From Podarcis melisellensis (lineage: Eukaryota): a stretch of 64,000 bases of DNA. The DNA is taken from NCBI GenBank assembly GCA_964234715.1, contig OZ174292.1, one strand, 5' to 3'. This document shows, one piece after another, positions 1 through 64,000 of the stretch (position 1 is its first letter; each line of letters starts with the position of its first letter). A program made the position numbers and the translations under genes. The notes beneath the pieces are model-generated. The model was not told where the DNA came from, did no database searches, and saw only the letters and a program-made list of their open reading frames with translations.

Positions 1-1737
1 TAACTAAAGGTTTCCTGCCTGAAGATCTGTAATTCCTTCCTGGGTGGGGGTGTGGGGGAGGGAGGGATTAATGATGAATAGCTTCTTAATTTTGCCAGTG
101 CTTGTTCATGTTAATTACTGGTGTCCTCTTACTTCTTTCAAATCGCAAAATAATACTGTTGTGCTATAAACAACTGAGAGAAAAATGAGAAGAAACAAGT
201 GATCAAAGATCGTCTCCTCTGTGGATACAGAAACTGACACCGAGGTAATTAAGAAAGGCTATTCATCACTAATTTCCTTGCAGCAACCAACAAGAAGCAT
301 TAAAAAGTGTATGGACTGAGAATAAAGAAAATGTTTAAGCACAAGGACCATTTGAGGCCTCGATAGTCTTTTATGTGTTCACACACAGGACAGGATAGAG
401 CTGCAATTGTGCTTTATTGAAAAATACTAATGATAAAAAGTCACAAAACATGCAGCAGGACAACACAGGAAACAATGAACTATGGCAATGTGACCATGAA
501 ACAATCTGTGTTCTCCATGAAAAGTGACTGAACAATGCATGGCAATTCCAGAGGCAAGGAGTTTAGCTTTAAGGGCAAAATCTAATCTAAGGCTAATTCT
601 GCCTACAGAGACAACCCTGAAGTCACTGTGTTTCCCGATACTTCATTGTTATGGATAAATGTATCACCGCTGCAAAGCTGGAACACCTGCATTGATAATA
701 TTCGTATAGGCATTCCATGAGCACAGTATTAACGTGCACAACTTAAAACAGGGAGTTCTCTTAGAAGCTTTAAAAAATCTAAAGTATCAGAAACTTCAGA
801 GTCGCTGCATGAAGAGTAGCTCACTTTGGAGATGTTTTCTGTCCCCTCATGAGTTACTATTGGAAGCAATTCTGAAAGATATATGAAGGGCTTCAGCTCT
901 CGATCAGAAACAATTTTCATTTTCCAGTCAATGCATATCTTATTTCTTCCACCATTAATTCTACAATGTGGTCTCAATTGTATCTGTAAAAAATGGAAAA
1001 GAACCCATCCTGCCCCAAATGTTTCTGAATTTAATAAATGTCCTTTATCAAACTATTATACAGATTAATGCACCACAACTTGCACGATGATTAAAATGAC
1101 CCTTTGTTATGGAAAGCAGCAGCAGCAGCAGCAGCACAGACCCAAAGAACTTAATGGCGAGAAAGGTCAAAGTCAACTACAGAATTCAGACTGGAATCTG
1201 TTAATTTTGCTGAAATGGACTGTGTAGTTTTGCAAGTTAAAATTGGTCTTGGTCCTGTTACTGGACTGTTGAATTTTTAATTGTTCTGCTGTATTTGATG
1301 GCAACTGAAACTGAGTTTAGCTGCTTTTTGCCTCTCTAGACAACTCCAGGTCATTAAAAAGAAGAAACCACATTACAGCAAGCAGTCTGCACATACTGAA
1401 TGTTGTTAATACAAGCAAAACACAGCCGAAAGTCATGGAGTTGGCTTGTGGCTTAACAGAAATACAGAGACCTCCCATTCTTCATAACAATGACCAATGG
1501 GTTCTATTGAGTCCTGAGGAAATCTGTGTAGACATTGTGCCTGAAATGAGACTAGACTATATTTTTGTTAGGGTCATTTAAAGAGAGTAAGCTCTTTAGG
1601 GTTTTGCTGTTGTTGTTGTTTGTGAAGAAAATGGAAATTGGTGTTACTATGAATTTCTATTTGAAGAGTAGAGTGGAGGACAATCAGTTAACAGGATGGT
1701 TCCTCCAGTTGGGGGAGTATATAGGTAAGGTATAGGC

Positions 1738-1873
1738 CAGGCAACTCCAAACACGGCCCTCCAGATGGTTTGAGACTACAATTCACAGCATCCTTGACCA
1801 CTGGTCCTATTAGCTAGGGATGATGGGAGTTGTAGTCCCAAGACATCTGAAGGGCCAAGTTTGAGGATGCCTG
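1738..1873. mobile_element. Short hairpin hAT-type MITE; relatives at 9905-10043, 35414-35549, 62071-62207
   Basis: Fold-back structure with gactacaactcccatcatccct core; perfect 8-bp TSD gtataggc. Confidence 0.82.
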
Positions 1874-2429
1874 GTATAGGCTTTGAAGACTATTGCCTCC
1901 TCTTCCACAGAGAGGGCCATGGCGCTCTACAGATCATACTGACGTCACTAAGGAAACCCCCTCAATCCCTCATACGAGCGAAGTCTATAAACCATGCTCG
2001 ATACAAAAAAATGATGCCACAAGGACAGGGACACAAGAAGATACTGTATTATAATACAGAACAGGAATACCTCACACATGATAATGAATTTTCAGATAAC
2101 TGAGATGACCTGAGTAGGAATTTCTTAATTTTTATTTTTTAAATTTCTATATCGCCCTATACCTGAAGGTCTCAGGGTGGTTCACGTAAAATATCAAATA
2201 CATAAAATCCAAACAAAACCAACAACCCAATTAAAAAAACTCCCAAAGAGCCAGCATTTTAAAAAGGGTATAGGATGTACAGAAGATCAAGTCAGGCAAA
2301 GGCTGATTGAAAAGGAACATTTTTGCCTGGCGCCTAACGGTGTATAGTGAAGGTGCCAGGCAGACTTCCCTGGGGAGAGCATTTCACAGATCGGGCTTTC
2401 ATCCTGTAGTTATAAGGGGATGTTGTGAA

Positions 2430-2780
2430 TCCCCTGGGAATTTATATAGGATGGGCTGGATAAACCTGGCTCAAATGTCTATATAATACTGGCAATGAAG
2501 AAGGGCATGTTCTGTTGTTTCCTGCTGCCCAGAGCCACATGGGCATTTCCTCTCCTCGTATGGTATCTTCCTATAGCGGCCTTCTTGAATTGCTGAAGGG
2601 AGAGCCTGACAGTGGGCCAAGGTAAAAGCCCTTTGAACAGCACCCATTGGAGTAAGGAAGGGAATTCTGTGACTACTAAGTTTTAAGTACCGTATCCACC
2701 CCAAAAAGAGTTTGCAGTCGAACCTGCAACAGGAGACTTGTCCAGTGTTGTATGTAGCATTTTTCATTTTGAGAAAGTAA
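2430..2780 (-). mobile_element. Non-LTR retrotransposon ORF2 C-terminal Cys/His knuckle fragment (RTE-X-like)
   Basis: RAFTLAHCQALPSA..EGRYRKIPYEERKCPCG....ETTEHALLHC. Confidence 0.65.
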
Positions 2781-2986
2781 TAATAAATAAGTAAGTAAGT
2801 AAGTAAATAAAAGTAAAAATGTATACCCCACCCCCGAGACCATTCCATTGTAACTATCCAACCTCCCAAAATTTCAACACCTCTTGTGATGGTTTGCCCC
2901 CTTTCCATTTCAACAGCACAAATTCTATAAATACCTCCCACATCTCCTCAAAATCATTTTTCCTGCATATTCCGTCTTACTTTAAT

Positions 2987-3343
2987 AAAGGTAAAGGTAA
3001 AGGGACGCCTGACCATTAGGTCCAGTCGTGGCCGACTCTGGGGTTGCGGCGCTCGTCTCGCTTTATTGGCCAAGGGAGCTGGCATACAGCTTCCAGGTCA
3101 TGTGGCCAGCATGACTAAGCCACTTCTGGCGAACCAGAGCAGCGCACGGAAACGCTGTTTACCTTCCCGCCGGAGCGGTACCTATTTATCTACTTGCACT
3201 TTGATGTGCTTTCGAAATGCTAGGTTGGCAGGAGCAGGGACTGAGCAACAGGAGCTCACCCCGTTACAGGAATTTGAACTGCCGACCTTCTGATCGACAA
3301 GTCTTAGGCTCTGTGGTTTACCCCACAGCACTACCTGCATCCC
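2987..3343 (-). mobile_element. Sauria SINE
   Basis: (ACCTTT)n tail, BovB-like 3' end, tRNA-derived head; near-perfect TSD tcttac(t/c)ttaat. Confidence 0.88.
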
Positions 3344-4806
3344 ATCTTACCTTAATAGCACATGTTAATTTATCATTAATAGCTATGTGCCACACCTATG
3401 GCTTCTCCTCAGAGCTTAGAAATCTTTCACCTTTTACTAAGCCCTCTAGCTGTGCACAGGATTAAATTCCACTTCGATCACAGCTGGGGAGGAAACAGCT
3501 TCCCTGCCTGCTGTGGCCAGACAACACTCCACTCTCCACCTAATTCATTAAGGAAAAACCGAAGATGTAGCTACATATTATATACATTAAGAGGGATGTG
3601 TAGGTTGGTCCTCGGGAACTTCAGCATTGATAATGCAAACTCTACTAGGCAGATTAAGCTCTCTATGCCAAACTAACAAGTACCACTGTCAACAGAAAGG
3701 GGCCAGTATCTGCTGAAGACCTTTCTTTCCACTTTCTGACCCACACTCCCTGCATCTGAATGTGCTGAATTCATATGAACGCTCAAGCATGATATGCAAA
3801 TTCATCACAGGGAATTCATCCAAGGTTACTTTGCAAGTAGTTTAGTGTTGTTGATGTCTACCATTCGCACAGATGTCCTTTCATCTTAGGTCTGAGAGCA
3901 TGTAAAAATGCAATCCAAGAATCATAATTGGTTGTTCCCAAAATAACTGGGGATTTCCAAATTCAGTTGTGCCCACCTGAATTTGAGTCTGAAGGTGTGT
4001 TATATAAAGTACTTCCGCACACATCTTCAGACAAGATTGCAATTTTCAAGTATAGAGTTTACTCATCTCTCTATTAACTAATACACTGAACGCGAAGGTT
4101 TTATTTTTTTAAAAAAATAAAAATAAAAAATTCAATCATTTCAAAATGCCATATGTGTCAAAATAATGGGATGTTTTGAAATTAATGGAGTAATTTGCCC
4201 ACAAGCAAGATAGAAACTGACAGGTAAATATATGTTAATTAACAGCCCAGTTATTACAGTGCTATTCGGTGAATATGTAAGGTGTTTCTCTCATTGTGCC
4301 TAATCTTGGAGCGTAGAGGAAAACGAGCCTGAGACAGACATATACCAGCACAGGAGAATCAAGTAAAGAGAACTGAGAGGTAGGTCAAATGTTAAACTGC
4401 AGAGCAAATTGCAACTTAGCATGTGATTCAGCTTTGGCAAACACCCCATTAAACGAACCAGACCTTTATTGGAGTTCATATCAATGATGATTAAGTTTTT
4501 GCTGACAACTCATTTCACCTACTGCATTACGTCTTATAATCGGCAAGGAATAAAATATTAATGCCAACAAAGATCAGACAGTGTGTGTGCATCATTGCAA
4601 CTTAATGTCTTTTAATTTAAGTAATTAGCTTTTTGTTTCTGTCCCCAGAGGCAACAGAACTCCAATACAAAATGAGAAGATTTTAATTTTTTTTTAAAAA
4701 AGTCAAATTTGCTGACATGGGTACATTAATTGGACACAAGCATTAAGGCTGCTTCTATCACAAACAATTTTACAGGGGGAAAAGAGCTAAAATAAGCACA
4801 CGGTAC

Positions 4807-4900
4807 CTCGTCTAATTCCATTTCGTCTGGGCTCTCTCGTGGTTTCATGAATTTTCCATCAGACTTCTTTATCAAAGGCACAATTACTATATAGTAACCT
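4807..4900 (-). CDS. PTPRD: PTPRD exon, membrane-proximal region ([31 protein letters not shown]), 94 nt
   Basis: Translation; acceptor ttgcag|A, donor GAG|gtaccg; phase 2/0 fits the upstream exon. Confidence 0.93.
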
Positions 4901-5826
4901 CTGCAAAGAAAACAAAACATAAGATGAGGCCTGCATAAAGGGAACAGTGTGTTTTTATTGCTTCAGTTACATGATGCTCCCATGTGGAGTAATCTGTAAA
5001 AAAACACCCTCTTTACTCTCCAGTAGAACCACCTCTTTGCATATCTTGGGCATGAAAACTTCTCATAATCTGAAATGAATCAATATAACGTGCAGATTGC
5101 CAGCATAAAGTTAATTCACAATTCGATGGGTTCAATTCCTCTAACAGAAGGGAAGAAGGGTTTTTTAAACCAATTCCCTTGAGAAATAGAGGACATTCTG
5201 AAGCATTGTAAGAAAGAGTTGACTGGTTAAATTGCCTCCCCTCCTCCCTCAAGGAGACAGTAGTCAGTTAGAGCTTCTACCAGAAGAAGTAATTTCGTTT
5301 GTGGAAAGGTGGGTCTGGATCCAACCATACACATCCAAATATCAAATTAATATACCCAAAATATCTAATTGACACTCTTAAATATTATGAATGTAGCCAA
5401 ATAAATGAGATTCCAGTAAAAAGAAAAAGGGAACGTCTCCAGGTCAGTTTTTTCCTGATGCTTACTTTTTAAAGTATCAAGGCTGCAATCTTATACCCAC
5501 TTATCCAGGAGTAAGCCTCACCAAAAACATTGGGGTTTACTTCCGAGAAGACACACATAGGATTGAACTGTGAGTGTTGCCACTGAATTTTTCAAACAAA
5601 TCAAATCTGGAGGCAAAAGGGCTTTGATAGAATTGAAAGGGGTTCTGCAAATTTGTATTTTGTTCTCATGTGTTCACTACATAGAGAGTGGTATAGAATA
5701 AAATAAATAAATACCCATAGTGGCCTGGAAGAATCCTACATCACCATGTACCATGACTTCGAGGGGTATTCTGGGGAGAAATGGGGTCCTCCACTGGTGT
5801 CCTCAATTTTAACTGTGGCTGCCAGC

Positions 5827-6248
5827 CAGGGCCGGATTTAGGTTTGATGAGGCCCTGAGCTATTGAAGGTAATGGGGCCCTTTATATGTCCAGCTGTCCT
5901 TTATCAACAACAAATTGTCACTTTTTTGTGTTGAATATATGCTATATGGTAATTTATGGACCTAATAGGTATCTAAAGCCAATTGCACGTGCAGAATGTA
6001 GGCACCCTATATATAGAAATGAGCAAACCAGTGATATTTTAGGGAGTAGGCTAGAAGGCAGGCCCATGACTTACATCATAGGAGCCTACACAACACAAAA
6101 CACTGCTGCTGTATGTACGTTTTATTTTTTTATCTTATATTTTGGAAATGTACATCCAGGTTTTTTCCCCTTTAATTTTTTTTGGGACTCCTAAGAGAGT
6201 GGGGCCCTAAGCTATAGCTTGTTTAGCTTATACGTAAATCTGGCACTG
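5827..6248. mobile_element. hAT-type MITE; second copy at 58921-59352
   Basis: TIR CAGGGCCGGATTTA; perfect 8-bp TSDs ctgccagc and tggcaaat. Confidence 0.85.
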
Positions 6249-7549
6249 CTGCCAGCAATGACCAGCATTTTACTCCAGAATGCTCCCCAGAGCCACAATA
6301 CATCACGTTACAGCCTCATTCTGGAACATTATAGGACTTTAAACAGTGGGTGGAAGCACAGAAGAGCACTCCTGACTTTCACACTCCCATCCTCCTCCTC
6401 AATCTTTGAACGACCCAGTAAAGTAAGAAAGAAAAAGTGGCCTGAAAATACAGCCATTTTACTGCAGGCTATATTATGAACCTATTTTGTCCAAAGTAAA
6501 AAGGAACAAGGTTTTAAGAAACAATGTTAAGCTATTGACAAGCCATCTGTAATAGCGAATGGCTTGCCGTTTTTGTCAAATGCAGGCATCACAAATGTTT
6601 ACATGTAGGTGGAACACATTATATGCATACTTGTACGAGAAAAACGGAGGTGTCCAGGGTTCAGTAGACTATGTCTTCAGGGCAATGCACTACTTTAAAA
6701 AGCAGCTTGAAGAAGAAAAACCAGTTTGGATATGCTTTGATATGCACTTTAATAGCTTTCTCCTTCTAAAAAGTATCTTATATCCGTTATCTTTCTTCAC
6801 TCCATATCAGCAGTTAACGAAGGTGCATGAGAACGATCGTTTCTTGGCAATGACTTGCTACAACCTGTTTTCAAACACCGCAGCAATTCACCTAATGGAA
6901 CCGAAGCACTTGCAAAATCAATACACATAGGTAGCCAGGTCAGATTACGAAACTTTATCATTTTTCATCCTAGAAGTCATTAAGATTGCTTGCAACCTCT
7001 GCTCAAGCATTCCATACAGAGTAGACAAAGTTGTAAGTGCAGGTTTAAATTACACATAAAAAGAACCCATGATGGCTTCTTAAGAGAAGTTTGGGAATTT
7101 AGTATACATTCTAGCTATTTGCCTCCTTTATCCTAAAACTCAGTTCAGAAAATGTCTCCTGGATCATGCAAAGATCTGCCCTCATAATGTGGCCAATAAA
7201 TATTGCAAAGTGCTGACTTGACTGTTTCATGTTCTCAGTAATGCCATTTTCAATTAGGTAAGAAAATTGGGACTTGAAAACTAAAAGGAACACACTGAAA
7301 ATAAAGCAGTACACACACTGATTTGGCTCTAGCCAAAATATCAACAAGTTAATAGATCTGACATTTACCATAGCTCTGATGTTCATATGCAAAGTCTACT
7401 ACTAAGTGCAAACGTTTCCTCATCTGAAATTAGTTAGCTGCTTTCTACAGTGATTCAAATAGTTGCCATTGCAACTATCTTGTTTCTGCTTTCCAGTTTT
7501 CCCAAATTCAAAACTAGAGGGGAAAGTTCATATATCTGTTGTCCTACAA

Positions 7550-7799
7550 GAGAGCCAGTGTGGTGTAGTGGTTAAGAGCGGTAGTCTCGTAATCTGGGGA
7601 ACCGGGTTCGCGTCTCTGCTCCTCCACATGCAGCTGCTGGGTGACCTTGGGCTAGTCACACTTCTTTGAAGTCTCTCAGCCCCACTCACCTCCCAGATTG
7701 TTTGTTGTGGGGGAGGAAGGGAAAGGAGAATGTTAGCCGCTTTGAGACTCCTTAAAGGGAGAGAAAGGCGGGATATCAAATCCAAACTCTTCTTCTTCT
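7550..7799 (+). mobile_element. tRNA-derived SINE (Squam3-like) with (CTT)n tail; 3' fragment also at ~15708-15780
   Basis: A box TGGTGTAGTGG, B-box-like GGTTCGCGTCT, CORE-like gggtgaccttgggctagtcac, microsatellite tail. Confidence 0.8.
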
Positions 7800-7864
7800 A
7801 CTACATTTGATATGGAGATACAATGTTGTTGAGGCCTTGCAGATACAATGGTCTGGATTCAGAA

Positions 7865-8288
7865 GGCCTGATGATCGTCTTCCAAAGCAACTACTCTATT
7901 CCGAACTTAAAAATGGAAAGCGTAATGCTGGTGGTCAATAAAAGAGGTTCAAAGACTGTCTCAAGGCAAATCTTTAAAAATGTAGTATAAACACCGGAAA
8001 CTGGGAAACACTGGCCTGTGAGCGCTCCAGCTGGAGAACAGCCTTTACCAAAGGTGTCATGGGCTTTAAAGACACTCAAACTCAGGACGCAAGGGAGAAA
8101 CATGCTAAGAGGAAGGCACGCTTGGCAAATCCACACCTTGATCAACTCCTGCCGGGAAACCAATGTCCCCATTGTGAAAGGACGTGTGGATCCAGAACTG
8201 GCCTCCACAGTCACTTACGGACTCATGGTTAAAACGATGTTTATGGAAGACCATCTTACTCGGCTATGAGGGATCACCAAAGAAGAAG
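7865..8288 (+). mobile_element. RTE-clade LINE, 3' fragment
   Basis: Decayed frame DDRLPKQLLYSEL..G.R..GG..KRFKD...CPHCERTCGSRTGLHSHLRTH; (GAA)n tail. Confidence 0.8.
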
Positions 8289-8477
8289 GTTCACAGCATA
8301 GCTTTAGCCAATTAATCTCCTCTCAAGCTCACTCCTCTACTATAACAATTGAACAATGCACTAGCAGAAGTGCCAGATTGGCTCCGTGAGTCTATTCATG
8401 AAGTCCCAAGCTTACTACCTCCCTGACCCATCCAGGTAAATTGCAATGCTGCAGCAGTTCTGCCCCACTGTGAATTA

Positions 8478-8703
8478 CAGTGGCACCTCGGGTTAAGTAC
8501 TTCATTCATTCCAGAGGTCCGTACTTAACCTGAAACTGCTCTTAACCTGAAGCACCAGTTTAGCTAATGGGGCCTCCTGCTGCTGCTGCGCTGCTGGAGC
8601 ATGATTTCTGTTCTCATCCTGAAGCAAAGTTCTTAACCTGAAGCACTATTTCTGGGTTAGCGGAGTCTGTGACCTGAAGCGTATGTAACCCGAGGTACCA
8701 CTG
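8478..8703. mobile_element. Tc1/mariner-type MITE; same family at 28175-28411, 52502-52743, 58692-58910; relatives at 9415-9662, 33481-33717, 48195-48419
   Basis: TIR CAGTGGTACCTCGG...CCGAGGTACCACTG with TA target duplication; copies mutually similar. Confidence 0.85.
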
Positions 8704-11700
8704 TACTCTTGCAAATCACCCCCACATCCATACTTTTCACAGACTGTTAGTCAAAGAAGGAAATCAGGCAGGGGTAAAGGAAGGAAGGAAGGAAGAAAAA
8801 GGTTTAATACAACTTTAAAGAGAGTGCAGAAAGCTGTTGTGTGTAGACCGTTAAGATGGATGCATATTGCCGACTTAAATCCCTAAAGAAATTACTTGGC
8901 ATTACATCCACTTGTGCAGCCCGCCGAAGGATATTAATTCTATTTACAGAAACTGTTTTGCGCGCTGGTAATAGTATCTATTGTCCACCTGTGAAACAAA
9001 CCTATTGTGCCAAATGTTATTTTTTAAAACAAACTCCCTTAACATAACTGGAGACCCTTAGAGCATTCAGTAACACCGGTAGCTCATTCTAGTTAGACAA
9101 AGGCATGTTCAGTTCACTGCCGTAAATCAAAATGTGACCCCATTCCTTTAAAAAAAAAAAAAGGGTAAAAATGGGAAAGGTCAATTTCCTAAACAAAATT
9201 AAAAAGAAGCATCTGTAGTTGAACACACACACAAGAGGTCATTTTAAAAAGTCTAACTGAATTCCTCCTTAACTTCTATATTTGGTCAGCATTCAGCAAA
9301 CCTAAGGAGCAGGCAAAGAGCTCTTTTATTTCTGATCTGAGTGTGTGTGTGTGTGAAACAGAAAAAGGGTAGTGAGTTCTGTGTGCCTGCACATCTGGTA
9401 TAAGTATGCATGTACAGTGGTGCCTTGGTTGACAAAATCCATTCCTGAAGTCCGTTCTTAAACCAAAGTCTTTTTAAACCAAGGCGTGCTTTCCCATAGC
9501 AATGGGGGACTCAATTTACAAATGAAACACACTCAACAGGAAGTGGAACATGTTCTTATTCCAAGGTGAAATTCACAAACCAAAACACCTACTTCCGGGT
9601 TTGCAGCACTCTTAATCCAAGTTGTTCATAAACTAAGCTGTTCTTAAACCCAGGTACCACTGTACATGCAAGAATGTGCATATGTGGTGAATGTGCGTGC
9701 ACATACACATTGATTGTATATGTATATGTGGCATGTGGTCCTCAGTTTGGTGGCTGACTGTCAATGCAGCCCTCAGTCAGCCCTGGCTTAGGGAATAACC
9801 AGAAATCCACCCTTCATAGTCATGATCATGACTTTAGGAGGCCAAATAACCCAAGAAGAAATCGTTAAAAGGAACTTGGCCCCAATTTTGGGGAGCATGT
9901 AAAGCAGCGGTTCTCAACCTGTGGGTCCCCAGATGTTGTTGGACTACAACTCCCATCATCCCTGAGCTCTGGCCTTGCTAGCTAGGGGTGATGGGAGTTG
10001 TAGTTCAACAAAATCTGGGGATCCAACAGGTTGAGTAAGGCTGTTTTTAAAGCAAGGTGAATGTATTATGTCTCAATTACCTTATTGTTCATTTCTCATT
10101 GCCACTCTGACATTCATCATCAGAGCTTTGTCTAAAGAAAATTCCTTCTAACGAGAAATAAGTACTGTGTATAAGACGCCCCCATGTATAAGATGCCCTC
10201 TATTTTGGGGGACTCAAATTTAAATAAATGGGGGGAGCTGGCCCAAAGTTGTTGAGCTTTTGGGGGGAGGGGAATGCAGAAAATCACTAACCCAAATGGA
10301 AAATGCTGACAATAGCTCGCGTAGCAGAAGCCAACAATGGCCAGCAATCGCACGCCCAATTGCCGCAACAGCAGCCAATCGAAAGCAGCCCTTGACACAG
10401 CCACCAATCACCCACCAAATCACTCGCAGCTGCAACCAATCACCCATTCCTCCCATGCACTTTCCATCTATAAGATGAGGTCTGGTTTTTAACACTATTT
10501 TAGAGTAAAAAAACCTCGTCTTATACATGGAAAAGTACAGTACCTCTGATCTTCCACTCATCACATACACACAGCCAGCAGCAGAATGACAAATGGGTGA
10601 CAAATGTATTGCTGCTGGATGTACAGACAAGCTCCTGTGTGTAGAAAGATATGATCATCATTCTAGAAATATGGTAGTCAAGTACTTATGGCAACCTGGT
10701 TAAAAAATAAATCCTTAGAGTTCAGCTTTAAGGGTTGACCATGAATACGGGCAAGCTGACTCCAGAGTGCCATCGAAGGTATGGATGCTAGGCCTAACAA
10801 GCTATCTTTTCTGTGGCTGACCCAGAGAGAATGGCAATGCATCTGTGAGATATTCTGAAAACTGAGTGCTTGAAACAAAACAAGAGTAGACATTAACTAG
10901 CAGTCTGTCAGAAATAGGACTCTGGTCGTATAATTCGATATCGAAATGTATTATTGAAAGTGTATTACTTGACTGATACATTGACTGAATTATTGACTAG
11001 CCAATCATCTGTGCCAATGAATTTTCGACTTTTTAAAATCTATACTAAAGTTTGTACTTTCAATAATGTGGTAGATCAGAATCTGATGTAGATCTTTCTG
11101 GCCACAAATGGGAAGTTAACAGCAATTCCTGGCAGCTCAGCTCCACCAAGGTGACTAATTATAAATTTCACACCGTTATCATGAAAAGTGACTGCAGTTG
11201 TGATATGACAAGAAGCCTGGGAACATTTTTAAAGTCCAGTCAGGACTATGATCAGTCTTACACATTAACCTTGAAATCAACATCCAAGCGTTAACTGTTG
11301 AATTTTGTGTTTGTGCATGCAGCTGTGGTAAGATTTGTGTGTGAATGACAATGCTGTAATTTGTGCAAACTAATGCAAAACAAAAAGTTTAATTACAAAC
11401 AACGTACACAATATAGAAGGAAATTAGACTGTTGCAACTTAAATTTAATTCTTACACATTCAGATTGTAGGAGTCCCTCTTAAGAAACCTAGGTTATTTT
11501 GAAATCCTTATTTACTGATGAATAGCTTTTGGACTATAATGTAACTTAAATAGAAAACGATATTTAGAAAGATTTTTCTCCAAAAGCATTTTATTTTAAA
11601 AATCCAATTTAAATAATAATAAAAAATCCTTTAAAAAAATAATTGATTTTTATCCACCCTGGCTCCTTAATTATATTTCTATAATTAAGTTTCTGCCTTT

Positions 11701-13268
11701 AAAATCATAATAAAGGAACTGAAGCCCAGGTCCATCCTCTCTGGATCTTTCGGCCTATGTCAAATGTCATCTTTTCCCTCCCTGCTTTCACCCTGCAACA
11801 AAAGAGATGCTAGGACTCAAGTCTGCCCAGAGTCAGGACAGATAACCGTGCATTTGCCATTAACCAACATAGCTTCCTGAGAGCTCACCTTTAGAACAAG
11901 CTGAGTTTTCTCAGTGGTAATAGATGTTCAGACGCATTTCTTATTTATCACCTTAGATATTGTGGCTAATCCCTCGTGAGCCACAGCACAAATTCAGTCC
12001 TGCTTCCAACATTTCCACAACTTATGAAAAAGGTTATTGTCTTCTCCACAGATGTTAGCAACTCCTGGTTCCTGTTATACCCTGGCCCTTTCTAGTAATT
12101 ACTTTTCTCCATAAATCATTCCGATGCTTTCTGTCTTCAGGCTTCCTTTTCTATACTTTTCTACAAACTTTATCTTTACTTAGTTTAATAGCAATGGCTT
12201 CATTTCCCACACTTTAATCCTGTTAACACTCCTATGTAATATAATTTCATATTGTCTCATTCTGAATTCCTCAATTAGCAATAAAGAGAGGGTCTTCCAT
12301 TTACAAAGCTCATGGTATAAAATGTCAGCTAAGAAAATCCAGGTTGTATCTCCAACAATATTTAACAACCTGCTCATTTTCCTTCCCATTTCCTTCGTCA
12401 CACACATAGGAGTCTTATAGGAAGCAAGAATCACTGCAAACAGAGCAATAACACTTATTGATTGTACTGTGTTTCACGCTTTCCTGGCAACTCTTTATTG
12501 TCCATCGTTTTGAATCCCTATTGGCGCTTTGCTGTCAGGTCTTTAGTACTATCTTTGTTGTTTAATCTGCACAGAAGCATTTAAGAAGCCTTGTAAACCA
12601 TGTTCCAGCACTGTGAACAGAACATATAGCTGCCAAATTCATTTATTATGGGATCACTTTTTAGAGTTAAATCACAACGTGCTATTTTTGGAAATAAAAA
12701 TATCTGTTTTCTAAGCAATGTCTGTGATAAAAACATTTAAAAGGGAAGACAAAGTAAACCGCCATTGCCCTATTAATTTGTACATGATGGAACTGGACTG
12801 CTAAACATAACTGACCCATCTTATGGTTTTGTCTTGCAGTGTTTTAGCCAACCAAAGTTCTACAGTTTATGTCTTTACCAGGACTAGAGCCACTTTGAGC
12901 AGTTCAAGAAATGTGCAAAGGAAGTGCTCGTCTTCTTTTATACTTCTGCTGTAGCCCACTCAGTACATACATCTCCCTTCAGAGGATTGGGGGAACCCCC
13001 AGAACAGATGGATATGTGTGAGTGCAGAGGGTGAGGACAGGGAGAAGAAGTCCCATTGCACAGGTGGGAGACCCTCCAGTTAATGGGATGAATTTCTTGG
13101 ATACAAAGAAGAAAGGCAGAATACGAATGTTATAAATAAATGTAAAATTCTGATACATGTTTTGACCTAAAACATGCAGTTCAAGGCTGCAACTACAGCA
13201 GCTCATGGTTTTAATGCAGAAAATCCAGTAAATAATAAAGTACGAATGACTTTTGACGTTTAACTCAC

Positions 13269-13528
13269 TTTATAGTTTTGTTTGCAGGAACATCTGGTAG
13301 CTTCACTGTTACCATTCCATCGACATTGGTCTTATCAATGAACAGCGGTTGGGTTCGCAGTACATCTGGTGCTGTTTTTGCTGTTACCCTGTGCTGAAGA
13401 CCTCCAGCGCTATTGCCTCTATTGGTCAGTACAAATGAATATGATGTCTCAGGTTTCAGGTTGGTGATAAGTTTCTGAGTGGCTCGGCCATCTACCTCAA
13501 CTGCCATTTTCCCATCATCGTACAGGAT
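13269..13528 (-). CDS. PTPRD: PTPRD exon, FN3 repeat 8 second part and linker ([19 protein letters not shown]...PANKTIK), 260 nt
   Basis: Translation; acceptor ttttag|ATC, donor ATAAA|gtgagt. Confidence 0.96.
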
Positions 13529-14679
13529 CTAAAAAAGGGAGGGTTTTCATTTTTGTTAGCAAATTTTTAGTAATTAAGGGGGGAAAGAATAAACCACGTT
13601 AGCTGCCCTTTACTGCTTTTGATCCAGCAATACTCGGGAAGATAGTAATGTTCTGTTTATCTTCTTTTGTCTGTAAGTATATGCCACAACTATGTATGAT
13701 TCTTCAGAATTACCTGAAAACTTCAGTTATTTGGGGGAGACCTTAAAATAATGATTCCCAGCAGCTTCCTCAATGATTCGCACTAGCTTTTCTTTGCATC
13801 AAACTTCTATGATATCCCATTCAGAGTTATATTATGTTCTGCTAGACAACAATTCCTTTAACTGGAGGCACACTTCAAGTTAAACTGGATTTAACACAAA
13901 TGCATGGTAATGGCTTGCTGTAAACTAGCTTAGGTTTCTGCAAGCTCTGCTCATTAGGAACAGCTAAAGCCAGCTCTCTTTTTCTTCAAGACATTCAAAA
14001 ATGCAATCTCAACCTTTAAGTCTGGGGTAGCAGGCAGGAAGTTGGAATAGTAGTTGTAGCTCTTCAGTTGCCTGATACCACTTGCCAGGACACTGGCACT
14101 GATAGAGGTATATTTTGTCTACTCTAGATTATGGCCATCTAATACCCATTTACAAGGGGAATCTCTTTTCTCAGTATTTAGGGCTGTTGTTTCACCACAC
14201 AAAGTCCTGGAATTGCCCCTGGCAGACTACCTGTCAGAAGGCGGAGATGAGCAGACTTGCTATACTCCAATTTTTGGTTTTACTCAAAGGGAGGTCATTA
14301 TGTTCCACCAGCCATAAGGGTCTTTAATGCAAAATCTGTTCCCCAACTCCTATATACTTCAAATGTCTGGTATAATGGTTTATTTCCTAAGCTTGATGGC
14401 TTCTAGGCAAAGTTCCTTCGGTCCCAACTTCAGGTTCTAAACTGTGTTCCTAATTCAATTCTATTCCTGGAAAGGTGAATGTCCACTTTTCACCAAAAGC
14501 ATGATGGGCTGCCTTGAGATACTGGTTAAAGATTTTGGTATTTGGCGTGGAGGAGGGATTATATTTACATTTAACCAATGAGGAGTCTATCAGCTGATGG
14601 TCAAAAGCTATGGCCCCCCAAATCTCCTGAATTGGACTTTCACCATCCTTTTTACATCATCTGGGTAATGACATTGCCC

Positions 14680-15240
14680 CTAAATTCTTGAGCCAGAGGT
14701 GATGGGATACTGCATACAGAGATCTTTGCTCTCGATCATATGTCACCTGTAGACCGTTTCTGTTCAGAATCCATTATGGGCATGATTTTCAATTACCCTT
14801 GTACCTTACGAATCTGTCAGTACCCAATTATCGTCAACTGTTTACCAAAGTCAGATTAAATGTATTTCCATCTGCAGTTCTAAACGGCAGACTGACTGGT
14901 ATACCTTATCATAGTAGACTCTGTTCATGTTCTCAGGCTGTCGATTGCATGAAGCATATCTTAATACACTGTGGGCTGTATGAACAAGTCAGGGATCAAT
15001 TAATTAAACCCTTACTGGTAAATTTACCAGGGAATTCTGATACCTTCTATCTCATCATGTCAAAGATAAGTCAAATGATACTACCCAGGCCATAGCAAAA
15101 TTTATCTCAAAGGTAATAAGAAATAGAAAACATGCTCTGGATAAAACATAGTGACTGCCTTGGAATCTTTTCCATGTATCTCTGTTGCATTTTGCATTTG
15201 AAACTGTTTTTTGTGGGTCTTTGGACCATAATGAAGAATG
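14680..15240 (+). mobile_element. Non-LTR retrotransposon ORF2 C-terminal fragment, same class as 2430-2780
   Basis: LFTKVRLNVFPSAVLNGR..GIPYHSRLCSC....DCMKHILIHC. Confidence 0.65.
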
Positions 15241-15279
15241 TTGTTGTTGGTAGGGGTATATAAGGCTGTCTTAAGATTC

Positions 15280-15666
15280 ATGTAATTGTTCTCTCCTCAT
15301 GAACCTACCAGGACCCTGAGATCATCTTCTGAGGCCCATTTTTTGACTGCCTCCTCCATGAGTGGTCCAGAAAGTGGCAACAAGAGAACGGGCCTTTTCT
15401 GCAGTGGCTCCCTGTTTGTGGAATTTTCTCCCCATGGAGGCTTAGCTGGTACCTTCATTATACACCTTTAGGCACCAAGTTTCCTTCCTCTTTGAATAGG
15501 CTTTGGGATGATTGACATCCAATGCCCTTTTGTGTTGTGGAAGGGGGGTTATTGGGTTGCCTTTGTTTTGATTTTTATCATGTGCTTTTTATATTGTGAT
15601 TTTGTGTTGTTAACCGCCCTGAGGTCTGCTGGTTTGGGGCTGTATACTAATTAATTAATTAATTAA
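15280..15666 (+). mobile_element. L2-like LINE 3' end; related ends at ~2122-2390(-), ~31690-32070(-), ~56898-57160(+)
   Basis: RTLRSSS...RAFS motif, terminal accgccctgag stem-loop and (TAAT)n/(TAT)n tail. Confidence 0.65.
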
Positions 15667-15882
15667 ATCCTCCCACTTTGCCTTCTTCCTTCTTGCTTCC
15701 TCCATCTCTTTGAGACTCCTTAGGGTAGTGATAAAGCGGGATATCAAATCCAAACACCACTTCTTCATCTTCTTCTTCTTGACTCAACTTTTGTTAACCA
15801 TTTTGAATGTGTCTGCTTAATGAGAACATTCCTTCATCTCAGGTTTTACCCTTCAAGTCTTACAAACTGCAAAACAACTTAC

Positions 15883-15980
15883 TTTGAAAGGCAGAGCAGA
15901 GTTGTAATTCTCTGGTATCTCCCAAGAGAGCAATACCGATGTCTTCATCACTGCTTTGACATGAAAATTTTTTGCAAACA
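15883..15980 (-). CDS. PTPRD: PTPRD exon, FN3 repeat 8 first part ([33 protein letters not shown]), 98 nt; alternative start at 15983 adds Ala
   Basis: Manual translation; NAGNAG acceptor ttccagcag|TG, donor AAA|gtaagt. Confidence 0.95.
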
Positions 15981-16355
15981 CTGCTGGAAAAGGAAAAAGC
16001 AATGTATTTAAAGTACATCTTGACCTTGGGATCCCATCCCATTTCCGACACTAAGCACACTCAACAATTCTCCTACCTGCTTTTAAAAACCATATCCCAT
16101 TCTTACAAATGGCAACTCAAACGTTCTATTTCTCTTACCTGCAATTATTGCGTAGATGTGAGCCAGACTTGCCTGATATAGGATAACTGAATACTAATGA
16201 ATCCAAAACACGTAAGGTTTCACATACTTTACCTCTGATGTTAGTCGAAACTATTTATACGATGGTTTGGTCAGTTTTAGTAACAGCTTCAAAAATATCG
16301 ATATCCAAAGACCGAAATTCCTTTAAAATAAAAGTCATAAGCAGACAAATCCTAC

Positions 16356-16943
16356 CTTGATCCACAGGTAGTGTCCTGAACTGGACACTGGGACTATATG
16401 GACCAGGCCCTTTGCTTGTGTGTGCACGTATTTTTACATCATATGTGGTATCTGGTTTTAAGCCTGAAAGCGTCATAGTAATATCAGCAGGAACAACAGA
16501 CATCTCCGTTTGGTGATGTGCCACATTGATATCCCTGTACTGCAGAGTGTATTTGGTGATAATACCATTTCTTTCTGATAGGACGGGCGGTTGCCAAGAG
16601 AGCTGGACTGAAGTTGAGGTGGCACTTTCCGAGCGCAGGTTTTGAGGGAATCCGCTTGGCAGATCTTCTGGGATCGAAATTTCCTTTACCATCTCCTCCC
16701 CAAAGCCCACTTTATTTCTAGCTGAAAGCCGGAAGACATACGAAGTCCCCTTGTGAATATCTGTCGCGGTGTAGTGGTCGTCCTTGTCGGTGAAATCCCG
16801 CGTCGTAAAGGCATCTATGTCTTTGCGGCCAAACCTCAGGCGGTAGCCCTGCAGAGGACCGTATGTGTCGACAGGCGGGTGCCACTGAATTAGAGCTGTA
16901 CTCATTTGTGTGTGGCTAATCACAAGCCGAGGTTTTCCTGGAA
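16356..16943 (-). CDS. PTPRD: PTPRD exon, FN3 repeats 6-7 ([13 protein letters not shown]...RTLPVDQ), 588 nt
   Basis: Translation; acceptor ttgcag|TT, donor CAAG|gtagga. Confidence 0.97.
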
Positions 16944-17068
16944 CTGCAACACAAGATGATGTTAGCAAGTAAAGCACGCGAATGAATCATTTCTAACAAA
17001 CTTTATTCATGTATCTTGAAAAAGTTATGTATGTGATGGACACACTATTTCCTCCTGTTCATCAAGTA

Positions 17069-17329
17069 CTGTATTTTTCGCTCTATAAGAAACACCAGAG
17101 ACCATAAGACGCACCTAGTTTTTGGAGGAGGAAAACAAGAAAAAAAATATTTTGAATCCCAGAAGCCAGAACAGCAAGAGGGATCGCTGCACAGTGAAAG
17201 CAGCAATCCCTCTTGCTGTTCTGGCTTCTGGGATAGCTGCACAGTGTGCATTCGCTCCATAAGATGCACACACATTTCCCCTTACTTTTTAGGAGGGAAA
17301 AAGTGAGTCTTATAGAGCAAAAAATACGG
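17069..17329. mobile_element. pogo/Tigger-like MITE; relatives at ~10162-10542 and 23831-24245
   Basis: TIR C(C/T)GTATTTTT..CTCTATAAGA with flanking TA; internal inverted repeat. Confidence 0.75.
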
Positions 17330-18290
17330 TATTCATTCAGACAGCACAACAAACGTAGGCATTTTGTCTTTCCTCCCTCCTTTCCCTAGCTTCTAACTGG
17401 AGGGCTGGGGGAGATAAGCAGAGTGTCTATTTCTATGAAGCCTAGCGACAGAATAGCTTTTACACATCTGGACATAGTTTTTAAGTGATTAATGAAAACA
17501 AACTAAAAAAATCCCAGAAAACTCACATGTTGAGAAAGGGTGTACCTCAGTGGCACATGCCTTGCATACAAAAGATCCAATGTTAAAGTCTAGCATCTCT
17601 AGGGAGAACTGGAAAAAGATTTGTGCCTGAAACCTTTAAGAGATGCTGCCTTGGTGTAAGGTCAGAGTCATTATATGTTCATTTGCTACATTACTATGAT
17701 CTAGTCCGATGGCAAACTTGCCCATTTCAGATCTCTGGCCATATATATATATATATATATATAAACAGGTTTGGTATCCGAGTTTGGAGGAGGATCTTAA
17801 ACCAGTTTCTTGGTTCAAAACTAATGGAAAACAGTGGTTTAAGAAATCAGACTGTGCTCGCAAAAGGTGGGTGCCTGAGGGAGAGGAACTGGGAGGGAAA
17901 TGCGCAAGCACATAGCTCATTTTTGTTCTTGTAAAATGTAGTTTATCAGACATTTGAATGAGGTCATTATAAGCATATATGCAAGTTTCCCACTCCATTG
18001 GCAAGAGACAGTGTTCAGCAGAACCAAGTGGTTAAGTTCACCCAGGCCTATATCACTTCAGGCTGCAGGTTGGGAACAAGGTATACAAATAACCCATCTT
18101 ACAAACAAACAAACCCAAACCTCAGCTACTTAGCTTGCACATACAAAACCAATATATCTGTAGGAACATTTTAGTCTAGATTTCAAACATAGGTGGAGTA
18201 GCAGTCAGACAGGCAACTCTTCCTCTGAACAGCACAATGTTGGAAAAAAGCATTATGATTTAATTTTACAAAGCTAGCCTGGATTTCATA

Positions 18291-18500
18291 GTCAAAACAA
18301 CAACAAAAAATTCCTTCCAGTAGCACCTTAAAGACCAACTAAGTTAGTTCTTGGTATGAGCTTTCGTGTGCATGCACACTTCTTCAGATACACAGAAAGC
18401 TCATACCAAGAACTAACTTAGTTGGTCTTTAAGGTGCTACTGGAAGGATTTTGTTTGTTTGTTTTGACTATGGCAGACCAACACGGCTACCTATCTGTAA
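18291..18500. mobile_element. Short fold-back remnant of a Penelope-like pseudo-LTR
   Basis: Perfect inverted repeat of about 53 bp (18313-18365 vs 18395-18447) around a hammerhead motif. Confidence 0.7.
18354..18391 (-). ncRNA. Minimal hammerhead ribozyme motif from a second Penelope-like family
   Basis: guau-CUGAAGA-a-GUGUG-caug-CACAC-GAAAGCUC^-auac: 4-bp helix I, 5-bp helix II, palindromic AGCU helix III. Confidence 0.75.
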
Positions 18501-18613
18501 CTGGATTTCATACTTAGCCTGGTTTGCACGTAATGTTAAATAATGGTTTGAATAAACTATAGTTTATAAACCATGGTTTAGTATTATGTGCAAACCTAGT
18601 CCACTGCCTCAAA

Positions 18614-18956
18614 AAAGGTAAAGGTAAAGGACCCCTGACAGTTAAGTCCAGTTGCGAACAACTCTGGGGTTGCAGCGCTCGTCTTGCTTTACAGGCCGAG
18701 GCAGCCAGTGTTTGTCTGCAGCCAGTTTTTCCAGGTCATATGGCCAGCATGACTAAGCCGCTTCTGGCAAAACCAGAGCAGTGCATGGAAACGCAGTTTA
18801 CCTTCCCACCGGAGTGGTACCTAGTTTTTTGGGGGGGTGCTTTCAAACTGCTAGGTTGGCAGGAGCTGGGGTCGAGCAATGGGAGCTCACCCCTTCACAG
18901 GGATTCGAACCACCAACCTCCTGATTGGCAAGCCCGAGAAGCTCAGTGGTTTATTA
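18614..18956 (-). mobile_element. Sauria SINE (head truncated)
   Basis: Homologous to 2987-3343. Confidence 0.85.
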
Positions 18957-21331
18957 ACTAGGGGCAGTGCTGCTTTTGTAGAAAAAGAGGTGCTGGAACT
19001 CAGCATGAACATCTCCCTTGTGGCTCCCACCTGGGAGGCGCCAGAACTGAGTTCTGACTGGGGAAAAAAGCCCTGGTTATGGGGTTGCAAGAGAAAATAA
19101 ACCATGGTTTGCTGTTTACTTACTGTCTTAAAACCATGGTTTAATGTGATGTGTGAACCTGAGCAGTGTCAAGCTTCTGTTTGTGCTAAGTGATACCCTA
19201 TTGAACTTTCAAACTTTGGCTAGCAAAAGGCTGAGAGCAGAGGTGTGAGCGTTTGTGCTGAGCAAAGCATATAAAATGAACTCAGCTCTCCCTTAGGAAA
19301 AAAGAACCAAGTTATAAACTCTTTAGAGAGGTCATACAGTCCATGCAAAATCCATGACCTTCACTAATACACGCAGTATATCTAAACCCTCCTAATAGCA
19401 TAGGAGGCAATGTATGGCCCTGAATCCGTCCCACTGCCCCCCTCCCATTTCTATCTAAATGCAACTCTTTATTACACACCCAAAAAGAGTGTTTTCTTTT
19501 TTAAAAAATGGGGCATACCCAAGTACTAGCTATTATTATCAACAATACACAAATACAGATGTTGTATAGCTATTTTCCACCTCTTCCTCACTGCTAACAC
19601 CTTATTCTTGTGCAAATAGAATCCTGTGCATTGTACTGTACAGGTTTTCTCTTTTCTTCCCAGTGTACGAAGTATATCTCTTTGCTTAATTTTGACTATT
19701 CCCTACTGCTGCGTAAGAGGCAGCTACAGAGCTGAGAAAAGACTATAGCTGTATCTATTTCAGGCCCTATTTTTCATTGCATTATAACTATCACTGAAGC
19801 CAATGGAGCACAAGGAAAAGCAGGTGAGTCCACAGAAACAGAATAATAATAACAACTGCTTCAGATTTCTAAGAAGAGGGGCTGCGGGGAGCTGCCGCTA
19901 AATTATTTATACCGTAAATTGCTTTTACTATTGTGGCAGCTATCTGGGTTTAGACAATTTAAAAAACACACACATTGATCTGTTTTGCCTAAATATATAT
20001 TTAGCCACATGATGTGAGACTTACTATTATTTCTTTGTGGCAGAAATAATAAATTGAAGATGACTCACATGCATCGTAAATCATTTGGTAAAATAAAAAG
20101 CAGATTAGAACATTTTGTTGTATATCAGGCTTATTATAGTGGCTAGAATCCAACTGATTGGGAAATTCTCCTGAACGGGCACCACCAACACTGAGTTGCA
20201 CAACAGTACTTCAATTGTGTTTTTAATTATGAATTTTGGAAGTAGCTTCACATTTCTGGAAAAGTTAATAACAGGAAGTTCAGTTGTCATTGCCGTGAAT
20301 GACAACATCACAATCTATATATTTAAAATAAAATAAGTCCATCTACAGGAATTCCTTCTGCGCAAGTACTCAGTTTTTTCTGGTCCCACCTTTTTTTTTT
20401 TTAACCTTCCTTCATCCAAAAGCTACACTCTCAGTCCTCATTGGGGTCTTGCCACCAGTTTTATCTATTTGGTAAAATTGTTTTAGTATTTCAAATGTTT
20501 TATACACTGAGGCCAGGGGTAGGCTACCTAAGGCCCGGGGGCCAGATGCGGCCCAATCACCTTCTAAAGCTGGCCCACGGACAGTCCAGGAATCAGCATG
20601 TTTTTACATGAGTAGAATGTGTCCTTTTATTTAAAATGCATCTTTGGGTAATTTGTGGGGCCTGCCTGATGTTTTTACATGAGTAAAATGTGTGCTTTTA
20701 TTTAAAATGCATCTCTGGGTTATTTGTGGGGCATAGGAATTTGTTCATTTTTTTCTTCTTCAAAACATAGTCCGGCCCACCACAAGGTCTGAGGGACGGT
20801 GGACTGGCCCATGGCTGAGAAAGGTTGCTGACGCCTGACTTAGGCCTACCAGGGGCATATCCTAGGGGGGCAGAGGGCCATGGCCCCATGTCCATGAGCC
20901 TGGTGCCCACATGCAGGCAACTGCACTGTGGTTGTAGAGGGACTCAGGAGAGGTGGCAACTGCTTCACTCACAATATACTGCCAGGCGAAGCCTCCATCA
21001 CGCTCTAGCCCTGGGTGATGTATCAATACATAGCCCAGGCCTATTCTCCATGTGCCAAGGGCTACATTGGCGGGCTGGACTCCACCCCACAGGTGGCTCA
21101 GTGTGCCCCCCATTTTTCTCTGGTGGGGTCGCTCCAGTTTTACCATCATTGAGGGCTAGGCTGGCACCCTCCATGCTTGATGCACACACCTGCCCTGATC
21201 ACCGGAAACTGCTGCTATGCCACTGAGACATGCCACAGCCACCTACATGAACGTTTTGAGTTTCAGTTTGGAAAGCATCAAAGCACAAACTGCTGGTTGC
21301 AAGGAAATGAAAGGAATCTCCATCTATTTAC

Positions 21332-21449
21332 CTGCACCAGTAGTGGACACCAGTCTGGGTTTGCTTCGTGCTCCATCTCCTTTGGTCGTATAGGCCGTCA
21401 CAGTGAGAGAATAGGTTGTCTCGGGCTGCAAACCCGCTATTATCATTTC
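21332..21449 (-). CDS. PTPRD: PTPRD exon, FN3 repeat 5 second part ([39 protein letters not shown]), 118 nt; absent from the ORF track
   Basis: Manual translation; acceptor ttttag|GAA, donor GCAG|gtaaat. Confidence 0.95.
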
Positions 21450-24400
21450 CTAAAATGAAGCACAACAAAGACAAAAAGCAGAATGCATATTAAAACATAT
21501 GCACTACTAAATCAAGATTGTTTTGCCTTGCAATTAGTTGCAACATATAACATTCAGCGTCCATGGCTTTCGTGCGACCTGCAGTGATGGCAAGCTTTTG
21601 GTCGGACCAGAAGAGTGGGTGAGGCCTTGCAATGCACTGTATTTCACTTATGTCAGCAATAAGCATGAAGGCATTTCTGAGCAGCATGCCCCAAGTCGTT
21701 TTGTCAAGCAAAAGGCCAAAGGCTGAGTGCTGTTAACTGTACTAACAGAGGAGGGGGGAATCCTTTTGAAATTCACTCTGTGTAGAGTCTTATTCCTGGT
21801 GTAGTACAAATAAAGTGGGGAATGAAAATTAGGTTTGATTTATGAATTTACTAGCCGTTATTTAAAAAGTTATGCTATCACTGCCTGTATACCTGAGAAC
21901 CCTACTTACATTCCAACTTCTAAAGCTGTTTTATGCAGTGCTATTTTTCTAGGGGAAAAAGGTGCCAGAACTCACCACAAACACCTCCCTTGTTCTCTTA
22001 TAATGAGCACTCACACTTTACATTGTGGGTGCCCTTTGCGGGATTGCGCGTGGTGCTACAGTTCCCAGGAAGCTTACTGGCAAACAGGGGCTGGCTTGCC
22101 TCTCACTGTTAATTTTTGGAGGTTCACACCCAGCCTCAGTGATCAAGCTTCTTGCTGGGAGGTGGCACCAGCCCCATTTACAAATAGGGGGTGGAGCCGA
22201 CAATAGCCAGGCAGTCGGCGCTGGAGATTCACCCTACCTACTCTCCCTTTGTTTAATGTTTCTTGTTTGCAGGTTAACTTTTTCTTCCTGTTTATCGGGC
22301 ACTGCTACCGTCTTTGACTGATGGCTGTTGAAGGACCGGGAATAAATTTTCCTGCTTTGGCAGGTTTTGTCTTTCCTGTAGCAATTCGTCACAGCTTTGG
22401 CGGTTATGGCCTTGGGTGGAATCCTTTAGTCTTTTCTTCCTTATATTGGGGGGTGTGTGTGTGAAGTGGTTACTCACCCCCCTGTGGCGGCGATTCCAGG
22501 GTCCCCTCTTAAATGGGTTATATATATATGGGTGTCACTGGCCATACACTGAAAGGTCGTCAGTGAACTACCCTGCGTGTGGGGATATGGGCTGAGCTGC
22601 CTGCTACACTGATGTCTCGCATATCTCATTTACCCTAATAAGCCCCAGTTCTCCCCAGGAGGGGGGCTGGGAGGGATACACGCCCAATGCCTAAGCCAAG
22701 GTGAGTTCGGGCTGAAAAAAAGCCCTGATTATATGTAATATATGAAGGCTGCTTTCATATGCACTGTTCCCAGAAGTAAGCCCAGCTACTTCCGAGTAAA
22801 GCATGCATAGGACTGGACTGCACTGTTGTAACGCTCCACACTATTATGAACATTCATTTGATGTCAGCCCAACTAAATGTAACGGGGATATTTTTAAAGT
22901 TAATATGCACAGGATTGTACATGAGAAAGCCTTTTCTTTTAGTGATTAAAAATAAAACATACATACACTTTTATAAAAGTAGTGTTTGTAAAGTGGCATT
23001 CAATATAAGAGTAATTTGTTCTCTATAATCTGAAAGAGCCATTAAACATAATTTGAAAATTTGGTTGCAATGGAACAAGAGAAGATGGAAAAGGCATTTA
23101 GTATTGAATACAATGTGTTGCTTTTTTAATAAACAAAAGGGGATGAAGATTAAAGCATGTTTGAAACTGGCTCTGAGGGCAGGTTGAGAAAGTTATAAAT
23201 CAGTAACAATCAAATTGCTAATTACTGAGGAAAGGCTCATAAAGTGAACAGAAGTGGGAACTAATGATGTTTAATTTACAGACTAGGTATCAAGAGTATG
23301 ATCCAGCCAAAATTAAGCCTTTTAAGATTTACATATATGTGCTTAACACACTCCCACTGAAATCAATGGGACATAATTCGTAATGTAAGAAAGCATGTTC
23401 TTAGTTCTTTCTTACTTCCAATTAGTAAACCCTATATGCACTTTTTTCAACACTAATAAAAATGGCAGAGTTGGGTTGCAAATGGGGCTTCATGTATGGA
23501 TGGCAGAGTTTGCAAACAGATTTGTTATTAAACAGAATGGCTATAAAATGAATAGCTTAATCAACTCAGAGTGCCCATGTGTGGAGACTTTCCATACATT
23601 AGTAGAGCTCTGGTTTATTCGTGATTCCACCTATCATGGACAGCACAGTTGGCTGTTACCATCAAAAGAAGCCTCTTCTCTTCCCTTTAAATCCAGTTGT
23701 GTTGCTTATGTGCAAAGGACTGAAAATAGGGATTTTTGGGTCATGTGACAAACACCTATATATCAACACTGATCATCCTAGGAGTAGATTGAGTCCTTTC
23801 TGTAAAAAGTATGACCTTGCCTCAGAAATACCGTACTTTTCCGTCTGTAAGACGCCCCCATATATAAGACTATTTTGGGGGACTCAAATTTAAGAAAATG
23901 GGGGAGATGGCACAGATGTTTTTTTTGCAGAGGATTGCCCAGAGTTCCAGAGACTTTTTCAGAGGGGAATGCCAAAAATCGCTCATCCGCCCACATCGCA
24001 AAATCTGCCTCCCATCTGTCCCATCGCCGGCAGAAGCTGCCAATCATCCGCTCAACTGCCGAAGCATCAGCCAATCATCACCACCCATTGACGTGGCAAC
24101 CAATAACACGCACAACAGCCGCTGACAGCCTCAGCAGCAACCAATCAAACGTCCACCCTATGCACTACCCATGTATAAGATGACCCACACTTTTTAGCCT
24201 GATTTTTAAAGAAAAAAACATAGTCTTATACACGGAAAAGTATGGTAGGTTGCTTGAGGTTTGTAAAATGCTCATGTATGTGTAGAATCCATGAGTGCTA
24301 TCACCCAGTAAGATAACAATAACAAAATAGTTGTATTAATGGATAATAAAAATGGGTTCAGTAATATGCATCTGAAAAATGCAATCCAAGGTCTTCAGAC

Positions 24401-25262
24401 TTGGGCATTTGGTCATTCTATGAATAACCCTATCAAGCATATGGATTTAATCCTATGGGACCAGACATCTCTTCCCAGTTAAATGCTTTTTTAAAATGTT
24501 CGTTTTCAAAGATTGAACGTGGCAGACTGAATCTGAACAAATACTGAATTATCCACAAGAAAACAATGTGTGTGGATATTCAACATCAGTTCACTGACTG
24601 ACGACATTTCATCAAATGGAGAGAGGAAACTAGAATATAGTCCACCCTCAGTTGCTGGGGCTTCAGTTACAAGTGGAAGAGACAGTATTGGTGGGGGAAA
24701 GAGTACAGATTAAAGAGTATCTTTTTAAATGGAGATGATGGAATCTTAGTTAATAATGATGGAAGTGATATCTGCAACAAAGCTGTTTAAACATCACTGG
24801 CACACAGCCAGTACCAATGTATATTTTCATAAATATACATTTAATATGATGTGTCAATAATGGAAATGGGCACCATGTTAGCAGCTAAAAATAAAAGTAA
24901 TTTGTTTTATAACAAACCCTGAGTGCATTGGGACCTGAAGGTGCAGAGTTATCAAGCAGATGGGAATGAGTACATGTTTTGTGTTATTTTAAGAATAGTT
25001 TCCTGGAGTGCATTGCGAGATAAAAGTTAGTGTCAGTGACTGAACAGACGAGTATGCAAATTCAACACACTTAGAAAAAAATCAGCACTACGCCAAACCA
25101 AAAGGAAAGAAAGAAGAAGGCAGAAAAATCCAAATGCCATAGATGATGAAATAAGGTGTTAATCCATGCACATGTGCAAACAACCAAATGTAGGAAAAAT
25201 AAAGATTAAAGCAGAGAAAAAGCCACCACACTTTTTTGATTGGCCAGTCAGTTTTTACTCAC

Positions 25263-25289
25263 ATGTTCAGTAGTATCATCATATTCCCA
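25263..25289 (-). CDS. PTPRD: PTPRD mini-exon meC (LASE-c equivalent), 27 nt, WEYDDTTEH
   Basis: aattag|TGGGAATATGATGATACTACTGAACAT|gtgagt; phase 0/0; matches the mammalian WEFDDTTEH insert; TGCATG about 95 nt downstream (25165-25170). Confidence 0.94.
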
Positions 25290-26790
25290 CTAATTGAGAG
25301 TAAAGAATGTTGGGAAGAAAAACAGAAGAGATAAGGAGATATTTGTAGCCTGGGCTGAGGCAACGTTATTCTTAGGACAGAAAAAAATTTGTAAAAACTA
25401 GCTTGCAAAAAATCAGCCTGAATTTAGCTCCTTAAAAAAGCAGTGCGACTTGTTGCCAAAATTGTAAATAAGTAACAGACTCTCCTTCTAGGAAAGTAGA
25501 GATCCCAGTCTGGAGTGCTTTTATTATTTCATAGTAATGTTTCATGACTGCATTAATTTGAGCTGCTGAGATGTAATGAAAGGCTACATTTTGTTTAATC
25601 ACATGCTACTAAGCCATATTCATTTTCATTTCTATTTTACCTTGTCAAAATTAATTCAGTGCACCTGTTTAGATTAATAGAGGCAATTTATATGTACTTG
25701 AGACTTCATGTCAGTAATGAAACCCTATGACCAACAGCACATTTTCTCTGCTCCTTCTATCATCTAAAATTGGAATCTGACTATAGTCCCCCCCCCCAGG
25801 GAAAAAAAAATATGTTCAAGAAAGACACAACACGACCATATTGTTCTTCCCTTTTCTTTCTTTTTTACATCATTGCCCAGGTTCACAATGAAGCAAAGGA
25901 AGGAATAGTTTGTTCTAATGGTGCTAAAAACATTGGTGAGAATAAGGAAAGGGGCTAGCACGTTCAGAAATCATTTAAGGAACACGTCAGCAAAATAGAA
26001 GTGATTTATATCTCCACAGGGGGGAAAAGTTACAGTTCCTCTTTGAATGTACTATAGTTATCACAAATTGTTTCCATCTAAACTGTTTAGAGCATAATAT
26101 CTGATGATTATGATTGTCTATTGCCATGTTTTCATCCAGAATCAATCTTAAATGGAATACTTTTGTGGGATACATATTTTATGATACCAGCACAATGAAC
26201 TCAAGAATTTCAAGCTCATAAAGCACATAGAGATAATTAAAATCCTATATTTTTGAAGCTTCCTTAATGTGAACAAATCTATTCACTCAGAACATAAATT
26301 CTCTATTATCTGTTACAATTTGTGTGAGAGAAAAATAAGCAGTTTTACACTTTCACTACATCACACCAGGAATATCTGTAATAATATTGAATCTAGACAT
26401 CACTTGTTACTAGGTCAATTTTCATTTAAACCACACTCCTCTATATTTAATGTATGTAATTGAGTTCAAAACCTATAATACCAAACTCTAGCTGATACTG
26501 CACTTGACCCAACCAAAATGATTTATTTCAATGGAAGGGATTTAAACAAATGCTTAGCTTAAATGATTTGAAATTAATGGGACTTAAAATGCTTAACTTC
26601 AGTTGGGTTTTGCTCACGGAGGTAGTGACAAATTAATGCAGCAACAGGACCCAGATTTTTTAAAAATAAAAATCCTACTGATGCAATTCCTGGAAACAGG
26701 TTAGAAAATTCCTGCCAGTCACAGAAAAAATACATGAAATGTTAACTAATAGTCATAACATTGAGAAACATCTTATTCCCCCTTATATTA

Positions 26791-27128
26791 GTAAAGGTAA
26801 AGGGACCCCTGACCATTAGGTCCAGTCGTGACCGACTCTGGGGTTGCGCGCTCATCTCACTCTATAGGCTGAGGGAGCCGGCGTTTGTCCGCAGACAGCT
26901 TCCAGGTCATGTGGCCAGCATGACTAAGCCGCTTCTGGTGAACCAGAGCAGCACACGGAAATGCTGTTTACCTTCCCGCCGGAGTGGTACCTATTTATCT
27001 ACTTGCACTTTGATGTGCTTTTGGACCAAGCAACAGGAGCTCACCCTGTCGTGGGGATTTGAACCGCCGACGTTCTGATCAGCAAGTCCTAGGCTCTGTG
27101 GTTTAACCCACAGTGCCACCCGCGTCCC
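26791..27128 (-). mobile_element. Sauria SINE
   Basis: Homologous to 2987-3343; TSD ttatatta; internal deletion. Confidence 0.88.
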
Positions 27129-27451
27129 TTATATTACATGAATGTAAAGTAAGAGGAAAGTAGACACAATTGATCTTGCTTATCAAATACACAACAGATA
27201 TAGTTCCCAGTCTAGAAATCCTTTATGTGAGACTATCCTAGCCAAATGGGGAACTGGCACTGTCTCTTCTGATAGTACCAATGACCTAACAGGGAAAGAC
27301 AAAGGCAGCACTGAAAGTTCAAATTCTGCATTTCAGGTGCACATCTTTAGAAATGGTGGCTTCACCCCACTGCAGTGCAACTACTTCATACAGATTGCTG
27401 CACATCCAGAACGGTGATTTATTTATAGGAATAAAATCAAGTTTCAGAAGT

Positions 27452-27830
27452 AGGTAAAAGTAAAGGCAAAGGACCCCTGGACGTTTAAGTACAGTCAAAG
27501 GGGACTCTGGGGTTGCGGCACTCATCTCGCTTTTGGGGCGAGGGAGCTGGCGTTTGTCCACAGACAACTTTTCGGGTCATGTGGCTGACATGACTAAAGC
27601 GCTTCTGGCGTAACAGGGCACCGTGACGGAAACCAGAGCACACAGAAAAGCCGTTTACCTTCCTGTCACATTTATCTATTTATCTACCTGCACTGGCATG
27701 CTTTTGAACTGCTAGGTTGGCAGGAGCTGGGACAGAGCAATGGGAGCTCACTCCGTTACGGGGATTTGAACCGCTGACCTTCTGTTCAGGAAGCCCAAGA
27801 GGCCCAGTGGTTTAGACCACAGTGCCATCC
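27452..27830 (-). mobile_element. Sauria SINE (more diverged copy)
   Basis: Homologous to 2987-3343. Confidence 0.85.
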
Positions 27831-27926
27831 ACATGGTCTGACTAGTGCAGTTGCTTAGAGCATGGTGCTGATAACGCCAAGGCTGAAGGTTCAATTCCTG
27901 CATATTGGATTAAATGGTCCTCAGGG

Positions 27927-28016
27927 CATAGCTGTCAATGTTTTCCTTTTTTTAAGGGAAATTCCCTTATTCCAAATAGGATTCCTTGCAAGAAAAGGGA
28001 AAGGTTGACAGCTATG
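27927..28016. mobile_element. 90-bp hAT-type MITE nested in a SINE-like element with a CR1-type tail (~27850-28055)
   Basis: TIR CATAGCTGTCAA; 8-bp TSD cctcaggg; host ends in ccttccaactctatgattctatg. Confidence 0.8.
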
Positions 28017-28462
28017 CCTCAGGGTCCCTTCCAACTCTATGATTCTATGAATTTTATGAATGACGGTTGGCTTCTGAAATATTCAGGGCACTCTGTGGCA
28101 ATAACCTATTGGGACAGGAAGGAGGCATTCCATTTTGCAGTTCAAAATAGAAGACATAATTACACTACTAAATACAGTGGTACCTCGGGTTACATACGCT
28201 TCAGGTTACATACGCTTCAGGTTACAGACTCCACTAACCCAGAAATAGTGCTTCAGGTTAAGAACTTTGCTTCAGGATGAGAACAGAAATTGTGCTCCGG
28301 CGGCGTGGCGGGAGTCCCCATTAGCTAAAGTGGTGCTTCAGGTTAAGAACAGTTTCAAGGTTAAGAATGGACCTCCAGAACGAATTAAGTACGTAACCAG
28401 AGGTACCACTGTACAGCATTATTATTTTTTGCTAATTGAATTGACACAGTATGTTGAATTAC

Positions 28463-28656
28463 CTGTGCATCAGCCAACATGATATCCTTCAGCATGGGTT
28501 GCCCCCTGGGCTCTCCATTTTCCATTTTCACATAATGCACCTGGTACCCTCGGATTTGACCATGCTGCTTATTGGGCACTGGTGAACGCCACAACACTTT
28601 AACAGCTGTAGAGTTGACAGCCTCTACCTCGACTTTGCGAGGAGGACCACTAGGAA
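28463..28656 (-). CDS. PTPRD: PTPRD exon, FN3 repeat 5 first part ([17 protein letters not shown]...DIMLADAQ), 194 nt
   Basis: Translation; acceptor ttccag|TT, donor CAG|gtaatt. Confidence 0.96.
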
Positions 28657-29481
28657 CTGGAACACATCAGTGGATAAAAGAAGAATTACAGGTACTTGTC
28701 CAAAACAACCAGTGTCTTTTTCTTTCTTTTTCTTTTGGTTTTGTTTTTTTTTTAAAGCGCAGACCCACTAATCCTTCCTCGAAGAATACAAATGAAAACA
28801 CCCAACAAATCTGCTCTACATTTCAGTGAAAATATCAAAAACCATGACTGATGCAAAAATGGAAGAAAAAAGAGTATTAGAGAAATAGAAAAAACATGTA
28901 AAAACGCACAAAAGCCAAGGAAGATGCTTTGAGACTCAAAGCATTGAAGTACAAAGAAGTAATTTAGTAATCAAAATAATAAAAACCAAGAAGACTTTTA
29001 AAATGTTGCTTGTTTTCTGATTTTGTTTATTTTTTTTTTTAAGTAGGGGGAAAAAAGATAACGGGAAGGGGTGCAGTCTTCAGTGTTCAGATACGAAAGA
29101 GAGTCAGCATCCAAAATATTTGTTTAAAAAAGGGAGCAGCATCAGTTTTCCAAAAGAGAAACGCTTTAAGGGTACTCTTAAAGAAAGAGTTAAAATCAGA
29201 AGAGCAAAAAAGTAAGAAAGAAAAGGAGGGGGGAATCTTCAAATAGGAGAAAAATATACACGCTTACAAGGGGCAAAACTTTAAAGTGTGATTCTTCTGC
29301 ACATATATTTCAAAGCAAAAACAAAACAAATGCAAATGCAAGCATTTGTGTTTAAAATATTTTGTAAAACTCATCAGGGGTCAAAAAAGATGAGCAGAGG
29401 AGGGAAACGGAATAATCTTAGACCACACAAAGACAGCAGATTGAGAGAGAGAGTCAAACTGACGTGTTGGATGAAACATAC

Positions 29482-29787
29482 CATCTTCATCTGTTCGGAT
29501 CAACACAGATTCACTCTCTGGGCCAGGTCCAACATCAGTGTGGGCTGTCACAGAAATCCGATATTCAGTCCATTTTTCCAACTGTTCCAAAAGGTACTGT
29601 GACGTGTCCGGAGCAATTCCCAAAATTTCGTGGGGCTTGTCATCTTCTCCATCAATTCCAGTGTACTTGATGGAGTAGGAAGTGATAATTCCATTCTGTT
29701 TTTCCACTGGCGGAGGCTGCCAACTTACCAAAATACTAGTGGAGCTGGGGCTCTTGCAACTAATGTCTTGAGGAGGAGCTGATGGCT
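29482..29787 (-). CDS. PTPRD: PTPRD exon, FN3 repeat 4 ([18 protein letters not shown]...LIRTDED), 306 nt
   Basis: Translation; acceptor aattag|AG, donor GATG|gtatgt. Confidence 0.96.
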
Positions 29788-30248
29788 CTAATTTCAGTAG
29801 TGGGTTAAAGGAGGATTTGAGTGTGAAAGAACAGAAGTGGTTGAAGGAAAAGGAAAAAAATGAACAAAAGGAAAAGAAAAAAGAAAATAAATAACGAAGG
29901 GAAAAACCAAGGGCAAATCAAAATCGCAAACTTAAAAACAGAAACTTTAGATAATCTTATGAGCCTTGGCTTATTAAAAGTGAACCAACTGAAAATGAAT
30001 GAACTAAAAGGTGGAAAGGGATGTAGGGGAAAATACATGAAAATGAGCCTCAATATATTGTTACCTACCTGTGATTAAAAATTCTTCTTGAAATAAAAAC
30101 ATCAAACATGATACTTCTATGTGTCTACTACCTAAGCTTTTATGTTGTATGCTTGCTGGTTGATCTGTTATTTTTAAGTTGTTTTTTTAAAAAAATATTT
30201 TGGCATGTCTGACAAAATAGTCAGTCTATTATACACTACGTTTTATAC

Positions 30249-30343
30249 TGATAGATAGAGAGATAGAGAGATAGATATATCATATATCATATATAGATAT
30301 CATATATCATATATATCATATATAGATGATCTATCTATCTATA
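30249..30343. repeat. Complex (TAGA)/(TATCATA) low-complexity repeat
   Basis: Direct reading. Confidence 0.85.
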
Positions 30344-32421
30344 ACCAGTCTTTTATACACTATGTTTTATAGATTGATATCCATATCTAATATAATTATA
30401 TATGAAGTGCCATGAAGAAAAGAATCAGAACTATTTCGAAACTCAAACACATCTAATAGACATAAAATAAAAACCATCACGCACCACCAGTTTTCTCTCC
30501 CCTCCCCCAACTCCACTTTTCTTTATCTTTTCTTTTTTACGACTGCAGTGGCCTGGAACATGTGTACTACAATTAAGGTTCAAATCAAAAGTCTTTATTT
30601 CAAACATCAATTGTAGCCAAAACACTGTAAAACATGCAGAATCAATAAGGGGATTGGGCTAATCTTAGACAAAGGTTTACCTACCATGGAAAAGTGACAG
30701 GGCTGATGATTCTGACTGCAACTTGTACTTACCCTAGGTCCAGTCTCTCTTTTATATTTTAGCTCCTCTTGGAGAAACCTCGGCTAGCAAAGAATTAAAG
30801 TCTACCAGCGATTTCATAATACATACAAACTATCACCAACCCACCGCCACACACAATACACGAACAGCTAATATAGAAGTTTGCCTAAGCAAAACCAGTG
30901 TGGAGATTCCTAATGAAATCTTATGATTTACTTTACTTAACCAAAAGTTAAATTCATTCGAAATAGAACCAAAATGCATGTCCACAGTAGTTTAGAAGCA
31001 AATGTCATTAAAATCTTAACACGTTCATCTCTTTGGGGTACAAATCCTATCCACACAGTAATAATAATAATAGATTTTCCTCCAGTTGCATACACAGAAA
31101 TTACTTTTTAAAAATCCATTTTTATATTTGAAATATTTGGGGAAAATGGGAATCTTGACCTCTTTCACATGCATTACTTAGAAGTCCCACTGATCTCAAT
31201 CTGTCTCCTCAAGTCCTTTTTGCATCTCTTTCCCAGGTAGCAACACAGAAAAGATTTTTATTTTCCTGTAATTCCTCCCTCTGAGACCTAAAAAAAATAC
31301 ATTTCCTAAACATATTTTTAAACTTTTAATACTCAAAGCGAAAGATGAGCGATCCACTTTTGTTTGTCTCAGTTGCTTCTGACGATTCCAAAAACATATT
31401 GGCTGTGTCTAGATTTCACTATCGACCATGGGAAGTATGGGAAGAAGCCTTGGCAAGTGTTTCCCCTCCCACTTCTGTGTGGTCACAGGGAGATGAGAAA
31501 CTTTTGTTTCTATTTTTGATTAACTGCTGCTTGCAATTTTGTCCGAAAGCTGTGCTTAATCGTAACAGTTGTTTCGATGAAACAAGCCAGCTTGATCACG
31601 CTGGGCCTGAGGCTGGCTTGCTTCAACAGAGCTTACTTAAGATCAACCACAGTTTAGGATTTAGGCACAACACAAAACGTCGGTTGAATGTTATTTATTT
31701 ATTTAAACAGTTTTATATACCCCTTAACTACAATAGTCTCTAACTGCTTTATAAAGATACAGTGCAAAATAAAAATAAGAAATCAGCTAAAACTATAAAA
31801 TTAAGCTTCAATTAAAATGACTTGCTGGAAGAAAAAAGGCTTCAGTAGCTGCTGTAAGTTCAGGAAGGAGGGGGCCTGTTTTGACCTCACCTAGAAGGGA
31901 GATCCATAAATTTGGGCTCAGGCTCACAATACTAAATATGAGTTGTCCATCCAAGCCACAGGAGGCCACTAATGGCGTCTCCCCAGAAAACCTCAGTGAT
32001 CAAGCAGGGATATAAGGAATTAGGCAATCCTTGATGTATCCAAACCCAATCTGTAAAGAGCCTTGAACCTGGTTCAATAGTATAATTTAAAACAGAAACG
32101 AAAGTTTTCAATTTCCTCAGTTATTCTAGAGGAATGTCAAGGGGTGGGTGTGCGAACCTTAGACTTGCACAGATTCATAACTGTATGATAAACAATGTCT
32201 GGATGCACCCTTTGTCTAGTGACAGGGGTTGGGGGTATCATGTTACTCTTCTAAGAAAATGCTATGCTTATAGTTCTTCAAAGTGTATTGACCTGCGTGT
32301 TTGTAGTTAAATTTTCTCAATGTAGCCATAACTGAAACATAATAGGATTTCACTCACTTTCCAACTAGCTTGTCAACAAGTATAAAGAAGAGAAATGAAG
32401 TAATCAAAGAAAGACACCTAC

Positions 32422-32566
32422 TTGACTGCATTGTTCTAGCTGATATTTCTGCCGTTGAAGCACCAAGGCCTTGTGGAGAGCGCGCAGACAGACGGAAGTA
32501 ATACAAACTATTTGGTTTTAGACCTTGCAAGTGGTAAGTTGTAGCTGGATCAATGGAAATCCGCTG
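32422..32566 (-). CDS. PTPRD: PTPRD exon, FN3 repeat 3 second half ([48 protein letters not shown]), 145 nt; absent from the ORF track
   Basis: Manual translation; tandem acceptor tttag|CAG, donor TCAA|gtaggt. Confidence 0.95.
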
Positions 32567-34076
32567 CTAAAGGGGAAGTCGGAAAGGGGGAAATGAATTT
32601 AAATCTAGATCTTTGGGTCTTTGCTTCTAAAGAATTTCTAACACTCAATCTCAAAACTTCTATTCCAACGTAAGGAGCAGGTCACAACCACTGCCATCAC
32701 AGTGTGGTTCCAGCTCCAGGCACAAGCCATTACATGTGGAATAGCTTCATTACACTAAATCCTAACTTTCCAGAATGGTAACTTACTAGTAAGTGGTTGG
32801 TGCCTCTCCATGTGAAGCTGGCTGATCTACATCAGGCACAGGGAATCTCTGCTTCGCATGCTAAAGTAGTGATTCTCATTTGGCTTGTAGACATGTTTGT
32901 TTCGCAGGCACACCCACCTAAACTATACCTGACATCATATACCATCAGATGTGGGCTGGGTAAAGCAGCCAACTTCAAAGGAAGAACCAGGAGCCCTAAA
33001 GTGTGCTCCCTATTATTCCTTTGCACACAGGGCTTGCATTTTGTGCCTTTTAAATTTGGTGCAAGAAGCACCACCACTCAAATTGGCTCCACCCGGAGGC
33101 TACCAATCAGAGCCGACTCCTACTGCCACTGGGGTTTGTATTTTGGGCTGTATTTAAATTCTGTGCCAAATACAAGCCTCTGGAATCAGCTCCCGATTGG
33201 AGCTCACAAATGGAGTTGATTGGTGCAAAGGAAAATGATTCCTTTGCCTGCACAGTCTGGAAATCAAACCATGTGGGCCAATGAACATATTGCTTTTGCA
33301 CGCTACCCTGAATTCAATGCAATCTACAAAGAGATGGCCCCACCCATCTGTCTAAGCAATCAGTCCATGGAGGCTAGAGGACATCAGAAAATAAAAGAAA
33401 AAAAAACCACAATTTTACCAATATCTTACTTCTGTTTCAAAGCCAACAGTAAAATATGCATCTATGTGGTTATACTTGTACAGTGGAACCTCGGTTTTTG
33501 AGAATCTCGGAAGCTGAACATTTCGGAAGCCGGAAGCTGAAAACCTGGAAGCAATCACTTCCATTTTCAAAGGCACCTCTGAAGTTGAATGGCTTCCGCT
33601 GTTTTTCTTTTTTCTCAATGGATTTTACCAACCACCCATTGCTCCTCAGTTTTTGAACATTTTGGAAGACAACCAATCTTCTGGAATGGATTATGTTCGA
33701 AAACCAGGGTTCCATTATATTTGTTACAGAAATCAAGATGGCCACTTATGGAAGTATAGTCTTGGAATTACAGCAGAGAGTTTAGTTAGACAAACCATAG
33801 TTAAGATTTTTGAAGGGGCTATAGTTAGACAAACAGATCAGTTTGCATTGAACTCTCTTTACTCCTTACATTATAAATTTGAACATCTGGAATCAGAGCA
33901 CATTTAGGGTTGTAGACAATATAATTCAGGCTGCAATCCCATGTGCATTGAATGGGGCGAACATCTGACTAAACAAGCAACCGGGTAACCTTCAACTAAC
34001 ACGAGGCTGACTACCCGTCTATCAACTTTCAAGGCCTGTAAAATGTGTTCCAAAGGCATAAAGCTAGTTCACTTAC

Positions 34077-34210
34077 CTCTTCTCCATGCTCTCCATCTTT
34101 GTAAACAAGATCATAGTTGGAGATTGTGTCAGACCGTGGAGGGGTCCAAGAAAGGAGTATGCTTGTTTCGGATTCTGGTTCAGCTTTGAAGTTCAATGGC
34201 TGCCCTGGGA
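34077..34210 (-). CDS. PTPRD: PTPRD exon, FN3 repeat 3 first half ([16 protein letters not shown]...DGEHGEE), 134 nt
   Basis: Translation; acceptor catcag|TC, donor GAG|gtaagt. Confidence 0.96.
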
Positions 34211-34915
34211 CTGATGCAGGAGGACACAATATCAACATTCAGTAAGTACATTTACGGGGGGCAGCGGGGAAAATTAAGACTTGTTTCCTGCAATTATAGA
34301 CTCCATGCAGACCACCACTTCCAGGTTTAGGTTTCTATTGAAGACCCACTAATGGAAGCAGCCAGGTTTCATTTCCAGTAGCGTCACCTTCCCAAGAGCA
34401 TTCCAAAACATGCATTCCAAACATGTCACTTTCTATTCTGCTGTTTGCTCAGCTGGGAATTAATCACCCAGATAGTCCTGTTCTTTATTGCAGTTAATAC
34501 TGTTGCTTGAGCAGCCTTTCTTTACACTGTCAACATACTGTTTACCAGACAAAATGTTTCTGCACATTGCTTTGATCCAGCAGAGCCACTCGAGTTATGA
34601 CAGTACTCTATATACATGACAAACAGGAATAATATGAACTTCTCTGTGTCTTAGCCCGATAAACCATCCCCTGAGCCTGCCTGTTTCTTGACTAAAGGTA
34701 AATGCAGGTTTGTGCTTACTGCTTAGACACTGATAGGAGAAAACATGACTGTTAGACACTATGCTAGGGGGGGGAGAGGGAAAACCCTGTTCTTCTCCAC
34801 ACATTTGGCAATTTAACGCTGTAAAACACAACAAAATCCTATGGGCTATTTCAATCACAATCTCAAGGAGCAGACAGTCTCTTTAAAAGTTTGTGATATG
34901 AAAGGAGTTCAGTAA

Positions 34916-35278
34916 AAAGGTAAAGGTAAAGGACCCCTGACAGTCAAGTCCAGTTGCAAACGACTCTGGGGTTGCGGCGCTCATCTCTCTTTACTGGTCA
35001 AGGGAGCCGGCGTTTGTCCGCAGACAGTTTTTCCAGGTCATGTGGCCAGCATGACTAAGCCACTTCTGGCGAAACCAGAGCAGCATACGGAAACGCCATT
35101 TACTTTCCCACTGGAGCGGTACCTATTTATCTACTTGCACTTTGACGTGCTTTCAAATTGCTAGGTTATCAGGAGCTAGGACTGAGCAACAGAAGCTCAC
35201 CCCGTTGCGGGGATTCAAACCACCAACCTTCCAATCGGCAAGCCCTAGGCTCAGTGGTTTAGACCACAGAGCCCCCCC
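34916..35278 (-). mobile_element. Sauria SINE
   Basis: Homologous to 2987-3343. Confidence 0.88.
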
Positions 35279-35870
35279 ACATGGTCTAGGTACTTGGTCA
35301 GAAAGAAGACTATCATTGAGGAAAGATGATTCAGTTACTCCCTCCCCTGCCCCACGAACAAACATAGGGCTTGCTCTTTCCATATTTGCTTTGTGTGCTG
35401 ATGGGCCCTAGAGCAGGCATAGGCAAACTTGGTCCTCCAGATGTTTTGGGACTACAACTCCCATCATCCCTAGCTAACAAGACCAGTGGTCAGGGATGAT
35501 GGGAATTGTAGTCTCAAAACAGCTGGAGGGCCGAGTTTGCCTATGCCTGCCCTATAGAACGGCCCTTTTATTTGAGGGTTTTTTTGTTTGTTTGTTTTTG
35601 CAAAACTCTCTCCTAATGGCTCTACATTACTAGTTTAAGTGTGTTTTGTAGATTTTCTCTTCAATCTACCCATAATTTCTTATCTGAATCCAATACTGAT
35701 TTATGTTTATGTAGGGATGAGGAACTCCTTGCAACTCCTTCAACTTTTTATTCTTTTGTGATTGCTTTTTTCACCTTAAATTGTTTTGGAGGTTTATTTT
35801 ATGTTTTGAATGTTGTATATGGTATATTTCATTGTTGTAAATCACTTTGAGACCTATATGGTGAAAAGCG

Positions 35871-35876
35871 CTCTCT

Positions 35877-35928
<52 letters not shown>

Positions 35929-35935
35929 CATATAT
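35871..35935. repeat. (TC)n(TA)n microsatellite
   Basis: Direct reading. Confidence 0.95.
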
Positions 35936-36614
35936 AACCCATCAACAATGAAATAATAATAATTCCTGACCATGGGTCACCCTGGCTGGAGCTGAAATGG
36001 AAGCTTTGAAGGGAATGTATTGTTATGAGTTTGGGGAGCAGGTAGGCTGTATGCTGGAGCCTGCTTCCAATTCCTGGATTTGGCACTGATTCAATTCCTG
36101 GAATGGACAGCTAGCTTTTATTTATACTTATGTCCCTATAAGTATGGACCGTTAAGGCAAGGAAGGGGCTCTGTGCCAGATGCCAAGTGAGTAGGGCCCC
36201 CCCTTCCTAACTCGCTGGGAGTTGGAAAGCCTGATTCCTGTTTGAATCAAAAACTGTGGCTAGAGGAGACCCTCTTGGGGTTTTCATGATGTAGTGGTGT
36301 TGAGTCAAAAGCGTAACTGTGCTCTCCAAGTTAAGGATCTCCAGTTAAGCCCTAATTATATTTCTGTATAGCTTACAATCAAAATATCAGTGTATCAATG
36401 TTTACTTTGCAAGGACTAGTATGCAGTGTTGGACTCTGCTGGTAAAAAGGGAGATTCAAATACTGACTCAACCATAAAGGGTACTGAGGTCTTGACAAAG
36501 TTATTATCCGTAATAACTTTGTTATTATAAACTTGATTCATGTGCTGCTTTAAAAAAAAATGTTTTTAATTTGTTTAATCTCCCCGTGAGAGCTGTGATT
36601 GTACTGGACAGGCA

Positions 36615-36667
<53 letters not shown>

Positions 36668-36716
36668 GGTTTTGGTGTCCTCGGGTGTCTTCCCGTGTAA
36701 AAGTTGGGGTGTCTAG

Positions 36717-36754
36717 GCGACGTTTCGACGAGGTCTCACTCGTCATCTTCAGGC
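36717..36754 (-). ncRNA. Minimal type I hammerhead ribozyme motif, sense to PTPRD pre-mRNA
   Basis: Reverse complement of the same motif. Confidence 0.8.
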
Positions 36755-36887
36755 TGGTGCTTTCGGCTTCTTGTTACTGGAACAGAGCAGGATCTCAGTG
36801 TTTGAGTTCCTATAAATACTGTTGAGGGGGTGTGGTGTATAGCCTCCAATGTTCTGGGCAGAGAGGAAGTTCCCAGGCTAGTGTGCT

Positions 36888-37951
36888 AATCCAAAAAGAA
36901 ACACCCCCCAAAAACCAAGACACAGAAGAAAACAATGGCATGGCCCTCCTTCCTTATATCAAGGGCACTACAGATAAAATTAGCAAAATCCTCCATAAAC
37001 ACAATATCAAAACAGCCTTTTGCACCAACCAAAAAATAGCCAATATCCTCAGAAACCCCAAGGATAAAATCCAGTTGGAAAACCAAGGGGTCTATGAAAT
37101 ACCCTGCAAAGTCTGCCCAGCCACGTACATTGGACAAACAAACAGACGAATAAATGCACGTATCGCAGAACACAAGAATGCCGTCAAAAAAGAAGAAAAA
37201 AACTTCCTCTCTTTTCCAACACATGAAAGAAACAGGACACGAAATTAATTTTGCAGATTCCAAATTGCTCTTTAACATGGAACATCACCACAAGAGAATA
37301 ATCATGGAAGCCATCGAGATAGAGAAACACCCTCACAACATGAACAAGCGTGACGACACATCCCGCTTGCCAGACATCTGGAAATTAGCCCTCCCCACAA
37401 AAACTGACACCAGATCCAGAGGCACACAGAACGCTATCACCAATCAACCACACCAGACCCAAACCCAGACCCTCTCCACAGATAAATTACAGACACCATC
37501 CAGTAGCCAAACCATGGTGGCACCTCCGGATGCTGCACCCCCCTGCAATCCCTACACAGATCTGGCTGACACAGGCCACAAAACCACAGCTCGCCCCTAT
37601 ACACGAAGCCAAGCCAGAGCACAACTAAGTGCAGTACAGCCATCTTCTCAGAAAAACTCTTCACAAAGTTCAAGAGGTCAAGACACAAAGACTTCAGCAA
37701 CTAATCCACACCTAATGACCCACCTAAGTGGTACTCAGGATATCACTCAAGAAATCACTCAAGATATCCCTCAAGTAATTAAGGAACAAAAGAAGAAAAG
37801 GCACACTAGCCTGGGAACTTCCTCTCTGCCCAGAACATTGGAGGCTATACACCACACCCCCTCAACAGTATTTATAGGAACTCAAACACTGAGATCCTGC
37901 TCTGTTCCAGTAACAAGAAGCCGAAAGCACCAGCCTGAAGATGACGAGTGA
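36888..37951 (+). pseudogene. Penelope-like ORF remnant (RT tail, GIY-YIG endonuclease, low-complexity C-terminus) with one frameshift in the A-run at about 37196-37202
   Basis: ORFs 36832..37248 and 37154..37951 join into one continuous GIY-YIG domain. Confidence 0.88.
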
Positions 37952-37970
37952 GACCTCGTCGAAACGTCGC
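37933..37970 (+). ncRNA. Minimal type I hammerhead ribozyme motif in pLTR
   Basis: gc-CUGAAGA-u-GACGAG-ugagac-CUCGUC-GAAACGUC^-gc; palindromic ACGU helix III. Confidence 0.8.
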
Positions 37971-38186
37971 CTAGACACCCCAACTTTTACACGGGAAGAC
38001 ACCCGAGGACACCAAAACCTGCATTCCTGTACCCGTGAAAATCTACGAAAGCAAATATATATATATATATATATACACATATATACATATATATATATAT
38101 ATATGCTTTCGTAGATTTTCACGGGTACAGGAATGCAGGTTTTGGTGTCCTCGGGTGTCTTCCCGTGTAAAAGTTGGGGTGTCTAG

Positions 38187-38224
38187 GCGACGTTTCGACG
38201 AGGTCTCACTCGTCATCTTCAGGC
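38187..38224 (-). ncRNA. Minimal type I hammerhead ribozyme motif, sense to PTPRD pre-mRNA
   Basis: Reverse complement of the same motif. Confidence 0.8.
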
Positions 38225-38434
38225 TGGTGCTTTCGGCTTCTTGTTACTGGAACAGAGCAGGATCTCAGTGTTTGAGTTCCTATAAATACTGTTGAGGGGG
38301 TGTGGTGTATAGCCTCCAATGTTCTGGGCAGAGAGGACATTGGAGGCTATACACCACACCCCCTCAACAGTATTTATAGGAACTCAAACACTGAGATCCT
38401 GCTCTGTTCCAGTAACAAGAAGCCGAAAGCACCA

Positions 38435-38472
38435 GCCTGAAGATGACGAGTGAGACCTCGTCGAAACGTCGC
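38435..38472 (+). ncRNA. Minimal type I hammerhead ribozyme motif in pLTR (identical copy)
   Basis: Same sequence as 37933-37970. Confidence 0.8.
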
Positions 38473-39100
38473 CTAGACACCCCAACTTTTACACGGGAAG
38501 ACACCCGAGGACACCAAAACCTGCATATATATATATATATATATATATATCCCTGACACACATGAGTACATAAGTAGGATGTGCTGGATTTCAAGTAGTT
38601 TTTCAATTTTTATTTTTATTTTAACAGGGCAGGGACGTTATATTCCAAGGAAGTTATATTCAGTGCGGAACTTTCATTTTTCATTAAATATTTGTCCTGT
38701 GAGCTCATTTATCATTACAAAAGCAGAATATGGAAATGGAGCTTCTGAAGGAACTTGAGAAAATTTCAACAATATATAACTATGTGATTAACATGCAAAT
38801 GGAAACAGCAAACAAACAAAGTTTCAGAGAGGCTGTTCATGGCATACGAACTGTTAAAGGTGAGTACAATACATAAAAATGTCAAAACTATTCATTACTG
38901 AATAAACTTCATGGTAAAGTCAAAAAACATAGATCCCCAATCCAACTCACAGCTTAGCCATCTGGATTTAGAATATGTTTTTGAAACACTTTAACTGGGT
39001 TCATCTATATGTACCTTTGACTTTATTGCTTAGAAAAGTCAGATACCAACCCTCCGACCCCAGCCGTACCGGTGAGAACTTTCTAGAGTTTTCCTCTTAC

Positions 39101-39682
39101 CTCCTGTCTGAGTGATGACTTGAATGTCACTAGAAAGAGGCCCATCACCAACGGAGGTAAAAGCAAGAACTTTCACAGAGTAAGTTTTCTGTGGTATTAG
39201 ATTCCCAATGGTGGTTATATGGCTGTCGGCCACATTATGTTTCAACCAGCTGTTGACATGTTGGGAGGGGTCCATGGTGTAATAAACTCTGTAGCCTTGT
39301 ATTTGTCCGTTGGGTTCCTCAGGTTCTTCCCACTGCACCAGTATTGTAGTTGAGCTCAACATACGGGCTTGTACATTGCGCGGTGCGCTAGACGGTGCTT
39401 GCTCTGAGGTCCGTGTTGAAACTGGTTCACTGGGTGGCCCCCGCCCAATGTTGTTGACAGCAACAACTCTGAACTCATACTCGGAATAAGGACTCAAACC
39501 GGCTACGCTGTATCGAGTTGTGGCGACTCCATCAATTTCCTTATAGAGTTCCTCAGAGTTTTTAGGTTTATGTTGGATTATGTAATAAGACACTGGCTCG
39601 GGGTTTCCAGAATCCCAAGTCAAAGTAATGCTTGTTGCTGTGCTTTCTGTTACAACAGGAGTTCCTGGAGGTTTGGGTAAGG
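39101..39682 (-). CDS. PTPRD: PTPRD exon, FN3 repeats 1-2 ([11 protein letters not shown]...QVITQTG), 582 nt
   Basis: Translation; acceptor ttgcag|CC, donor GGAG|gtaaga. Confidence 0.97.
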
Positions 39683-40037
39683 CTGCAAGAAAATAAAAGA
39701 CAATTTATTCAATTGGCAGGAAATTACACCACAGCACCATGACTAGTTTTTTTAAAAAGTATAGCAATGCGGTTTGGTGAAGGGACACATACAATTCAAA
39801 ACAGAATGCTGTTTTATTCAAGTATTGTCGAAAACAAAAACAAAATATTATGGGAAAAGCATTTTGTTGCGACAATAATTTAACTAAACATTTGCGAAGG
39901 AGAAAATTGATGTTGCTTTAAAATGGCAAGCAGCATCAGAGGCTTGGGGACTTTTGGTTCATATGCAGAAAATTTGTGTTGCCATGGTAAAGATTTATCT
40001 GTTGTTGTTTTTTTGAAGCAGATTGTATGCCCCTTAC

Positions 40038-40307
40038 CTTTCACAGTTATCTGTGCTATTGCTTCTATAACACCAAGAGTAGACATAGCAACACAAGTGT
40101 AATTTGCAGATTGCCTGACGTCATTTAGCTCCAGGACATTCCTTCCTATTGGCATGTCATCTTCCGGGGTAAGATCTTCTGCTCCCAGCATCCATTTCAC
40201 ATATGGCATTGGAGACCCCACAGCAACACAGGTGATGTTAACACTCCCTCCAGGCATAATTTCATGGTTGGTGGGTGGGATCGAAAACCTTGGTGGGACC
40301 CGACGAA
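40038..40307 (-). CDS. PTPRD: PTPRD exon, Ig3 ([12 protein letters not shown]...IAQITVK), 270 nt
   Basis: Translation; acceptor ttccag|TT, donor AAAG|gtaagg. Confidence 0.97.
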
Positions 40308-42337
40308 CTGGAATAAAACACACATAAAGCTAATAACCCATACAAAAATGGAGAACATAGATCTTGCACACAAGAATACATGCATTTGTAGATACACTTT
40401 CAACGATTAATTGCTACTTTTATTTGCCGAAAATAAAATATAGACCAGACAGGTATATTGTCTGTACATATTTGTTTACATTTATTCATCAATATCTTTA
40501 ACCACATTCATACAAAGCTTCCCCCCCCCACCCCAGACCTAGTAGGGCCTCACAATTAACTAACTATATACTAACAATACACCAAACACCATGCAAAAGA
40601 TACACACACATACACACACATATATATGCATGCATATTCTGTATGCATATGTATACATATATATGCACAGAAGAAAACTGGAGAGTCGACAGCATGCTTG
40701 AGTTGAGTATCAAAACCAACTTCAACGCTGCACACTTCCAGCTGATGTGAAGAAATGTGCTGCAACACATTGTCACATCACAGCCCTGAGACACATCACC
40801 TACGGTACACGGAAAAATGCAATTCTGATTTGCTGTCAGACTCAAAAAGTGGATGCAGCCTCAAGACCTCACACTAACACTGAAACAGACATGGGATATA
40901 TATAGATATATATATAGTCACAGGAGAAGAAACAAGGCAAAGCCAGTATGAGTACTGGTTTTGGTCATGCAGGCAAGCAAATGACAAGAGTCTATAGGGA
41001 ATCATGCTTAGGGAGGAATGATAGGAGAGAGAGAAACTGTATAGGGAAACAAAAACAATTAAAAGGAAAGGGAAAGGAAACATATTGGGATAGAGAATAG
41101 GTTTTTTTAAAAAAATGTGAAGGCAAGATAGTTTAAAAGAAACAGGGATATTAAGAGGGTAGGACAGAGAATAGGAGGATATTTGTTTAAGCTTGGGATT
41201 ATTATGAAGCAAGTATACGGTGGCAGGGAAGGAGAAGAACATTAAAACATTCCGGGTTCCATGGCGTTCACACAGAGGGGGAAGCAAAATAAGCTGCTAG
41301 GATTAATAATACTACTAAAAGCAGCTCTACGTGTACAAAATGAGGGACAGTGATATCTAAACTATTTAGCAGCAGGGCATTGCATTAACAGAGTAGTTAA
41401 TATTTAAGAAAACACAACACTGAGAAAATTACCAGGCAATAACAGATCAGTGTTCCTGCTTCAAATATTTTCTGTGTGCATGTGTGTGCATGTGTAGCGC
41501 AAGAGGCAACAGAGGCCTGTGCTTTCATTGCACACAATACGTTGTGCTTTACGGGGGCCTTCAAAACAAGGATGTCTTTGATTCAGCGAAATAAACAAAC
41601 CGATTCATAAATAAATGGCTACGGTCCCGGCCAGAGAACGTTAGTCATAATCACATCCCATTGAAATCAATGGGAGGTAGGTTAGTGGTCATTAAATCCA
41701 TCCACTGAAGTTAATGGCAGGGGGTGGGGAATGGTTTAGCGTTATACGCCGACAAGTGTGATTTAAGAGCGGCGAACTTTTGCTGGATTAAGGGGCTACG
41801 AATACAAAGCAATCATTTCATTACCCTTTGCAGTGAATCGAGATAAATTTCTAGAGATTCGATAGGGGCTTACGGTGATGGCCTCGTGAGTGAATGGGAC
41901 TGGCATAGGGAGGACAAAGAGCGAAACATGCCTTCAGCAGCCAATCAACCGAGGTCACGCAAAGCAAGTGAGGGGCAATGCAGAATTTGTAGTACTGAAA
42001 GAAAACGGAAAACGGAAAAAGAAAAAAAAAACTTAGGAGAAATATTAGTCTTCATGCTTGGGCTGCTTAAAGGAGCATCTGCTGGAACTCATTCCCGTAT
42101 CAGCAGGCATTAACAACGGAAATCAAAGGGAAATAAAATTGAAGAAGGAAAAGAAGATAAAAAGAAGCAGAAGCAGGAACACTGACCAGATTGACAACTC
42201 CTTGAAGTCTTAAGCGTGTTACTGGCTTGTCATGCACCCAGCCTCTCTCCCTCTGTCTACATGCACAACGATACCAGCACACATTAGAAGCCATGACCGG
42301 GGCATTCTCTGCTTAAACATAACATCAACTTAAAAAT

Positions 42338-42574
42338 NNNNNNNNNNNNNNNNNNNNNNNNNNNNNNNNNNNNNNNNNNNNNNNNNNNNNNNNNNNNNNN
42401 NNNNNNNNNNNNNNNNNNNNNNNNNNNNNNNNNNNNNNNNNNNNNNNNNNNNNNNNNNNNNNNNNNNNNNNNNNNNNNNNNNNNNNNNNNNNNNNNNNNN
42501 NNNNNNNNNNNNNNNNNNNNNNNNNNNNNNNNNNNNNNNNNNNNNNNNNNNNNNNNNNNNNNNNNNNNNNNNNN
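42338..42574. other. N-gap (237 nt), inferred position of mini-exon meB (ELRE)
   Basis: N run between the Ig2 and Ig3 exons; two TGCATG motifs downstream (42231-42236, 42260-42265). Confidence 0.6.
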
Positions 42575-43802
42575 CTTGTTCTAATCAAACCTTACTACCT
42601 CAGCTCTGACCGTAAGCAATTTCTCGCAGCTATCGCGGTATTAGGAACTAGCATCATTTGAGTGGGGAAAGGGGAACTCCTTCAAGTCGTAACGGCACAC
42701 ATGCCTCATGCAAGAAACACTACTTTGAAAGGAAAAGGACCAGATAGCTTCCTAAGGAGGCCAAAATAACCTCCGAACCCTTTCTAGTCAGAAAGCTAAA
42801 TCATAAATATATATTATCAAAGTTTTGTACAGCGTTCCCCACACCAAAGTAATGAGCTAACAGCTGTATGAACTGAAATCTTCCCTCATCTTTTTTCCCT
42901 CTCCTTCTCATTCCAAACCACCCTTTATTTTTGCAGGGAGATGGGATTATTTGTATAAATTATATAGAAAGGGGTGCTCTCATTTCAGAGCCAGACCCTA
43001 GAAACTGTGCCAGAAAGAAGCCACTTTAAATATATAAAACTAAGAGCTTCCATAGGTTTAAAAAGCAATCATGCCTGTTAGAATGTACTTTTTATGAATT
43101 TATCCTCCCAACTCATATCTATCAAAAAAGACAAATCTGTCTGCACCCCTCCCCCTTTTGAAAAATACAAAGAACAGCCAGTTCATTACAGCAGTGCCAG
43201 GGATTACGTATTACTGATAAAACTTCAATTTAAGAGTATGTATGTATATATATATATTTATAGCTCTACGAAACTAAGCTTAAAGAAACAGAGAAGGCAG
43301 GCCACACCACTGTCCTCTTCGGCGAGAATTTCCAAGCTAAGAACTTTTCCTTTTCAGCTCAGAAGCAGAGGTCATGTGGGTACAACATACCTCAGCACCC
43401 CGAGTTTCAATTAGAGCTAAATTAGTTGCACAGCAAGCAATCGCATTAGGAATTATAAACCAAAGAAAGGAGAAGAGGAAAACCCAAAAATAAATGCAAC
43501 GCTCAGGTCAATAGTCAATGCAGGAAAAAGTAGAAGTCAAGATGTAAAAACGGAAGCATACTTACAAACCTTAAGTCCACAGGGGTGGATTGGACTCAAA
43601 GGTGCCTTTATTCATATTCCTCCCCTTGTCAAATTCATACTCTAAGCCTTTTTTTCCCCAATGTTTATTTTCCTTTTCCCCCACCCCACCCCTTTGCCCA
43701 GATACTTTTGCTTATTACTGTAGTTATGGCATAGATCCCGAGAGTAACTTAATGCCCCTTGCGCCTGACTGAAGGGTAGATACCCGGGTTTATCATTCCT
43801 AC

Positions 43803-43913
43803 CTCTGACATATAGATTGGCAGGGGCAGAATACCGTGTCCCTGCACTGTTGGTTGCAACACACTCATATTTGCCTTGGTCAGATTCTTCGCTCAGTTCG
43901 ATTTGGAGGGCAC
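43803..43913 (-). CDS. PTPRD: PTPRD exon, second part of Ig2 ([37 protein letters not shown]), 111 nt
   Basis: Translation; acceptor ttacag|GT, donor AGAG|gtagga. Confidence 0.97.
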
Positions 43914-45613
43914 CTGTAAGGATATAAAATACATTGCCAAAGAGACTGTCAATGAAGGGTTTTTCAGCTCCCAACGACACACCGCTTAATAATAATGAAA
44001 AGCCCTGTATGCGGAGGTCCACTCAACGTCGGTTCATTTTCTCGCTACAGTGGCACAGACAAAAAAAATAAATTATGATGTGATGAAAAAAACAAAGAGA
44101 TTATTTTTTTCACACCATCAATGCTAGCACAGGAAAACAATCTGCATTTGGCAAACATATTTTCTAGCACAATATACTGTTTTCTCCTAGACTATTAAAA
44201 TGAAGATGGGTGAGACTGCTTCAAGGAAATATGGCTTTAAAACAAAGCATAGGATATTAGGTCATAGGGTTGTCACTGTTTAGCTGATTAGATTATTTTT
44301 TATTTATTTATTTGCGCAGCAAAAGTAATAATACAAAAGGTGGCACTCGGCAAAAAGAAGAAAAAAGAAGAAGAAAAAAGGGAGAAGATGGGTTTCAAGA
44401 AAGTCTTCCGCTGAAGAAGGCCAAAAATGTGCAGCGAGTACAAAAAAAGGGGCTGCTTAAAGTGAAAAAAGAAACAAATTAGTCATTTATAGTAATCAAA
44501 ATATTCCTTTAAAGAAACAAAACTCCCTTAAAGACATGCAGATTGGTAAGAAAAAGAAAGACATTTCGCCACAACTTACAATCGTTTTAGTGCATTTGCT
44601 GAAAAACAAGAGCAGTTGAATTAGGAGGCAAAAAAAATGTTAAAAAGCAGGGGCCAAGCCAACAAGGAAGAAGCAACCAATCACTGCTGGGGACCATCGG
44701 GATGTCAGCCCTAAGACACCCATCAAAATCCACGGCTGGGATTAGCAGTGTGGTGTCACAAAACCCAAGAAAAAAAACAAAACAAGAATTACAAAAGACA
44801 TGAGCAGTTGTTTTTTTTAATATAAAATGATTAAAAACCAGCAATACCACATTTTATCACCAAGAATACTGAGTCATCAACCTTTCCATTTCCAAAGCCT
44901 GAAGATCAGAAGGATCCAAAAATCCAGAGATGGGTAAATCCAAGAAGAAAAAATATATATATAGTTGCTGTAATTTATTAGGGAGAAGAATGTGGTGGGT
45001 TTTTTTCTTGTTGTTTTACTTTACTTTATTAAAGTTAAAAGAAAAATATATAATTGAACAAAAATAAAAAATAAAATAAACCCCCTTGAAAGACAAAGTT
45101 AAAAAGTAGATATTCCATGTTGTCGTCTGCATGTCTGCAACTGTTCTCCAGACCATCTTGGCTTGGTCCAAAACAAGAACAGCTAAGGAAGAAAAAAAAT
45201 GATCTTTTTTTTTTTGCTCCAGTTGGACCAAAAAAAAAGAAAGAAAAAAAGGGGAAAAAAAGAGAAAAGAAAAAAGGTAGAAAAAGAAGAAGAAAAAAAG
45301 GAATAGAGGGACAAATGGTACGCTGTGACTGGGTTGTGTGGCCTGAAGACCTGGATATGCTTTCTTTGAAGCATATCACAAAGTAACGAATCTTTTTTGA
45401 AAGAAAAAGAAGAAAAGAATGAATGAATGAATGAATAAACACAACTTTTTTTTCTTTTCAATGAAAAGTGAAAAGGATGGTGGTGAAAAAAACAAAACCA
45501 CAAGATGGAAGTCACTGATCAAAACTCAATAGGAAGAAATAAAGATGAAGGACATTTCTGTAATGCATTTGTTTGTTTTTTTAAAAAATGGATATTATGG
45601 AAGGTATGAAAGG

Positions 45614-45745
45614 NNNNNNNNNNNNNNNNNNNNNNNNNNNNNNNNNNNNNNNNNNNNNNNNNNNNNNNNNNNNNNNNNNNNNNNNNNNNNNNNNNNNNNN
45701 NNNNNNNNNNNNNNNNNNNNNNNNNNNNNNNNNNNNNNNNNNNNN
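45614..45745. other. N-gap (132 nt), inferred position of mini-exon meA6 (GGTPIR)
   Basis: N run preceded on the minus strand by a branch-point-like and pyrimidine-rich stretch ctctaatttgattcttcttcc; meA6 not found elsewhere. Confidence 0.6.
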
Positions 45746-46414
45746 AGGGCTTTGGAAGAAGAATCAAATTAGAGTTACAGAATTAAATAAGGTCTTAAAA
45801 GAAACTTGAATTTCTATACTGTAAAAACAGGAATATATACTTTTAGGTACAATTCTTAGATTATAAAAAACAAAATAGCAGTGTACCAAATTGGGCAAAG
45901 GCCATTATTTTCAGGGGGGAAGGGGCAAGGCAGATCATTCTTACAAGAGCTTAGGTGTTTGGTTATATAGGGTTAAAATATATATATTGCATAGGCCTGA
46001 AATCCTAAAAGAAAACCTTTACAACACTATATTTAATACATAGTTTAGGAAGAGATACTGGATAACTATTAAAGTGAGAAATATATATATATAGTATATG
46101 AAGATATATATATATATATAATAGAGAGAAATAGAGAGAGAGAAAGAGGCTATCTGGAAATAAATACTGATTATGTTGGACTCACTTGTCATATACTGCA
46201 CTACAGCTAAGTGATACTTGTGTATTGTTCCTTCTAACTTGAGAGTTACTAGGACTGATACGACAACATTTCTGTGAAGGGTTGTGTGTGTGCCGCTACA
46301 AAGGTCCGGTGGCTACACTGTCTGTTAGTAAAATGCATGCCATGCATTTTAAGAGTAATCATCATCATCATTATAATAATACCATAATCATAGTATTCTG
46401 CATATGAAAATTAG

Positions 46415-46578
46415 NNNNNNNNNNNNNNNNNNNNNNNNNNNNNNNNNNNNNNNNNNNNNNNNNNNNNNNNNNNNNNNNNNNNNNNNNNNNNNNNNNNNNN
46501 NNNNNNNNNNNNNNNNNNNNNNNNNNNNNNNNNNNNNNNNNNNNNNNNNNNNNNNNNNNNNNNNNNNNNNNNNNNNNN
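46415..46578. other. N-gap (164 nt), inferred position of mini-exon meA3 (ESI)
   Basis: N run; meA3 not found elsewhere between 43913 and 47684; TGCATG and TACTAAC motifs just downstream on the minus strand. Confidence 0.6.
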
Positions 46579-47683
46579 TGAAAATTGACTTCTAGTTTTA
46601 CATTAACAGAAGCTTAATCTACACAGTTCTGCTGACAACAAGCATTAGCAGTTGGTTAACAAGACTGGCTTAACATCACAGGACAGGTCAAAAAGGCTGA
46701 AAGTTCTGGGAAGATATATGGCTAGACAACTTGATTCCGCAAGAAGATCACTATCACAGCCGAAGTAGACTGCTAATTATATATCCCACCCTTTTGTAGT
46801 ATATTAATATGGGAATAAGATTTACATTTAGTAAATGATTTAGAGTTATCTTATTATGAAGCTGCAAAGACCATAAGGTGGAGTTGAAAGGAGTCATTGG
46901 AGAAAGAGCAGCGAAAGCCGGGCTCTACTTCAAATGCAGGCTTCTGTAGATCTGGACACGCTAATATTGACAAAGCTTTGGGTTTATGCACACTACTGTG
47001 GCTAAATGCACCAGAAAATAAATCTCAGCCAGTAAAAATCTCTCCCTTCACAGGCTAACCCATTGATTTGAGATTATTATTCTTGGTTGGCTTGCTTGCT
47101 TTGGGGTCAGGGAGGATGTTAAGATAGTGCACATGAGAAAAGTAGAGTGAGCCATGTACTAGTGAGAGAAACGGAAGATGTGTCCAAACTGTCTAATCTT
47201 TGGTGGATTCAAAACGTTGAAAAGAACTCACAAAACACCATTGTTATAGAATATTTTAATTGTCAAATAAAGAAAAATAGATTGGGTTTGATGGATATAA
47301 CCATTGGTACTCCTTGCATATTCTGAAGTCCAATGTTGAAATAACTTTTTTAAATAAAATAATAATAATATAGATAGGGATAGAGAGAATGGATCTGTCA
47401 AATACTGCCAAAAACGCAGTAAATAAACTGAAAATATCAAAACTACAGTCACAGCAAGTGAGCGTTGTGGAGTAAACAGATGCTGCAAAACACACAAACA
47501 AATAGACTCTGGAAACAGGCTATGACGATAACACAGACATGGACAACACGCTCGACAACATAAAAAAGAAGAAGAGAAGAAGAAATCATAACCTATAAAA
47601 TAAAATAAAAATAATTAAAAAGGAACGTAAAATAAGAGAGAGTATAATTTTGGGCATTAGTGCAAACAGTAACAAGACCTTAC

Positions 47684-47872
47684 CTGATCGTAATTGTTTG
47701 ATACGTCCATTGTTGTTGCTCGTGTCCACGGGTAAAAAATCTTTGAACCAAGTTATTTCAGGATCAGGATTCCCACTGGCTGCACATAACATGGTGGCCG
47801 TTCTAGTGCGTTCAACCACCTTTAATTGCGGGCCCATATCAATGGTGGGGAAACCACGAGGAATTTGATCCT
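47684..47872 (-). CDS. PTPRD: PTPRD exon, first part of Ig2 ([16 protein letters not shown]...GRIKQLRS), 189 nt, phase 1/1
   Basis: Translation matches PTPRD Ig2; acceptor tttttcag|AG, donor TCAG|gtaagg. Confidence 0.97.
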
Positions 47873-48725
47873 CTGAAAAAGAGATAAACATCAGGTTTAT
47901 AAAACATTTCCTATCACAGCTACATTTGCACATCCTCTAAATGTGTGTTCCAAACACACTGGGTTGCATCCATTGTCGTCACACAGCCATGAGTTAAGGC
48001 TTCCATCAGTGAAAAGGAGTTAGAAAGTTTTTTTGGTTTTGTGTGTCTGTGTGTGTGTGTTGCAATTTCTCCTCCTCCTCCTCCCTGCACTCTAATCCTC
48101 TGAATCTGGAGCCTTTCTAGATCAGATGAGGCAAAGGAGGGAGTTGGGTATCACTAAAAGATACGAAAAGATACTGACAAAAAGCTTCCAACTACATTGG
48201 TACCTTGGTTGTCCATCAACTTGGCTCCCAAACAAATTGGCTCCCGAACGCCGCAAACCCAGAAGTGAGTGTTTCTGTTTGTGAACGTTTTTTGGAAGCT
48301 GAACATCCGACACGGCTTCTGATTGAGTGCAGGAAGCTCCTGCAGCCAATCGGAAGCCACACCTTGGTTTTCGAATGGACTCCCGGAATGGATTAAGTTT
48401 GACAACCAAGGTATCACTGTATTGAGCAACACTGTTTAATACAACTAATTTTGTCTACGGTTAGAGAAAACGATTTCATCCTGGCGTGTGATCGCCAAGC
48501 ATAGTTTAAGCAAACCACGTCTTCCCAAGCTGGGATCTTTTGGAAGAGTCAGGATTGCTGACCCAGAGGTACAAATTCAAATCTCACTCAGGTGCATGGA
48601 AGCCTCTCTTAGGTGGCTATTTAGATCCATATCTGATTAAACAGGTATGATCAGAATAAGCATAGATCCATAACAAAAATGTCCAGACATGTATGGTGTT
48701 TGGGGGGGGGGGGTTTACTGCTTAT

Positions 48726-49429
48726 TGTTATGAGGGGGAAAAAACTTCTCCTTTTCCCTTATGGGGTACCCAAGGGTCCATATAGAGTCCTTTTGTAGGT
48801 TCCCTATTGGTAGGAGAAAATAACAGAGACCAACCAGAGAATATTGAGAAGCAAAGCAGCTAGTAAGCCTGATCTTTATTAGAGCTGTTGCAACAGGGTG
48901 CCCCCCTTACACGCAGGAGAGAGGAGGAGGACCCAGAGCCATGTGTGCAAGCCCTTATATAGACATTTTAAATTGCTCGCCCTGGAGTCCAAAACCACCC
49001 CCAGAAACATCATACATACCATACATCACAGAAGGTGTGTAGCCTAAGACCACCCCCAGATACATCATACCTACATCACAGAAAAGGCGGTCTACAACAG
49101 AATACTGAGTGTGTTGTTTATCTCCTGTCTGGCAAATTACCTGATTGCATTATCTGGGTTTTGGCCACTCTTTTGTTATTATAACTACTTAATTCCTGAC
49201 TCTAGGTCACAGGCTCACACCCTGTTCATATCTTGAATGTGCCCTTAAGACAGGATTTGTGAGGATGGGATTTGTGAGGAAAGAGACAATGGGGAGGTTT
49301 CCCACTTTGACCTAGCAGAGAAATATTTGAGGTGAATTTGTTCAGGACCTTTTCTGTGGGATTACAGACATGTGGTCTATGTATACAGTTATGAACATTT
49401 ATATATATAACGTTAAAATTCTTATAACA
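48726..49429 (-). mobile_element. Solo LTR (ERV- or Gypsy-type), 704 bp
   Basis: TGTTATGAG...CTTATAACA termini, 4-bp TSD TTAT, minus-strand TATATAAG (~48954-48961) followed by AATAAA (~48875-48880), U3-like direct repeats at ~48995-49085. Confidence 0.75.
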
Positions 49430-52400
49430 TTATAAAGGCTTCATTGATTATTTTTTTAAAGCAGTACAGCCATTTCTTATTTTGCTTCAAGACAACCCAC
49501 CAGGAGAAAGCAAAAAGGACCAATAACTGCCTTATAATGCATCCTTTGTTATTAAACATCTTGCTTGGCTGGTATTGACATGCAATTCTTTAAGGAATAA
49601 AAATAATTGACTACAAATTGTCCAATGTCAAACACATTACTTGCTTTGCCATGAAATGGTGTGATCTTTTCACAAAGTTGCAGCAAAGCTTTCGGAGGCA
49701 TCTGAAAAACTTGGAGGGATATCCTTGGATACTTGACAAATCTCTGCATTCCCTGGTGACTTCTTCCTCTCCAAGGCTATTTAATCACTGACAATGTGAA
49801 TGCACATAAATATTGCTACCGGAGAGTGGTAGTCACTAATCTTCTGCAAGTGTGAATGTCTTTTTATCTCTGCCAATAAGCAGGAAGTGTTAAAGGCTGA
49901 CAATGTTAGGCCATTTGCTATAGGCTCTTACCAAAGAAACCTACATTAGATAACAAATTATAAGATGTGAAGCCTTTACCTTGGGAATTGCTGATAAGGT
50001 TTGACTTGTGCCATGCTGAAGTACTACTCTAATGCATTTGCATGACCTTTCCATTTCCTTCTTGGCTCACAAAGAACACTCTAGAGGGCCCTTTCTCATA
50101 TAAACAAGCACACAACAAAGATAATCTATCTTGCATACTAATAGGGTGGAGTAAGCAAAGAGCTTCTCTCTCTTATTTTTAATAAGGGTAATTAAATTCT
50201 ATCCATTCCTCTTATGCACAGAACCTCTCCAAATACACGCTCGTCATTAAATTTTCATGAGAAACATCACAATGTAACAGATTCAAATAGTCAGAGCTGT
50301 TATACTTTGACAGTTGTGGCTTATTTCCAATCTGGCTGTCAGGTATTTGGCAATAAAACCCAGTATTCAACATAAAACGGACTGGGGAAAATAATGGAAT
50401 TTGTAATTGGAATGCTTATCTCAGTGGGTGTAGTTTATAAGACGTTAATTGCTTTCTGTTCTACTTTAAATTTATTAGTTATTTCTACAAAACCTGTCTT
50501 TCCAGTTTGATGGCACCATGTTTGACAGATCATCAAACAAGATGAACAATCACATCAATCAGCAATTATACTACAGCCACATATAGTTTTTTGGGGTTGG
50601 GTGAGGGGAATAGCTAGTAATCAATACATTTTAAATTTTAAACATTAACATGAAGTGAAGAGAAAAAACATTTTGTCTTCTTCACTTGTTTGTACATTAC
50701 TGTCATCATTAGGATTTTAACTACAATGTCCACCACTTTTCATTTTAATGTTGTCATGCTGAATTAGCTAGTAATTCATCAACAATTTAAATCAGACCTG
50801 ACCTTCCCAGAGCCATATGACAGTGTCATTTTTACAGGCCATTAAAGGGCAGATTACTGTGCTCAGGGAGCAATATGAGTAATGTACGTATTTGTTTATG
50901 GTGGCAGCTACAAGAAATTTGGAAACATGACATATTCTTAGCATTTGCAAGGTGTCTTGCTAGTAAATATGTTCTGCTACTAAATTTCTAATTCAGTTCC
51001 AGGGATGTATCCGTAGCAGTCCATCAAGCTGAAGAGTTCCGAGGATGAATTTTGAACCAGATTAAGAATCTTTAAGGGAAAACACCACAACACTGTCTTG
51101 CATGGGGTTCAGCTGTGTTTATATTATGTTTTCAGAAGGTGTGCTCCACAGTTTTTTAACAGACTTATCTCTTATCCAAACACAAGAAATTAGTACCCAA
51201 ACCTCGCTATACACATCACAGATTCAAATATCCAAACAGCTGGACCTGTGTGTAGTACTGTAAACAGATAAGAAGCCTTAAACAAATCTTACTTTTTTGT
51301 GTTTTGCTGGTCTACCGCAACTGTTTCACCAGAAACCATGGTGGAAGGGAGGAAGGGGAAGAGCTCAGACCCGCTAAGAGAGAATTTCTTACTTCCTTGT
51401 TTGCCTTTTGCAAGGTTTTACAGGCTTTCCCTGGGGTTTTCCAGGTTGCCTGCTCACTTTGGGGTCAACATTCCATGGTTGGGAATGCATTAGAAATTTT
51501 CCCATAGGAAACCAGTCACCAACTCTTTAAGCCATGGGCAGGCAAACTAAGGCCTGGGGGCCAGATTCGGCCCAATTGCCTTCTAAATCCGGCCCGCAGA
51601 TGGTCTGGGAATCGGTGTGTTTTTACATGAGTAGAATGTGTCCTTTTATTTAAAATGTATCTCTGGGTTATTTATGGGGCATAGGAATTCATTCATATAT
51701 ATTTTTCAGAATATAGTCCAGCCCCACAAGGTCTGAGGGACAGTGGACCGGCCCCCTGCTGAAAAAGTTTGCTGACCCCTGAATGTTTGCACAACAAATG
51801 GTTTTCTGGGAATGTATTGTGTTCAGATAGCAAGACCTGCATGCACTGACAATGCTATGCAGAAATCATTTACTTGGTGCATTTGTAATTTACAGAACCT
51901 TATCTGCCTTCACAATCTAATTTGCAGCTTTAGTCAATAAATGCACAGACTAGATTCTCCCAATCTACACAAAAACAAATATTGAACAAGGCAGTGATTC
52001 AGTCCCCACCGATTCTTTATAAAGGTTGAAACTCACTGCAAATTTTGAATGCATAAAAGGTCTGCTCAGATTATCCAGAAGGTAAATGTTCTTCAGGTAT
52101 GTGACCACGTATTTGAGCTTTTCGAACTCTGCTACTTCCCAGTTTTTCTCCTTCCTTCAGTTTGGGCAGAAAAATTGGAAGATGTAGCTTTTTTTAAAAA
52201 AAGTGTTGACATGCAAAAGGCTCACTAAAACTTCTGGTTTTCACACTTCCAGGTACCCAAAGGGAAACTCACACAGCAGTTATGCAATCGGTCTCCATAC
52301 CCTGTAAGTACATTACACATTGTTGCTGAGATTGCGTTCCCTCTGAAGAATGAGATACAGATGTTGGAGGTACTGTACTCCTGGATACATTTTTGACTCT

Positions 52401-53629
52401 AGAGGCCCAAATATCCAGAGGTTAGAAGTATATTCTACCAGCTTTATCTGTTTCACCAGCTGCATTGATTACTGGACATTAGCAACCACAAGACTGGATT
52501 ACAGTGGTACCTCAGGTTACATACGCTTCAGGTTACATACGCTTCAGGTTACAGTCTCCGCTAACCCAGAAATAGTGCTTCAGGTTAAGAACTTTGCTTC
52601 AGGATGAGAACAGAAATCGTGCTCCTGCGGCACGGCGGCAGTAGGAGGCCCCATTAGCTAAAGTGGTGCTTCAGGTTAAGAACAGTTTCAGGTTAAGAAC
52701 AGGCCTCCGGAACGAATTAAGTACTTAAGCTGAGGTACCACTGTGCTGCAATGTGTTCTGTGAGGGGAAGGATCATTTGATATCCATGTCAATCCAAGCT
52801 TTCACTGTTATTGGCCCAGTCTTGAAGACTGCTCTTCCAATAGAAAATCAGCAGGCATCTCCAGCACTGATTTTTAAATTTTGCTGAAATCTTTTCTATG
52901 GTGCCAGTCTTATGTGCACAATTAAAGAAGCAATTCTGTTACAATTACCCAGTTATCTTTGCTATTGCTTTTTTTTGTAGGATATATAGATAGAAAGATA
53001 GATATCATACAATGCTTCTGTGTTTTTTTATGAAATTGTAGTATTTAAGTATTTTTATGAATCAAAGAAATTACGTATCATTCCAACCACTTTACTAAAA
53101 TGCACTGCGAAAACATGAGGAGACAATGAAGCTACCCATATATACTACTAAAAGAAATTGCCATCCATCTATCACACACTATTGTTATACTCTAGACAGC
53201 AATCTGGCTCTGACCCTTGTTGCAAACTCCCACTTGAGGCTCTCACCAAAGGGGGGGGGGAATCAAACTGTGCCCCAACTCACTAGTACCTCCTTCCCTC
53301 TCAACCAGTAGTGGCCTCAGATGTTCTAATCCACATAACCCACACTCCACAAAGAAATAATAAAGCAATGATTGCCGCAATCGCAAAGGTAGAACACAAA
53401 AGGACAACCACCTCTTTGGGTAACTTTAGGGTAGCACATCTCAGTAATGATGGCTTTGTGGGCTTTCTGTCCAAATGTCAATTAACAATTATATCTAGTC
53501 TACCAGCTCCATCTGGTACGCAGGATGAGATCCTAGCTGCCTGCAGATTGTCTCACCAGAGTGGTACTTTGAGTGTAATACTTTTAATCATTTCCCTCCA
53601 AGGAGTTCAATACAGAGGACTCTGAACCC

Positions 53630-53950
53630 ACAGAACCACAGAATTACAGGTCATCTAGTCAAATTCCCTGAAATGCAGGAATCACAGCTAAAATATCCAT
53701 GATAGATGGGCACCCAACATCTGCTTAGAAACCTCAAAGGAAGGAGAGTTCACCACTTTCTGAGGGAGTCCGTTCCACTTTTGAACAGCTCTACTATCAG
53801 ATAGTTGTTCCTAATGTTTAGTAAGAATCTCCTTTCTTGTATCTTGAATCCATTGGTCCAGGTCCTACCCTCTGGAGCAGCAGAAAACGATCTTAGCTCC
53901 ATCTTCTGTGTTACAGCCCTTGGACAATGACTATACAGATCCTCTCAGTC
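53630..53950 (-). mobile_element. CR1-like LINE 3' fragment
   Basis: ttctgtg repeat tail and CR1-type 3' sequence. Confidence 0.55.
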
Positions 53951-54563
53951 TCCTATCAACCCTGTTAGGCTGAGAACCTCACTGCTAGGTGAGAATTTGA
54001 GGCTGGGTGTCCCACAAGTCCTAGTCCAAGTTTCTAACCACTTACAGAACTCTGGGTGTCACTACACTGAATGCATGGATGTCTTTTTGTTGATATGGAA
54101 GAATGGGTAGAAAAAACAAGATAAAAGAAAAGTGATTAGGAGTACCTAAAATGAAAGTTAAAATGTGTTTGAGGTAGCTTCTCTAATTTGAATGATACTA
54201 GTACCTCTAGTTTGCATGTTATTACCCATTCTACTTCTGCTCACATTCATGGAAACGGTTTCTGCATAAAGTGCTGTAGCCAGCAATTAAGAGCCTTTGT
54301 TTGCATTAGCTTTTGTTTGCACCAGTGTCCTTCTGCAAGTTTTGAATTAAAGTAACAAATGATTAAGGCAGTCATTTGTGATAAAATACAAACAGAAGAC
54401 AGAGCACAAAGCATGTTCTAGTCCGGGTGGGGAAAGCAACAATTTTGCTTCTTCTAGCAATTGATATTAGGATTATTATTTTTCTGCTCTGATGTCTCAC
54501 ATACAAAGCAGTACCTGAAATAAATATTGGGCTGAAGGAGGATTTTAAGGTTGAATATGGATA

Positions 54564-54879
54564 CAGGGCCGTCTCACCCATAGGGGCTAGGGGTGCGGGT
54601 CACGTGGGTCCTGGGCTCTCAGGGGCGCCAGGCCAAGAGTCTGGGGCTGAGCATTGGAGTCCATGGAAGAGCTCGCCAGTCGGTCAAAGTGCCACAGTGG
54701 GCTCTTCTGCTGTGGGCGGCTCTGTGCCGCAAGTTCAGGGGTGACCAAGCCAGCGAGACACAGGCTGCTGGCTGGTTCCTTCCTAGTGCGCACCTGGGAC
54801 TGGGCAACGGGGTGTGTGTGTGTGTGCACGCCGGGCAGATCTTTGCACCCCGGTGCCACATATGCTTAAGATAGCCCTG
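54564..54879. mobile_element. GC-rich hAT-type MITE
   Basis: TIR CAGGGC.GTCT; perfect 8-bp TSD tatggata. Confidence 0.8.
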
Positions 54880-56740
54880 TATGGATATTGGCTGTCAGAT
54901 TCCTCCAAGAAAACCTGAATATCTGTCCTTCACAATCAAGGCACTAAACTTGAGGGCACTAAAATGTGCTACCCAGGGCTATTTTTTTCCAGAAGAAAGA
55001 GGTGCCAGAACACCTCCCCCATTCCCTTAATGGCAATGGTGCCCACCTGAGAGGTTAGAAAAATGGGTTCTCACGAGTTCCAGCTGAAAAAGGCCCTGTT
55101 ACCCAAATGCAAGATACCTGTGCAGTTAGCATAAATCAGTCATGAACTCCAACAGACAGACTTTTTGCTAAGAATGTACAAATCTGCATGATCAAAAGAA
55201 ATGCATTAAGTAATAGGAATTATGTGTTCGCTGTCCAAAAGCCCTTGATAGTTACTATGTAACTAGAACACTGAACTTGCAGAAATCAGCAGTATTAAGG
55301 AACCGCCCCTGAAAAATAATAACTTTAAAAGTTACATCTGATAACCCTAATAAAGCATATATATTCCAAATTTCTGGCAATAATTCTTTCTAACAGACAA
55401 AAATTACCCAGAAACTATACACAACAGCAAGGGTGCAAAACAGAGACGAGGTGCAAGAGGCAAGGAAATGAAATATAGATGTAAACAGATTGTTATTATT
55501 CATAGTCTGCTGTGTGAAGTGTTTATTTCATATGTAATTGTATTATTTTTAAATTGTTCTGCACCATTTTGATACATTTTATGAAAGGCAGTCCTGAAAT
55601 CTTTTAATAGACAAATAATACCTTTGAAATCGTCGATGCTACTCAGGTTCACATTGTAGTAAAATGCCCTGCAGTGTACGCGTTCTCTATTAGGGTTAAG
55701 TATTCCGCCTGCTAAACTTCAATGTAATAAAGGCTCATTTGAAATAATGGGAGGCTCACCGGTGTACATGGTTGAGAGTGGTATAAATTATTCATGACAG
55801 ATTTCATGGTCAAATTGTAATCATATTGGAAATTTCACAGTTTGTTATGGATTAACCGGAGAAAGCAAATGCATAATGTGGACATGGATGCCTTTCCCAG
55901 AGAACAGTGTGGCATTGTAAAAAGAAAAAAAAAAAAAGAAAAACCCACAAAGAGTTGAAGCATCTATTTTTAAGTGAAGTATGTTAGTTATTCAGAGCAC
56001 TAAAAACTCCCCACCGCCGCTGCCACCAACATCACCATTTTTAATCTAGCAGCTGCTTCTCAACTGTTTCTGACAGGAACCAAAATAAACCTGACAAGAT
56101 CACGTTTTAATATATTTTGCATTAAAAATGCATCAGAAACACACTGGCCAGATACCACCACCTTGCCTGCCTGCCTTTCTGCATTGCCTTGAGGAAAGAG
56201 AAGGTTCAATTTCTGGTCATTCTTTCCATAACTCCAGTGGCACCATCTTGAGGTCTGTCAAAGCAGCAATTTCCGCCTCTGGAGAAAGGACCAGAGAGTA
56301 CTGCATCCCACAGCAGTTCTCTAGCAGCCCATTAAAGAATGATTCTGGTTTTGTTTGTTTCCCCGCCCCCCCCCTCTCCCTAAGAGAGTTGCTTCTTTCT
56401 TAGAAATAAGAATGCTGACTTGCTAGGCTTCTTACAAAAAGCAGGTCTCAAGTGTCAAAAAATAAAGAGGACAGAATCCAAGAGTGATCCAAAACAAAAC
56501 AAATCCCCTATGTGGAATGCATCCAGAGCATGGGTAGGCAAACTAAGGCCCAGAGGTCGGATCCAGCCCAATCAGCTTCTCAATCCGGCCTGTGGACAGA
56601 CTAGGAATCAGCATGTTTTTACATGAGTAGAACGTGCCCTTTTATTTAAAATGCATCTCTGGGTTATTTGTGGGGCATATGAATTTGTTCAATTTTTTTC
56701 TTCAAAATATAGTCCAGCCCCCCAAAAGGTCTGAGGGACA

Positions 56741-56895
56741 GGGACAACAGAGGACGAGATGGTTGGACAGTGTTCTCGAAGCTACTAATTTGAGTTTGAC
56801 CAAACTGCAGGAGGCAGTGGAAGACAGCAGTGCCTGGCTTGCTCTGGTCCATGGGGTCACAAAGAGTCGGACATGACTAAATGACTTGACAACAA
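56741..56895 (+). mobile_element. BovB 3' end fused to a truncated hAT MITE (~56528-56740)
   Basis: QRTRWLDSVLEATNLSLTKLQEAVED...HGVTKSRT; similar to the reverse complement of 61321-61470. Confidence 0.85.
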
Positions 56896-57370
56896 TAGAA
56901 GGGCCCTGCGGGACTTGACATCTTTCCGCAGGGCCTGAAAGACAGAGCTGCTCCGCCTTTGGTCAGGGCACAGCCTGACTCCCTCCTTTGGCAATCTTCT
57001 CAGAACTCTAGCCCAATGGTTGCCATCAATTTGATTTGAAGTATTTTTTTAATGAAATGATTTTAGAATGTTGTATTATTTTATTGTTGTTAGCCGCCCT
57101 GAGCCCGGCTTCGGCTGGGGAAGGCGGGATATAAATAAAAAATTATTATTATTATTATTAACAACAACTGACCAATCATGTCAGTTCTGCTCCCCAAACC
57201 AAGTCCTGCCTCCCCCCACAAAAATCCTGGCTACACCATTGCATGGCAGGGTCATCAAATGCTATAAAAAGGGCAGACTATTCTTGACAACACGTTTAAA
57301 GCTTTTCATACATCCTCTTTAGCACACTTAAATTGCACGCTGATGCACAATAAAAGAAGTGAAACCAATC

Positions 57371-57580
57371 NNNNNNNNNNNNNNNNNNNNNNNNNNNNNN
57401 NNNNNNNNNNNNNNNNNNNNNNNNNNNNNNNNNNNNNNNNNNNNNNNNNNNNNNNNNNNNNNNNNNNNNNNNNNNNNNNNNNNNNNNNNNNNNNNNNNNN
57501 NNNNNNNNNNNNNNNNNNNNNNNNNNNNNNNNNNNNNNNNNNNNNNNNNNNNNNNNNNNNNNNNNNNNNNNNNNNNNNNN
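57371..57580. other. N-gap (210 nt) in non-repetitive intronic sequence
   Basis: N run. Confidence 0.9.
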
Positions 57581-59579
57581 ATATATAATTCATGCTTCTT
57601 TGTAGCTTATTAAACTCTGAGCGCACCCAGTAATTTACTGTTTGGAATACGAAGGAAAACTTCACGTTTTTCAGCCGTTGTTGCTTTCAGTTTATACTTT
57701 ATATGTTCTGTTCACTTAGGAAAGCCGTCTGTCTGGACCGCTTACCATGATGAATTAGCACCCTTCCTGAGGAAGTATTTCAAACCTTTTGACTTCTCCT
57801 GGCAAACTCTTGGTATTACCTCAAGATCACCGCAGGTACAAGACCATAAATACTGTTATTAGATGGTGCCCCATCCTACCACTTTCTCATATTCCCACCA
57901 CGCTGCCTTGGAGAAGCTCACTGGCAAGTTAACCTCAAACAGCAGGAGTAAGATTATTGTATTTACTTCTGATTGGGAAGAAAATAATAGCTCTTAGTTT
58001 CAACAGTCTTTATAACGGAGTGTGAAGCAGCAGGAAGCCGCTGATACAAGGAATTTTAAAAGCTACCTAGATGACCGGCTTAAATAAAATAAGAAAGAAA
58101 GGTGAAAAACGGAAGAGGGAGGAAATCTAGCGTTACAAGTTTGGAGAGGTGGGTAGGCTGGAATTCTGAGATCCTTCTAATTCCTGGATCCAGCACAGAT
58201 TCAATTCCTGGCTAGCTTCCTGGTGAGGTAATAGCCTTCTAATTTTGAACTATTAAAATAACAAAGGAAGCGGCTCTGTGTCGGACAGCAAGTGGGTGGG
58301 CCCTGGGTTCCACTGTATATCTTGTTCATGTTGAGAAAGCTGATATATTAATACACAACCTAATTAGATGGGGCAATTGCAGTTAATTGTTTATTGGGAT
58401 CTTGCTGGAAGGGTGGACGTGAAGGTGAACCCTCTGTCCCTTTTCAGGATTTTTCTTTTAAAAACTTTCCCCTCCCATTAGTAAACATGGGGAGAGAAAT
58501 AAGTGGAACCAAATGATGCCAACTTCCTGTTTACTTCCTGATTTAGGTGTGTACCAGCAGATGGGGCAGGCGTTGGGTCTTTTATATCCCAACATTCTTC
58601 ATGTCCTCCTGCAACATGCCTTCAAATCACCCCATCATGTACTCTTTTCAACCTAACCATGTTTGGGAATCCAACATCAGCAAACCAAGTACAGTGGTAC
58701 CTCAGGTTAAGAACTTAATTCGTTCCGGAGGTCCGTTCTTAACCTGAAAGTGTTCTTAACCTGAAGCACCACTTTAGCTAATGGGGCCTCCTGCTGCCGC
58801 TGCGCCGCCCAATTTCTGTTCTCATTCTGAAGCAAAGTTCTTAACCCAGGTACTATTTCTGGGTTAGCAGAGTCTGTAACCTGAAGTGTCTGTAACCCGA
58901 GGTACCACTGTATGGCAAATCAGGGCCGGATTTAGGTTTGATGAGGCCCTAAGCTACTGAAGGTAATGGGGCCCTTTATATGTCCAGCTGTCCTTTGTCG
59001 ACAACAAATTGTCACTGTTTTTTGTGTTGAATATATGCTATACTGTATGGTAATTTATGGACCTAATAGGTGTCTAAAGCACATGCAGAATGTAGGCACC
59101 ATATATATAGAAATGAGCAAACCAGTGATATTTTAGGGAGCAGGTTAGCAGGTGGGGCCCATCACTCACATTATAGGAGCCTATACAACACAAAACACTG
59201 TTGCTGTATGTAGGTTTCATTTTATTTGTTTTTAATCTTATATTTTGAAAACGTATATCCAGCTTTTTTCCCCCTTTAATTGTTTTGGGGGGGCCCAAGA
59301 GAGTGAGGCCCTAACCCATAGCTTGTTTAGCTTATACATGAATCTTGCACTGTGGCAAATGTTCCCATGGTGGTAAGCAAGGAAAATCTGAATTGGTTCT
59401 CCTTTTCAGAGGTCCCATCTGCACCATACATTTACAGCAGTTATCACAACACACTGAATGGTCATGGCTTTCCACAAAGAATATTGGGAACTGTAGCTTG
59501 TTAGGACTGCTAGGAGTTGTTAGAATCCCCCCTGTTCTCCTCACAGAGCTGCAGACTAATAGCACTACTGAGCTGCACA

Positions 59580-60228
59580 ACAGCATCAAAATGCCCATTT
59601 ACACCACAAAGAACTCATAACCCAGCTACTTTCAGCAGCCAGAAACACCATAACAAGACACTGGAGAGACCTGTCAGGAGTAAGCATGGACCAATGGTAC
59701 CAAATAGTATGGGAAACAGCCCTACTAGAAAAATTAACTAATAAACTGAAACTGACACGGGGACAAACAGAAGAAGACACCTTCACCCCGGTATGGCTCT
59801 CCTTTATCACATACACAGCCCAACAGGACAATGACAATAATCCACCAACAGCATACAAATCAATATGGCTAACCTGATCCAAAACACCCACCCACCTCAC
59901 TCACACACAAAAACAAAGATCACCACAGCCAATCACAAACAAACAATCACACCCTAGGCCAACCCCAACCTAGCACACCACTAAAGGAACACAAGTGAAC
60001 AACGCAAGCACGCTGACACCAAACTCTACATACATTAAGCATAATAGAAACACCACTACCCGACTCCACCCCCTTTCTTTTTTTTCTTTTTTTTTCTTCT
60101 CCCCCTAATGTCTCAACAAATGAAATGTTGAAAAATGAAAAATGTTACATGGGGGGCGGGGGGAATACGAGGCATTACACTTACCTCTGTAAAACAAGAA
60201 AACCCTTAATAAAATATTTATTAAAAAA
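59580..60228 (+). mobile_element. L1-like LINE 3' end (ORF2 C-terminus, 3' UTR, AATAAA, A-tail)
   Basis: QWYQIVWETALLEKLT...FTPVWLSFITY pattern typical of L1 ORF2 ends; poly(A) signal at ~60208. Confidence 0.65.
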
Positions 60229-61313
60229 AGGAAAACAAGGGGAACCCCCCTCAAAATATACTAATTTACCCATGAACACTTCGTAAGAAGCCTTCCTATA
60301 ACAATAAGTGCTATTATATGCTTTGAAAGAACTATATTTCCATAGTTTATTCTATTTTTCATTACTGTAAAGGCAGAAAAATTCAGTGACAATTTTGCCA
60401 CTGCAGAAGTTGAAATGAATACACGTGAAGGAAATAATTGTGTCCCTCTGAGCAGAGGGCATAGAACGTTGTATAGACTAGCTCTATAAAGAACAGAGAC
60501 CACAAAAAGCCCCAAATATGTTACTTTGTATACACTAAAACAGCATTACAACTTATGATACAAAGTATTCCTTCAGTATTTATACTATTAAGTGCTTTTA
60601 GAAGAATATGTTTTAATTGGTTATTCTTATTTTTATTATTTTAAAAGATGCAAGGTTGTGCTATTTTACAGTCACTCTCAGTTTAATCTATATTTTTCCG
60701 TAGTAGTTTAATAAGCTATTGTTATATTAAAACAATTTCTCCTTCAAGACTACAGAGACTATGGTTAATAAGTTATTAGGGTTTTATGGTTTGTTGTTTT
60801 GTTAAGCCAGTGATAATCACCTTCTAAAACCCCAAAACTAGGTTTTCAAGTTTAATTAGCTCTTTTAAACAGCCAGTGTCATAGTAAATGTCAATAAGAG
60901 CTTTATTTTCTTTCTACTAAAGCCATTAGCAAAATGAAACCATAAATGTGCTTGCCAGTTAAAGTGAGTTTATGAATTGTTTAAATGACAGGTGAAATTA
61001 CCCATTTCACTTTCAGATTATCAAGGGATAATTGCAGTTATCATACAAATAATATAACATGCACGGCTTCCCAGCATATTATTTTTGGGGAAATTTGGAA
61101 AGAGGCACATCACTGTGCTTAAGAACACTCAAGAATTTATGGTACCTAGATGGCAAAACATCTTGATGCTGCAGGAATCCATCCACCTCAGCCAGGATGA
61201 CTAATGGTTAGGGATGATGGGAGTACAACAAAATCAAAAGGGCCCAGAGGTTCCTCATCACTGCACTAGCCCCAGGTTTGTAACTAGAGCCTAGCCTTTT
61301 GCCTCCTTACATG

Positions 61314-61821
61314 CTGTTGATTAGTCGTTTAGTTGTGTCCGACTCTTCGTGACCCCATGGACTAGAGCACGCCAGGCACTCCTATCTTCCACTGCCTGCC
61401 TCAGTTTGGTCAAACTCATGCTGGTAGCTTCGAGAACACTGTCCAACCATCTCGTCCTCTGTCGTCCCCTTCTCCTTGTGCCCTCCATCTTTCCCAACAC
61501 CAGGGTCTTTTCCAGGGAGTCTTCTCTTCTCATGAGGTGGCCAAAGTATTGGAGCCTCAGCTTCAGGATCTGTCCTTCCAGTGAGCACTCAGGGCTGATT
61601 TCCTTCAGAATGCAGAGGTTTGATCTTCTTGCAGCCCATGGGACTCTCAAGAGTCTCCTCCAGCACCATAATTCAAAAGCATCAATTCTTCGGCGATCAG
61701 TCTTCTTTATGGTCCAGCTCTCACTTCCATACATCACTACTGGGAAAACCATAGCTTTAACTATACGGACCTTTGTTGGCAAGGTGATGTCTCTGCTTTT
61801 TAAGATGCTATCTAGGTTTGT
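61314..61821 (-). mobile_element. BovB (RTE) LINE, 3' fragment
   Basis: Open frame KAMVFPVVMYGSESWTIKK..RRRIDAFELWCWRRLLRVPW...HGVTKSRT. Confidence 0.92.
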
Positions 61822-62332
61822 CCCTCCTTATATAGTTGGGTGCAAATAATACATTTATTTGTTCCTCTCTAAGGAACTAAGCCTTGCTTGGCTAGGGACT
61901 TGTCTTCAATTTTTGTTCAAATTCCCTTAAACTTATAAGCCCAGGACATATGGATTCATATGTCGGTAACCTCACAATATGACTCCTGTAATACACTCTA
62001 ACTAGGGCTTCCTTTGTAATTGGTCTGGCGCAGAGTGCTGTGGTCAGCTTGCTGCGTGGTACACCTGGAACAGCCTTTCTCAACCTTGGGTCCCCAGATG
62101 TTGTTGGACTACAACTCCTGCGATTCCTGATCACTTGTCCCTCTCGCTAGGGATTGATGGGTGATGCAGTCCACCAACATCTGGGGACCCAAGGCTGAGA
62201 AAAGCTGAACTAGAAGCACACATGTGTGTGTTTCTGTGCTGGCGGAACATCATTTTCTACTGTTGTCTCTGTACTGTACTGATGATTGTATTTTAATATT
62301 TTGTTGGAATTTGTTGGGCGGGGTATAAATAA

Positions 62333-62378
<46 letters not shown>
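62333..62378. repeat. (TAT)n microsatellite
   Basis: Direct reading. Confidence 0.95.
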
Positions 62379-62379
<1 letters not shown>

Positions 62380-63215
62380 TGCCCTTCTTTCTACTATACC
62401 CAGTGTTTTTTTTCTGGAGGTACGCAGGGGTACGCGTACCCCTAAACATTCTGTGAATCTAACAGGAGATTCACTAATTATTTTTTTTACAATTTTTAGT
62501 TTCTTCTCTAGCATGGTGAATCGTAAGTTCTGCTGAATAGCACGGTGATTTGTCAATTCCATTGCTACCTATGATGGCTGCCTCATTTCCTGTCACAGGA
62601 TTTCCTGAGTCTCAGATGGAAGTGAGCATTTAATGTGTGAAGCAGTGAGGTAATGCATGTTCTTTGTACTTTTGTCCATTTACTTTATTTATTTTCCCGC
62701 CTTGAACTATAAAATGCTGATTTTCTTGAGTCAAAATGAGAGTATCCCTAAACATTTTTTTTAGCCCCATGGGTTTTTAATCTACATTGAAGAAAGTAGA
62801 TTTCCAGGGGGTTCTGGGTATTATTATTTTTCTGAAAAGGGGGCAGTAGGCCAGATAAGTTTGGGAATCTCTGGTCTAGTCCAGCCTCCTGCAATGAAGA
62901 AATCCTTTGCCCAATGTGGGGCTCAAACCCACAACCCTAAGATTAAGAGTCTTGTGCTCTACTGACCAAGTTATCCTCAAGACTGAAGCCTTTCGAAATT
63001 TTCTTTTTTAATACCCTGATTTTCTTTTTTATTCACTTTCGTTTTCTATATTGCTGATTTATTGATTTCAGCTTGTTTGTTCTTGTTTTCGAGATATATT
63101 GCTCGCTTCTTAGACTCAATGCTGCTTAAAGTTTTTCGAAATATTAAGCAGTTTATAAATGCTTTTAAATAAGATAAATAAATATTCAGTCTAGTGCTTG
63201 TCCTATTGTTTTTAT

Positions 63216-63466
63216 CAGGGGTCAGCAATTTTTTTCAGCAGGGAGCCGGTCCACTGTCCCTCAGATCATGTGGGGGGCCGGACTATATTCTGAAAAAAAT
63301 ATATGAATGAATTCATATGTCCCACAAATAACCCAGAGATGCATTTTAAATAAAAGGACACATTCTACTCATGTAAAAACATGCTGATTCCTGGACCGTC
63401 TGAGGGCTGGATTTAGAAGGCGATTGGGCTGGATCGGGCCCCTGGGCCTTTGTTTGCCTACCCATG
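63216..63466. mobile_element. hAT-type MITE; same family at 20514-20837, 51533-51781, ~56528-56740
   Basis: TIR CA(G/T)GGGT.(A/G)GCAA; perfect 8-bp TSD gtttttat (7/8 TSD at 20514). Confidence 0.85.
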
Positions 63467-64000
63467 GTTTTTATCTTGCATTTGTTGCATCTTGCAGTTG
63501 TTTATCTTTTATCTTTTTATCTTTTATTTACTTTATATTCCAATCTATCTTTTAGTGCACCATGGGCAATGCATTACTGTAGTATCACTACAGTCAAAAT
63601 AATAACAGCTGTAAGTAGCAGTTAGAGTTATTCAGGTTACTATCATTGATAAAACTGGCTGGCATGCAGCAGTTATATCTTACATTCCTTTTAGAAACTT
63701 AAATTGAGAATGTCATCACTGCACCAAGGCCCATTTCGGACTCTGATGCTTGTTGTGATGTACAGCAACAGTTGTGTGTGTGTTGTTGTTATTTTTAAAA
63801 TGAAACTGGCAACCAAAATAACTTCAGAAGGCCCAGTTAAACAAACACTTCTTTTTGACATTTAATGCAGTAGAAATGAGAATGTAAAAGGGCAGTCATG
63901 CACATCCTGGTCAACTTCACTTAAATCACCTTGCTTAATCTACTGTATGAATACTCAAAGCCCTGTCAACCACTTGACTTAAACAAATTATGCAAAAAGA

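What the first reader, a model, noticed from the sequence alone, without database searches (positions are those of the whole stretch)
42338..46578. Three N-gaps sit where mini-exons meA3, meA6 and meB belong
Seen: every large exon and meC is readable, but meA3, meA6 and meB are not. Irregular gaps of 164, 132 and 237 nt lie in unique sequence in the right introns, in the right number and order, with splice-regulatory flanks. Ordinary assembly gaps fall in repeats, yet the difficult Penelope palindrome here is fully assembled. Inference: these blocks were masked after assembly, plausibly because they are nearly identical to mammalian DNA and were flagged as contamination. If so, N-runs in this assembly mark highly conserved elements, and its annotation will falsely lack the microexons.
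Basis: partly seen in the sequence, partly recalled or inferred. Interest (0 to 1): 0.7.

Follow-up and report, generated by a model that had tools for sequence, protein, structure and literature searches.

The report
Masked PTPRD microexons, not assembly gaps

Summary
The window carries PTPRD on the minus strand. The exons for Ig2 (first part), Ig2 (second part) and Ig3 are readable, have intact splice sites, and are 97-100% identical in protein to solved PTP-delta structures.

- **Placement.** The intron that should hold meA3 and meA6 contains two N-runs (164 and 132 nt). The intron that should hold meB contains one (237 nt).
- **No readable microexons.** No readable DNA in the window encodes GGTPIR or ELRE, and none encodes a junction-compatible ESI.
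- **Not ordinary gaps.** The N-run flanks are unique, with no repeats and no overlap artefact. Near-perfect 256-nt palindromes and microsatellites elsewhere in the window are fully assembled.

My best reading (about 0.75) is that the N-runs are deliberate masks over stretches nearly identical to human DNA. They would hide the microexons together with their conserved splicing-control flanks. The masks probably come from this scan's own data preparation.

Caveats:
- A readable in-phase "ESI" 9-mer at 47508-47500 is probably a decoy.
- No reads could be used.

Other readers noted the same pattern in several other windows of this genome. The biology is already known, so interest is low.

The parts
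46415..46578 (-). N-run of 164 nt, first in the Ig2a-Ig2b intron, 1105 nt after the Ig2a donor. Presumed mask over microexon meA3 (9 nt) and its conserved flanks.
Evidence: Two GCATG motifs lie 70-75 nt downstream at 46345 and 46340.
45614..45745 (-). N-run of 132 nt, second in the Ig2a-Ig2b intron, 669 nt after the first and 1700 nt before Ig2b. Presumed mask over microexon meA6 (18 nt) and its flanks.
   Evidence: The last 60 nt of the upstream flank are 68% pyrimidine. Content not read.
42338..42574 (-). N-run of 237 nt, the only one in the Ig2b-Ig3 intron, 1228 nt after the Ig2b donor and 2030 nt before Ig3. Presumed mask over microexon meB (12 nt) and its flanks.
   Evidence: GCATG motifs at 42711, 42704, 42264 and 42235. 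PMC13080001 reports that the intron upstream of meB is conserved over about 1.3 kb.
57371..57580 (-). Fourth N-run of 210 nt, 9.5 kb upstream of Ig2a and not part of the finding. Content unknown: it may hide the second Ig1 exon or a conserved non-coding element.
47684..47872 (-). PTPRD exon for the first part of Ig2 (189 nt, phase 1 at both ends).
   Evidence: 62 of 62 residues identical to PTP-delta chains, at chain residues 99-160. Matches Pfam I-set profile positions 1-44 of 90.
43803..43913 (-). PTPRD exon for the second part of Ig2 (111 nt, phase 1 at both ends).
   Evidence: 35 of 36 residues identical to PTP-delta. Chain residues 171-206, 165-200 or 162-197, depending on the splice form crystallised. 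Matches I-set profile positions 58-83.
40038..40307 (-). PTPRD exon for Ig3 (270 nt).
   Evidence: 89 of 89 residues identical to PTP-delta, at chain residues 212-300, 203-291 or 202-290.
25263..25289 (-). Microexon meC, readable: 27 nt, AG acceptor, GTGAGT donor, phase 0.
47500..47508 (-). Readable 9-nt AG/GT candidate that codes E-S-I in phase, 175 nt after the Ig2a donor. Probably a decoy.
   Evidence: Chance of such a candidate is 0.8% per simulated intron. Its last base is T, which would give Cys instead of the conserved Gly at the next junction, and its donor (GTTTGT after TTT) is very weak.

Best explanation
The three N-runs are deliberate masks. Each was laid over a short stretch (132-237 nt) that is nearly identical to human DNA. 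They are not places the assembler failed to read.

Under them lie the three neuronal microexons of PTPRD: meA3 (9 nt) and meA6 (18 nt) inside the Ig2 domain, and meB (12 nt) in the Ig2-Ig3 hinge. Each sits with roughly 60-110 nt of deeply conserved intronic splicing-control sequence on either side. In the animal these exons are presumably spliced in or out in neurons, as in mouse, to set which postsynaptic partners PTP-delta binds.

Shown here: the gene identity, the exon map, the splice phases, the placement, number and order of the N-runs, the absence of the microexons from readable DNA, and the uniqueness of the flanks.

Inferred: what lies under the N-runs, that the masking criterion is likeness to human DNA, and that the mask was applied by this scan's data preparation and not by the assembly's authors.
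For: Gene and junctions. The exons flanking the N-run introns are 97-100% identical to solved PTP-delta chains. Between splice forms, those chains differ by exactly 0, 3 or 9 residues at the Ig2a/Ig2b junction and by 0 or 4 at the Ig2b/Ig3 junction. This is seen in the chain numbering of 5xnp, 7ceg, 4yfg and 4rca.

Splice phases. All three exons are in phase 1, so inserts of 9, 18 or 12 nt keep the reading frame.

Placement. Two N-runs lie in the meA intron and one in the meB intron, P = 0.002 under random placement.

Absence from readable DNA. No GGTPIR or ELRE coding string exists anywhere in the window, and no ESI candidate has the required final G.

Flanks. They are unique, share no 12-mer across an N-run, and are not in any repeat family. 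The N-runs sit in the longest repeat-free stretch of the window, 12,978 nt.

Hard sequence is assembled elsewhere. This includes 256-nt palindrome arms that are 99% complementary with a 6-nt spacer, and (TA)25, (CT)25 and (ATT)15 microsatellites.

Lengths. The four lengths (132, 164, 210, 237) are not standard fixed gap sizes.

Splicing motifs. GCATG is about 5-fold enriched within 200 nt of the N-runs.

Literature. meA3, meA6 and meB encode 3, 6 and 4 residues. The intron upstream of meB is conserved over about 1.3 kb in mammals (PMC13080001), and here the readable distance from Ig2b to the N-run is 1228 nt. meA and meB also exist in zebrafish ptprd (PMC12626420).

Operators and earlier notes. 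Several other windows of this genome carry notes of irregular N-runs in conserved DNA. Those notes are unchecked leads.
Against: - The letters under the N-runs were not read and could not be, so the content is inferred from position only.
- A readable, in-phase ESI-coding 9-mer with AG/GT exists at 47508-47500, and such a candidate arises by chance in only 0.8% of simulated introns.
- meC and all the large coding exons are also highly conserved, yet they are not masked. The masking criterion must therefore be stricter than protein conservation, for example long exact nucleotide matches. I could not test this.
- The fourth N-run has no assigned element.
- The '4 mod 8' length rule noted in another window fits only 2 of the 4 N-runs here.
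- Who applied the mask is not shown by any tool result.
Confidence: 0.75

Rival explanations
1. The masks are in the public assembly itself. A contamination screen or the submitters replaced lizard DNA that is near-identical to mammalian DNA with N. The public annotation of this species would then lack these microexons and other ultraconserved elements.
For: All the positional evidence for the best explanation applies equally. Other windows of the genome show the same pattern, which fits any genome-wide masking step.
Against: The tool descriptions say human-like reads are dropped and that some stretches of the collections are masked, which points to this scan's own pipeline. No tool result shows N-runs in the public record.
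Confidence: 0.1
2. The N-runs are ordinary scaffold gaps of estimated size that fall in these two introns by coincidence. The microexons are simply unassembled.
For: The scan program's generic note calls them assembly gaps of estimated length. Irregular lengths do occur in mate-pair or optical-map scaffolds.
Against: Random placement gives the 2+1 arrangement with P = 0.002. The flanks are unique and show no repeat, low-complexity or overlap artefact. Much harder sequence in the same window is resolved, namely near-perfect palindromes and long microsatellites. Four gaps within 15 kb of unique DNA would be odd for an assembly of that quality.
Confidence: 0.07
3. At least one N-run hides a different conserved intronic element, such as a splicing silencer or enhancer, and not a microexon. 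meA3 would then be the readable 9-mer at 47508-47500, or meA3 and meA6 would share one N-run.
For: An in-phase AG-N9-GT candidate codes E-S-I, has a good pyrimidine-rich acceptor, and arises by chance in only 0.8% of simulated introns. Mouse work shows conserved intronic enhancer and silencer regions around meB that are separate from the exon (PMC13080001).
Against: The last base of the candidate is T. Splicing it to meA6 or to Ig2b would give Cys where Gly is invariant. Its donor matches the consensus only at +1, +2, +5 and +6. The region around it is not masked, so it is not human-like, whereas conserved microexons normally carry conserved flanks.
Confidence: 0.08

Closest known systems
PTPRD (PTP-delta) microexons meA3, meA6 and meB of mouse and human
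   Same: Same gene: the flanking exons are 97-100% identical in protein. The two insertion points are the same, inside Ig2 and at the Ig2-Ig3 hinge. The splice phases are the same. There are two sites in the first intron and one in the second, in the same order (PMC13080001, PMC12598525).
   Different: In this window the exons themselves cannot be read, so their presence in the lizard is inferred from position and from their conservation as far as zebrafish (PMC12626420).
Hard-masking of sequence by a data pipeline (letters replaced by N on purpose)
   Same: N-runs of irregular length in unique DNA, flanks otherwise intact, co-located with deeply conserved elements, and recurring across the genome according to other readers' notes.
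   Different: The masking rule, its author and whether the lengths are exact are not shown by any result here. The lengths fit the '4 mod 8' rule proposed elsewhere in only 2 of 4 cases.
Ultraconserved elements and conserved flanks of neuronal microexons
   Same: Short blocks (130-240 nt) around alternatively spliced neuronal microexons, lying in a repeat-free zone of about 13 kb and with Rbfox-type GCATG motifs nearby.
   Different: Identity to mammalian DNA could not be measured. meC, also a conserved microexon, is not masked.

Membership tests
PTPRD Ig2/Ig3 microexon cassette (meA3, meA6, meB) | Host gene is PTPRD, with Ig2 split into two exons followed by an Ig3 exon | tested here: met
   Exon peptides are 62/62, 35/36 and 89/89 identical to PTP-delta chains. 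The Pfam I-set profile is split at positions 44/58.
PTPRD Ig2/Ig3 microexon cassette (meA3, meA6, meB) | Two insert sites between the Ig2a and Ig2b exons and one between the Ig2b and Ig3 exons | tested here: met
   Two N-runs lie in the 3770-nt intron and one in the 3495-nt intron. Solved chains differ by 0/3/9 and 0/4 residues at exactly these junctions.
PTPRD Ig2/Ig3 microexon cassette (meA3, meA6, meB) | Flanking exons share a phase, so inserts of 9, 18 and 12 nt keep the reading frame | tested here: met
   All junctions are in phase 1. Direct joining gives Gly and Val as in the insert-free isoforms.
PTPRD Ig2/Ig3 microexon cassette (meA3, meA6, meB) | Actual 9-, 18- and 12-nt exons with AG/GT that code the 3-, 6- and 4-residue peptides | not testable with these tools
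   They are absent from readable DNA, apart from a flawed ESI candidate at 47508-47500.
PTPRD Ig2/Ig3 microexon cassette (meA3, meA6, meB) | Neuron-specific alternative inclusion | not testable with these tools
GCATG enrichment near two of the N-runs is only suggestive.
   Position fits three known conserved microexons. The fourth N-run is unassigned, and identity to human could not be measured.
   This needs reads or another copy across the N-run.
Ordinary scaffold gap | Flanked by repeats, low complexity or duplicated ends, or has a standard fixed length | tested here: not met
   No shared 12-mers across the N-runs and unique flanks. Lengths are 132, 164, 210 and 237. Palindromes and microsatellites elsewhere are assembled.

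The most novel reading that the evidence does not exclude
The N-runs are in the public assembly itself. Some screening step removed lizard DNA that is near-identical to mammalian DNA. The public record and its annotation would then systematically lack ultraconserved microexons and non-coding elements, and comparative studies using it would score them as lost.
Probability: 0.1. Interest if true: 0.45.

Novelty: not a real feature. Interest (0 to 1): 0.12.

Why it matters
The main value is a reading rule for this scan. In this genome, short irregular N-runs in unique DNA mark masked, human-like (deeply conserved) elements and not assembly failures. Exons that look missing and genes that look unknown around such N-runs are products of the mask. 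The biology underneath, the PTPRD meA/meB splice code for synaptic partner choice, is well described in mouse and zebrafish. A lizard copy adds only one more vertebrate with the expected gene layout. It would matter more only if the masks turned out to sit in the public assembly.

Tried and rejected
For the record, the whole-window Rfam scan was sent after that and included this stretch.
2. The '4 mod 8' N-run length rule from another window fits only 132 and 164 here, not 237 or 210. It is no support.
3. UCUCU and UGC enhancer motifs are not enriched in the readable flanks, as expected if the exon-proximal 50-100 nt are masked.
4. Rfam gave no match at gathering score anywhere in the window, so no known RNA gene explains the N-runs.
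5. A search for Ig1 exons upstream of Ig2a found none readable, so the fourth N-run stays unassigned.
6. Loss of the microexons in this lineage is rejected as unlikely, because they are conserved as far as zebrafish.
7. The ESI candidate at 47508-47500 is probably not meA3. It ends in T, which would give Cys in place of Gly, and its donor is poor.
Each exon was searched on its own, by reference.
Full report
**What is there.** The window has four N-runs: 42338-42574 (237 nt), 45614-45745 (132), 46415-46578 (164) and 57371-57580 (210). The first three are the finding.

**The gene.** A stop-to-stop translation of the minus strand shows a long series of PTPRD-like exons, from the first half of Ig2 down to the juxtamembrane exon. 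I set three exon borders by eye and by script.
- Ig2a is 47872-47684 (189 nt).
- Ig2b is 43913-43803 (111 nt).
- Ig3 is 40307-40038 (270 nt).

Each has an AG acceptor preceded by a pyrimidine tract and a GT donor, and all are in phase 1.

**Gene identity and the missing residues.** I searched each exon on its own, by reference, against solved structures. The peptides are 62/62, 35/36 and 89/89 identical to PTP-delta chains, and PTP-sigma and LAR score lower. The chain numbering is informative without reading any hidden letters.

| Chain | Ig2a | Ig2b | Ig3 | Unaccounted at Ig2a/Ig2b | Unaccounted at Ig2b/Ig3 |
|---|---|---|---|---|---|
| 4rca, 4yfd, 4yh7 | 99-160 | 171-206 | 212-300 | 9 residues + split-codon Gly | 4 residues + split-codon Val |
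| 5xnp | 99-160 | 162-197 | 203-291 | 0 | 4 |
| 7ceg, 4yfg | 99-160 | 165-200 | 202-290 | 3 | 0 |

These are the published splice forms. meA3, meA6 and meB encode 3, 6 and 4 residues. meA lies inside Ig2 and meB lies in the Ig2-Ig3 hinge (PMC13080001; PMC12598525). Pfam agrees: the I-set profile is split between positions 44 and 58 across the Ig2a/Ig2b junction.

**Continuity across the N-runs.** This is the test the scan's program asked for first. All three N-runs are intronic, and no PTPRD-like coding sequence abuts any of them. The exons on both sides are on the same strand and in the order of the protein. Their phases match, so direct joining gives Gly and Val as in the insert-free isoforms. 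The two 400-nt flanks of each N-run share no 12-mer, so there is no overlap or duplication artefact. Whether each N-run has the true length of what it hides could not be tested.

**Placement.** The Ig2a-Ig2b intron (47683-43914, 3770 nt) holds two N-runs. They lie 1105 nt after the Ig2a donor, then 669 nt apart, then 1700 nt before Ig2b. The Ig2b-Ig3 intron (43802-40308, 3495 nt) holds one, 1228 nt after the Ig2b donor and 2030 nt before Ig3. Four N-runs placed at random in 64 kb give this 2+1 arrangement with P = 0.002. In mouse, the intron upstream of meB is reported as conserved over about 1.3 kb (PMC13080001). A meB about 1.3 kb after Ig2b would fall inside the 237-nt N-run.

**Are the microexons readable anywhere?** No string coding GGTPIR, ELRE plus Val, or Ser-ESI-Gly exists on either strand of the window.

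A looser scan for AG-N-GT mini-exons in phase found one candidate. It is a 9-mer at 47508-47500 that codes E-S-I, 175 nt after the Ig2a donor, behind a strongly pyrimidine-rich stretch. Only 0.8% of first-order Markov simulations of this intron contain such a candidate, so it should not be ignored.

Two things count against it. Its last base is T, so splicing to meA6 or to Ig2b would put Cys where Gly is invariant. Its donor matches the consensus only at +1, +2, +5 and +6. I take it for a decoy and give about 0.08 to the rival that includes it.

**Gaps or masks?**
- The flanks are ordinary, unique, AT-rich intron. No tandem repeat touches an N-run. Almost no flank 16-mer recurs in the window.
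- The three N-runs sit in the longest stretch of the window that is free of within-window repeat families, 38551-51528 (12,978 nt).
- Sequence that is truly hard to assemble is resolved in the same window. This includes nested palindromes at 36639-38550, with arms of 193-256 nt that are 99-100% complementary and 6-8 nt apart, as well as (TA)25, (CT)25 and (ATT)15.
- The lengths 132, 164, 210 and 237 are not standard fixed gap sizes.
- GCATG motifs (Rbfox-type) are about five-fold enriched within 200 nt of the three N-runs: 6 seen against 1.14 expected, nominal P = 0.001. They occur only around the 237- and 164-nt N-runs. UCUCU and UGC are not enriched.

Together these results speak for masks over conserved elements and against assembler failure.

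**Who masked?** No tool result settles this. The tool descriptions say human-like reads are dropped and that some stretches in the collections are masked.

Other first-stage notes on this genome report irregular N-runs in conserved, unique DNA in several windows, including FOXP2 introns and an ARX-block element. One follow-up concluded that N-runs covered human-like coding parts of an ordinary gene. These are unchecked AI notes. I use them as leads only.

The one claim of theirs I could test here is that lengths are 4 mod 8. It fits two of the four N-runs. I conclude that the masks most likely come from this scan's data preparation. I leave 0.1 for that version.

**Mechanism of the biology underneath (from the literature, not tested here).** Alternative inclusion of meA3, meA6 and meB yields eight PTP-delta ectodomain forms. 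The inserts reshape an Ig2 loop and the Ig2-Ig3 hinge, and so select postsynaptic partners (IL1RAPL1, IL1RAP, Slitrks, SALMs, neuroligin-3). Inclusion of meB is driven by upstream intronic UCUCU/UGC enhancers and is reduced by neuronal activity through an intronic silencer (PMC13080001, PMC12598525). meA and meB also exist in zebrafish ptprd (PMC12626420). The lizard layout (same junctions, same phases, and conserved blocks in the same order) is what one expects for an ordinary vertebrate PTPRD.

**What I could not do.** I made no further reads requests and did not use read laying.

**Verdict.** The N-runs are a data-handling effect over already known biology, so interest is low.

Noticed in passing
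window 57371-57580: A fourth N-run (210 nt) lies 9.5 kb upstream (minus strand) of the Ig2a exon in unique DNA, with a GCATG 15 nt from its upstream edge. No Ig1 exon is readable anywhere in 47873-64000, so it may hide the second Ig1 exon or a conserved non-coding element.
   Followed up: partly
window 47500-47508 (minus strand): A readable AG-N9-GT candidate codes E-S-I in phase, 175 nt after the Ig2a donor, behind a long pyrimidine-rich tract (47660-47510). Chance is 0.8% per simulated intron. It ends in T (which would give Cys in place of Gly) and has a very weak donor.
   Followed up: yes
window 36400-38800: The nested palindrome is fully assembled, with arms up to 256 nt, 99-100% complementary and 6-8 nt apart. 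cmscan finds no hammerhead family there at E up to 1. It finds only sub-threshold look-alikes of miRNA hairpin models on both strands.
   Followed up: partly
window 38551-51528: This is a 12,978-nt stretch free of every within-window repeat family. It spans FN1 to Ig2a and the three N-runs. Elsewhere, repeat copies recur every 1-8 kb.
   Followed up: partly
window 25263-25289 (minus strand): Microexon meC is readable (27 nt, phase 0, strong GTGAGT donor) and is not masked, unlike meA3, meA6 and meB.
   Followed up: yes
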